A program made the translations under genes and the position numbers. From Centroscyllium fabricii (lineage: Eukaryota), in NCBI GenBank assembly GCA_051313645.2, contig JBNRSN020000028.1:14880001-14944000 (forward strand): 64,000 nucleotides of DNA. Direction: 5' to 3'. This document shows positions 1-64,000 of the stretch, piece after piece (position 1 is the stretch's first letter; each line of letters starts with the position of its first letter). The notes under the pieces were generated by a model. It saw only the letters and a list, made by a program, of their open reading frames with translations. It was not told the origin of the DNA and ran no database searches.

Positions 1-3000
1 CACGGGGCTACTCCGTGCAACACTCTCCAGGCCAAGTCCCCAATATAACAGGGGAAGACTCCCGCGTAGAGAGCTCCCCATTGGGGACCTCCGCCTCCGC
101 CGGATGGCAAAATGGCACACCAAGGCGTGTCCGGACGGCAGGCGAAGATGGCAAAGTGGAAAGTGTGCAGGAGCAGCCCGTACAGGAAACGCCAACGTGC
201 GGTGTCAAAAGGCATGAAGGGCATCTCACCGAGATGGCTCAAGTTGTGAGGCGCTGGTTCCCGAGAGGGGTTTCGGGGCCGGACGCCGATGAGGAATTCC
301 GTCCGAACGGGGGTCAGCTCGGACGGGAGTACCCCACTTCTTTGAGCCGCCTCAATTCTCGTAGTGTAGTCAAGGCCCAACGCCACTTTCAGCGACTTGA
401 TGGCTTTGGTCGCGGGCCGGACGTTATCATGTCCCAGGCGCTGCGCCAGTTCCACAGGCGCCATCCAGCCCGCTCCTCCGCCATCAAGCAGGTCCCTGAC
501 TATAGTCACCCTGCCAGGCACAGCTCTATTCTCCGCCAGCCACCCGAACCCTCGGTCTTGGAGGTGCGTATTCCTGAGCAGCGGCTCTCGAAGGAGAGCC
601 GCCACTCCTGACGGGAGAGAGGTGCGCCTGGAGGTGACGCTGTTCCAAACCCAAAGCAGTTCCTGGTAAAAGACAGGCAGCTCCCGCAGGCTTGCACGTG
701 TACCGCTTATTTTCACAAACAGGAGCTGCGTGTCATAGTTGAGGCCGTGCAGCTGGCGGAAGAAATACGTCACCAGCGCACACCATCTAGGAGGATCCTC
801 GACGTACAGGTATCTCTGCAGCGTCTGAAGACGGAAAGTCGCCGCCTGAGTGCAGAGGCACACCAGCGCCTGACTGCCCACACTAAGCGGGAGATACAGA
901 ACCGCGGCGGAGACCCAGTGCTTCCTTTTGTCCCAGAAGAAGTCGATGAGCTTCTTCTGTAACCTGGCGACAAAATCAGGGGGAGGGATCAAAGTGACCA
1001 ACCGGTACCACAACATGGCGGCCACCAGTTGGTTTATGACTAGCGCTCGACCCCTGTAGGACAACACTCGGAGCAGCCCTGTCCAGCGCCCTAGCTGAGT
1101 GGTGACTTTGTCATCCAACGCTTGCCAGTTCACCGGCCAGGCTTCCTCGGCTGGGCTGAGGTGGACTCCCAAGTAGAGGAGGTGCGTGGTGCTCCAGGCG
1201 AAAGGCCTGAACTCCTCCGGCAGGGAGTCCACCCGCCACTGACCCACCAGGAGTCCGGAACATTTCTCCCAGTTGATCCTGGCGGAGGATGCGTCCGAGT
1301 AAATCTGCTGGCATTCTCGCATCCTCCGCAGGTCAGCGGGATCCGTGACCATGAGGAGCACATCATCGGCGTAAGCCGAAAGGACGACCTCCACACACGG
1401 TCCTTGCAGAGCCAGTCCCGTCAACCTCTTCCGCAAGAGGCGCAGGAAAGGCTCCATGCAAACGGCATATAACTGACCGGACATGGGGCATCCCTGATGT
1501 ACCCCCCTCCCAAAGCGAAGGGGTGCCGTCAAACACCCGTTAACTTTGATCAGACACTCCGCAGCAGCGTACAAAAGTCGGATCCGGGTGACGAAATGTG
1601 TCCCGAACCCGAATGCGTGCAGAGTCCCGAAAAGGTACTCGTGATCCACCCTGTCAAACGCCTTCTCCTGATCCAGGGAAAGGAAGGCGACCGACATACC
1701 AGCCCTCTGGGAATGGTGGAGCAGGTCCCAGACCAGATGGATGTTGTCGTGGATTGACCGGCCCGGGACCGTGTAGGACTGGTCGGGATGGATCATGTGG
1801 GCCAGCACGGTGCCAAGGCGGGCAGACATGGCCCTGGCAAAAATTTTGTAATCCGTGCTGAGGAGGGAGACCGGGCGCCAGTTTTTAAGTAGGCGGAGAT
1901 CGCCCTTCTTTGGCAGCAGGACAATGACGGCCCTGCGCCACGAGAGGGGCATCTCCCCGGTCGCTAGACTTTCCCCCAGGACCCGCTGGTAATCGCCCCC
2001 CAGGACGTCCCAGAACGCCCTGTGGAACTCCACGGTCAGCCCGTCCAGCCCCGGGGACTTTCCCCTCGAGAGCGTGCCGAGGGCGCCGGTCAGCTCCGCC
2101 AGAGTTAGCGGAGCGTCCAATTGTTCGGCGCCCTCCGGACTGACCTTCGGCATGTCCTCCCACAAAACTCTACGCGCATCCTCGCTGGACGGATCCGGAG
2201 AGAACAGAGCCCCATAAAAAGACCGGGTCTCCGCACTGATCCCCTCCGGATCCGAGACCAGAGATCCGTCGTCGGCCAGCAGCATCAAAATCTGCTTACG
2301 GACCCCTTGCCTTTTTTCCAGCGAGTAGAAGAAGGGGGAGCCGCGGTCCAGATCCCACAGGAACTGGATACGCCACCTCACGAACGCGCCTCGGGACCCG
2401 ACGAGCTGCAGGTCCTTCAGCGCGGCCTTCTTTTCTTCGTACACCGTCCGCAGGGCCGGGTCCCCGACGACCTGACCGAGGCGGGACTCTAGGTCGAGCA
2501 CTTCCTTCTCTAATCGCCTGACCTGAGCCTTCCGTCCCTTGGTCGACCCCCTCGCGTACTCCTGACAGAAGAGATGGACGTGAGCCTTGCCCACGTCCCA
2601 CCATAGCCTCAAGGAGGGGAAGCCCCCCTGCTTCCTTCTCCAGTCGGCCCAAAACCGACGGAACGAATCCCGGAATCGCGCGTCCTCCAGCAGCAGGTTG
2701 TTAAAATGCCAGTACGTGGACCCCCCCGCGCGCGCAACAGAGCGAGCTCTGTCCACACCAGGTGGTGGTCCGTGCACGGCACCGGCCGCATGGAAGCCGC
2801 CCGAACGCAGGAGACGTACGCCCGAGAAATGTAGAGGCGGTCGATTCGGGAGCCTCCTCCTCCAGGCCTCACGTGAGTGAAGGCGCTCGAGTCGGGATGG
2901 AGATTCCGCCAGACGTCCACCAAGTCGAAGGACCCGACCAGGTCCCTCAACTTCTCTGTCGCCGCCGGGCTGCGCAGGCAACCCGAATGGTCCCTCGCCT

Positions 3001-3445
3001 CGAGGGTACAATTAAAATCCCCCCCGAGGATGATGCACTCGCCGCCGTCGACAGAGCTCAGAAGAGCGGACACTTCTTCAAAGAAGCGCACTTGCTGCGC
3101 ACCGATCTGAGGGGCGTACACGTTCACAAGATGGAGCGGCACGCCCCCGTGACGAACAGTGACCTGGAGCAAGCGGCCCGGCACGTGCTCCTTGACCCTC
3201 AATATCTCCGGCTGAAAATGTGGGGCCAGCAAGATAGCCACCCCGCGGGACATGTTGGAGAGGTGACTCATGCTGACCCATCCTTGCCACTCCAGGAGCC
3301 ACGTGGCATCGTCTCCCGGAACGGTGTGGGTTTCTTGCAGGAAGCACACCGCATACTTCCCGTCCCGAAGGACCGAGAATTTGTTAAATCTACTGTATGC
3401 CTCCCTGCTGCCGTTGATGTTGAGGCTAGCTATGGTTATCTTCAT
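1..3445 (-). pseudogene. Tx1 ORF2 (AP endonuclease + reverse transcriptase), frameshifted in this assembly
   Basis: MKITIASLNING..FLQETH..NVYAP..GGDFN..SRIDR..TDH endonuclease motifs (ORF 2609-3445). YWHFNN resumes after a frameshift at the C7 run 2721-2727. HQGCPMSG at ~1480-1500 and YADD at 1362-1373. Confidence 0.9.
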
Positions 3446-3470
3446 ATCAGCAGTCTAATACTAATTTTTC

Positions 3471-5656
3471 CTATTGGGGAGAAGGAGCGCAATCCTTGGG
3501 TATACGCTCCTTCTTCCGCAGCCCATTGAGGAACTTCTTGAGCCGGCGCAGCTCGAGGTCATTATCGCCCCTGTCCGTGGCCAAGGTTTTAATGGCGACG
3601 CGGACGGATAAAATGAGCGGCGCCAGCTCCGACCACCTTTCGATGGCCTGACGGACCAGTTTTTGGTGACCCAGGCGCACAGCCACAAATTTCCAGAGCT
3701 CCGCCACGGGGATGAGGGGAGACTCGGCGGGGGGCTCGGGGCCGTCCACCATCTCATCGGTGACGAACTCCAGATCATCATCCGCACCCGGCTCCGAGTC
3801 CTCGTCCTCTTCCGGAAGGCCACCACCGGCGTCCGATCCATCAGCCACGCATAACGCGACTAACGGCTCGGCCGCACCGTCCGACCCTACCTCTGTCTCG
3901 ATCCCACCCCCAGGATCGGTGGAAGAGGAGTCTTCCCTGGGCTCCACCAGGGGTGCCGGGCCAGAGGGGGGCAGCAGTTCGGGGCTCCCCTCCTCCTCAA
4001 GCGCCGGAGAGCATGGAGAGACGGGGATGTATTCATATATTATCTTCTCCTGTGCGTCCAACGCCGATTTTGAGGGAGGGGTGAAGGAGCCGTCACCTTC
4101 CCCGCCACCAACCACTGACCCAGCTTGTAGGGTATCCTGGCTTAGACTCTCGACCATATCGAGCAGCTCCTGGACAATACCATTTTTGTTTTGGGCGAGG
4201 TCTATCCCTTCGACCTCGTCCACCCCTGTCTCCAGGACGCCCGACCCGTCGAGGTAAATTTGTTCCCCTTGAGGGTTTTGGTATTGCAGAGGTAGTTCCT
4301 CGTCCCCCCTCCTCGGGCAGGGCCATATCCCCATCCCCGGGAGACACGGGCGGGGCAATCTCATCCGCCCCACTCTCCCACAAGACTGGCGACCCCCGCC
4401 TGTCTTTTACAACTATAGTGATTTTGGGAGGGGGCGCAGAGCACGACGACTCCGCTCCCTCGGTGGGACCGTCCTCATGATCACGGACGCCCTGCTGACC
4501 CTGGGAGTCGAAGTCCTGCTTCCTTTTTATCCCGAAGGGCCACTGAGGGGGGGTGACCTCCATTTCAGGCCACCCCCTCCTCTCTTCCCCCCGGCTGAAT
4601 AGTTGTTTCGGGCCCCTTTTTTCCGAGCCCTGCCGCAGGTGTTAGGTTTTCTGCCATGGTAGTGGCGGCCGCAGGCACAGACTCGGGGCCCTCCTTGCTC
4701 CCATATTGATCCACCAGACCCTTGATGTAATCGGGAGTCATGGCTGGCAAGTCCTGCTGTTGGGCATCCCCTTCTAGGGGACCCTCCCTCCTTTGTTTTC
4801 TTTTGTTCCGCGCCTTCTTTCTGGCTGGACATGTTTCCTCCCCCCCGCTGGAGGCCGTGATGACATTGGCCTCCGACGACTCCCGCGCACCCGACTTCCA
4901 AGACGCGCGGCCTGACTCTGGGGGAGGAGCGGCGCCGGTGCCATTTTTGGCCGCACTATTATTGGCGGCCTTGGAGGCGGGGCAGTTCCTCCTGATATGC
5001 CCCACCTCCTTACATGCATGGCACCGCACACCGTCCGTCGTCCAGAAGACGCGGTAGGCGGTCACCTGGTACAGCATGGGGAACGCGCCATCAGTGTCCT
5101 CCTCCCGCGCCAGCTGCATAAATAGGTGACGCCGGAAGGAGAAGACATGGCGAAGGCTGGCCTCCCGGAACCCGAGCGGGATGGGCGTTATCCCCGACCT
5201 CACCTCCCCAAGTTTGCGTAGGTGGGGGAGGAGGAGCTCACCGGGAATATAGGGCGGGATGTTTGAGAGGACCACCCTCTGCCCGGCGGCCTCAAGAGGG
5301 TCCACCGACAGGAAGGTGCCGCCCACGGTGAGCCCTTGTTCGATGGCCAGGGCCGCCGCCCGCTCAGATTTCAGGAAGAACACAGCCTTCCCATACATTT
5401 TAGAGGCCGCGACGATGGCTGAGGGGCCGACCACCCCAGCCATGGCCTTGACACATGCCTCTATTGTCATTGATGGGTGAGCGTAGCTCCTCACCCCCAG
5501 TTTCCTTGTTAGTAGCCGGAAAGGTGACGGGGCATCAGGGGCAGCCGTGGTCCTGGCAGTGGATGCCACGGTTGCGTATGTTCCCGATGTCCCCGCCACC
5601 AGCGAAGATGTTGTCGCTATGCTACCAGGTGGGGGGGTTTTTGGAGCCATGCTCAC
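3471..5656 (-). pseudogene. Tx1 ORF1 (gag-like nucleic-acid-binding protein), split by frameshifts
   Basis: ORF 4565-5656 contains CHACKEVGHIRRNC (CCHC) and ASKMYGKAVFFL. The acidic C-terminal part continues in ORFs 4093-4563 and 3471-4373 and ends just before the ORF2 ATG. Confidence 0.8.
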
Positions 5657-6960
5657 CCCAAGTCACAGGCCTTAGAGTTTAAAATGGCCTCAGATTGGTT
5701 TATTTGATTTTCCTCTTGAGCAGAGGGGGGGGGGGGTGATTAGATAAAGACACACCCCTCCCCTTGATGACAGAAGGGGGCTTAGGGGCCTTCTCCCCTC
5801 TACTCAATTGGCAATAGAAAAAATGAAAGGAAAGTAAATAATTGAGGTGCCTCTAGGGAAAGAGGCAGAGAGAGAGAGAGAGAGAGAGAGGGGTGGTGGG
5901 AAGGAGGGAGACCACAAGGGTTGGGTCCCCACTCAGGATGGATGGGTGGGTGGGTGTTGACTAAAGCAGGGTGCACTCTGCGATGGAAAAAGAAACCCCG
6001 GATGATGGTCTTCTGGTGGGGGGAGAAGATGTCTTCACCTGGGATAGCTGGAGATGCCCAGGCTCAGTCCACACCAGGTCTTTAAATATGTTCGATTAAT
6101 CAAAGACTTCACCTAGGCAGCTCCAGCTGTCCCAGGCCAGGCAATAGAAGGGGTGTTTTTAGTGGTGTGCGTGGCCTAGTTTGAATAGAAACCACACACA
6201 CAGAAACACACACCCTTTGATGGTCCGGCCTTCTGCTCTTCTTTTCTCCCCCCTCCCACAAATAAACACAGTCTTTGAGAGAGTGCACCTAATGAAACAA
6301 CACCAACCTTAAGATGGTTATTCTCCCTCCTTCCGAGCAGTTGGTGATGATGATATCTTCCTCACCCCTCTCTCCCTCTCCCGAAATGGAGGCCAATCTG
6401 GAAGGCAATGATGGGAAGGCCTCAATGTAGTTGTTTTTGCCGGATTCTTGGCCTGCCTTTCCTCTCCTCCGTCCTCTCTCCCGAGGCACCTCTGCTTTAC
6501 AAAGTATTCGAAGGGATGAATCCCAGCACTGAGTTCAGCAGTAAATTTAACTCTTCTGTAACTGAGCTTCAGGTGGCAGAACGCAATGTCCAGAATGTAG
6601 GCAACCGTAGTTCTCCGAAGTCCGCTCCACAGCTAAGACTCACTCTACCCGAGTTTCAAGAAGAGAATACATCATCTACAAGGCAGGGGAACGCCCAAAC
6701 CCATTGCATCTCCAGGAGCTCAGACAGCAACCACTCCTTCGTAGTAATGAGTAGTAAGTAGAATGATCCGGCCACTGCCTGGTCTCAGCACCCAGCTTAT
6801 AAGCCGACTAGATAGATTAGTGCTAACCAATAAGAATGCAGGTATAGAGAACGAGGAACCCACAGGTATGTGCACAGGTAATTGAGGTATAATGAACCAA
6901 AACAGAGAACTAAACATAGAATTCCAAAATGGATTCCTTAAAGGGGAATGCCATCTGTGA

Positions 6961-9900
6961 CAGGAGTCCGTGGTGAGATGGGGATTGAGTGTGTTGTCAC
7001 TGTGACTTGTATTAGCAGGAGTCCGTGTTGAGGAGGGGATTGAGTGTGTTGCCAGTGGGTCTTGTATTAGCATGGACCGTGGTGAGGAGGGGATTGAGGG
7101 TGTTGTCAGTGTGTCTTGTATCAGCAGGTGTCCGTGGTGAGGAAGGGATTGAGTGTGTTGTCAGTGTGTCTTGTAGTAGCAGGAGTCCGTGTTGAGGAGG
7201 GGATTGAGCGCGTTGTCAGTGTGTCTTGTATTAGCAGGAGTCCGTGTTGAGGAGGGGATTGAGTGTGTTGCCAGTGTGTCTTGTATCAGCAGGAGTCCGT
7301 GGTGAGGTGGGGTTTGAGTGTGTTGTCAGTGTGTCTTGAATTAGCAGGAGTCCGTGGTGAGATTGGGATTGAGTGTGTTGCCAATGGGTCTTGTATTAGC
7401 AGGAGTCTGTGTTGAGGAGGGGATTGAGTGTGTTGCCAGTGGGTCTTGTATTAGCAGGGTCCGTGGTGAGGAGGGGATTCAGTGTGTTGTCAGTGTGTCT
7501 TGTATCAGCAGGAGTCCGTGGTGAGGAGGGGATTGAGCGTGTTGTCAGTGTGTCTTGTATTAGCAGGAGTCCGTGGTGAGGAGGGGATTGAGTGTGTTGT
7601 CAGTGAGTCTTGTATTAGCAGGAGTCCGTGGTAAGGAGGGGATTGAGTGTGCTCTCAGTGTGTCTTGTATTAGCAGGGGTCCGTGGTGAGGAGGGGATTG
7701 AGGGTGTTGTCAGTGTGTCTTGTATTAGCAGGAGTCCGTGGTGAGATGGGGATTGAGTGTTTTGTCAGTGTGTCTTGTATTAGCAGGGTCCGTGTTGAGG
7801 AGGGGATTGAGTGTGTTGTCAGTGTGTCTTGTATTAGCAGGAGTCCGTGTGGAGGAGGGGATTGTGGGTGTTGTCAGTGTGTTTTGTATTAGCAGGGGTC
7901 CCTGGTGAGGAGGGGATTGAGTGTGTTGCCAGTGTGTCTTGTATTAGCAGGGTCCGTGTTGAGGAGGCGATTGAGTGTGTTGTCAGTGTGTCTTGTATTA
8001 GCAGGGGTCCGTGGTGAGGAGGAGATTGAGTGTGTTGTCAGTGTGTCTTGAATTAGCGGGGTCCGTGGTGAGGAGGGGATTGAGTGTGTTGTCAGTGTGT
8101 CATGTATTTGCAGGGTCCGTGGTGAGGAGGGGATTGAGTGTGTTGTCAGTGTGTCTTTTATTAGCAGGGTCCGTGGTGAGGATGGGATTGAGTGTGTTGT
8201 CAGTGTGTCTTGAATTAGCAGGAGTCCGTGGTGAGGAGGGGATTGAGTGTGTTGTCAGTGTGTCTTGTATTAGCAGGAGTCCCTGGTGAGGAGGGGATTG
8301 AATGTGTTGTCAGTGTGTCTTGTATTAGCAGGAGTCCGTGGTGAGCAGGGGTTTGAGTGTGTTGTCAGTGTGTCTTGTATCAGCAGGGTCCGTGGTGAGG
8401 AGGGGATTGAGTGTGTTGTCAGTGTGTCTTGTATTAGCAGGGTCCGTGGTGAGGAGGCGATTGAGTGTGTTGTCAGTGTGTCTTGTATTAGCAGGGGTCC
8501 GTGGTGAGGAGGTGATTGAGTGTGTTGTCAGTGTGTCTTGTATTAGCAGGGTCCGTGGTGAGATGGGGATTGAGTGTGTTGTCAGTGTGTCTTCTATTAG
8601 CAGGAGTCCATGGTGAGGTGGGGATTGAGTGTGTTGCCAGTGGGTCTTGTATTAGCAGGGTCCGTGGTGAGGAGATGATTGAGTGTGTTGCCAGTGGGTC
8701 TTGTATTAGCAGGGGTCCGTGGTGAGGAGCGGATTGAGTGTGTTGTAAGTGTGTCTTGTATTAGCAGGAGTCCGTGGTGAGGAGGAGATTGAGTGTGTTG
8801 TCAGTATGTCTTGTATTAGCAGGAGTCCGTGGTTAGGAGGGGATTGAGTGTGTTGTCAGTGTGTCTTGTATTAGCAGGGGTCCGTGGTGAGGAGCGGATT
8901 GAGTGTGTTGTCAGTGTGTCTTGTATCAGCAGGGTCCGTGGTGAGGAGGAGATTGAGTGTGTTGTCAGTGTGTCTTGTATTAGCAGGAGTCCGTGGTGAG
9001 GAGGAGATTGAGTGTGTTGTCAGTGTGTCTTGTATTAGCAGGGGTCCGTGTTGAGGAGGGGATTGAGTTTGTTGTCAGTGTGTCTTGTATTAGCAGGAGT
9101 CCGTGTTGAGGAGGGCATTGAGTGTGTTGTCAGTGTGTCTTGTATTAGCAGGAGTCCGTGTTAAGGAGGGGATTGAGTGTGTTGCCAGTGGGTCTTTTAT
9201 TAGCAGGGTCCGTGGTGAGGAGGGGATTGAGTGTGTTGTCAGTGTGTCTTGTATCAGCAGGTGTCCGTGGTGAGGAAGGGATTGAGTGTGTTGTCAGTGT
9301 GTCTTGTAGTAGCAGGAGTCCGTGTTGAGGAGGGGATTGAGTGTGTTGCCAGTGTGTCTTGTATCAGCAGGAGTCCGTGGTGAGATGAGGATTGAGTGTG
9401 TTGTTGTGGGTCTTGTATTAGCAGGGTCTGTGGTGAGGAGGGGATTGAGTGTGTTGTCAGTGTGTCTTGTATCAGCAGGAGTCCGTGGTGAGGAGGGAAT
9501 TGAGTGTGTTGTCAGTGTGTCTTGTATTAGCAGGAGTCCGTGGTGAGATGAGGATTGAGTGTGTTGTTGTGGGTCTTGTATTAGCAGGGTCCGTGGTGAG
9601 GAGGGGATTGAGTGTGTTGTCAGTGTGTCTTCTATCAGCAGGAGTCCGTGGTGAGGAGGGAATTGAGCGTGTTGTCAGTGTGTCTTGTATTAGCAGGAGT
9701 CCGTGGTGAGGAGGGAATTGAGTGTGTTGCCAGTGGGTCTTGTATTAGCAGGGTCCGTGGTGAGGAGGGGATTGAGTGTGTTGTCAGTGTATCTTGTATT
9801 AGCAGGGATCCGTGGTGAGGAGCTGATTGAGTGTGTTGTCAGTGTGTCTTGTATTAGCAGGATCCGTGGTGAGGAGGGGATTGGGTGTGTTGTCAGTGTG

Positions 9901-12900
9901 TCTTGTATTAGCAGGGTCCGTGGTGAGGACGGGTTTGATTGTGTTGTCAGTTTGTCTTGTATTAGCAGGGTCCGTGGTGAGGAGGGTATTGAGTGTGTTG
10001 TCAGTGTGTCTTGTATTACCAGGGCCCGTGGTGAGTTGGGGATTGAGTGTGTTGTCAATGTGTCTTCTATTAGCAGGAGTCCATGGTGAGGAGGGGATTG
10101 AGTGTGTTGTCATTGGGTCTTGTATTAGCAGTGTCCGTGGTGAGGAGCGAATTGAGTGTGTTGTAAGTTTGTCTTGTACTAGCAGGAGTCCGTGGTGAGG
10201 AGGAGATTGAGTGTTTTGTCAGTGTGTCTTGTATTAGCAGGAGTCCGTGGCGAGGAGGGGATTAAGTGTGTTGTCAGTGTGTCTTGTATTAGCAGGAGTC
10301 CGTTGTTAGGAGGGGATTGAGTGTGTTGTCAGTGTGCCTTGTATTAGCAGGGGTCCGTGGTGAGGAGGGGATTGAGTGTGTTGTCAGTGTGTCTTGAATT
10401 AGCGGGGTCCGTGGTGAGGAGGGGATTGAGTGTGTTGTCAGTGTGTCGTGTATTTGCAGGGTCCGTGGTGAGGAGGGGATTGAGTGTGTTGTCAGTGTGT
10501 CTTTTATTAGCAGGGTCCGTGGTGAGGAAGGGATTGAGTGTGTTGTCAGTGTGTCTTGAATTAGCAGGAGTCCGTGGTGAGGAGGGGATTGAGTGTGTTG
10601 TCAGTGTGTCTTGTATTAGCAGGAGTCCTTGGTGAGGAGGGGATTGAGTGTGTTGTCAGTGTGTCTTGCATTAGCAGGGGTCCGTGGTGAGGAGGGGATT
10701 GAGTGTGTTGTCAGTGTGTCTTGTATTAGCAGTGGTCCGTGGTGAGGAGAGGATTGAGTGTGTTGTCAGTGTGTCTTGTATCAGCAGGGTCCGTGGTGAG
10801 GAGGGGATTGAGTGTGTTGTCAGTGTGTCTTGTATTAGCAGGGTCCGTGGTGAGGAGGCGATTGAGTGTGTTGTCAGTGTGTCTTGTATTAGCAGGGGTC
10901 CGTGGTGAGGAGGTGATTGAGTGTGTTGTCAGTGTGTCTTGTATTAGCAGGGTCCGTGGTGAGATGGGGATTGAGTGTGTTGTCAGTGTGTCTTGTATTA
11001 GCAGGGTCCGTGGTGAGGACGGGTTTGATTGTGTTGTCAGTGTGTCTTGTATTAGCAGGGTCCGTGGTGAGGAGGGTATTGAGTGTGTTGTCAGTGTGTC
11101 TTGTATTAGCAGTGTCCGTGGTGAGATGGGGATTGAGTGTGTTGTCAGTGTGTCTTCTATTAGCAGGAGTCCATGGTGAGGAGGAGATTGTGTGTGTTGC
11201 CAGTGGGTCTTGTATTAGCAGGGTCCGTGGTGAGGAGGGGACTGAGTGTGTTGTCAGTGTGTCTTGTATTAGCAGGAATCCGTGGTGAGGAGGAGATTGA
11301 GTGTGTTGTCAGTATGTCTTGTATTAGCAGGAGTTCGTGGTTAGGAGGGGATTGAGTGTGTGTCTTGTATTAGCAGGGGTCCGTGGTGAGGAGGGGATTG
11401 AGTGTGTTGTCAGTGTGTCTTGTATCAGCAGGGTCCGTGGTGAGGAGGAGATTGAGTGTGTTGTCAGTGTGTCTTGTAGTAGCAGGGGTCCGTGGTGAGG
11501 AGGAGATTGAGTGTGTTGTCAGTGTGTCTTGTAATAGCAGGGGTCCGTGTTGAGGAGGGGATTGAGTTTGTTGTCAGTGCGTCTTGTATTAGCAGGAGTG
11601 CGTGTTAAGGAGGGGATTGAGTGTGTTGCCAGTGGGTCTTGTATTAGCCGGGTCCCTGGTGAGGAGGGGATTGAGTGTGTTGTCAGTGTGTCTTGTATCA
11701 GCAGGAATCCGTGGTGAGGAGGGAATTGAGTGTGTTGTCAGTGTGTCTTGTATCAGCAGGAGTCCGTGGTGAGGAGGGAATTGAGCGTGTTGTCAGTGTG
11801 TCTTGTATTAGCAGGAGTCCGTGTTAAGGAGGGGATTGAGTGTGTTGCCAGTGGGTCTTCTATTAGCAGGGTCCGTGGTGAGGAGGGGACTGAGTGTGTT
11901 GTCAGTGTGTCTTGTATTAGCAGGAATCCGTGGTGAGGAGGTGATTGAGTGTGTTGTCAGTGTGTCTTGTATTAGCAGTGTCCGTGGTGAGGAGGGGATT
12001 GAGTGCGTTGTCAGTGTGTCTTGTATTAGCAGAGTCCGTGGTGAGTTGGGGATTGAGTGTGTTGTCAGTGTGTCTTCTATTAGCAGGAGTCCATGGTGAG
12101 GAGGGGATTGAGTGTGTTGTCATTGGGTCTTTTATTAGCAGGGTCCGTTGTGAGGAGCGAATTGAGTGTGTTGTAAGTGTGTCTTGTATTAGCAGGAGTC
12201 CGTGGTGAGGAGGAGATTGAGTGTGTTGTCAGTGTGTCTTGTATTAGCAGGAGTCCGTGGCGAAGAGGGGATTAAGTGTGTTGTCAGTGTGTCTTGTATT
12301 AGCAGGAGTCCGTGGTTAGGAGGGGATTGAGTGTGTTGTCAGTGTGTCTTGTATTAGCAGGGGTCCGTGGTGAGGAGGCGATTGAATGTGTTGTCAGTGT
12401 GTCTTGTATCAGCAGGGTCCGTGGTGAGGAGGGGATTGAGTGTGTTGTCAGTGTGTCTTGTATTAGCAGGAGTCCGTGCTGAGGAGGAGATTGAGTGTGT
12501 TGACAGTGTGTCTTGTATTAGCAGGGGTCCGTGTTGAGGAGGGGATTGAGTTTGTTGACAGTGTGTCTTGTATTAGCAGGAGTCCGTGTTGAGGAGGGGA
12601 TTGAGTGTGTTGTCAGTGTGTCTTGTATTAGAGGAGTCCGTGGTGAGATGGGGATTGAGTGTGTTGTCAGTGTGTCTTGTATTAGCAGGAGTCCGTGTTA
12701 AGGAGGGGATTGAGTGTGTTGCCAGTGGGTCTTGTATTAGCAGGGTCCGTGGTGAGGAGGGGATTGAGTGTGTTGTCAGTGTGTCTTGGATCAGCAGGTG
12801 TCCGTGGTGTGGAAGGGATTGAGTGTGTTGTCAGTGTGTCTTGTAGTAGCAGGAGTCCGTGGTGAGGAGGGGATTGAGCGTGTTGTCAGTGTGTCTTGTA

Positions 12901-15900
12901 TTAGCAGGAGTCCGTGTTGAGGAGGGGATTGAGTGTGTTGCCAGTGTGTCTTGTATCAGCAGGAGTCCGTGGTGAGGAGGGGATTGACTGTGTTGTCAGT
13001 GTGTCTTGTATTAGCAGGAGTCCGTGGTGAGATCAGGATTGAGTGTGTTGCCAGTGGGTCTTGTATTTGCAGGGCCCGTGGTGAGGAGGGGATTGAGTGT
13101 GTTGTCAGTGTGTCTTGTATCAGCAGGAGTCCGTGGTGAGGAGGGGATTGAGCGTGTTGTCAGTGTGTCTTGTATTAGCAGGAGTCCGTGGTGAGGAGGG
13201 GATTGAGCGTGTTGTCAGTGCGTCTTGTATTAGCAGGAGTCCGTGGTAAGGAGGGGTTTGAGTGTGCTGTCAGTGTGTCTTGTATTAGCAGGGGTCCGTG
13301 GTGAGGAGGGGATTGAGGGTGTTGTCAGTGTGTCTTGTATTAGCAGGAGTCCGTGGTGAGGAGGGGATTGAGTGTGTTGTCAGTGTGTCTTGTATCAGCA
13401 GGGTCCGTGGTGAGGAGGAGATTGAGTGTGTTGTCAGTGTGTCTTGTAGTAGCAGGAGTCCGTGGTGAGGAGGAGATTGAGTGTGTTGTCAGTGTGTCTT
13501 ATAATAGCAGGGGTCCGTGTTGAGGAGGGGATTGAGTTTGTTGTCAGTGCGTCTTGTATTAGAGTCCGAGGTGAGATGGGGATTCAGTGTGTTGTCAGTG
13601 TGTCTTGTATTAGCAGGAGTGCGTGTTAAGGAGGGGATTGAGTGTGTTGCCAGTGGGTCTTGTATTAGCCGGGTCCCTGGTGAGGAGGGGATTGAGTGTG
13701 TTGTCAGTGTGTCTTGTATCAGCAGGAGTCCGTGGTGAGGAGGGAATTGAGTGTGTTGTCAGTGTGTCTTGTATCAGCAGGAGTCCGTGGTGAGGAGGGA
13801 ATTGAGCGTGTTGTCAGTGTGTCTTGTATTAGCAGGAGTCCGTGTTAAGGAGGGGATTGAGTGTGTTGCCAGTGGGTCTTCTATTAGCAGGGTCCGTGGT
13901 GAGGAGGGGACTGAGTGTGTTGTCAGTGTGTCTTGTATTAGCAGGAATCCGTGGTGAGGAGGGGATTGAGTGCGTTGTCAGTGGGTCTTGTATTAGCAGA
14001 GTCCGTGGTGAGGAGGAGATTGAGTGCGTTGTCAGTGTGTCTTGTATAAGCAGAGTCCGTGGTGAGTTGGGGATTGAGTGTGTTGTCAGTGTGTCTTCTA
14101 TTAGCAGGAGACCATGGTGAGGAGGGGATTGAGTGTGTTGTCATTGGGTCTTGTATTAGCAGGGTCCGTGGTGAGGAGCGAATTGAGTGTGTTGTAAGTG
14201 TGTCTTGTATTAGCAGGAGTCCGTGGTGAGGAGGAGATTGAGTGTGTTGTCAGTGTGTCTTGTATTAGCAGGAGTCCGTGGCGAAGAGGGGATTAAGTGT
14301 GTTGTCAGTGTGTCTTGTATTAGCAGGAGTCCGTGGTTAGGAGGGGATTGAGTGTGTTGTCAGTGTGTCTTGTATTAGCAGGGGTCCGTGGTGAGGAGGC
14401 GATTGAGTGTGTTGTCAGTGTGTCTTGTATCAGCAGGGTCCGTGGTGAGGAGGGGATTGAGTGTGTTGTCAGTGTGTCTTGTATTAGCAGGAGTCCGTGG
14501 TGAGGAGGAGATTGAGTGTGTTGTCAGTGTGTCTTGTATTAGCAGGGGTCCGTGTTGAGGAGGGGATTGAGTTTGTTGTCAGTGTGTCTTGTATTAGAGG
14601 AGTCCGTGGTGAGATGGGGATTGAGTGTGTTGTCAGTGTGTCTTGTATTAGCAGGAGTCCGTGTTAAGGAGGGGATTGAGTGTGTTGCCAGTGGGCCTTG
14701 TATTAGCAGGGTCCGTGGTGAGGAGGGGATTGAGTGTGTTGTCAGTGTGTCTTGTATCAGCAGGTGTCCGTGGTGTAGAAGGGATTGAGTGTGTTGTCAG
14801 TGTGTCTTGTAGTAGCAGGAGTCCGTGGTGAGGAGGGGATTGAGCGTGTTGTCAGTGTGTCTTGTATTAGCAGGAGTCCGTGTTGAGGAGGGGATTGAGT
14901 GTGTTGCCAGTGTGTCTTGTATCAGCAGGAGTCCGTGGTGAGGAGGGGATTGAGTGTGTTGTCAGTGTGCCTTGTATTAGCAGGAGTCCGTGGTGAGATC
15001 AGGATTGAGTGTGTTGCCAGTGGGTCTTGTATTTGCAGGGCCCGTGGTGAGGAGGGGATTGAGTGTGTTGTCAGTGTGTCTTGTATCAGCAGGAGTCCGT
15101 GGTGAGGAGGGGATTGAGCGTGTTGTCAGTGTGTCTTGTATTAGCAGGAGTCCGTGGTAAGGAGGGGGTTGAGTGTGCTGTCAGTGTGTCTTGTATTAGC
15201 AGGGGTCCGTGGTGAGGAGGGGATTGAGGGTGTTGTCAGTGTGTCTTGTATTAGCAGGAGTCCGTGGTGAGGAGGGGATTGAGTGTGTTGTCAGTGTGTC
15301 TTGTATTAGCAGGAGTCCGTGGCGAGGAGGGGATTAAGTGTGTTGTCAGTGTGTCTTGTATTAGCAGGAGTCCGTGGTGAGGAGGGGATTGATAGTGTTG
15401 TCAGTGTGTCTTGTATTAGCAGGAGTCGGTTGTGAGGAGGGGATTGAGTGTGTTGTCAGTGTGTCTTGTATTAGCAGGGGTCCGTGGTGAGGAGGGGATT
15501 GATAGTGTTGTCAGTGTGTCTTGTATTAGCAGGAGTCGGTTGTGAGGAGGGGATTGAGTGTGTTGTCAGTGTGTCTTGTATTCGCAGGAGTCCGTGGTGA
15601 GGAGGTGATTGAGTGTGTTGTCAGTGTGTCTTGTATCAGCAGGGTCCGTGGTGAGGAGGGGATTGAGTGTGTTGTCAGTGTGTCTTGTATTAGCAGGAGT
15701 CCGTGGTGAGGAGGGGATTGAGTGTGTTGTCAGTGTGTCTTGTATTAGCAGGGGTCCGTGTTGAGGAGGGGTTTGAGTGTGTTGTCAGTGTGTCTTGTAT
15801 TAGCAGGGTCCGTGGTGAGGAGGGGATTGAGTGTGTTGTCAGTGTGTCTTGTATCAGCAGGTGTCCGTGGTGAGGAAGGGATTGAGTGTGTTGTCAGTGT

Positions 15901-17795
15901 GTCTTGTATTAGCAGGAGTCCGTGTTGAGGAGGGGATGAGTGTGTTGCCAGTGGGTTTTGTATTAGCAGGGTCCGTGGTGAGGAGGGGATTGAGTGTGTT
16001 GTCAGTGTGTCTTGTATCAGCAGGAGTCCGTGGTGAGGAGGGGATTGAGCGTGTTGTCAGTGTGTCTTGTATTAGCAGGAGTCCGTGGTGAGGAGGGGAT
16101 TGAGTGTGTTGTCAGTGTGTCTTGTATTAGCAGGAGTCCGTGGTAAGGAGGGGATTGAGTGTGTTGTCAGTCTGTCTTGTATTAGTTGGAGTCCGTGGTG
16201 AGGAGGGGATTGAGTGGTGTTTTCAGTGTGTCTTGTATTAGCAGGAGCCGTGGTGAGGAGGCGATTGAGTGTGTTCCCAGTGTGTCTTGTATCAGCAGGA
16301 GTCCATGGTGAGGACGGGATTGAGGGGGATGTCAGTGTGTCTTGTATTAGCAGGGTCCGTGGTGAGGAGGGTATTGAGTGTGTTGTCAGTGTGTCTTGTA
16401 TTAGCAGGGTCCGTGGTGAGGAGGGGATTGAGTGTGTTGCTAGTGGGTCTTGTATTAGCAGGTGTCCGTGGTGAGGAGGGGATTGAGTGTTTTGTCAGTG
16501 TGTCTTGTATTAGCAGGAGTCCGTGGTGAGGAGGGGATTGAGTGTGTTGTCAGTGTGTCTTGTATTAGCAGGGTCTGTGGTGAGATGGGGATTGAGTGTG
16601 TTGTCAGTGTGTCTTGTATTAGCAGGAGTCCATGGTGAGGAGGGGATTGAGTGTGTTGTCAGTGTGTCTTGTATTAGCAGGGTCCGTGGTGAGGAGGAGA
16701 TTGAGTGTGTTGTCAGTGTGTCTTGTATTAGCAGGAGTCCGTGGTGAGATGGGGATTGAGGGTGTTGTCAGTGTGTCTTGTATTAGCAGGAGTCCGTGTT
16801 GAGTAGGGGATTGAGTGTGTTGCCAGTGGGTCTTGTATTAGCAGTGTCGGTGGTGAGGAAGGGATTGAGTGTGTTGCCAGTGTGTCTTTTATTAGCAGGA
16901 GTCCGTGGTGAGGAGGGGATTGAGTGTTTTGTCAGTGTGTCTTGTATTAGCAGGAGTCCGTGTTGAGTAGGGGATTGAGTGTGTTGCCAGTGGGTCTTGT
17001 ATTAGCAGTGTCGGTGGTGAGGAAGGGATTGAGTGTGTTGCCAGTGTGTCTTGTATTAGCAGGAGTCCGTGGTGAGGAGGGGATTGAGGGTGTTGTCAGT
17101 GTGTCTTGTATTAGCAGGAGTCCGTGTTGAGTAGGGGATTGAGTGTGTTGCCAGTGGGTCTTGTATTAGCAGTGTCGGTGGTGAGGAAGGGATTGAGTGT
17201 GTTGCCAGTGTGTCTTGTATTAGCAGGAGTCCGTGGTGAGGAGGGGATTGAGTGTGTTGTCAGTGTGTCTTGTATCAGCAGGAGTCCATGGTGTGGAAGG
17301 CATTGAGTGTGTTGCCAGTGTGTCTTGTATTAGCAGGAGTCCGTGGTGAGGAGGGGATTGAGCGTGTTGTCAGTGTGTCTTGTATTAGCAGGAGTCCGTG
17401 TTGAGGAGGGGATTGAGTGTGTTGTCAGTGTGTCTTGTATTTGCAGGGTCCGTGTTGAGGAGGGGATTGAGTGTGTTGTCAGTGTGTCTTGTATTAGCAG
17501 GAGTCCGTGGTGAGGAGGGGATTGAATGTGTTGTCAGTGTGTCTTGTATTAGCAGGGTCCGTGGTGAGGAGGGGATTGAGTGTGTTGTCAGTGTGTCTTG
17601 TATCAGCAGGAGTCCGTGTTGAGGAGGGGATTGAGTGTGTTGCCAGTGTGTCTTGTATTAGCAGGAGTCCGTGTGAGGAGGGGATTGAGTGTGTTGTCAC
17701 TGTGTCTTGTATTAGCAGGAGTCCGTGGTGAGGAGGGCATTGAGTGTGTTGTCAGTGTGTCTTGTATTAGCAGGGTCCGTGATGAGGAGGGGATT
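6961..17795 (+). repeat. 54/55-bp tandem satellite, ~198 copies
   Basis: Unit GAGTGTGTTGTCAGTGTGTCTTGTATTAGCAG-GAGTCCGTGGTGAGGAGGGGATT; 54-bp variants have GCAGGGTCC. Higher-order duplications are visible (e.g. ~2.0 kb offset, 11730 vs 13751). Confidence 0.97.
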
Positions 17796-18094
17796 TCCCC
17801 AAACCGAGCAGGTGACGGCGGCGGAGGGACAATCGGTTCAAATCCGGTGCGATGCGACCACCAGGAGCAGTGAATGATTTTGTGTTATCGGCAATTACCG
17901 GGCCGGGCACCGCAATTCACAATCTCCGCCAATCAGTAATACAGCCGACGGGAGCGGGGGGTTCAAGTTATTCGTTGACAGAAGGAGGAGTTATAACAGT
18001 TTCGGTGTGCGGGAAACCGCGGCTCCAGACTCCAGGGGTATTGCTGTGCGAATACGGACATGGGGCAAAGGGTGAGAAATCCTGTACAGTAAGC
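17774..18094 (+). pseudogene. TCR V pseudogene (paralog of the V at 56660) with degenerate RSS
   Basis: EQVTAAEGQSVQIRCDATT..YRQLPGRAPQF..FKLFVDRRRSYNSFG aligns with 56660-56940. Frameshifts and stops. RSS remnant GGACATG-23-ACAGTAAGC at 18056-18094. Confidence 0.85.
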
Positions 18095-18661
18095 CTAGTC
18101 TCTCTCAGTCATCGAGATCCGGGCTTCTAACTTCACCATCTTGAGTCTCCCTTCAGAAAACAAACATTGAGAAATGCTGTGTTGCCATTTAATGTCACCC
18201 GACAAAGGACTACAGGGTTAAATAAAGGGTTAATGGTGTCGTCACTTTAAATGGACGCACTTAGAGGAATCCCCGAGGTATTGGGTTACCCAGTTACCGG
18301 GATTTCACTGGGATACATTAACTATCGTGTTATCATATTATTAATTGCTCACTTAGGAAGCTACAAACAGACGTCAAGGCAATTATGGATCGCCAATCAA
18401 CGCTGGCCTTGCCAGCGACGCCAACATCTCTTGAATGAATTTTTTTTAAACTTTATATTACATTTTATGGCGTTTTCAGTTTAATTATTTTGTGTCGCTT
18501 CAAATAAAATAAATGAAAATGGAAAACTACAATATTTAGCTCAGTGATGGTTTAGGTTCTCCCTGGAGTAAACATACTGTTCACAGTAACATAAATAATA
18601 ACAAAATACAATTATTTCAGAGAGTGAATAATTAGTTTGACAAATACGCATTTACCCGAAG

Positions 18662-18680
18662 CCCCCACCAGGTGGCGCGC
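18662..18680 (+). promoter_or_regulatory. CTCF motif
   Basis: CCCACCAGGTGGCGC matches the CTCF core consensus. Confidence 0.55.
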
Positions 18681-19094
18681 CTGTCTGTCAGGAGCTTCAC
18701 ATTGAGATAGGGCTTAAAGGACAATCTAAAATTTCCGTTTCTATTTGTCTTATACAACGAAAGCATTGAGACCCAAGGCCGTACGGACGTCACGGTAACT
18801 ATAAAGATGATGGATAAGAGAACGAAATATGAGGTAAATATTAATTTAAAGGAATAAATGTGGAGAAAGATTTAGGGGTTCAGATTGTGAAAGTTTGGAA
18901 GAAGCTGATGACTCTCTAAAATTCTGTGATTCTAAGACCACGCTGACTATTTGAGATAGAAATCAGACACAGATCAAATTTTCCTGAACAATTTAATCTG
19001 TCGTTACACACAGCGACCAGTGGAACTCCTTCCCAGTGACGGTTCAAGGGGTCTCTGGTTTGAGGGACAGCCAATCCCCGAGTGGCACTGTGAA

Positions 19095-19130
19095 TGACGT
19101 CAGGTGACAACACAGGCCGATTGGTGAGAA
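19095..19130 (+). promoter_or_regulatory. V promoter elements: CRE (TGACGTCA) and inverted CCAAT
   Basis: TGACGTCA at 19095-19102 and GATTGG nearby, ~180 bp upstream of leader ATG 19280. Confidence 0.5.
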
Positions 19131-19279
19131 TGTCGCCCATCAGTCTCACAGTGCACAGGGTGGAAGTGAAGGTCACCCCTCCCCTCGGCTCTCAACCACT
19201 GAAAGTCCGGGAATCGGCAGCAAGGTCCAGTCTGGAAATCAGACCATGATTGATCCGCCTTTTGTCCATCGTCATCGTC

Positions 19280-19565
19280 ATGAACCGGAACCTCCGCAAA
19301 GTCCTGTTCCCAGTTGGAACCTTGGTGCTGTTGATGTTATGTGAGTTCATCTATCAGCTCAGACGCCTTGTTTCATTCATCTTTTAATAGCCTGTGGTTG
19401 TTGTGTGAGTTTGTTTTGTTCACAGCCGTTCGATGCGAGGGTCGGACCTCACACGCTGAGCAGGTGGTATCTCGAGAAGGGGAACGGACTGAACTGGACG
19501 GCCGGCTCTCCGTTGTTACTGGGGATAATGTAGCCTGGTACAGACAAGCTTTGACGGGGTCCTAG
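19280..19565 (+). pseudogene. TCR V pseudogene, truncated by CR1 insertion
   Basis: Leader MNRNLRKVLFPVGTLVLLML 19280-19340 then GTGAGT; acceptor CACAG at 19425; exon VRCEG..VAWYRQ. First Cys lost; 3' half absent. Confidence 0.8.
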
Positions 19566-19566
19566 A

Positions 19567-20413
19567 GATTGGAGGTTGGGTGATTGGGCAGAAGCGTGGC
19601 AGATGCAGTATAACGTGGATAAATGCGAGGTCATCCACTTTGCTGTAAAAAACAGAAAGGCAGACTATTATCTGAATGGGAATAGATTGGGAGACGGGGA
19701 AGTGCACCAGTCGCTGAAGGTAAGCATGCAGGTGCAGCAAGCGGTGAAGAAGGCAAATGGCATGTTGGCCTTCATAGCGAGAGGGTTTGAGTACAGGAAC
19801 AAGGATGTCCCACTGCAGTTGTGCAGGGCCTTGGTGAGACCACACCTTGAGTATTGTGTGCAGTTTTGGTCGCCTTATCTAAGGAAGGATGTTCTTGCCA
19901 TGGAGGAAGTGCAGCGAAGATTCACCAGACTGATACCTGGGATGGCAGGAATGACGTATGAGGAGAAATTGGGTCGATTGGGTTTATACCTGCTGGAGGT
20001 TAGAAGAATGAGAGGGGATCTCATTGAAACTTATAAAGTTCTGACAGGTCTGGACAGACTAAATACAGGAAGAATGTTCCCGATGGTCGGAGATTCCAGA
20101 ACCAGGGGTCACAGTCTAAGGATAAGGGGTAGGTCATTTAGGACAGAGATTAGGAGGAATTTCTTCACCCAGAGAGTGGTGAACCTGTGGAATTCTCTAC
20201 CACAGAATGTAGTTGAGGCCAAGTCATTAATTATATTCAAGAAGGAGTCAGATATAGTTCTTGGAGCTAAAGGTATCAAGGGATATGGGGAGAAGGCAGG
20301 TACGGGTTACTGAGTTTGGATGATCAGCCATGATCTCATTGAATGGCGGAGCAGGCTTGAGGGGCCGAATGGCCGACTCCTGCTCCTATCTTCTATGTTT
20401 CTATGTTTCTATG
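19567..20413 (+). mobile_element. CR1 LINE, 5'-truncated (family A)
   Basis: C-terminal ORF2 (WQMQYNVDKC..RPHLEYCVQFW), 3' UTR hairpin, (TTCTATGT)n tail. Confidence 0.92.
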
Positions 20414-20826
20414 ATTAAACTCGGTCATTTTTTCTGAAGCTGTGTAATCCCTTCATTTCCCTTCATCTCTATTTATTCCCAGTCACTTGCTCAGTGAACC
20501 GGAGCAGTTTGGCCACAGACCTCTCGAGACCCAACCACTGCCCTTTCCACTCCATCAGCCCCGAGTACAGTTGCGTGGCGCCGCACACTCTGGGCCTTTA
20601 CACAGACTAAAATTCGCTCAGTTTTGTGTCTGCGGCAGCCCAGCCCACAGTTTCCGTTTGCTGCTCTCGTTCTGACCCGCCTAGCCTGCCCTGTGTTATT
20701 GGACAGATTGTTGTCGCTGTCCCCTGTTCGGCCTTGGTTGGGTCAGCATGGCAGTGGGCGGGCATCTGGAGTTCTGCTCCGACAGAGGGTTTCCCGGACT
20801 GCAGAGTTTCAGACTTAGGGAGCATC

Positions 20827-22740
20827 ATGTGGAACCATCTCGCACCGCTCCTCGTCATTAGTGGCCCTAGAAATAGTAGATGTATTACTGATTATCTTCC
20901 AGCAATCGATGGAATCTGGAAATGTACCCATGGATTGGAGGGTGGCTAATGTTACCCCACTATTCAAGAAGGGTGGTAGGGCGAAAGCGGGAAATTACAG
21001 ACCAGTAAGCCTGACATCGGTAGTGGGGAAGATGCTGGAGTCCATAATAAAGGATGTAATCACTGAGCACTTGAAAATCAGCGGCAGGATCGGACAAAGT
21101 CAACATAGATTTACAAAAGGTAAATCGTGCTTGACTAATCTACTGGATTTTTTTGAGGATGTAACTGGGAAAATTGATCAGGGAGAACCAGTAAATGTGG
21201 TGTACTTGGACTTTCAGAAGGCGTTCGACAAGGTCCCGCACAAGAGGTTGGCATATACATTTAGGGCACATGGGATTGGGGGCAAAGTATTGACTTGGAT
21301 TGAGAAGTGGTTGGCAGACAGAAAGCAGAGAGTGGGAGTGAATGGGTCTTTTTCCAGGTGGCAGTCAGTGACTAGTGGGGTACCGCAGGGATCGGTCCTG
21401 GGACCCCAGCTATTCACAATATACATTAATGATTTAGAAAAGGGAACTAAATGTAATGTCTCCAAGTTTGCAGATGACACAAAGCTGGGAGGCTGTGTGT
21501 GCTGCGAGAAGGATACCAGGATGCTCCAGGATGAATTGAACAGGTTGGGCGAGTGGGACGAGACATGGCAGATGCAGTATAATGTGGATAAATGCGAGGT
21601 TATCCACTTTGGGGGCAAAAACAGAAATGCCGACTATTATGTGAATGGCAATAGATTGGGAGAAGGGGAACTGCAACGAGACCTGGATGTCCTGGTGCAC
21701 CAGTCACTGAAGGTAAACATGCAGGTGCAGCAGGCGGTTAAGAAGGCAAATGGTATGTTGGCCTTCATAGCGAAAGGGTTCGAGTACAGGAACAGGGAGG
21801 TCTTGCTGCAGTTGTACAGGCCTTGGTGAGACCGCACCTTGAGTATTGTGTGCAGTTTTGGTCTCCTTATCTAAGGAAGGACGTTCTTGCCATGGAGGGA
21901 GTGCAGAGGAGATTCACCAGGCTGATATCTGGGATGGGAGGATTGACGTATGAGGAGAGACTGGGTAGACTGGGTTTGTACTCTCTGGAGTTTAGAAGAT
22001 TAAGAGGGGATCTCATGGAAACGTATAAAATTCTAACTGGTCTGGACAAACTTGACGCAGGAAGAATGTTCCCGATGATCGGAGAGTCCAGAACCAGGAG
22101 TCATAGTCTAAGAATAAGGGGTAACTCATTTAGGACAGAGATGAGGAGGAATTTCTTCACCCAGAGAGTGGTGAACCTGTGGAATTCTCTGCCACAGAAG
22201 GCGGTGGAGGCCAAATCATTAAAGATATTCAAGAAGGAGCTGGATGTATTTCTTAAGGCTAGAGGGATCGCGGGATATGGGGAGAAGGCAGGGACAGGGT
22301 AATTAGTTTGGATGATCAGCCATGATCTCATTGAATGGTGGAGCAGGCTCGAGGGGCTGAATGGCCTACTCCTGCTCCTATCTTCTATGTTTCTATGTTT
22401 CTATCAGCAATTAAGACATTACACAGCCTGAGTGCAGTTGAGTGGCGCCGCACACTCTGGGCCTTTACACAGAGACTTGAGTTTTCCTTCTCACTAAAAA
22501 TCCATTCTCCCGGTGACTGCTGCAACCCAGATGTTATTATTAGTCAAGTGATGATGGTGATGAGAATCACTATGGCTGTTACTTTATGTTAGAATGGAGC
22601 CAGACAGACACAGTGGAACAGCCGGTTCCTGAACTGACGGTTCGAGAGGAAAGGATGTCACATTAACCTGCACCTTGAAAACAAGCGGTGCTGCACATTA
22701 TGTGCGCTAGTTCAGTCAGCAGTCCGGATAACCACCAAGG
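20827..22740 (+). pseudogene. TCR V pseudogene; leader exon interrupted by CR1, V exon truncated
   Basis: Leader MWNHLAPLLVI at 20827 is cut by CR1. Exon from 22593 reads DTVEQPVPELTVRE/KDVTLTCTLKTSGAAHYVR*FSQQSG*PP with a frameshift and stops. Confidence 0.7.
20861..22404 (+). mobile_element. CR1 LINE, 5'-truncated, containing RT domain (family A)
   Basis: ORFs 20861-21829 and 21823-22302 (NYRPVSLTS, LDFQKAFD, GVPQGSVLGP, FADD). One frameshift at ~21820. TTCTATGT tail. Confidence 0.95.
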
Positions 22741-23180
22741 TCGGCAGGAAATGAGTCTTACGGGGTCACATTTCAGGAGAGACCGCGTTGTTCTGAAAGT
22801 GTTTCACTCGTCGATCGTTTCTTAAATCGTTGCTGAAAGTTTCGACTCCGTTCAGTTCTTTTCATGACGACTGGAGCCAGGTTCGAGTGCGATTCTGACA
22901 CTGAAAAATAACGTTTTATATTTGTTTCAATGAGATTGAAAGCTGAGGTGCTCATCACATGAACAGGGAATGGCAGCACCGCCCCATCGAATACCTTATT
23001 ATCAAATTAACAGCAAGATTATTATGATGAATAATAACCTTTCTTTCAGTTCTGTATTGTTAGTTGGACAGCGACCGATTTGCCTGTTTTTACACAGACA
23101 CTCTCCTGTGAGAACTACTGACAGTCCCCGTTTCTCCCCACACTGCCCACTATCCAGTTGTCCCTGTCACATTCCGGCGG

Positions 23181-23736
23181 TGTGTTTGTTCGGGGCTCCC
23201 TCTGGTTCCTGTCACTGTGTCTCTCAGTGAGACACCGCGCGGTCAGACAGCCGCAGGCCGCCGATGGTGAAATTCCCCTCACTTTTAGAAGTGTTGAGAG
23301 ATGCGGAAAATCGAGCCCCCGCGCCCTCTGCTCGGAAAACATCCCCGCAGGAAGAAATGTAGATCAGGAATCTGGGGCCTTTGTCGCGATCCTGACGGTA
23401 CAGTTGTAAGGACTGTGAAGGAGCAGTGGTCGAATAGCTGTAATTGATTGTCACCGAGTCTCCTTCAAACTGTATCGATGCCAGCGACCCCTGTGAGACC
23501 GAGTCCGCACAACTAACTCCTGCAGAAATCTAGAAATACAGAACTTTAGGCTTTTTACATGTTTTTATTTTAATCTTACTGTCATGAAGGTGACGTAATA
23601 ACCATTGCAAATAGAGAGAAAACGCAGTTAAATTGATGTCAATGACACCTGCAGGAGAAAAATTGTGTAACTTGTAAACTTTACCAGCAGAGAGAGCTGC
23701 AGCTGTGACGAATAAAGAAAAAGTAACAGCCAACAT
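23181..23736 (-). pseudogene. TCR V pseudogene with non-canonical framework and good 23-RSS
   Basis: Leader MLAVTFSLFVTAAALSA 23736-23685. Exon 23519-23220 GVSCADSVSQ..TINYSY..LQLYRQ..DRAVSH*. RSS CACAGTG(23219-23213)-23-ACAAACACA. Confidence 0.85.
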
Positions 23737-23944
23737 GTTTGCAGGGAGTTGATGGTGGATTTGAACAGAACGGTTTGAACCTGTAATTGTCTCAGTCGAG
23801 GGCTGGGAAGATGTTGAGTAATATCCGGTCTCCCTGCCGATTGGTTCATTCCTGGTAGAGTCAGCAGGAGCTATCCAATCAGCTCACGGATGCTTTGTTC
23901 TCCAATTGAGCCAATCAGCTCACAGTGCCTTTATAAGAAAATAA

Positions 23945-24185
23945 TAAATAAGAGCAGGAATAGGGCATTCGGCCCCTCGAGCCTGCTCCGCCATTCAATA
24001 AGATCATGGCTAATCATCGACCTCAACTCCACTTTCCCGCCCGATCTCCAGATCCCTTGATTCCCCCAGAGTCCAAAAATCTCTCTACTCAGCCTTGAAT
24101 ATACTCAGAGACTCGGCGTTCACAGCCCTCTGGGGCAGAGAATTCCAAAGATTCACAACCGTCTGAGTGAAGAAATTCCTCAAAT
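23945..24185 (-). mobile_element. CR1 3' fragment
   Basis: Reverse complement of the CR1 3' end (..GAATGCCCTATTCCTGCTC). Confidence 0.75.
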
Positions 24186-24419
24186 GTGTTTTTAAATTCA
24201 TCCAATCAGCTCACAGATCCTTTGTTCGCCAATTCACGCGGTCAGAGCGAGGAGCGGGAAACGGAGTGAAATTGTTCTCCTCACAACACAGAACTGCACG
24301 GGGATTAAACTTCAACAGGGTCAGTCTGTGAGGTGGCGGCACTGAAGGGCAGTAGTTCATGTTGTTCTGGCATCAGTGCCGGATGCTCCCATTAAAAGAA
24401 TTGTTCACTGACCATTAGA

Positions 24420-24678
24420 CGTCCAAAGATGTGCGGGTTAGGTTGATTGGCCATGAAAAATTGACCCTTAGTGTTAGGGGGATTGAATATGTGGGGTTAC
24501 GGGGATAGGGTGGGATATGTGTCGGTGCAGGCTCCATAGGGATCGAGGGATATGGGGAGAGAGCAGGGACAGGGTACTGGGTTTGGATGATCAGCCATGA
24601 TCTCATTGAATGGCGGAGCAGGCTGGAAGTGCCGAATGGCCTACTCCTGGTCCTATCTTCTATGTTTCTATGTTTATA
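24420..24678 (+). mobile_element. HE1-type V-SINE fragment carrying a CR1 family A tail
   Basis: GTCCAAAGATGTGCGGGTTAGG V-SINE core followed by the CR1 3' UTR and TTCTATGT tail; occupies the place of the leader exon of the following V. Confidence 0.8.
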
Positions 24679-24760
24679 GACTTATGTGTAAAGGGTCAGT
24701 GTGTGTTCCGTGGATTATATTTAGTCCGAAATGTCTGATACATTCTCTGTTTTGTTACAG

Positions 24761-25102
24761 GAATGAATGGCGAAGATTCAGTGCTCCAGGATCCGTCTGA
24801 ATTAAAGGTTCAGGAAATGACAGACCATAATACTGAGCTGCAGTCACTCGAGAGCTGCTTCAACTCTCTTGTGGTACATCCAGTATCCCGGTGAAGCTCC
24901 TAGATATTTACTGAAGAGATATCGCTCAGAGGACGGAGACAAGTCTCCAAATTTACCAGATAGGTTCTCTGCTGATATGAACGAAATAAATAAAACAGTT
25001 CCTTTAGATATCGCCGGGGCACTTGTCTCCGACCCCGCGGTTTATTTCTGTGCCATGAGCCCCACTCTGCTGCAGCGATACAGCGGATGCCGGCCAAAAA
25101 CC
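24761..25102 (+). pseudogene. TCR V pseudogene (paralog of the V at 63111)
   Basis: Acceptor TTACAG at 24760. +1 frameshift at ~24818 versus the paralog. WYIQYPGEAPRY..AVYFCAMS. RSS CACTCTG(25063)-24-CCAAAAACC. Leader lost. Confidence 0.88.
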
Positions 25103-25123
25103 CACACTGAGAGTTCCAGCTAG

Positions 25124-25142
25124 TGCTCACCAGAGGGCGCTG
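25124..25142 (+). promoter_or_regulatory. CTCF motif ~20 bp downstream of RSS nonamer
   Basis: TGCTCACCAGAGGGCGCTG. Confidence 0.6.
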
Positions 25143-25257
25143 TCACATCGATAACCAGAGCGAAAATTCAGCCTCCACAGTGAGGCAGAGGGAGATTCCT
25201 AAAAGGGCAACAACAGAGAACACTCAACAAGAACATCTGAGGTCCACTTGCAGAATT

Positions 25258-25475
25258 ATATAGAAACATAGAAACATAGAAGATAGGAGCAGGAGTAGTC
25301 CATTCGGCCCTTCGAGCCTGCTCCGCCATTCAATGAGATCATGGCAGATCATCGAAACCCAGTACCCTGTCCCTGCTCTCTCCCCATATCCCTCGATCCC
25401 TATCGAGCCTGCACCGACACATATCCCACCCTATCCCCGTAACCCCACATATTCAATCCCCCGAACACAAAGGGT
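25258..25475 (-). mobile_element. HE1-type V-SINE fragment with CR1 family A tail
   Basis: Inverted copy of the 24420-24678 chimera. Confidence 0.8.
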
Positions 25476-25641
25476 TTACGTTGTCTGCATGTGTGTATAT
25501 ATGTATTGATGTGTGTGTGTATATATGTATTGATGTGTGTTGTGTGTGTCTCAGTGTGCAGGCGCGCGCATCAGGGCTGATATTGACGTGGGCGGTTTCC
25601 ATTGAACTGGAGGCACCTTCTGCGGCAGTTTTAATTCGCCG

Positions 25642-26372
25642 AGATTGTTTACAGCAACAGATAAGTTTAGAACTCTATGCTGCCCAGCAGGCAGAAATAT
25701 ACGGCGCTGTCCTGGATTTCCGCTCGAGTGATCGTTAAATGAAATGTAATTTCTGAACTAATTGGGCCGGCCTCGAATCTTCACTTGGCAAAAACAGTCT
25801 TATTTTTGCACTCTGACCCCGCTCCGAAATAAAACGCAGGACCTAGTTCTTGTACAGCTGTTACCAGTACAGATCGGGGTTACTGAGCCTTGTTGTGCAG
25901 CTACCGTCTATTTTCACGCCATCTCCTTCAGTGACATTTAGCGCGGTCTGAGGTTGTGACTCCGAATCTGCCCGAATCTCCCCCGAATAGAAGTTAACTG
26001 CGGGATGAACACAAAACCGGTTCAAATCCGGCCTCGGGTACTATCTGTTTACACATTCTCCCCGTGTCTGCGTGGGTTTCCTCCGGGTGCTCCGGTTTCC
26101 TCCCACAGTCCAAAGATGTGCGGGTTAGGTTGATTGGCCAGGATAAATTGACCCTTAGTATTAGGGGGATGGAATATGTGGGGTCACGGGGATAGGGTGG
26201 GATATGTGTCGGTGCAGGCTCGATTGGCCGAAATGGCCTCTATCTGCACTGTAGGGATTCTATGAAAACTGCGATAGAAAGTCTGTTAACATCACATTCG
26301 TGCAAACATAAACATGACATTGCCGCACCTACCGAGCACCAGCCACAATATAATGAGGAGAATGTATGACAT
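25642..26372 (-). pseudogene. TCR V pseudogene (paralog of the V at 38400)
   Basis: Leader MSYILLIILWLVL 26372-26333; SINE in intron; acceptor AG>GG; exon 25982-25680 with TAA/TAG stops; DSAVYFC; heptamer CATAGAG. Confidence 0.85.
26015..26263 (+). mobile_element. HE1-type V-SINE, 5'-truncated
   Basis: TCTCCCCGTGTCTGCGTGGGTTTCCTCCGGGTGCTCCGGTTTCCTCCCACAGTCC core; tail CTGTAGGGATTCTATG. Confidence 0.85.
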
Positions 26373-27423
26373 ACCGCATCTTCACCAACAACCCCTGAGA
26401 GCAGCAATTCAATTCCCTTTTGCAAGGTGTTATACTGAGAAAAGTAAGAAACTGTTGAAAGCAAGGTAGAACAGAAGGCGAGAAAGTATCTCGTGCAATT
26501 CTATTCATGGTAAAAGGGAGACTGTATTAACTGGGTAACATAATTTTAACTCCGCCCGTTCGCCCATCACCCCTATGCTTTCTGACCCACGTTGGCCTCC
26601 GGTACACCAATGCATTGCTTTTGGAAGTCGCATCCTTGTCTAGAAATCCCACCATGGTCTTGTCCCTCCCCCTGTTGCTGTAACCTCCCCCAGCCCTACA
26701 ACCCTCCGAGATCTCTGCACTCCTCCAATTCAGCTTTAGGAAATGAAAGAAAAGATGAAATATGTTTGCTCCACAGTCACCGTTCATAAATGCTCCCCAA
26801 ATTAACCAGATGCTGAGTAGCTCCATTGTCGCTGTACGCTCTGTAAAAAGGGGGGTTGGATATTTGAAGACACCCGTTCTAATCCCCGCCCTCAATAATC
26901 TGCTGTCATGCCTCAGGATTCTCTCACCTCACTTCATTGGGACACCAGTGGTGCTGACAGACCGGTAGGTGGTGGGCTGGCGGCCAGTGAATGGAAACAC
27001 CTCGAGCTGGGGTACAGTCAGTGTCCTTATAGGAGCATTGGTCCCGTTTGTAGGGACTGGTGGTGGGAGTGAAACTCATGTCTCGTTATTGGAACCGGGA
27101 AACTCGGGATTGTTAATGGTGACAGAAAACCATTAAAGAGACATTTCTGAAGGGCAACGGAGATCTCTGTGCTCGGGGCTTGTTTCAAAGAGTACAGTCA
27201 CTACCTTGTGAAATCTGAAAATTGTGTATAAACTGTCTCTGACCCAGCAACATGCTCTGACCAAATAAACCCTGTGTACAGACCGCGATCAAAGGGTTCA
27301 AGGAACTGACATGGGAGATGTGGGAAGGGCTGCACCATATTGCAAGCAGGCACAGGAAGGGCATCAAAGGACAAAAGGGCCTCGTGTTCAGTGAAATCAG
27401 CTCAAAGAAGATACTTTGAACAC

Positions 27424-27442
27424 GGACACCAGGTGGTGCTGA
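27424..27442 (+). promoter_or_regulatory. CTCF motif
   Basis: GGACACCAGGTGGTGCTGA. Confidence 0.45.
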
Positions 27443-28073
27443 CAGAGCGCGGATTCCCACCGCCGGTCACTTTATATCAACAAATACTGACCAATACTTC
27501 CCCAGTATAAAGTAAGGTGAAATTCCACTCTATCTCATATTTCTGCTTATCATTGTTATGTAGTTGAATAATTTCACACGTTATCAAAGTGTTAATGAGC
27601 TGTGCTCCTGCAGAGCCTTGGGATCGGTAGCAGTTTTGTTCCATTTGCCACCGCTAGTTTCAGGCCCTGCTTTTGACCCAATTCACTGATGAAGATTTTG
27701 ATAACTATTCAAATATAATAATCTGCAGTTCTTGCTGCGAGCCTGCTTTTCCCGAATTTGTAACGAATGTGAAAGTAACGCAGCCCTGATAGAGAGGCAG
27801 AGATTTATAGATTCCGATGGGGATATTAATATTGAATTCAGTTCCTCACAGGTGGATCCTGTTTTTGCCAACACCGCCCGCGGCAGCCCCGCCCACAGCT
27901 TCCGGTTGCTGCTCTGGCTCTGAGCCGCCTTGCCCGCCCTGTTATTGGAGAGATCGCTGCCGCCGTTCCCTGATTGGCATTGGTTGGATCAGCGGTGCAG
28001 TGGGGCGGGGATCAGTATTCCTGCTCAGACAGAGGCTTTCCCGGACTGCAGAGTTACAGACTCAGGGAGGATC

Positions 28074-28315
28074 ATGTGGAACCGTCTCGCCCCGCTCCTC
28101 ATCATTATTTCAATTCTCAGTAAGTATTCCCTTTCCAGTGAAAATCCATTCTCGCCCCGAGTGCTGTAACCCAGATGTTATTATTAGTTTAATGATGATG
28201 ATGAAGATGTTGATGAGTATGATAATGTTATGATAGAAGAAAGCCACCAAGACACAGTGGAACCGCCGGTTCCTGAAAGGACGGTTGAAGAGAAAAGTTA
28301 TGTCGCACTAAACAT
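28074..28315 (+). pseudogene. V relic: intact leader plus first codons of V exon (paralog of 20827/22593)
   Basis: MWNRLAPLLIIISIL 28074-28119 then GTAAGT; GACACAGTGGAACCGCCGGTTCCTGAA (DTVEPPVPE), then truncated. Confidence 0.65.
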
Positions 28316-28796
28316 CCCAGCATTAAGGAGAGATTATGAAGGACAATGATCATTGGGGGGACTCTGTGCTTGGGGCCTGTTTTAATGAGCACAATCACTA
28401 CCTTGTGAAATCCGTTCCCTGTGAATAAACTGTCTCTGACCCGGCAACATACTCTGATCAAAGAAACCCAGGTGTACAGGCAGCGATTAAAGAGTCGGGG
28501 TCACTGACAGGGGGGATGTGTGATTGGCTGCACAGGATCGCAGGGAGGCACGGGAAGGGCGTCAAAGGTCAAAAGACGAGTTCAGGTGCCACAACTCTAT
28601 TTATGATGTTCATTGTTATTGTAATACGCGTTGCAATCACCAACTAATATAATTCCCGAAGTAGACCTCGCCTGCTCTTGATGGGTGTAATTTTTGATTG
28701 ATAAGGTCCCCATCACTCTCACCGTGGAGGCTGAATTGTTGCTTGTATTATCGGTGTGATTATGGAAGACCGGAAAATATTGGCAGCATTTTGGAG

Positions 28797-29226
28797 ATGG
28801 CGCGGGTTGAGCTGCTCCTGATGTCCATTGTAATAGGTAGATGGTGTTATGTGTTCCCTCTGCTGGAGTGAATATTGCTAATTAACAGAGGCACTAACCG
28901 ATAATTTTATTCATTGTTACAGGTAAAATCCAAGGGAGTTCGGTAACGCAGCCTCCAGATGAGGTGAAGGTTTCCGAAGGGGAAAATCCTCAGTTGAGCT
29001 GCAATTACAAGACTAGTTCGGCTGATCCGGATCGTTACTGGTACCGGTTGTACCCGAACCAGGCCCCGCAGTTTATCTTGTACCGTGATAACACCAGGGG
29101 AAGGGATGCCGAGTTTGCGAAAGGAAAATTCGACGCTCGCCATTTCCGTCAATATCAAGTTTTTCCTTTATCAATTTCTGCGGCAGAGACTGAAGACAGC
29201 GCCGTCTATTTCTGCGGACTGAGGAT
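28797..29226 (+). CDS. TRAV: TCR alpha/delta V gene segment, apparently functional (leader 28797-28836, V exon 28923-29226)
   Basis: MARVELLLMSIVI|GKIQGSSVTQ..LSCNY..YWYRL..DSAVYFCGLR. Both Cys and the Trp present; GT-AG phase-1 intron. Confidence 0.88.
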
Positions 29227-29265
29227 CACGGTGCTTCAAAACTGCTCGATTTCCGTACAAAAACC
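29227..29265 (+). other. 23-RSS
   Basis: CACGGTG-23-ACAAAAACC. Confidence 0.93.
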
Positions 29266-29359
29266 TCACCAAACCACAGACCAACCCAAGAGCTAAGCAA
29301 AGACATCTGCCATCGAGCGACTCACGAAACAAACATCTGTCAATGAGAGAATGATGAGA

Positions 29360-29840
29360 AAAACATATTTCCTGTTTTACCAGAATGGTGCCAGAGATGA
29401 TGTACTTCCGCTATGTGGAGAGACGAGAGAACCGGAGATTTTCCCCTTAGAGCAGAGAAGGATAAGGGGAGTTTGAATAAAGATGTTTAAAATTATGAAT
29501 GGTTTTGGTAAATTAGATGGGGAGCAACTGTATTCATGTCAGTTGGATCGATAGCCAGAGGACACTGATTTAATATAATTGTCAAATAAAGTTCAGGGGG
29601 AAATTAGGAGAATATTTCTATGCAGCGAATTGTTACAATCCAGAATGCACTGCCTGACAGGTTAGTAGAAGTGGTTTCCGTAATAACTTTAAAAGAGGAA
29701 TTGGATACATACTTGGAAAAGGAAAATTTACGGAGTTCTGGGGAAAGATCAGGAGAGTGGGGCTCATTGATCGCTCATTCAAAGTGCGAGCACCGACAAG
29801 ATTGGCCGAAAGGCCTCCTTCTGTGCTCTATCCTTCTATC
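29360..29840 (+). mobile_element. Old CR1 LINE 3' fragment
   Basis: Degenerate C-terminal ORF2 (QRIVT..NALP..KEELDTYLE) and CR1 tail. Confidence 0.7.
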
Positions 29841-30129
29841 ATTGTTAAGTCCATTGCCCTCTCTAATTTGACATAACTTGTCGTTCCTTTATTGTCTCTG
29901 GGTCAGGATCCTGGAGCCCACCCTCTAACAGCACCGTAGGAGCACATTCACCGCACGGACTGCAGTGCCTCAAGGAGACGGCTCAGCAACAATAAGGGCA
30001 GCTGGAGATGGGCAATAAATGCCGGCCTTGTCATCGACGCCCATGTCTTGAGAATGGGCAGAAAAAAACTAAGAGAAACAGCAGGTCCAGTGTGACAATC
30101 ACCCCCTGAAATCTTTCTTGATTTCGGTC

Positions 30130-33100
30130 ACTCGTTCGTCCTGATTGTTATACTCTGTTCCTGTCCACTAGTCCTGGGATCCTCAATCAGCGGAAACAGT
30201 TTTGCTCTACCTACCCTATCAGTTCCCCTTAAAATCTTGAAAGCTTCGAACATATCCCCCATAACCCTATACATTCCGTGTCAAACAACCCTAGTTTGTG
30301 TCATCTCTCCTCGTAAGTTAACCCTTGAAGTCCAGCAAATCTACTGTGCACTCCCTCCAAGGCCAATACATCCTTCCTAGGATGTGGTGCCTAGAGCTGC
30401 TCACAGTACTCCAGGTCTGGTCTAACCAGGGTTTGTATAGCGGTAGCATAACTACTACCCCCTTGTACTCTAGTTCTCTGGATATAAAGGCCAGCATCCC
30501 ATTAGCCTTTCTGATTATTTTCTGTACCGGTCCATGACATTTTAATGATCCATGTACCTGGACCTCAAGTCTCTTTGAACCGCCACTGTTTCTAGTTTTT
30601 CACCATTTAGAAAGTGCTCTGTTCTATAATTTTTAGTTTCAAAGTGGATAACCTCACACTTGCCTACATTGAATGTCATTTGTCACTGTTTTGCCCATTC
30701 AGTTAATCTATTAATATCTCCTTGTAATTGTATTCCTCCATCTACACTGCTTCCAATAGCGCCAATATTTGTGTTGTCGGCAAAGTTGGATATGTGACTT
30801 TCTATCCCACAATCTACACCTTTAATAAATACAATGAATATATGAGACCCCAACACAGATCCTTGCGAGATATCAATTGGCGTATCTGTCCTGTCAATTA
30901 GAGAACCTGCACATTACCACTAATCTCAGTATCCTGCCACTCAGCCCATTAGAGAACCTGCCCATTAACCCTACTTTCTGTCGCCTGCCCCTCAGCCCAT
31001 TAGAGAACCTGCCCATTACCCCAACTCACTGTCTCCTGCCCCTCAGCCCATTAGAGAACCTGCCCATTACCTCTGATCTCTCTCTCCTGCCCCTCCGCCC
31101 ATTAGAGAAACTGCCCATTACCCCACTCTCTCTCTCCTACCCCTCAGCCCATTAGAGAACCTGCTCATTACCCCTACTCCCTGTCTCCTGCCCCTCAGCC
31201 CATTAGCGAACCTGCCCATTACCCCTACTCTCTGTCTCCTGCCCCTCAGCCCGTAAGAGAACCTGCCCATTACCCCTACTCTCTGTCTCCTGTTGCTCAG
31301 CCCATTAGAGAACCTGCCCATTAAATCCACTCTCTCTCTCCTGCACTTCAGCCCATTAGCGAACCTGCCCATTACCCCTACTCTCTCTCTCCTGCCCCTC
31401 AATCCATTAGAGAACCTGCCCATTACCCCTACTCTCTGTCTGCTGTCCCTGAGCCCATTAGAGAACATGCCCATTACCCCTACTCCCTGTCTCCTGCCCC
31501 TCAGCCCATTAGAGAACTTGCCCATTACCCCCACTCTCTGTCTCCTGCCCCTCAGCCCATTAGAGAACCTGCCCATTACCCCTACTCTCTGTCTCCTGCC
31601 CCTCAGCCCATTAAAGAACCTGCCCATTACCCCTACTTTCTCTCTCCTACCCCTCAGCCCATTAGAGAATCTGCCCATTACCCCTACTCTCTGTCTCCTG
31701 CCCCTCAGCCCATTAAAGAACCTGCCCATTACCCCTACTCTCTCTCTCCTGCCTCTCAGCCCATTAGAGAACCTGCTCATTACCCCTACTCCCTGTCTCC
31801 TGCCCCTCAGCCCATTAGCGAACCTGCCCATTACCCCTACTCTCTGTCTCCTGTCCCTGAGCCCATTAGAGAACCTGCCCATTACCCCTACTCCCTGTCT
31901 CCTGCCCCTCAGTCCATTAGAGAACCTGCCCATTACCCCTACTCCCTGTCTCCTGTCCCTGAGCCCATTAGAGAACCTGCCCATTACCCCTACTCACTGT
32001 CTACTGCCCCTCAGCCCATTAGAGAACCTGCCCGTTACCCCTACTCTCTGTCTCCTGCCCGACAGCCCATTAGAGAACCTGCCCATTATCCCTACTCTCT
32101 GTCTCCTGCCCCTCAGCCCGTTAGAGAACCTGCCCATTAGCCCTACTCTCTCTCTCCTGCACTTCAGCCCATTAGCGAATCTGCCCATTACCCCTACTCT
32201 CTCTCTGCTGCCCCTCAACCCAATAGAGAACGTGCCCATTACCCCTACTCTCTGTCTCCTGTCCCTGAGCCCATTAGAGAACCTGCCCATTACCCCTACT
32301 CCCTGTCTCCTGCCCCTCAGCCCATTAGAGAACCTGCCCATTACCCCCACTCTCTGTCTCCTGCCCCTCAGCCCATTAGAGAACCTGCCCATTACCCCTA
32401 CTCTCTGTCTCCTGCCCCTCAGCCCATTAAAGAACATGCCCATTACCCCTACTCCCTGTCTCCTGCCACTCAGCCCATTAGAGAACCTGCCCATTACCCC
32501 TACTCTCTCTCTCCTGCCCCTCAGCCCATTAGAGAACCTGCCCATTAACCCTACTCTCTCTCTCCTGTCCTTCAGCCCATTAGAGAACCTGCTAATTACC
32601 CCAACCACTGTCTCCTGCCACTCAGCCCATTAGAGAACCTTCCCATTACCCCTACTCTCAGTTTCCTGCCCTTCAGCCCATTAGAGAACCTGCCCATTAC
32701 CCCTACTCTCAGTCTCCTGCCCCTCAGCCCATTGGAGAACCTGCCCATTACCCCTACCCTCTGTCACCTGCCGCTCAGCCCATTAGAGAACCTGCCCATT
32801 ACTCCTACTCTCTGTCACCTGCCGCTCAGCACAGTAGAGAACCTGCCCATTACCCCTACTCCCTGTCTCCTGCCCCCCAGCCCATTAGAGAACCTGCCCA
32901 TTACCCCTACTCTCTCTCTCTCCTGTCCCACAGCCCATTAGAGAACCTGCCCGTTACCCCTTCTTTCTGTCTCCTGCCCCTCAGCCTATTAGAGAACCTG
33001 CCCATTACCCCTACTCGCTGTCTCCTGCCCCACAGCCCATTAGAGAACCTGCCCATTCTCCCAACTCTATGTCTCCTGCCCCTCAGCCCATTATAGAACC

Positions 33101-36100
33101 TGCCCATTACCCCTACTCCCTGTCTACTGCCCCTCAGCCCATTAGAGAACCTGCTCATTACCCGTACTCTCTGTCACCTGCCGCTCAGCCCGTTAGAGAA
33201 CCTGCCCATTACCCCTACTCACTGTCTACTGCCCCTCAGCCCATTAGAGAACCTGCCCATTACACCTACTCTCTGTCTCCTGCCCCTCAGCCCATTAGAG
33301 AACCTGCCCATTACCCCTACTCTCTGTCTCCTGTCCCTCAGCCCATTAGAGAACCTGCCCATTACCCCTACTCACTGTCTCCTGCTCCTCAGCCCATTAG
33401 AGAACCTGCCCATTACCCCTACTCTCTGTCTCCTGTCCTCAGCCCATTAGAGAACCTGCCCATTACCCCTACTCTCTCTCTCCTGCCCCTCAGCCCATTA
33501 GAGAACCTGCTCATTACCCCAACTCTTTCTCTCCTGTCCCTCAGCCCATTAGAGAACCTGCCCATTACCCCTACTCCCTGCCTCCTGCCCCCCAGCCCAT
33601 TAGAGAACCTGCCCATTACCCCTACTCTCTCTCTCTCCTGTCCCACAGCCCATTCGAGAACCTGCCCGTTACCCCTACTTTCTGTCTCCTGCCCCTCAGC
33701 CCATTGGAGAACCTGCCCATTACCCCTACTCGCTGTCTCCTGCCCCACAGCCCATTAGAGAACCTGCCCATTACCCCTACCCTCTGTTTCCTTCCCCTCA
33801 GCCCATTAGAGAACCTGCCCATTACCCCTACTCTCTCTCTCCTGTCCCTCAGCCCATTAGAGAACCTGCCCATTACCCCTACTCTCTCTCTCCTGCCGCT
33901 CAGCCCATTAGAGAACCTGCCCATTACCCCTACTCTCTGTCTCCTGCCGCTCTGCCCATTAGAGAACATGCCCATTACCCCTACTCTCTGTCTCCTGCCC
34001 CTGAGCCCATTAGAGAACCTGCCCATTACCCCTACTCTCTCTCTCCTGCCGCTCAGCCCATTAGAGAACCTGCCCATTACCCCTACTCTCTGTCTCTTGC
34101 CCCTCAGCCCATTAGAGAACCTGCCCATTACCCCTACTCTCTCTCTCCTGCCCTTCAGCCCATTAGGGAACCTGCTCATTACTCCTACTCTCCCTCTCCT
34201 GCCCTTCAGCCCATTAGAGAACCTGCACATTACCCCTACTCTCTGTCTCCTGCCCCTCAGCCCATTATAGAACCTGCCCATTACCCCTACTCACTGTCTA
34301 CTGCACCTCAGCCCATTAGAGAACCTGCCCATTACACCTACTCTCTGTCTCCTGCCCCTCAGCCCATTAGAGAACCTGCCCATTACCCCTACTCTCTGTC
34401 TCCTGTCCCTCAGCCCATTAGAGAACCTGCCCATTACCGCTACTCACTGTCTCCTGCTCCTCAGCCCATTAGAGAACCTGCCCATTACCCCTACTCTCTG
34501 TCTCCTGTCCTCAGCCCATTAGAGAACCTGCCCATTACCCCTACTCTCTCTCTCCTGCCCCTCAGCCCATTAGAGAACCTGCTCATTACCCCAACTCTTT
34601 CTCTCCTGTCCCTCAGCCCATTAGAGAACCTGCCCCTTACCCCTACTCCCTGTCTCCTGCCCCCCAGCCCATTAGAGAACCTGCCCATTACCCCTACTCT
34701 CTCTCTCTCCTGTCCCACAGCCCATTAGAGAACCTGCCCGTTACCCCTACTTTCTGTCTCCTGCCCCTCAGCCCATTAGAGAACCTGCCCATTACCCCTA
34801 CTCGCTGTCTCCTGCCCCACAGCCCATTAGAGAACCTGCCCATTATCCCAACTCTATGTCTCCTGCCCCTCAGCCCATTGGAGAACCTGCCCATTACCCC
34901 TACTCTCTCTCTCCTGCCCCTCAGCCCATTATAGAACCTGCCCATTACCCCTACTCTCTCTCTCCTGCCCCTCAGCCCATTAGAGAACCTGCCGATTACC
35001 CCTACTCCCTGTCTACTGCCCCTCAGCCCATTAGAGAACCTGCTCATTACCCCTACTCTCTGTCACCTGCCGCTCAGCCCGTTAGAGAACCTGCCCATTA
35101 CCCCTACTCACTGTCAACTGCCCCTCAGCCCATTAGAGAACCTGCCCATTACCCCTACTCTCTGTCTCCTGCCCCTCAGCCCATTAGAGAACCTGCCCAT
35201 TACCCCTACTCTCTGTCTCCTGCCCATCAGCCCATTAGAGAACCTGCCCATTACACCTACTCACTGTCTCCTGCCCCTCAGCCCATTAGAGAACCTGGCA
35301 ATTACCCCTACTCTCTGTCTCCTGCCCCTCAGCCCATTAGAGAACCTGCCCATTACCCCTACTCTCTGTCTCCTGCCCCTCAGCCCATTAGAGAACCTGC
35401 CAATTACCCCTACTCACTGTCTCCTGCGCCTCAGCCCATTAGAGAACCTGCCCATTACCCCTACCCTCTGTTTTCTTCCCCTCAGCCCATTAGAGAACCT
35501 GCCCATTACCCCTACTCACTGTCTCCTTCCCCTCAGCCCATTAGAGAACCTGCCCATTACTCCTACTCTCAGTCTCCTGTCGCTCAGCCCATTAGAGAAC
35601 CTGCCCATTACCCCAACTCTCTCTCTCCTGCCCCTCAGCCCATTAGAGAACCTGCTCATTACCCCAACTCTTTCTCTCCTGTCCCTCAGCCCATTAGAGA
35701 ACCTGCCCATTACCCCTACTCTCTCTCACCTGCCCTTCAGCCCATTAGAGAACCTGCTCATTACCCCTACTCTCTCTCTCCTGCCCTTCAGCCCATTAGA
35801 GAACCTGCCCATTACCCCTACTCTCTGTCTCCTGCCCCTCAGCCCATTATAGAACCTGCCCATTACCCCTACTCTCTGTCTCCTGCCCCTCAGCCCATTA
35901 GAGAACCTGCCCATTACCCCTACTCACTGTCTCCTGCCACTCAGCCCATTAGAGAACCTGCCCATTACCCCTACTCTCTGTCTCCTGCCCCTCAGCCCAT
36001 TAGAGAACCTGCCCATTACCCCTACTCACTGTCTCCTGCCCCTCAGCCCATTAGAGAACCTGCCCATTACCCCTACTCTCTGTCACCTGCCGCTCAGCCC

Positions 36101-37990
36101 ATTAGAGAACCTGCCCATTACCCCTACTCCCTGTCTCCTGTCCCTCAGCCCATTAGAGAACCTACCCATTACCCCTACTCTCTCTCTCCTGCCCCTCAGC
36201 CCATTAGAGAACCTGCCCATTACCCCTACTCCCTGTCTCCTGCCCCTCAGCCCATTAGAGAACCTGCCCATTACCCCTACTCTATGTCTCCCGTCCCTGA
36301 GCCCATTAGAGAACCTGCCCGTTACCCCTACTCACTGTCTCTTGCCCCTCAGCCCATTAGAGAACCTGCCCATTACCCCCACTCTCTGTCTCCTGCCCCT
36401 CAGCCCATTTCCTCACCAATCAATGATTTCCTTCACTTGAACGAGCTTCAACTTTAGCTGACATTCTCTTGTAAGAGACGTTATCAAATGCCTGCTGGAA
36501 GTCCGTAAAATAACATCCATAGACAACTCCCTTTCCAGTACTTCGTCACCTCTTCAAAATATTCAATCAAATTCGTCAGGCTCTCTCTGACCAACTGAAA
36601 ACTTTCAAGGTGTTCAGTCACCTACCCTTAATTATAGACTCTAGCAATTTCCCCAAAACAGAAGTGAGGTTAACTGGTCTATAATTACGTGGTTTTCCTC
36701 TCTCGCCTTTCTGAAATAGCAGTGACATGCGTCATTTTCCAATCTAGAAAACTGTTCCCGAATCGAGAGAACTTTGGAAGGTTATAGTTAGGACACCTGC
36801 AATGTTCTCACTTGCATCCTCTGAAACCCTGGCTTGGAAACCATCCTGTCCTGGGGATTTGTCACTCCTCAGTGCCATTGTTTGCTTCATTATTGTTATT
36901 TTTCTTATGTTAATTTTGGTAATTTCCCATCCCTGTGTCAATATTAGTTTCCTTGGAATGCCTGGATGCGATTCTCTTCCTCCACTGAAAATACTGACGC
37001 CAACTAATTATTCGACATGTCCGCCTTTCAGTATTTTCATTGAGAACGTCGGTTTTCAGGGGACCCGCATTGCTCATAACCAACTTCATTTTCCTAATAT
37101 AATAGTTAAAAAATTGTTTATTTTTCTCGCCCTTGCAAGTTACTTTTCATACTCTAATTCTGAAGCTCTTACTATGTTTTTTACTTGTGTTGTTCTTTTT
37201 ACATCTCCCAGGATCAGGGTTAGTTTTTGTATATTTGTAAGCTTTATCTTCTAGTTTTATGTTGTCCCTTACCTCTTTAGTTGTGATTGGCTGTTTCTTG
37301 GCAGTTAGTGGCCTTGCCCATTAGGGGTATAATCTGATTCAGTATCACACTAAATTCCTTTTTGAACATCTCCCACTGATATTCTGTCGTTTCGCCCATG
37401 TTTTGTCCAGTTTACTGTGGACACCCCCTGCCCCATTCCATTGAAGTCAGCCTTACCTAATTATATCATCTTAGCAGCTGCTTCGCGTTTTTGCATTGAA
37501 ACATTAGGATGAACTCGATCATATTATGATTGCTATGTGATAAATGTTACGCATAGTTGTGCTGCTAACTACATCTGGCTCATTACCCATTGCGAAATAT
37601 AATATGACCTGCCCCCTTTTTGATTCTAGGACATATTATTGCAGGAAACTATCCTGAACCAACAAAATCAATTCGCTTCTTATTGACATGAGTTACTCTT
37701 CTTATCCCAATCTGCATGATAGTTAAATTCCCCCATTAAAATCATTCTGCCTTTTCCACACGCTTGCCTAATCTCTGCATTTATACATTCTACCACTTCA
37801 CAACTGCTACCAGAGGGCATATAGATAACTCCCACTGCAGTATTAAACCTTTTCCTATTTTAATTCTACCCACAAAGTCTCCATTGCCTGCTCCCCTCTC
37901 GGTATATCCCCTCTTACCATTCAAGTGAATTCATCCCAACTCACTAAGGCTGCTCCTCCCCTTCCACCATTTTCCCTAACCTCTGCCTAT
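30130..37990 (-). mobile_element. Decayed CR1 LINE hosting an internal satellite expansion
   Basis: Minus-strand RT remnants on both sides of the array: DFQQAFD at ~36490, QGSVLG at ~30850-30865, KSPGQDGF at ~36850. Confidence 0.8.
30895..36409 (+). repeat. 51-bp tandem satellite, ~108 copies, derived from CR1 RT
   Basis: Unit TTAGAGAACCTGCCCATTACCCCTACTCTCTGTCTCCTGCCCCTCAGCCCA. Minus strand reads GRRQRVGVMGRFSN, compared with CR1 DRKQRVGVNGSFS. Confidence 0.97.
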
Positions 37991-38260
37991 ACTCCTTTAA
38001 TATACTGAGTGACATTCTGAGTGATGCCGTCAGAGGACGTAGGAGGAAGTAGAGAATCTACATCTGAAGAGTCGTCACTCCTGTTGAAATGCTGTTACCC
38101 AATTAATGCATTCGGTAGCTTTACCAGAACCAGAATTGGAAGAGTCACTCCCCCACCCTCTGTTATACCTTCCAGTCGAACAGTTTCTTACTTTACTCCG
38201 TACAACAGATTGCAACAGGAAATAGAACTGTTCCTCCAAGGGGTTGTTGGTGTAGATACC

Positions 38261-38703
38261 ATGTCTTACCGTCACCTCGTTATATTGTGGCTGGTTGTCG
38301 GTAGGTATAGCGATGCCTTATGTCTGTTTGCACTAATATGATGTTAATACACTTTCTATCTCTGTATTGTATTCAATCCTCAGTTAACTTTTATTTCAGG
38401 GGAGATTCGGGCAGATTCAGTGTCACAACCTCAGACCACGCTCTCTGTCACTGAAGGAGAGGTTGTGAAAATACACTGTAGCTACACAACATGGCACAGT
38501 GACCCCGATCTCTACTGGTTCCAGCAGTACACGAACCAGGCTCCGCGATTTATTTTATACCGGGATAACAGCAGGAAATATGATGCCGAATTTGCCACGG
38601 GAAGGTTCGAGGCCGACCAGGCCAACGCAGAAAAGCAGTTTCCTTTAACCATCACTGGAGCAGAAATCCAGGACACCGCAGTATATTTCTGCGGGTTGAG
38701 TAT
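38261..38703 (+). CDS. TRAV: TCR alpha/delta V gene segment, apparently functional (leader 38261-38300, V exon 38400-38703)
   Basis: MSYRHLVILWLVV|GEIRADSVSQPQ..KIHCSY..YWFQQ..DTAVYFCGLS; open frame. Confidence 0.9.
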
Positions 38704-38742
38704 CACAGTGTTTTAAATCTCATCTGTCTCTGTACAAAAACC
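38704..38742 (+). other. Consensus 23-RSS
   Basis: CACAGTG-23-ACAAAAACC. Confidence 0.97.
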
Positions 38743-38807
38743 TCAGCAAACTAACAGTGTCGCAGACGGTGCCTGCAGTTCAAGGGACCAAACCCTTGTT
38801 AAAAAGT

Positions 38808-39175
38808 GTCAGCCGTGGCTCAGTCGGTCTCCCTGTCGCATCTGAGTCAGAAGGCTCTGGTCCAAGTCCCATCCTAGAGACTCTAGGCTGAAAATCCCAG
38901 CGCAGTACTTCCGGATGAGGCCTTAGACTGAGGACCCATCCGCCCTCTCAGGTGTATGTTCAAGATTCTACGGTAGTATTTTGAAAAATAGCTGTGGGCA
39001 GTACCCCGGTATCCCGAGGCCAATATTTATCCCTGAACTGACATTACTGAAAACAAATTATCACGTTGTTATTTGTGGAAGCTTGCTGTGCGCAAATTGG
39101 CGACATTACAACAGTTGTCCACATTACAACAGCGACTACACTTAAAAATGACTTCAGTGGCATTTTAGGAACGTT
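38808..39175 (+). mobile_element. DeuSINE (SacSINE1-like)
   Basis: tRNA-like head GTCAGCCGTGGCTCAG, Deu-domain-like CCCTCTCAGGTG..GGCCAATATTTATCCCT; paralogs at 52960 and 60457. Confidence 0.7.
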
Positions 39176-39944
39176 GCGACAGGATTAATGGACCTTTCCT
39201 ATCTATCATTGTTCGTATATACAGCAGATGATTATCGTAACTACTGGGGCGGTCTCACTGCCAGACTCGCACAGAGTTATTTATTGGAGTGGGCATGGGG
39301 GATTCTGCATCTTTCCCGGGAGAGGTTTGAAGACTCTTTGCAAAAATCCCAGCACACGACTTGAGCCCAGACCTTTAAAGGGTCTCTACTGCTGAGCATA
39401 CAACATAGCGCTGAACCCAAGGCAGCTCGCCTTCTCAGGTAACTCCCTTTAGCTTCATTACGCTGCTCAATCCCTCACCTCCATCTCCTGTTTACTCACA
39501 TCCTGCAAAACAAGGCTTCCGATGACCTAGAGTTTTGGGCGCGAAAAAACGGAAACCGCAGGATGTAATTTGCATCGATAATAAAATCCACGATGAAATG
39601 TGTGAGGCCAACCGAGTTACTCTTGCGGTTGTTAACCCTGAGCAGCGGTTTCTATCTATTGCAAGGGCAATATGGCAGCAAAAACCTCGGTGGTATAAGT
39701 TATTATAACTTTTCTGTAACCCTTTTTGTGCTCGGTGTGTGTGAGAATGGGAGAAGGGGCGTTTTAAAGCGGCGATAAGAGTAGAAAAAGATAGAGTGGA
39801 TTGCAATCCGGGAAATATTACATTAAATCAGCAAGTGAGTGAAATATAACACAAGACAGTCAACCTCTGAATGTGAAGGACATGCCAACGCTTTCCTGAG
39901 AGATCGTGGCTGCCAAGAGTTAAGAAAAAACTTTGGATCTATTT

Positions 39945-42260
39945 TTATTTATTCTGGGGATATGGGCGCCGCTGGCATGGCGGCATCTATTGCCCATTCC
40001 TAATGGCCCTTGAGAAACTGCTGGTGAGCCGACTTCTGAACTGCTGTAGTCAGTATGTTGAAAGTATTCCTACAGTGCTGTGAGGGAGGGAGGTCCAGGA
40101 CTTTGACCTAACGATGAAAAATTAGCAGAGTTATACTTTCAGGTCAGGATGGAGTGGGACTTGGAGGCGGTAGTGTTCCCGTGGTCCTGCTGCCCTTCAC
40201 CTTCGAGGTGGCAGAGGTTGTGGGTTTGGGAGGTGCTGCCGAAGAAGCCTTGGCGAGTTGCTGCAGTGCATCCTGTAGATGGTACACACTGCTGCCACAG
40301 TGCGCCGGTGGTGGAGGGAGTGAAGGTTTAAGGTGGTGGATCAGGTACCGTTTTGTGATGAATGGTCTCGAGATTGTTGAGTGTTGTTGGAGCTGCACTC
40401 ATCCAGGCAGGTGGAGTATATTCCATCACACTCCTGACTTGTGCCTTGTAGATGGTCGAAAGTCTTTGGGGAGTCAGGAGCTGAGTCACCTGCCGCAGAT
40501 TACCCAGCCTCTGATCTGCTCTTGTAGCCACTGTATTTTTGTGGCTGCTCCAGTTATGTCTCTGGTCAACGCTGACCCCCAGGATCCTGATGGTGGGCGA
40601 TGCGACGATGGTAATGCCAGTTAATGTGAAGTGAAGGTAGTTCGACTCACTCTTGTTGGAGATGGTCATTGCCTGGCACTGTGTGGCGCGAAAGTTACTT
40701 TCCACTTCTCAGCCCAAGCCTGAATGTTGTCCAGGTCTTGCTTCCTGCGGGCACAGACTGCTTAATTAACTGAGGAGTTGAGATGGCACTGAAAACTGTG
40801 CAATCATCAGCGAACATCCCCACTTCAGACCTCATGTTGGAGGGAAGGTGATTGATGAAGCAGCTGAGGATGGTTGGGCCGAGGACACTGCCCTGAGGAA
40901 CTCCTGCAGCGACGTCCTGGCGCTGAGGTGTCTGGCCTCCAACAACCAGAACCATCTTTCTGTGTGTTAGGTACAACTCCAACCAGTGGAGCGTTTTCCC
41001 CCTGATTCCCATTGACTGCAATTTTACTCGGGTTCCCTGATGCCACACTCGGTGAATTGGTGCCTTCATCTCAATGACAGCCACTCTCACCTCTCCTATG
41101 GAATTCAACTCGTTTGTCCATGTTTGAACCAAGGCTGTAATGAGGACTGTAGCCGAGTAGTCCTGGTGGAACCCAAACTGATCGTCGGTGTGCAGGTTAC
41201 TGGTGGGTAAGTGCTGCTTGAAATAATGTAGACGACACCTTCCATCACTTTGCTGATGATTGAAAGTCGACTGATGGGATTATAATTTGCCGACATGCAT
41301 TCGTCGTACATTTTCTGGAGAGGACATACCTGGGAATTTCAATTTTTTCTGGTAGATGCCAGTGTTTTAGTTATACTGGAACAAAGTGTCTAGAAGCTTA
41401 GCTAGTTCTGAAGCACAGGTCTTCAGCACGACAGTCGGGATGTTGTCGGGATCGTAAGCTTTTCTGTATCCAGTATGCTCAGTCATCTCTAGATACCACG
41501 TGGAGTGAATCAATTTGCTGCAGAATGACTTCTGTGATGGTGGGAACCACAGGAGGAAGCCGATATGGATCATCCACTCAGCACTTCAGTCTGATGATGG
41601 TTGCAATCGCTTCAGCCTTGTCTTTTGCACTCATCTGCTGAACTCGGCCGTCATTGAGGATAGTAATGTTCATGGCACCACCTCCTCCCGTTATTTGTTC
41701 AAATGTCCACCACAGTTCACGACTGGAAGTGGCAGGACTGCAGAGCTTTGAACTGATGCGTTGGTTATGGGATCGGTTAGCTCTGTCTATTTCATGCTCC
41801 TTCCGCTTTTAGCATGCATGTAGTTCTGTGTTGTATCTTCCCCAGGTTGGCTGCTCCTGAAATGCGCTTCTACTCTCCTCATTGAACCAGGGTTGGTCCC
41901 CTGGCTTGATGGCAATGGTAAGTGAGGAATATGCCGGGCCATGAGGTTGTAGATTGTGGTGGAATACAATTTTGCTGCTGCTGCTGGCCCACAGCGCCTC
42001 ATTGATGCCCAGTTCTGAGCTGCTAGATCTGTTCTGAATCTATCCCATTCCGAACAGTGGTATTGCCAAATAACAAGATGGAGCGTGTCCTCGGTGTGAA
42101 GATGGGGTTTCGTAGCCGCAAGGTCTGTGCGGTGGTCCCTGCTATCAATATTGTCATGGACAGATGCATCTGCGACGTGTAGGTTTGTGAGAATGAGGCC
42201 AGGTTTTTCCCTCGTGTTGCTTCTCTCACCATGTGGCACAGGGCCATTGGAGCAGCTATG
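39945..42260 (-). mobile_element. CR1-group LINE family B, 5'-truncated and decayed
   Basis: GVPQGSVLGP, MFADD, YKAQVRSVMEY in frameshifted ORFs 40328-42247. Confidence 0.88.
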
Positions 42261-42264
42261 TCAT

Positions 42265-43700
42265 AGAATCATATAAAGTTCCAGAAGGGAAGGAGGCCAT
42301 TCGGCCCATGGTGTCTGCGCCGGTTTCTCCAGCATAATCTCACTTTGCAGCTCCCGGTACATAGCCTCACAAGTTACTGCACTCCAAGAACATGTCGGAG
42401 CACTTCTTAAATGTGATGATTGTATTTGTCTCTACCATCCTTTCAGCCAGTGGGTTCCAGACCCCCAGAGCACGCAGGGTGAAAAAGATTCGCTCCAACT
42501 ACCCTCTAATCTTTCTATCAATTAATTTCAATCTATGACTCCTGGTTATTGGCCTCTCTGCTGTGGGAAAACCCACCCTATTTAGGCCCTTCACAATTTT
42601 ATGCCCATCAATTAATTCTCCGCTCAGCCTCTTCCGTTCCAAGGAAAAGATCCCCTGCCTATTCAATATTTCTTCGTTGCTAAATTACTCCATTCCTGAC
42701 AGTAACCTCGGAAAGTTCCTCTGCACTCATGACTCGGCCAGTTTAGTCAGTAGTGATGCTACCGAGCCCCTCTTTGGGATGGACATTGAAGTACATTCTG
42801 TGCTTTTGCTACTCTCAATGCTTCTTCAGAGGAAATGGCAGCATAGTGGTAATGTCAATGGGCTAGTAATCCAAAGGCTTGGATTTATGAGTTCATGAGA
42901 CATGAGTTCAAATCTCACCACGGCAGCTGGGGAATTCAAATTGCTAATTAAATACAAGCTGGAATAAAAATCTAGTATCATTAATGGTAATCATGGAACT
43001 ATCGGATTGTCGTGAAAGTGAATACTGCAAAGTCCTCATCATTGAATCTGGACACCATTAAGTCTCATGGCTTAAGGTCAAGCATGGGCAAGGAAACCTG
43101 CTGAATACCAGCTGCCGCCCTCCCTCAGCTGATGAATCAGTACAACCTCCATGTTGAAGACCACTTGGAAGGAGCATTAAGAGGAGCAAGGTCACAGAAT
43201 GTACTCTGGGGGGGCGGGGGGGGGGGGACTTCAATGTCCATCGCCAAGAGTGACGTGGTAGTATCACTACTGGCTGTCCCTGAAGGACATAACTGCCACG
43301 AGGGAAAAACCTACTTGCCCTGGACTTCACCCGTGTCAGGTGCAGTATTGGTCGCAGTGTCCACTGAACAGATCTAGCAGCTCAAAACTGGGCATCCAAG
43401 AGGCGTTTTGGCCCATCAGCAGCACCACAATCTGTACCCTCATGGCCCTGGCAAATCTCTCACTCTACCATTACCACCATGCTCGGGGACCAAACCTGGT
43501 TCAATAAGGAGTGCAGGGTGCCAGGAGCAGCACCAGGCGTACCTACAAATGAGGTACCGTGGCTGCAGTGGGTACCATTTACAAGATGCACTGCAGCAAC
43601 TCGCCAAGGGTTCTTCGACAGCGTCTCCCAAACCCGCGCCCTCAACCATCTAGAAGGACAAGGGCCGCAGGCGCCGGGAACACCACCACCTCCAAGATAC
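42265..43700. mobile_element. Nested LINE/SINE fragments
   Basis: CR1 tail (minus) 42265-42725, tRNA-SINE ~42840-43020, family B LINE pieces (plus) 43050-43700. Confidence 0.6.
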
Positions 43701-44519
43701 ACTGTCAAAACTAAGCCACGCTCCAGAAACTTCTTTCAGTCTCTTCCAGTGAAATTACATTTAAATGTTTTTAAGAAGCCTCTAAAAGCTCATTTAAAAA
43801 CGTGTATTTGTTTGTGAAGCGATACCATAAGTTAGCAATCCTTTCAGACGCACTCAAAGGGATTCCAATGTTGTCCTGCCGGGGCGACTAACACATTCGA
43901 ACAGATAATAAGCAGGTTTTAAGAGAACACTGAATGAAATGATCTTGACGATGTGTATGTGTCACAGCAATGCTCAATGTGAATTAAAGTTCGCGGCTAC
44001 AACTAAAGTGCAGTGATTTGTCAGCAGGTCTTTGTCACAATCATCCTCACTGTACAACTTTTGTTCGATTTTAGAAAAAAAACATTCCTAATTTTGCTTT
44101 ATTTTTTTCATACAAACTCACAATTTATAAGTCCCTAGATATACAACTTCCTGTTTTGACACTCAGCAAAGCTCTAACAATGTTTCATAACGCCAACAAG
44201 TAATGTTGTTAAACTTCAGAAAGATTCCCAGCCAGTACTGACATTACTTTTTAAATCCAGATTTATTTAACTGAAATTGAATATTCTAGCTGCCAGTGTT
44301 GGGATCTGAATTCACAGATTATCATAAATCATTAATTTAAGGTTCTGGGCTATTGGTGTCGTAACATAAATGCTCCACTACCATCCCCGATTAGTTTAAT
44401 TGGTACCGAATCATCTCACTCGGTAGGTATAGGTATAGGTATAGGTAATGCTGAGGAAATAGCCACATTCACAGTTTTAATATCAAAAAGAAATTGTTGC
44501 ACATTTCAAACTGTATAAT

Positions 44520-45346
44520 GGGCCCTGTTTTCCTGTGCTCCAGAGGAGCTGCACCCCCACGAAGGGGGGTCAGAAATGCCTCGTGGGTATGCAGCACGGG
44601 GGATGCCCACGAACGGGAATTTCCTGTGCTGATGGGCAAGGCCCTTCAGCTCCCAACGCAGGAAGACCTTGCACTGACAATTTCCTGTCAGAATGGGTGA
44701 TTTTTAGAGAGTAATTCCGTGTGCAACTGGCTCACAAGCTGCCCACGAAAAAAACAGGAGTAAGAGGGTGAAGATTTAGTTTTTGAAGCAGGTAAGTTAA
44801 TTTTTTAACTTTAATTTAAAGTTTTTAAAGTTTTGGGGAGTAGTGTGGCCAGATCGGTAGCGTTAAATTTTTAAGTTAAAATTAACAAATACGATTTTAA
44901 GTTAATTTACCTGTTTCAAATCGCTAATTTTTAAAGTTACATTTCTGAAATTTTTAACTCTCTAGCTAATTTAAAATTTAAAAAAATCTAAGAGGAAAAA
45001 ATCGCTGACTTACCTTCCGTTTCTTCCTCTGAGAAGCTGCTGTGCCCCCGCGCTGCTCCCCGCGAGTCTGTTGTGCAGCCCCGCACTTCCCTGCTCTCAC
45101 TAAGGTCCGACTCGGGATCTCGTCATTTAAATTAGGGATCTGGGGGGCGTTTGTTATTTAAATTAGGGATCTGTGGGGGCGTGGCTGGACACGCACCAAC
45201 AAAAGCCTGACCCGTACGCAGCACCCGAAGACGTTTTTTTAAACAGGAAATTGACGTTCTGTTTTCTGAAAAAAGTTGTTGCGTGCGATTAGGCATCGCC
45301 AGGGTCCTAGCACACGCACAAACCGGTTCACAGCAAAACATGATTT
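44520..45346. mobile_element. Possible non-autonomous DNA transposon
   Basis: Imperfect TIRs CCCTGTTTTCCTGTG / CACAGCAAAACATGA flanking an AT-rich core. Confidence 0.3.
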
Positions 45347-45463
45347 CGCTGAAAGTTGCGAAGAAAGGAACTTTTCACGTAAACAGCCACGTTGCAACTA
45401 CCGGAATGTTCTCTCTCTGGTTCATTGACGGGGCAATGGTTTGTGCTCATTCAACAGGAACAC

Positions 45464-45547
45464 ACCACGATGGCCCAGTAGTTAAGGCGTTGGACTTAAA
45501 ATGCAAGGGACCAAATGTTCACGTAGGTTCCAGCTCTGCTCCTGATA
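45464..45547 (+). tRNA. tRNA-Leu(TAA) pseudogene
   Basis: ACCACGATGGCCCAGTAGTTAAGGCGTTGGACTTAAAATGCAAGGGACCAAATGTTCACGTAGGTTCCAGCTCTGCTCCTGATA closely follows vertebrate tRNA-Leu-TAA; T-loop and stems mutated. Confidence 0.75.
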
Positions 45548-46029
45548 ATCTGTTTTCCAGTGTTGTTTCTCTGTTATTGTCTAATGACGTCAAGGGATCT
45601 GGAGGCAAGGCGGGTAAATGAGGTTGATGGGCAGATCAGCAATGATCTTATTGATATGCGGGGCAAGCTCAAAGGGCGGAATAGCCTCCTCCCGTTCATA
45701 TAGAAGAAGAATGTTTATTCAAAGTACAGGAATGGAGAGGGGCAGCTGGAGAAAGAGGCAGAGAGAGAGAGAGAGAGAAAAAGAGAGATAGAGAGAGAGA
45801 GAGAGAAACATATAGCGGGAGATCGATTGACAGACCGAGAAAGAATGATCCATTTCCTACAGTAAAATTATAGGCTTAGCACAGAAGGCCACAATCGTAG
45901 ATCGGATTAGGAGTTTGTTAAGGCGGGTAAATTGTGTTAAGTTACAAATCAGCGGTGTTCGAATTGAATTCAGGTTCGAGGGCCTACTCATGTTCCGGAT
46001 GTTTCTAAAGATGAATTTATCTTAAAAAT

Positions 46030-46820
46030 ATATAGACAGAGAGAGACAGAAGGAAAAAGTGGCCGTGGGAAAGAAACAGAGAGAGACAGACATCGCAGAA
46101 AAGAACATTAAAGGAGAAGGCTAGGCAGAGAGTAACAGAGTGAGACAAAGTGACAGACATGCAGGCGGAGAGGACCAGAGGGGGAGAAAGAAGCAGAGAG
46201 AAACAGGCCGAGAGAGAGAGAGAGAGAGAGATAGGCAGAGCGATAAAAAGAGTGAGAGACAGACAAAGAGGAACAGACAGAGGGATAGGCAGAGAGGAAC
46301 TCAGAGACAGACAGAGGCAGAGAGGAACAGAGGGAGAGAGAGGCAGAGAGGAACTCAAAGACAGACAAACAGACAGACAGAGAGGAACAGAGGGACAGAG
46401 AAAGAGAGAGACAGACAGACAGCAGAGAGGATCAGACAAAGCGATAGGCAGAGAGGAACTCAGAGAGAGGCAGAAAGACAAGTAGAGAGGAACAGAGCAA
46501 GAGAGAGAGCGAGAGACAGATTGGGGAAAAGGTTACAGAGAGAGCAAGACAGGCAGACAGGCAGAGAAGAACAGAGAGAGGGAAAAAAGGCAGATAGGAA
46601 CAGGGCGAGAGAGAGAGAGGCAGATTGGCAGAGAGCTACAGAGTTTGAGAGACAGACAGACAAAGTGGAAAACAAAGAAATAAAGAGAGACAGACAGACG
46701 GGTAGAGGGGAACAGAGAGGGAGAGAGCCAGAAAGGCAGGAAGGCAGAGAGGAATCCAGAATGACAGACCGACGGACAAACAGCGAGAGAGTGAGAGAGA
46801 CAGAAGGAAAGACAGAGAAA
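46030..46820 (+). repeat. GA/GACA-rich low-complexity tract
   Basis: Degenerate (GAGA/GACA)n. Confidence 0.85.
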
Positions 46821-47448
46821 TAATTCTCAATTTCTTGCCATAAAAGGGAAGGTTCAGCACAGAAGGCCGCACCCGCAGATCAGTTGAGGAGTTTGAAAGA
46901 TGCACTGTGTATTGATGTAGTGAAGAGAATTATAATTAAAAAGATTAAATCCTGCCGTGGTTAACAAGACAATGATGTAAACTGGGCGGGCAAATGAACT
47001 CTTCCTATTTCTGTGTTGCATCTTCCTATCTCCTGATAGTGTAACAGCAACAACCAGTCAGTGACGGGGATGTGACCCGGAGGGCCCGAGACTGCCCGCT
47101 TTCAAGAACCGCACATTTCCCAGCGTCTAACCTCAGTGTCTGAGAGACGCGCACCTGTTAACCGTTTTCTCTGTTCAGTTCCCCGTCTCCACACAGAGCA
47201 GTTAAACCAGCGGTTTCCGCAATGGGGCCGCTGACAGCTCAATGTCCGTCGACCCGTCAAACCCTTATTCAGTCACATTGATTTCATACAATAGGACAGG
47301 ATTTAAAAATAAACCTAGAAATCAGAAATTGATTTCGAGGATTAATAAATGCCCCCTCTGTCTGTCAGTCTCCATTCTCTGTCTTTCTCCCTCTGTCTAT
47401 CTCTGTCTTTCTAGCGATCTGTATCTCTCTCCTTCTCTCTCCGTTCCT

Positions 47449-47676
47449 NNNNNNNNNNNNNNNNNNNNNNNNNNNNNNNNNNNNNNNNNNNNNNNNNNNN
47501 NNNNNNNNNNNNNNNNNNNNNNNNNNNNNNNNNNNNNNNNNNNNNNNNNNNNNNNNNNNNNNNNNNNNNNNNNNNNNNNNNNNNNNNNNNNNNNNNNNNN
47601 NNNNNNNNNNNNNNNNNNNNNNNNNNNNNNNNNNNNNNNNNNNNNNNNNNNNNNNNNNNNNNNNNNNNNNNNNNNN
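47449..47676. other. Assembly gap (228 N)
   Basis: Run of n. Confidence 1.
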
Positions 47677-48009
47677 TGTCCTCCGTTCTGTCTCTGTCTC
47701 TAAGTTTAACGGTATTTTACCCCTTTCTCTCTTTGTCTCTCTATCACTCTTTCTATCTATATGTGTGTGCCTTTCTCTCTCTCTCTCTGCCGCGCTCTAT
47801 TCTCACTACTTGAATGTCAAAAGATGCATTTCTTTAGTTCAGATTTCGGAATATTCGCAAATGTCATTTTACTTCAATCAACCATTTTTTCCCTGTTGCA
47901 AACCCACAGCCGGAAACTGTGGGTATCTGATTCTGGTCCTGTCAGTGATGAAGTCTCACTGTCCACACATTGAGCTCCCATCCCGCAGGGTAGGTCACAA
48001 TCCAGCCAT

Positions 48010-48355
48010 TGTTTCCTTACGAGGCCTGTATCAGTTTAAAGCTCTGTGATCTTCAGCACACAGTAATACATCGCACTGTGACCCCGCTGTGAACCCGCCA
48101 GGGTTAAACTGAAGAACCGATCCGATACTCGGAGGGTAGAAGAGAATCGGCCTCCCACACCCTCTGGGGTTTGTTCTCCTCCCTCAGAATTCCCTCTGAC
48201 TAAAAGCACCGGCGCCTCCCCCGTTCTCTGCCGATACCAGAGCCGATCATATCGGCGGCTGTCTGTGGAGCATGAACAGGGCAGCACCAGGCGCTCTTTC
48301 TCCACGCAGGGCACTGATGCTGTCGGTTTCTTTACTGTATTCGAACAACACACTC
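48010..48355 (-). pseudogene. TCR V exon, open frame, weak RSS, no leader found
   Basis: Acceptor TATGCAG. GVCCSNTV..LPCSC..LWYRQRTGEAP..HSAMYYCVLK (48355-48049). RSS CACAGAG-23-AAGGAAACA. Confidence 0.8.
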
Positions 48356-48946
48356 CTGCATAAATAAAAATAAAACAAATAGAGACTAAGACCCCGGAGA
48401 CAGGATTATCTGCTCATCCCTCTCTTCATCCTAGAATCCTGGTATGACAGAATGAGACAGCCCAGAAGGAGGCTATTCGGCCCATCGTGCTTGTGCCAGA
48501 TCGTTGGTAGAGCGACACAATTAGTCCAACTCCCCTGTTCTTTACACGGAGCCTTGGAAATGTTTGTCTTCGAGTATTTACCTAATTCCTTTCTGAAAGT
48601 AACTCCACCACACTTTCAGGCAGTACATTGCAGATCAGGGGAGGCGGTGGCGTTGTGGTTATGTCCCTAGACTGGTAAAACAGAGGGTCTAGTAAACCAG
48701 AGGCTCAGTCAAATGCTCTGAGGATATGGGTTAAAATCCCACCACGGCAGCTGTAATGGGCACATCCCTGAACTACTCCGAAGGAGGAATAAATCTCTTC
48801 GATTGAAGTTGATTCTTCAAAAGTATTCCCAATTTAACCGTGTTTTGAACGCATGCTGACGGTTAATGGTGAATCGATTTTAGGGTTTTGTTGTTGAGGA
48901 GAAAAGTTCCATTTGTTAGAAATGAAAATCGAAGGTGATGTTGTCG

Positions 48947-49945
48947 TAGAAACATATAAGATAGGAGCAGGAGTAGGCCATTCGGTCCCTCGAGGCTGCA
49001 CCGCCATTCAATTAGATCATGGCTGATCTTTGGCTGAGATCATGGCTGATCTTTAGCAAGCTAGTACCCCGTCCCCGACTTTTCTCCGTAACCTTTAATC
49101 CCTTTAGCTTGAAGAAATATATCCAATTCCCTCTTGAATATGTTTAATGAACTGGCCTCCACTGCCCTCTGTGGCAAGGAATTCCACAGGCTCACCACTC
49201 TCTGGGTGAAGAAATTCTTCCTCATATCTGTCCTAAATGGTTTACCCCTTATCCTTAGACGGTGGCCCCTGGTTCTGGACTCCCCCGCCATTGAAAACAT
49301 TCTTTCTGAAGCTAACCTGTCTAGGCCTTTCAGAATATTATATGTTTCGATGAGATCCCCTCTCAATCTTCTAAACTCCAGCTAGTACAAGCCCAAACTA
49401 CACAATTTCTCCTCGTAGGTCATTCCTGCCATTCCAGGTATCATCCTGGTAAATCGCCGCTGCACTCCTTCCATGGCAAGAACATCCTTCCTCAGATGAG
49501 GCGACCAAAACTGTACACAATACTCAAGGTGTGGTCTCACCAGTGCCTTGTACAGCTGTAGTAAGGTATCCTTATTCCTATACTTGAACCCTCTTGATAT
49601 GAAGGCCACCATACCATTTGCCTTCTTAACCGCCTGTTGCACCTGCATGCTCGCCCTCAGTGACTGGTGCACAAAAACACCAGGTCTCTCTGCACTTCCC
49701 CATCTCCCAATCTATTGCTATTTACATAATAATCTGCCCTCCTGTTTTTGCCCCCAAAGTGGATAACCTCACATTTATCCACATTATAGTGCATTTGCCA
49801 TGTATCTGCCCATTCCCCCAACTTGTCCAAATCGCACTTGAGCTTCCTGACATCCTCTTCAGAGCCCACCCCACCTCCTAGTTTAGTGTCGTCTGCAAAT
49901 TTGGAGATGTTGCATCCAATTCCCTGGTCCAGATCATTAATATAT
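48947..49945 (-). mobile_element. CR1 LINE family A, 5'-truncated
   Basis: KFADD..RPHLEYCVQFW..KGYGEKSGTGY in ORFs 49061-49953; 3' tail at 48947. Confidence 0.92.
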
Positions 49946-50520
49946 ATTGTCATAATATCACTGCCTCAGAATTTCCCATTAACCAGTGTTTACTCTCGAA
50001 TGTTTTTGTCTGTGTTTGTCTATGTGTTTATCTATCTGTCTGTCTGTGTTTATCTGTGCATCTTTTTCTGTGTGTGGTTATCTGTCTCTGGCCGTGTGTC
50101 AATTTATCTGTGCATGTTTGTCTGTGTGCTTATTTGTCTGAGTTTCTGTGTCTGTGTCACTCTGTGTGTTTATCTGTGTTTGTTCTACCAATGGTTTATG
50201 TGAGGCTTGGCGGAACACAGGAGGGCATTGTCTGATCACTTCTTAAATAGCTTCCGTCTTAAGCAACTCAGCTGAATATACATAAAATTCCTCCACAATA
50301 TGCCAACCAGTTGTGTGTAAATGGGGTTATGCTGCCTGTGTGTGTAGATATGCATGGTCATGTGTGTGTGTGTGTGTGTGTGCCAGGCCTGATACTTCAA
50401 TTCTAGAATGATGCATCACAGAAGGAGGCCAATCGGCCCATCGTGTCTGTTCTCGCTCTTTAACAGAGCGATCAATTGGTCCCGCTCCCCAGCTCTTTCC
50501 CCATAGTCCTACAAATGGTT

Positions 50521-50740
50521 CACGGAGCCTAGTTCTTGTACAGCTGGTACTAATACCGATCGGGCTTACTGAGCCTTGTTGTGCAGTTGCAGTCTATTTT
50601 CACACCATCTCCTTCAGTGACGCTGAATCTGCCTGAATCTCCCCTGAATTAAAGATAACTGAGAGTGAGGTGAAGACAACACTGAGACACAAGGCATGGT
50701 CATACCTACCGAACAAAATCACAATATAATGACGTGACGG
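50521..50740 (-). pseudogene. Partial tandem duplicate of the V pseudogene at 50842-51220
   Basis: Near-identical leader end, intron and 5' exon; same deletion and TAG stop. Confidence 0.75.
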
Positions 50741-50804
50741 TGTCCCTTGAACGGCGGGTTCCTTTGAACGGAAGGCTTTCTCTGTTGCAGTTTTATTTCA
50801 TCGA

Positions 50805-51220
50805 GGTTTCTAACAGCGACAGATGAGTTTTAAACTCTGTGCTGCTCAGCAGACAGAAATACACGGCGGTGTCCTGGATTTACGCTCAAGTGACCGTTAA
50901 ATCAAATGTATTTTCTAGATTGGCTTGACCGGCCTCGAACCTTCCCTTCGGAAAATGCTCCTTATTTGTGCGCTGATATCCCAGAACAAAATAAAACACG
51001 GAGCCTAGTTCTTGTACAGCTGGTACCAGTACAGATCGGGGTTACTGAGCCTTGTTGACCAGTTGCAGTCTATTTTCACACCGTCTCCTTCAGTGACACT
51101 GAATCTGCCCGAATCTCCCCTGAATTAAAGATAACTGAGGGTTGAAGAGAATACTGAGACACAAGGCATGGTCATACCTACCGAACAGAGCCACAATATA
51201 ATGAGCTGATGGTACGACAT
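50805..51220 (-). pseudogene. TCR V pseudogene (38400 family)
   Basis: Leader 51220-51182 out of phase; exon 51119-50842 with 24-nt FR1 deletion and TAG; heptamer CACAGAG. Confidence 0.85.
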
Positions 51221-51226
51221 GGGCTC

Positions 51227-52065
51227 TTTTTTATCCATTGATGGGATGTGGGCGTCGCTGGCTGGCTAGGCCTGCATTTAGTGCCCATCCCTAATTGCCC
51301 TTGAGAAGATGGTGGTGAGCCGCCTTCTTGAACCGCTGCATTCCATATGGTGTAGGTACACCCACAATGTTGTTAGGAAGGGAGTTCCAGGAATTTGGCC
51401 CAGCGACAGTGAAGGAGCGGCGATACAGGTCCAAGTCAGGATGGTGTGTGGCTTGGAGGGGAACTTGTAGGTGGTGCTGTTCCCATGCGTCTGCTGCCCT
51501 TGTCCTTCTAAGTGGTAGAGATCGCGGGTTTGGAAGGTGCTGTTGAAGGAGCTTTGGCGAGTTGCTGCAGTGCATCTCGTAGATGGTACACACTGCAGCC
51601 ACAGTGCGCAGGTGGTGGAGGGAGTGAATGTTGAAGGTGGTGGATGGAAGCCAATCAAGCGGCCTGCTTTATCCTGAATGGTGTCGAGCTTCTTGAGTGT
51701 TGTTGGAGCTGCACTCATCCAGGCAAGTGGAGAGTATTCCATCACACTCCTGACTTGTGCCTTGTAGATGGTGGAAAGGCTTTGGGGAGTCAGGAGGTGA
51801 GACACTCGCCGCAGAATTCCCAGCCTCTGACCTGCTCTTGTAGCCATAGTATTTATATGGCTGGTCCAGTTCAGTTTCCGATCAATGGTGTTAGTGGGGG
51901 ATTCAGCGATGATAATGCCATTGAATGTCAAGGGAAGATGGTTAGAGTCTCGCTTGTTGGAGATGGTCATTGCCTGGCACTTGTGTGGTGCGAATGTTAC
52001 TTGCCACTTGTCAGCCGAAGTCTGAATGTTGTCCAGGTCTTGCTGCATATGGACACGGACTGCGT
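51227..52065 (-). mobile_element. CR1-group LINE family B, 5'-truncated
   Basis: ORF 51278-52048 (QQDLDNI..WQVTFAPHKC..YKAQVRSVMEY), A-rich tail; inserted just upstream of a V ATG. Confidence 0.88.
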
Positions 52066-52959
52066 CAGTATCTTCAGAAAGAACCCCTTGGAATTTCTAT
52101 TTCCCCAGTTGCAATAAGTTACACTGAGCAAAGTAAGAACCTGTTCGAAAGGAAAGTATAACAGAATGTGAGGAAGTATCTCGTAAAAGGGGCAGAATTC
52201 ATGAATTGCATTTTAAATCCGCCCCTACTTCAGCTCGCATTCTGCTGAAAGCATCATCCGTGCCTTTGTTACTTCTAGAGTTGACTATTCCACTGCTCTC
52301 CTGACCGGCTTCCCACCTTGCACTCTCCGTAACCTGGTGCACATTCAAAACTCTGATGCCTGTGTGCGAACTCCCTCCAAGTGCTGTTCGCCCATCACAC
52401 ATGGGCTCGCTGTCCGACAACGCCGATCTGTAAAAGGAGGGTTGGATATTTGAAGACACCCGTTCTAATCCCCGCCCTCAATAATCTGCGGTCGTGTCTC
52501 GGGCCGCTCTGACCTCACTTCCTGGTGTTCCCAGTGGTGCTGTGACACCGGCAGGTGGTGAGCTGGCAGCCCGTGAATGGAAACACCCCGAGCTGGGCCA
52601 CAGTCAGTGTGTTTACAGGGAATGGTTCCGCTTTTGGATATTGGGAAGGGAATGAAAATCTTGTGTCGTTAATGTAACCGGAAACTCAGGATTGTAGATG
52701 GGGACAGAATATATTTCGGCAGTAAAGAGACAATCTGAATAACAATGGACATTGGGGGAACTCTGTGCGTGTGGTTTGCTTTGAAAAGCACATTCACTAT
52801 CTTGTGAAATATGTTCATTGTGTACAAACTGTCTCGGACCCAGCAACATACTCTGATCAAATAAAGTCTGTCTACAGGCCGCGATCAAAGGGTCCAGGAC
52901 ACTGCCTGGGGAAATGTGTAAAGGACTGCACAATATTACAGGCAGGCACGGAAAATTCT

Positions 52960-53275
52960 TTCGGAATAGACGTTAAACCGAAGCCCCGTCTGCTCTCTCA
53001 GGTGGATGTAAAAGATCCCATGGCACTATTCGAAGAGCAGGGGAGTTATCCCCGGTGACCTGGCCAATATTTATCCCTCAACCAACATCACTAAAGCAGA
53101 TTATCTGGTCATTATCTCATTGTTGTTTGTGGGTGCTTGCTGTGTGCAAATTGACTGCCGCTGTTCCTACATTACAACAGCGACACTTCAAAAAGTACTT
53201 CATTGGCTGTAAAGCGCTTTGGGACGTCCGGTGGTCTCTAACGACGCTATACAAATGCAAGTCTTACATTCATTT
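52960..53275 (+). mobile_element. DeuSINE fragment
   Basis: GACGTTAAACCGAAGCCCCGTCTG..GATCCCATGGCACTATT..GGCCAATATTTATCCCTCAACC. Confidence 0.75.
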
Positions 53276-53454
53276 TTAAAGTAGAAAAGGGGATTTAAGG
53301 CTCCACAGACATGATTAGCAAAGTTATGTTTTTTATCATAACTGCGAGTTGAATTCGTAAACTAATATAATTCCGCAAGTGTACCTCACTTGTTCTTGTC
53401 AGGTGTTGTGTTTTGTTGCTGTCACTGTGAAGGCTGAATTGTTTAGCGGGGTGA

Positions 53455-53534
53455 GAGCGCCCTCTGGTGACCACTTACTCGAACTCTCAGTGTGGGTTTT
53501 TGTCCGGGATCCACGAAAACTCTGCAGCAGAGTG
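53455..53534 (-). other. Orphan RSS plus downstream CTCF motif, no V exon
   Basis: CACTCTG(53534-53528)-24-ACAAAAACC(53503-53495), then GTCACCAGAGGGCGCTC; paralogous to 25063 and 62810. Confidence 0.85.
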
Positions 53535-53630
53535 AAACACAGAAGACAGGAGCAGGAGTAGGCCATTCGGCCCGTCGAGCCTGCTCCGCCATTCAATGAG
53601 ATAATAGCTAATTATCCAAACCCAGCACCC
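53535..53630 (-). mobile_element. CR1-type 3' tail fragment
   Basis: TCATTGAATGGCGGAGCAGGCTCGACGGGCCGAATGGCCTACTCCTGCTCCTGTCTTCTGTGTTT. Confidence 0.85.
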
Positions 53631-53670
53631 CCTCCGGTGGAGGTGCCGGTGTTGGACTGGGGTGGACAAT

Positions 53671-53843
53671 TGTAAGAAGTCACACAACACCAGGTTATAG
53701 TCCAACAGTTTTATTAGAAATCACAAGCTTTCGGAGCGCTGCTCATTCTTCAGGTGAAGTCGACTGATGAAGGAGCTGCGCTCCGAAAGCTTGTGATTTC
53801 TAATAACGCTGTGGTACTATAGCCTGGTGTGTGACTTCTTACA
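53671..53843. mobile_element. Palindromic Penelope-like element with two minimal hammerhead-like motifs
   Basis: Long inverted repeat TGTAAGAAGTCACAC..GTGTGACTTCTTACA; CTGA(T/A)GA-stem-GAAA on both strands. Confidence 0.65.
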
Positions 53844-54254
53844 TCTCTCTATCGTGTTCGTGAAGGTGCCGCGTGTAGAAAACCAACTTGTCTCAATCTC
53901 TCGTTTCAACACAACAAAATGCCCAATTAATAGTAGCAGTTATAATAGATAATATATGATAACTGTAGCTCAGAGACATATTTGAAATGGCAGCAGTTAC
54001 CGTAAACATCAGGCGGGACACATGGGACAAATCTACGCCCTCTGTATGTAGCGGGGTGCCTCAGATTTGGATTCTGTCTGGTTTCATATTGTTTTGAACG
54101 AGCTTCATTCAACAAATGTGTCTTGGATGTTAAGAATAAACAAAGAGAATCTCCGGGATTTACACTGAAGTTGTCATTGGCGCCGTGTATATGTTTATCT
54201 GCATTAATTTCTCTAATAATAATAATAGTAATAACAAGAAAAATGTGACATAAA

Positions 54255-54569
54255 CATGAATCATAGAATCCCTACAGTGCAGATAGAGGCCATTTCGGCC
54301 CATCGAGCCTGTACAGACACATATCCCATCCTATCACCGTAACCCCACCTATTTAATCCCCCTAACACTAAGGGTCAATTTATCCTGGCCAATCAACCTA
54401 ACCCGCACATCTTTGGACTGTGGGAGGAAACCGGAGCACCCGGAGGAAACCCACGCAGGCACGGGGAGAATGTGCAAACTCCACACAGATAGTACCCGAG
54501 GCCGGATTTGAACCCGGGTCTCTAGCGGTGTGAGGCAACAGTGCTAACCACTATGCCACCGTGCCACCC
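54255..54569 (-). mobile_element. HE1-type V-SINE, full length
   Basis: tRNA head GGCACGGTGGCATAGTGGTTAGCAC..GGTTCAAATCC, V-domain core, GGGATTCTATG tail. Confidence 0.9.
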
Positions 54570-55049
54570 GTGCAACAACATCCATCAGTAATTTGAGAAA
54601 TAAACAATTTCTCAGGCAGAGGGCCGATTATCTCACATCGCAAACGGAGCTCTCTCGTCGTGTTTGCCTGTTAACTGCAGCAGATTAGTCGCAAGATGAC
54701 ATGGCCCTTGCGGATGGGGAACGCCGTTCAACCCATTTCAATTTATCCTTCCAGAAAACCCCACCCCCCCATAATTACCTTTATTTGCTACTAAACTCAT
54801 CCCTTGATGTTGGATTCTGACGCTTTGCCTGGAGTCCAGTCCAAGTGTCGATCGCTCTCTGTGTGACCAACACTCTCTTCCTCTCAGTCCGAAAGTTACA
54901 ATTTACCAGTTTGAACCTGTGCACACTTGTCCTACTGCCCCTGTTTAATTTCAGTCATTTACCGCATTAACCCTTTTCCATGTCACGTTCTATCTTATAT
55001 ATTTATGTAATTTGTGTTTGACCTTGGGAGTCATAGACATTGCTGCTCT

Positions 55050-55640
55050 CGCGGTTTCTTTCTGTTCCTCTTGTTATCTCTACACCTGATTCTCTCACTT
55101 TCTAAATCTGTTACTCTCACTGCCACTCTCTGTTGCTCGCTCTATCTCTGAATACGTTTCTCTCACTTTGTCTCTATATTAGTTCCTCTCGCTGCCTCTA
55201 CATCTGTTTCTCTCTCTTTCCATCTCTTCCTGATTCTTTCACTGGGCTTTAATTTGGTTCTCTCTGTTTCTCAGTCTGTAAGTCTCCCTGTTGCTGCATC
55301 TGTTTCTCTCTCGCTGCCGTTCCCTCTGTTTCTCTCCCACTTCTTATCTGCCCCTCGGTTGTTCCCCTGTAAATTAGTTTTTTCCCTCCCTGTCTCTCTC
55401 TCATTTGTCTCACTGTCTCTCCATTTCCCTCTCTCCATCTCTCCCTTAATTTATCTCCTTGTATCTCCATCTGTTGCTATCCCTGTCTCTCCTTCATTTT
55501 CCCTCCCTGTCTCTCTCTCATTTGTCTCATTGTCTCTCCATTTCCCTCTCTCCATCTCTCCCTTAATTTATCTCCTTGTATCTCTATCTGTTTATTTCCC
55601 CGTCTCTCCTTCATTTTCTCTCCCTGTCTCTCCCTCAATG
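55050..55640 (+). repeat. CT-rich low-complexity tract with ~117-bp internal duplication
   Basis: Repeated TTTTCCCTCCCTGTCTCTCTCTCATTTGTCTC block. Confidence 0.75.
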
Positions 55641-56353
55641 ACAGATTTGAAAAACAAGTATTTATTCGAACAGGGGGTGCTTTGATGCGTCGTTCGTTTT
55701 CATTGCAGTGAAAATATCCAAGTGTTTCTTTTGGATTCCATTCCCGGGAGATTACACTCGATTAGGTGACAGTCAGAAGGCGAGAGAATCAATACTGTGC
55801 AGCCAGTGGACAGAGCACAAGTCAGGTGTATCCCGGCCCTGGGTCAATCACAAGCCTCAAACAATCCCCCGTAAATGACAAGATCTTCCCACCCATAACC
55901 AAATGCGGCCTTTACTCGTTTTATGGGCTCTATTTGAATGCATGAGAAATATTAACATTAAACCAAATGATCTGCTGTGTCCCCATCGAAAGAAATTGAT
56001 ATCTATCCTTTCTGTCCGCACTGGATTCCACAACAAGTCCCAGAGGGTGAAAGCTCAGTGCAGATCAGGTGACGCACCCAATCCCCCATCAGAGGGAGAG
56101 GAGACCTTCAACCCCCTCTGCCTGGGGTGGATTGTCCCCCAGATACCAGAGGGTGAAAGGTCAGTGTACAATCCTCTGACCCACCTAGTCCCCCATCAGA
56201 GGGAGAGGAGACCTTCATCCCCCCCCTGCCTGGGTTGGATTGGACCCAGCTCCCAGTGGGTGAAAGGTCAATGTCTGACTCACTGCCCCGGCAGTACTGC
56301 ATGAGTTAACAGTAACCTTGGCGGCTTTTACTCCAGAGAATAAATGAGAAACC

Positions 56354-56372
56354 GGGCCACCAGAGGGCGTTT
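56354..56372 (+). promoter_or_regulatory. CTCF motif upstream of V leader
   Basis: GGGCCACCAGAGGGCGTTT, ~170 bp before ATG 56543. Confidence 0.55.
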
Positions 56373-56542
56373 CAGTGTGAATAAAACGTCAGCGCTGGCA
56401 TTGTTCCCCGGCCCTCAGTGAGGAGAGAAGAGATACTGTCCATCAGACCTGATAGAATAGGATATCATTGATTGCACATCAGAATTAAATCGATTTTCCA
56501 GTGATATTCTTTATCCACCGAGCGCAGATTCAGGAAAACGCG

Positions 56543-56940
56543 ATGAATGAAATTGTAACTTTCACATGTTTGATTTTCGGTGAGTATTATTGGCAGAAAA
56601 GCGTTCGCCGTTAAAATTTATTTCTTTTGTCTGATTTTCCATCTGTTTTATATCGACAGTTATCGGCGGCGAGGCTGTGATCCACCAACCACAGCAGGTG
56701 TTTGCACCAGAGGGACAATCGATTGAAATCCAGTGCAACGCGACCACCAGCGGCACTGAGAGTATCTTCTGGTACAGACAACTACAGAACCGTAGCCCGA
56801 CATTTATCATATCTGCTATCCAGGGCAACGCCACTGATGGACGATTCAGACTCTTCATCGACCCAACAAGAAGTTATAACAGTCTCGGTATGGACAGCAC
56901 TGCGGTATCAGATACTGGACTGTATCACTGTGCAGTGAGG
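56543..56940 (+). CDS. TRAV: TCR alpha/delta V gene segment, apparently functional (leader 56543-56579, V exon 56660-56940)
   Basis: MNEIVTFTCLIF|VIGGEAVIHQPQ..IQCNA..FWYRQ..DTGLYHCAVR. Confidence 0.85.
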
Positions 56941-56979
56941 CACCGTGTGTCAAAGGCTGAGCGCTCCAGTACAATATCC
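56941..56979 (+). other. 23-RSS
   Basis: CACCGTG-23-ACAATATCC. Confidence 0.8.
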
Positions 56980-57032
56980 CCTGCAGGTTCCGAACAGACC
57001 ATCTCCACACCGCCCCTCTGCTCTTCTGAACG

Positions 57033-57232
57033 TGTTGACTTCTTTGTGGGGTACAGTTCCACAGACTCCATTCATTGTCTGAGCAAAGGGTTAATCAGAC
57101 TGTCCTGGATATGTTGACTTCTTTGTGGGGTACAGTTCCACAGACTCCATCCATTGTCTGAGCAAAGGGTTAATCAGACTGTCCTGGATATGTTGACTCC
57201 TTTGTGGGGTACAACTCCACAGGCTCCACCCA
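57033..57232 (+). repeat. 79-bp tandem repeat, ~2.5 copies
   Basis: TGTTGACTTCTTTGTGGGGTACAGTTCCACAGACTCC.. repeated. Confidence 0.85.
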
Positions 57233-57575
57233 TCCTGTAAGGAAAGGTTTATATAGGGTTGCACTTGGTTATAAACACCCAGCGCCAGGAATGTCTCTTT
57301 AGAAATTCACTATCACAAAGGGCTGGGTTCACCTCACTTCCGTCCACAAGGAGGAGAGGAACTTGCTTCTCATTGGACCACTGACATGTCCGGATGTGAA
57401 CCGCGGGTGACCAATCTGCATTTCCAACCAATCCAAAAGCAGCAAACCCCACGTGACTCAGCCTTTACCTGGGTGACGCTGACTTTAATCAGCCGCCTGT
57501 TCAATGCCTTCACTCGGCTCGGGGTCTTCTGATCCGAGCTGTCTACCGCTTTCCTCTTGAGAATTTATTACAAGG

Positions 57576-58042
57576 ATGTGTCACTCGGTACAAGTGAATG
57601 TATCGCTCGGTATTCTGGTGCTGTTAACATGTAGGTCCAGGAGCTGAGCTCAATAACCCGCAGTGTTTATATTCACGGTGCTCCGGTGTTTTATTCTCTG
57701 AATGTTTTTACAAGTCGATGTTTCTCGGACCAGGTGCTGCAGTCTCCCGCTGTGATAACAGTCCGGAGCGGAGATCCGGTGCAGATAAACTGCAGCTGTG
57801 ACATGTCCATCATTGACGCCATGCACTGGTACAAACAGAGACCCAGTCAGGGACTGGAGTGGGTAATAGGGCGAATATCGGCTGGTAAAGAGAGAAGGGA
57901 CGGATTAGAATTGGATCTTTCCACTGCGGACAGACGCGGCCAATTGGTCATTGCGAGCAGGGAGAGCGCGGATCCCGCGGTGTATTACTGTGCGATAGAT
58001 CCGCACACTGACAGGAAACCCGACAGTCACTGTACAAAAACC
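57576..58042 (+). pseudogene. TCR V segment: open exon and good RSS, but mutated splice acceptor
   Basis: Leader MCHSVQVNVSLGILVLLT 57576-57630. In-phase acceptor reads TACAA (57713) instead of TACAG. DQVLQSP..INCSC..MHWYKQRPSQGLEWV..AVYYCAID. RSS CACACTG(58004)-23-ACAAAAACC. Confidence 0.8.
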
Positions 58043-60456
58043 TCCCTCTGTTTCCAGTCCCGGAACAGCGGCAGCAATCTGTCCAAACACACAGGGCAGG
58101 CCAGGCGGGGCAGAGCGAGAGCAGCGAGCGGAAGGTGTGGGCGAGGCTGCCGCAGGCAGTGTGACCGCAAGATCCGTCTCCATAGTTTCCAGTTCACAGC
58201 GGGTTTGATCAGAGATACTGACAGTCACAGAATAAAGTATCGGCCGGTGGAGCCGTCACTCACTGAGTGCATTCCTTGTCTGAGGAAAACCTCAGCATTG
58301 CTTAATTGTGGGATTATATTCACCGGGGCCGAATCTGTCACACTGAGTGTTTATTTGATTCTGGTGTGCGACGATTCATCGAGAACATTAACTTCATTCT
58401 CCTGTAACATTCGTGTTTACACCGAGTGTCCACACTGTGGTTGAGATTTCCTCTGGTCGCTATTTCTAACGATATAGTGAACGTATTCTAAAAGAATCAG
58501 ATTGTGATTTCATTAAAACACCTTTCAGAGGGGAATTCCACAGAGAGACCAGAGAAAATCTTCCCCTGGTGTGACCCCAGCAGAAGGTTAATCAAACCCG
58601 ACCCCCGTCAACCACCTCAGTCTGATTACTGACAGTGAGTGAAATAAAATGAAGATCTTTATCTACATTAATTTCGATGTAATATCTCACCGCCATCAGT
58701 CGACTGTGTGGCAATCGCTCGGAGGGGATTATGAGCCTTGCCCTAAACATCAGCTGAACCAGTTAGATTAAAGTCTGCCTGAATCTAACAGGAGGCGCGG
58801 AAATTAATCACACGGGGAGGGAAATGGCGGTTGTTCGCAGTCAACCTCCTTTCCCCTCTGGTTCACAACAACACGTGTCGAGTAAGCAGGAGACTCGGTC
58901 ATGGAGAACACGGAACAGACCTTATTGATGCTCAGGAAAGGTGACCAGCCTTTAATTCTATACACACACTGGCTGTTTCTGTTCAGTATCTTTCGAGAAC
59001 ACGCGGAAATACTGTTGATAACCTCGATCCTTTATACACCATGTTTGACAACATCAATGGAAAATGTCATAGATAAGCCTAGATGACGTATCTCAGTTTG
59101 AAAACCCTTTGAAAACAGAATATTGATATAAAAAGTTTGCAATTGTTTACCTCAGAATGACTCCCCCTGCACGACACTTCCTGACGGTAACATTTACTAG
59201 TATCTCTGAAGTAACAGCTTCACCAACTGCCCCCTGTAGCTAATGGATCACAACTAACCATGTTTATTACCCTGAAACTAAACCACTCGTGGGTGACGTC
59301 ATTACTATCACTTATTCCCTGACACAAGCACTTCACATCTCAGGAAACAAGCACTGCATTCTTTCTACGACACTTCAAATTTATCCTGTTCATATCTTTG
59401 AAAGCCTGGAAACGTTAATACCAGATACAAGTTCGACTGGTAACCCGTAAATTACCAAGATGTCCAACACACATCTCTCCAGAATGTCCAACAGTGGTTA
59501 CTGACACGGGAGAAACTCCTCACTCGGGTTACAATCATGTCTCTCTGAGTGTATCGTGCATTCCATATTTTAATATATAAGGTATTTTATTCAAATTGTA
59601 GCTTTACAAAACTACCAAAAATGTCACTTAGCAGTTGTTTTAAGATTTGCAGTTTAAGAAAGTCATTCATGAGCGTGGCGGAGAGAGATTGTGACGATGA
59701 AAACAAGACCGTACAAGAGGGAAGGGGTATTTTACTGAACACCAGGAACACAACACAAATATAAACAGGATTAAAATGTTGGTGGTTTTTCAACATATCA
59801 TGAATAACAGGGGACTGATTGTGGAGGAAGCAGCGAGAAACATATGAGCACGGCGCACTCTGGCGGATATAATGTGAAGTTTTATAATTTTTCGATCCTG
59901 GGTGAAAACAGACAATGTGTCGATGGGGCAGTTTCCAGTGCTCATTTATAGCGAGACGTCTTGCGGTGATGCTGACGGCCAATGTAGAGCCTTTTACATC
60001 AACAATACAGCGACAGAAACATTAATCAGATGAATTCGAGCTCGGAAACTGACAGCTTGCGCACGCAGATTTAACTCTTTCTGATCTGCAAAATAAACAA
60101 CCCACAACCCGCTTTCACATCAACCTACTTTCATTTCAGTTCAGCTCTACTGGTGCCAGATGCTCGTGACCATTGAGCACAGGCTCCAAACAGTCTGTAT
60201 GTTTTTCCTCCTGCATTACCCGGTGTCCAGTGATTCCTTTCTCTGTATCTCTGCACTGTGGGAATCCTGATACAAACTGGGCCCCTGCTCAGGAGAAACA
60301 AGCAACCGAGGACCCAACAGACCGCTGTCCGTCTGTCTCTCAGTCATCAGCCTGGTTACCACCATGAAATCCTTTGATTCATCTATATATAATATTACTA
60401 AAGATAAATATGTTTAGTAATGAAAAGTTTAAGGTCTAATCTACAAATACCAGCTA

Positions 60457-60860
60457 TCAGCCGTGGTTCAGTTTGTAGAACTGTCGCCTCTGAGTCAGGA
60501 GGTTGTGGGTTCAAATCCCACTCCACAGACTTGAGCATAAAGTGCTCGGCCCATCCTCCCGATGTCAGTACTGAGGGAGTGCTGCACCCTCGGAGGAGTC
60601 ACCTTTCGGACGGGTTGTTAACGTGAGGCCCTGTCTGCCCTCTCAAACGGACCTAATAGATCCCAATATTTCCAAAGGAGTTCTCCTGGTGTCCTGGCCA
60701 ATCATAATCTCTCGATCGACGTCAGCAAACATATTATCTAGGCATTATGACGTCACTGTGTGTGTGATGCTGCTGGGCCGCGACTGATGTTCCAAAGTAT
60801 TTCATTGGCTGTTAAGCAATTGGGGTCGTCGTGAAAGGCGCTCTATCAATTCCCTTTATT
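60457..60860 (+). mobile_element. DeuSINE
   Basis: Same family as 38808. Confidence 0.7.
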
Positions 60861-61038
60861 ACTTACTTTGCTCGTGTAACAGCGTTTGTAAGTTTTATTA
60901 TATATTAATTGTTAAAAAAAGGAAATGCGTGTTAGAATTAACAGTAGAAAGGTTAACCATAAATACAGGGACCAGCTGAGACCCGCCCCTGATCACAATG
61001 TTCCCCTGACGCGCTGATCTGTTGAGCGAGGCTCTGAC

Positions 61039-61384
61039 AGTTTTTGTACAGGTCCAGCCCAGCTCCGTGTCTCTGAGGGGCTCAGTGCGCAGTAATACAC
61101 CGCGGAGTCTGTCAGTTGTTTTTCAGACACATTCAGCGGGACAGTTCGGCTCGAATCATTGAGCTTCGCTGAGAAACGGTTCCCTGAAATTCTTCCTTCG
61201 TTGTTGCTGTATCTGGTTCTCTGCAGCAGATACTCTATGGATCCGCTGGGATACTGACGGTACCAGAATAGTTCAGGATTGCCGGTGCTTGTAGCTGTAT
61301 AATTACAGTGCAACTGGACATCGTCTCCTTCACTTAATGTGGTTGCAGCCGGTGTCTGTGAAACGGAGTCTCCTCGACAATGTC
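61039..61384 (-). pseudogene. TCR V exon, open frame, defective heptamer and defective own leader
   Basis: GHCRGDSVSQTP..LHCNY..FWYRQYP..DSAVYYCALS (61384-61078). RSS CTCAGAG-23-ACAAAAACT. Donor at 61472, but the leader has stops and no in-phase ATG. Confidence 0.85.
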
Positions 61385-61937
61385 CTGCAACAGCCCAGAG
61401 CGATGTTAAATTAAACAATGTCACTTCACCATGTCTATCCCCCAGAATCAGCCCGTCACCCCAAACACTTACCTGAGAAGTAAACCCGGGCAGTTCAACA
61501 GAAATACAATTCCCCACAGCTCAGGGGCTGCAACGGAACCGTGTTTGCATCGACTGAATAAACCTGCCTTTAATGAACCCTCAGCACCTTCCAACGGGAT
61601 CAGTTCCTCATCTTCACCTCTTGAGATTTGAAGGGAAATCTCCTACCGGTCTGTGGGTTTAAGATGCGTGTGTCTGTCAATGTCCACCATTGACCCCGCG
61701 GGGCGGAGCGGGTCTGTCTGCCATTCACCTGTAATCTCACCTCAACTCTTCCGCCTTCATTCACTGAGCAGTTTGTCGAGTTTGCCCAAACCGTGTTCAG
61801 TGTTGAGTCAATGTGGATCCAGATGGTTTTCTTCACTTCGGACCAACCTATATTCTTGTGTTCAGGGAACTGATTGATTCAATAAAATGTACAGGATACA
61901 GATGTAAAACACAATGTTGTGTAACTTGTGAACTTAC

Positions 61938-62431
61938 CGGTTAAGAGAGCTGCAGATAAATAGAAAATAGCACCCAACATATTAGCGGAGAGTTGATGGT
62001 GGATATGAACAGAAGGTTTGAAGCTGAAATTGTCTCATCAACAATTGGGAAGATGTTGAGTAATATCCGGTCTCTCTGCCGATTGGTGCGTTCCCGATAG
62101 AGTCAGCAGCTGACATCCAATCAGCTCTTGGCCCTTTGTTGTTCAATTCATCCAATCAATTTGTAGCTCCTTTGTTTTCAATTCAGCCAATCAGCTCACA
62201 GTTCCTTTGTTCACCAATTCATGACGTCAGAGCGGGGAGCCGAACACGGAGTGAAATTGCTCTTCAGAACTGGACGGAGATGGAACCCAATGTTCGCCCT
62301 TTAGCAGCGTCAGTCTGTGAGGTGAGAGCGGTGAAGGGCAGTGGTTAATGTTATTCTGGTATCAGAGCCGGAGACTCCCATCAAAACCAGACACCATGCG
62401 CTCCCCATGTTTCTGCTGGTCGTGCTGCCCG
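61938..62431. promoter_or_regulatory. Divergent V promoter: minus leader (61980-61938), CCAAT cluster, CRE, plus leader relic (62396-62431)
   Basis: MLGAIFYLSAALLT then GTAAGT; repeated CCAATCAGC; TGACGTCA at 62222-62229; ATGCGCTCCCCATGTTTC..CCCG then GTGAG. Confidence 0.65.
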
Positions 62432-62734
62432 GTGAGGCTACGTTTTAAGGATCGTATGTATTTCATCCAGGTAAACATCCTCTGTAACGTCTCCAGGGCC
62501 TTGACATACTTCCTAAGGTGTGAGCCCAGAATTGTACACAATAGGGAAATGGCAAAAGGGGAGTTAAGGTGCCATAGACATAATTTGTGAAGTTCATTTT
62601 TATTATCAATACGAGTTTATATCACCGAAATATTCCGCCAGGAGTCCTGACCTGTAATTATTGAGGGTTGTGTTGTGTTTCTGTTTTAAGAGGGTCCCAG
62701 TGAAGGCTGAATGGTCGCTGCTGTTTCTCAGTGT

Positions 62735-62753
62735 GAGCGCCCTCTGGTGAGCA
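62735..62753 (-). promoter_or_regulatory. CTCF motif ~20 bp downstream of RSS
   Basis: TGCTCACCAGAGGGCGCTC. Confidence 0.6.
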
Positions 62754-62772
62754 CTGACTGGAACTCAGTCTG

Positions 62773-62810
62773 GGTTTTTGTCCGGGATCCGCTGTAACTG
62801 CAGCAGTGTG
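62773..62810 (-). other. RSS with 22-bp spacer
   Basis: CACACTG-22-ACAAAAACC. Confidence 0.9.
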
Positions 62811-63242
62811 GGGCTCATAGCACAGAAATACACGGCGCTGTCCGCCACAAGAACCCTGGTGATATTTAAAGGAACCGTTTTATTTCCTTTGTGCAAAAGA
62901 GCAGAGAACCTGTCTGGTAAATCTGGAGACTGGTCTCCTGACCCCGAGATGTATTTCTTCAGTAAATATCTCGGAGCTTCCCCGGGATACTGAATGTACC
63001 AGAACAGATTTGAATTGGTTTCCGAATAACTGCAGTTCAGTATTACGGTCTGTCCCTCCTGAACCGTTAACTCAGCCGGATCCTGGGACACGGATTCTTT
63101 GCCACTCGTTCCTGTAACAAAACACAGAATGTGTCAAGAGTCTGGGAGTGAGGAGAACCCTTGGAACACACACTGACCCTTTAAACATAGACTCACCGGG
63201 CAGCACGGCCATTATTATCAGTAAGAAACACGGGGAGCACAT
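62811..63242 (-). CDS. TRAV: TCR alpha/delta V gene segment, apparently functional (leader 63242-63197, V exon 63111-62811)
   Basis: MCSPCFLLIIMAVLP|GTSGKESVSQDP..LNCSY..FWYIQYPGEAP..DSAVYFCAMS. Confidence 0.9.
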
Positions 63243-64000
63243 GGTGTCTGGGTTAGATTTAGACACAAAACAGCAGATCGGTTTAAATATGTTAACCCTT
63301 CTGTTCTTATATAACAGAGTAAACTCAGATCAGGGGCAGAACTCACTTATTGGGAGACTGAGGGGCGTTTCCCAGGGCCAGGATTGGCTGGTCTCTGAGA
63401 ACTGACACCCGCTATGAACCAATCAGAGTGAGTCGTGGATCAATTACCGAGGCCTCCCCAAAATTCTATTCCAAATCTCGCTCTGTGAGTGTCTATCTCG
63501 CTCTGTCTCTCTGTCTGCAGGTCTCTGTCTGTCTGTTTCTCTCTCTCTCCTTCTGTCTCGGTGTCACTCGCTGTTTAATTTGGTGTCGTTCTGTCTCTGT
63601 GTCTCTCTCTCTCTCTCAGTAAAGTGCAAAGTGAAATATAATTTAAACGAGTCTCCATCACCGAGTTCTCTCTACAACTAATGAACTTGATTGCTCGGCA
63701 TAACCTCAAGACTAAGCGGGATATGATAAGTGGACAGCCCTCGGCACCTGCGAGAGAGCTTTTCAAATATGAACTTCAGGATTTGTACCACTTCCAGGAC
63801 TTTTACTTGTAGCAAATGATCCTGTTATTCATCCCAGAAATCTGAAGGTCTGTGCTAAGATTGGGGTGGAAATATCTGAATTTTACCCTGTGTTAAAATG
63901 GTTGAGAAATTTCTATGATCCCAAGACTGACAGCACTGACATAATTGGAGAAACCCGATCGGATCAGGCTGTATTTTCCCATTCAGTTTCTGTGCAAACT

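Follow-up and report, generated by a model that had tools for sequence, protein, structure and literature searches.

A 55-bp satellite derived from the intron/exon junction of a T-cell receptor alpha/delta-type V pseudogene in the shark Centroscyllium fabricii

How does a splice-acceptor junction come to be repeated head to tail in front of an antigen-receptor exon, and does the repetition do anything to, or for, the gene that carries it? The question is raised by a window of 64,000 nucleotides, the whole stretch of DNA analysed, from the shark Centroscyllium fabricii (contig JBNRSN020000028.1, positions 14,880,001 to 14,944,000, forward strand). A sequence-only reading of this stretch had described a satellite born in situ from a TCR V gene, which may have inactivated the gene or may act as a splicing trap. 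In our analysis, the array is quite probably a locus-restricted satellite that grew from the boundary between intron and exon in a V pseudogene of TCR alpha/delta type, likely after the gene had died and likely without a function.

In the window, TRF reports a 55-bp array at 6961-17795 with 198.5 copies and 90% matches. Decomposition yields 198 full units, mostly 55 or 54 nt long, at 6963-17795 on the plus strand, in agreement with the roughly 198-fold amplification first proposed; the CA at 6961-6962 is the end of an inserted element and lies outside the array. The division of the unit into 32 nt of V intron end and 23 nt of V exon start is correct, and so is the remark that the last repeat runs seamlessly into the pseudo-exon: the last unit passes directly into it, with the acceptor AG at 17772-17773 and the exon from 17774. 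CAG is kept in 180 of the 198 window units, G/GTGAG in 144 and both in 126, as expected from the description of tandem acceptors mostly followed by a donor-like site. The proposed extent of 6961-18094 is incomplete: a further 69-70 units, together with the leader, are found upstream, outside the window, at G000:C800:14874761-14878573. Three other readings of the unit are rejected. A coding repeat protein is precluded by 119-201 stops in every frame of the window array; the best match to the general nonamer motif of a cryptic RSS is 6/9, behind a non-canonical heptamer; and a G-quadruplex drive is at odds with borderline G4Hunter-like values (mean 0.62, best 25-nt window 1.2) and with the expansion of a neighbouring 51-bp array at 0.51/0.72. 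As an observation in its own right, a linked GA-to-AT doublet at unit positions 47-48 occurs in 340 of 3042 units of all arrays; with it, the unit end looks like a GAGATGGGATT stretch of the intron ~20 nt upstream of each array, from which the doublet was possibly templated.

The exon downstream of the array is a TCR alpha/delta-type V pseudo-exon (17774-18056, plus strand). Relative to the intact family, the window's copy carries shifts of +1, -1, -2 and -1, the last of which, before the second Cys codon, is common to all seven exons of the subfamily. A decayed 23-spacer RSS follows (18057-18094, plus strand), whose heptamer starts with GAC, not CAC, in all three array-bearing exons; CAC is kept in three of the four single-unit paralogs described below. 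In the window's copy, the leader donor has changed from GT to CT. Leader, intron and RSS are homologous to those of the intact family, which is represented in the window by a distant paralog at 56543-56979 (plus strand) with a leader at 56543-56579, an 80-nt intron, a V exon from 56660 and an RSS of the form CACCGTG-23-ACAATATCC. This gene is one of eight close copies in the locus with 91-100% protein identity. It matches the Pfam V-set at 5e-13, its PDB matches are mostly TCR alpha chains, and the Atlas comparison places it with TVA clusters (0.95-0.96). The V-set exon, the leader, the short phase-1 intron, the 23-spacer RSS and the surrounding V cluster, in which most of 90 V-like matches fall (C800, 10.6-15.2 Mb), are those of a TCR alpha/delta V gene; a PF09291 search for the alpha/delta constant gene gave no match, and neither did its control. 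A V exon of a different family, open and followed by a canonical 23-RSS, lies at 28931-29263 (plus strand). Another open V exon at 61083-61373 (minus strand) has a non-canonical heptamer region and a good nonamer, and V genes of the cluster occur in both orientations. Homolog searches with the pseudogene frame (near lengths) and with the intact V (longer and near lengths) returned no match.

The unit had been aligned with the intact gene at 56.6 kb. The similarity stands (33 identities and a global score of 40, which none of 1000 shuffles reached; shuffled mean 9.8, s.d. 5.7), but this gene is a distant relative, ~35% divergent. The true single-copy counterparts, 12-14% divergent, are found by a genome search with the junction: four paralogous V pseudogenes at 11.07-11.28 Mb, L004-L007, 3.4-3.6 Mb away, in each of which the segment is present once. 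Identity to the unit is 47 and 50 of 55 bases in L004 and L005, and 40 and 41 of 45 in L006 and L007, from which 10 nt are deleted. All four keep the order leader, intron (77-78 nt) and exon seen in the intact family. Three observations corroborate the proposed birth in situ from a TCR V intron/exon junction. First, the single-unit paralogs carry the segment at its gene position. Second, the array ends are exact: all four arrays identified in the region start at one intron base (..AAACATATT/GAG), and three of the four (A, B and C) end at one exon base (GATT/TCCCC). Third, the repeat is restricted to the locus, as detailed below. The 55-bp unit stems from the stretch of a TCR V pseudogene in which the intron ends and the exon begins.

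The four paralogs, with one unit each, represent the starting state, from which a single 55-bp tandem duplication may have opened the expansion. In L005 and at all array ends the unit lies between two ATT triplets, and the duplication possibly took place between these; since the bounding microhomology is only 3 nt, with an expectation of ~5% by chance, it hints at this initiating step rather weakly. A fifth relic of the subfamily, L107 (G000:C800:11049154-11050152), is without leader, unit and exon and retains the upstream sequence and the region behind the RSS.

A census of 624 kb around the window finds four arrays where a single one of 10.8 kb had been proposed: A (14700194-14778877, 1222 units), B (14874761-14897795, 267 units, the distal 198 of which lie in the window), C (15000664-15082894, 1285 units) and D (15173002-15187728, 268 units). 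Together they comprise 3042 full units and 167,065 bp. They sit in tandem segmental duplicates with unique flanks 97.6-99.9% identical, and the whole cassette evidently was duplicated segmentally to give the four arrays. As the flanks of A and C are 99.1-99.9% identical, part of the copy count could represent two haplotypes assembled in tandem. Near-identical blocks, 45-113 units long, occur within arrays A and C, and array D has one such block of ~68 units; no near-identical blocks were found inside B. The distal block of B (B2) is collinear with A5 apart from a ~106-unit duplication, in A and C. In well-matched A5/C5 windows, 31 of 58 substitutions are changes to common unit variants, as conversion would predict. 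Growth would have proceeded by unequal exchange and conversion, with block duplications of ~45-113 units; the block structure is seen directly, and the mechanism is read from it. A separate observation concerns the mutational spectrum: low-frequency unit substitutions in B and D are transversion-rich (168 transitions, 355 transversions), transitions and transversions are near 1:1 in the unique flanks between cassettes, and the unit's single CpG is not clearly hypermutable.

Retroelements have entered the arrays, some of them being copied together with blocks. Array B is split by an 8.39-kb insertion whose distal part occupies positions 1-6962 of the window; its TG..CA ends and 5-bp target duplication (GGAGT) mark the ends as LTR-type. 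Within these LTR-type bounds lies a non-LTR retrotransposon, a LINE at 3-5662 on the minus strand with a zinc-knuckle ORF (4565-5662), an endonuclease (2609-3454) and a reverse transcriptase (3-3011). A 1,030-bp LINE-like fragment is found four times at one unit position, in A and C, and was copied with the blocks. An LTR retrotransposon in array C (G000:C800:15027438-15033073) has long open frames and two 100% identical 553-bp LTRs; these, and its absence from A, point to a very recent insertion. In array A, 21 kb of satellite interrupts the LINE with the loss of only a few bases (G000:C800:14737486-14758586), and 1-3 nt are shared on each side of the break. This near-clean break suggests a templated insertion, or the reintegration of a circle, of a satellite block.

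Array D ends differently, at an imperfect microhomology junction (GAGGAG..ATT/CC) to sequence equivalent to window position 58538. D is therefore without the interval 17796-58537 (~41 kb), where the pseudo-exon and two open V genes (28931-29263 and 56543-56979) are located, and one array end coincides with the loss of open V genes. The gap is best read as a deletion, since a 95%-identical older paralog lies on its far side; a microhomology event would then have removed ~41 kb together with the two V genes, the junction being observed directly and the direction argued from the paralog.

Could the satellite itself drive such changes? Its instability might promote cassette duplications and deletions that alter the number of functional V genes, and the array might also silence its neighbours. 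The D junction to sequence 41 kb downstream and the satellite block inside the LINE of array A speak for such a role, as does the fact that the arrays are found in precisely the four youngest cassettes. Against it, older cassettes without the V pseudogene have been duplicated as well (14.10, 14.27 and 14.58 Mb; 92-95% identity), only one inter-cassette breakpoint falls in an array, and the left edge of the young duplication is near an intact V and away from the array. We consider a structural driver unlikely. In its strongest form, the satellite of a dead V would be the rearrangement hub of this 0.5-Mb alpha/delta stretch, adding and removing working V genes, which we hold to be improbable; it is doubtful to the same degree that the arrays serve as templates for insertions into nearby elements and give rise to deletions and duplications. 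If the hub were real, a pseudogene splice junction would shape the germline T-cell repertoire between individuals.

The order of gene death and array birth bears on the suggestion that the gene may have been inactivated by the expansion. All seven V exons, three expanded and four unexpanded, have in common the loss of 1 nt that throws the second-cysteine motif (Y-H-C) out of frame. The four unexpanded paralogs are all broken, by stops or by the +1 shift: L006 and L007 carry an early stop, and the +1 shift is common to L004, L005 and the arrays. Because the Cys2 frameshift occurs in all seven exons, expanded or not, the V gene was probably dead before expansion. The array-bearing copies fall on a single branch (exon 98/97, upstream sequence 96/95), differ by 0-2.1% among themselves and by 7.4-13.8% from the single-unit paralogs. 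It is likely, by parsimony of the shared lesion, that the array arose a single time, in a gene already dead, and the shared frameshift and the tree suggest that the subfamily was already broken before expansion. This order rests on parsimony, as the exon tree leaves its three lineages (arrays, L004/5 and L006/7) unsplit: the deepest split is unsupported and the single-unit group reaches 40/57. Units average 4.7-5.1% from the majority unit, between the two ranges above, and this divergence is no clock because of homogenisation.

A different order would have the expansion kill a working V gene, the duplicated acceptor and exon start breaking leader-V splicing and the other lesions following later. 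The -1 and -2 shifts and the CAC-to-GAC change of the heptamer, all specific to array-bearing exons, would suit this order, as would a contig of a relative, organism C, that has neither the +1 shift nor the array. It founders on the Cys2 frameshift shared with the four unexpanded, likewise broken paralogs, and on the +1 shift in L004 and L005; already largely refuted by the shared frameshift, it is very unlikely. We return to death of the V gene before expansion as the preferred order.

If the array arose in a dead gene, its repeated splice sites probably do nothing. The alternative is a splicing decoy, in which thousands of paired acceptors and donor-like sites would intercept read-through transcripts, or germline V transcripts, and divert them to decay. 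Over all arrays, CAG and G/GTGAG are both kept in 2077 of 3042 units, and pseudo-sites in human junction minisatellites can function, according to the accessible text of PMC1557585. To judge the acceptors we compared them with acceptors of the locus, called automatically with their leaders at 20 of 24 V loci, from which 10 were kept by hand; the 10 dropped were six near-duplicates and four doubtful cases, some of the latter resembling the unit (no branch motif, an upstream AG). The unit's pyrimidine fraction of 0.56 lies at the bottom of the control range (0.56-0.81). The branch motif YTNAY is absent from 2698 of 2798 unit acceptors and present in 100, compared with 9 of the 10 controls, and another AG occurs within 25 nt upstream in 2792 of 2798, compared with none of the controls. 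The implied micro-exon is 8-9 nt long, and the next acceptor lies 46 nt further on, a gap below the usual size of a vertebrate intron. The G of the donor-like GT is variable in 13% of units, the splice motifs are conserved no better than the rest of the unit, the donor-like site is older than the expansion, being present already in L004 and L005, and in B the leader donor of the gene itself is gone. The proposed splicing trap finds no support in the sequence, and a decoy is hardly credible.

AID-type mutation of shark TCR alpha, described in the accessible text of PMC5931798, led us to examine the unit for hotspots. It resembles an Ig switch region in its G-rich sense strand, its GC skew of about +0.6 and its one overlapping AGC/GCA hotspot per unit. 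No excess of mutation is seen at WRC/GYW in the germline DNA of arrays B and D (12.5 vs 12.1 low-frequency changes per site), and we reject an AID or switch-like footprint. The 55-bp array is no evidence for a new splicing or immune mechanism.

Genome-wide, an exact 30-mer has 555 matches, 554 in arrays A-D and one in L005, and a second 24-mer has 62 of 62 in A-D. No spread to other loci is seen with these two exact patterns, with which diverged copies elsewhere would be compatible. The long head-to-tail arrays and their higher-order blocks are those of a satellite. Six samples from two studies (X1, X2, X5, X6, X7 and X8), one of which may be the assembly source, yield read contigs with loose ends or head-to-tail joints when their public runs are compared with the single-unit paralog L005. 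Depth bins over the unit reach 11,373 (X1) and 19,364 (X2) vs 22-106 in adjacent bins, values that are not copy numbers. In organism C (X9, one run with short contigs), all 30 bins over the gene family are covered, the depth peaks at 203 over the unit vs up to 249 beside it, and there is no depth spike and no joint among the contigs listed; together with its contig without +1 shift and array, this fits an unexpanded gene. That a dispersed satellite inserted into a V gene, or that the array is an assembly artefact, can practically be dismissed: the nearby genome does hold many other tandem arrays (27, 48 and 67 bp), but the absence of matches outside the locus and the single-copy homologs at the exact gene position refute a dispersed origin, and the joints and depth in independent read contigs contradict an artefact.

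A second, independent satellite of this locus, used here as an internal control, has a 51-bp unit in 108 copies at 30897-36409 (plus strand). It originated from one segment of the reverse-transcriptase region of a dispersed LINE; the source segment is single-copy in all six fetched copies of that LINE. All 19 matches of a 51-bp junction 24-mer lie on C800 at 14.1-15.1 Mb. Copies are also found at C800 14.10, 14.14, 14.27, 14.59, 14.79 and 15.10 Mb, with 11-172 units per measured copy. Its presence in the 92-95% identical cassettes indicates that the 51-bp satellite predates the young duplications of the 55-bp array. With at least two satellites born from decaying DNA within 13 kb, nothing special need be invoked for the splice-site origin of the 55-mer. 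Another array, with a 48-bp unit in 20-23 copies (G000:C800:14863899-14864985, with three paralogs), has a flank that we take to be a CR1-type LINE tail and is probably a third locus-born repeat. In addition, 27-bp arrays of up to 11.4 kb are numerous in both orientations at G000:C800:14.83-15.21 Mb and 11.12-11.29 Mb, and 67-bp and 52/53-bp arrays occur near the unexpanded paralogs; tandem repeats are unusually abundant in the V cluster.

As a rule, the ancestor is missing when the birth of a satellite family is reconstructed. Here the states coexist: a single copy in four paralogs and apparently in organism C, ~270 units in B and D, and ~1,250 in A and C. Retroelement insertions and segmental duplications are time marks by which the steps leading from a single copy to 70 kb of satellite can be put in order and, given further genomes, dated. 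Antigen-receptor V pseudogenes can thus seed 167 kb of repeat within their own locus. In the literature searched, apart from subscription papers and preprint supplements, we found no account of this array or of any satellite derived from a TCR V junction, and the accessible parts of the cattle immunogenome and elasmobranch genome preprints hold nothing on a 55-bp array.

The closest known systems are the donor-spanning minisatellites of human F7 IVS7 (37 bp), CBS IVS13, interferon-inducible 6-16, LAMIN B2 and PDGF, in which, by the accessible text of PMC1557585, at most two pseudo-sites are used. What they share with the 55-bp arrays is a unit that extends across an exon-intron boundary, so that a splice site is repeated head to tail. 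In the F7/CBS type, as far as that text goes, the donor is repeated 5-25 times in working genes, whereas here the acceptor is repeated ~270-1,290 times per array, ~50-fold more units, in a pseudogene whose exon is frameshifted and whose RSS and leader donor have decayed; higher-order blocks and embedded retroelements also set the 55-bp arrays apart. In human segmental duplications, variable repeats at exon-intron boundaries are frequent and average 4 units of 30 bp (160 bp), and internal repeats of NPIP reach 39 units, in the available portion of PMC2812944. Young paralogs there likewise differ in minisatellite copy number at boundaries, in the direction of expansion, but at an average of 160 bp rather than the 15-70 kb per array seen here.

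Microhomology-mediated tandem duplication is, from what is accessible of PMC13167724 and PMC3389668, widespread, mostly neutral and depleted from coding DNA, and L004-L007 supply a single-copy progenitor of the kind it starts from. The Haber-Louis model likewise turns a single-copy segment bounded by a short direct repeat into a tandem array. As available to us, it needs a direct repeat of 5-10 bp, whereas the 55-bp unit has 3 nt (ATT..ATT); the 51-bp array fits better, with CCAATT at both ends in five of its six LINE relatives. The birth-dissemination-amplification model, in the accessible text of PMC5615363, shares with the present case de novo local duplication, amplification and block-wise homogenisation. 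It differs in that dissemination is missing here, the satellite having moved by segmental duplication only, and in that the ancestral state is retained. Junction-spanning minisatellites were already known; what this locus adds to them is the acceptor side, the scale and a preserved ancestor.
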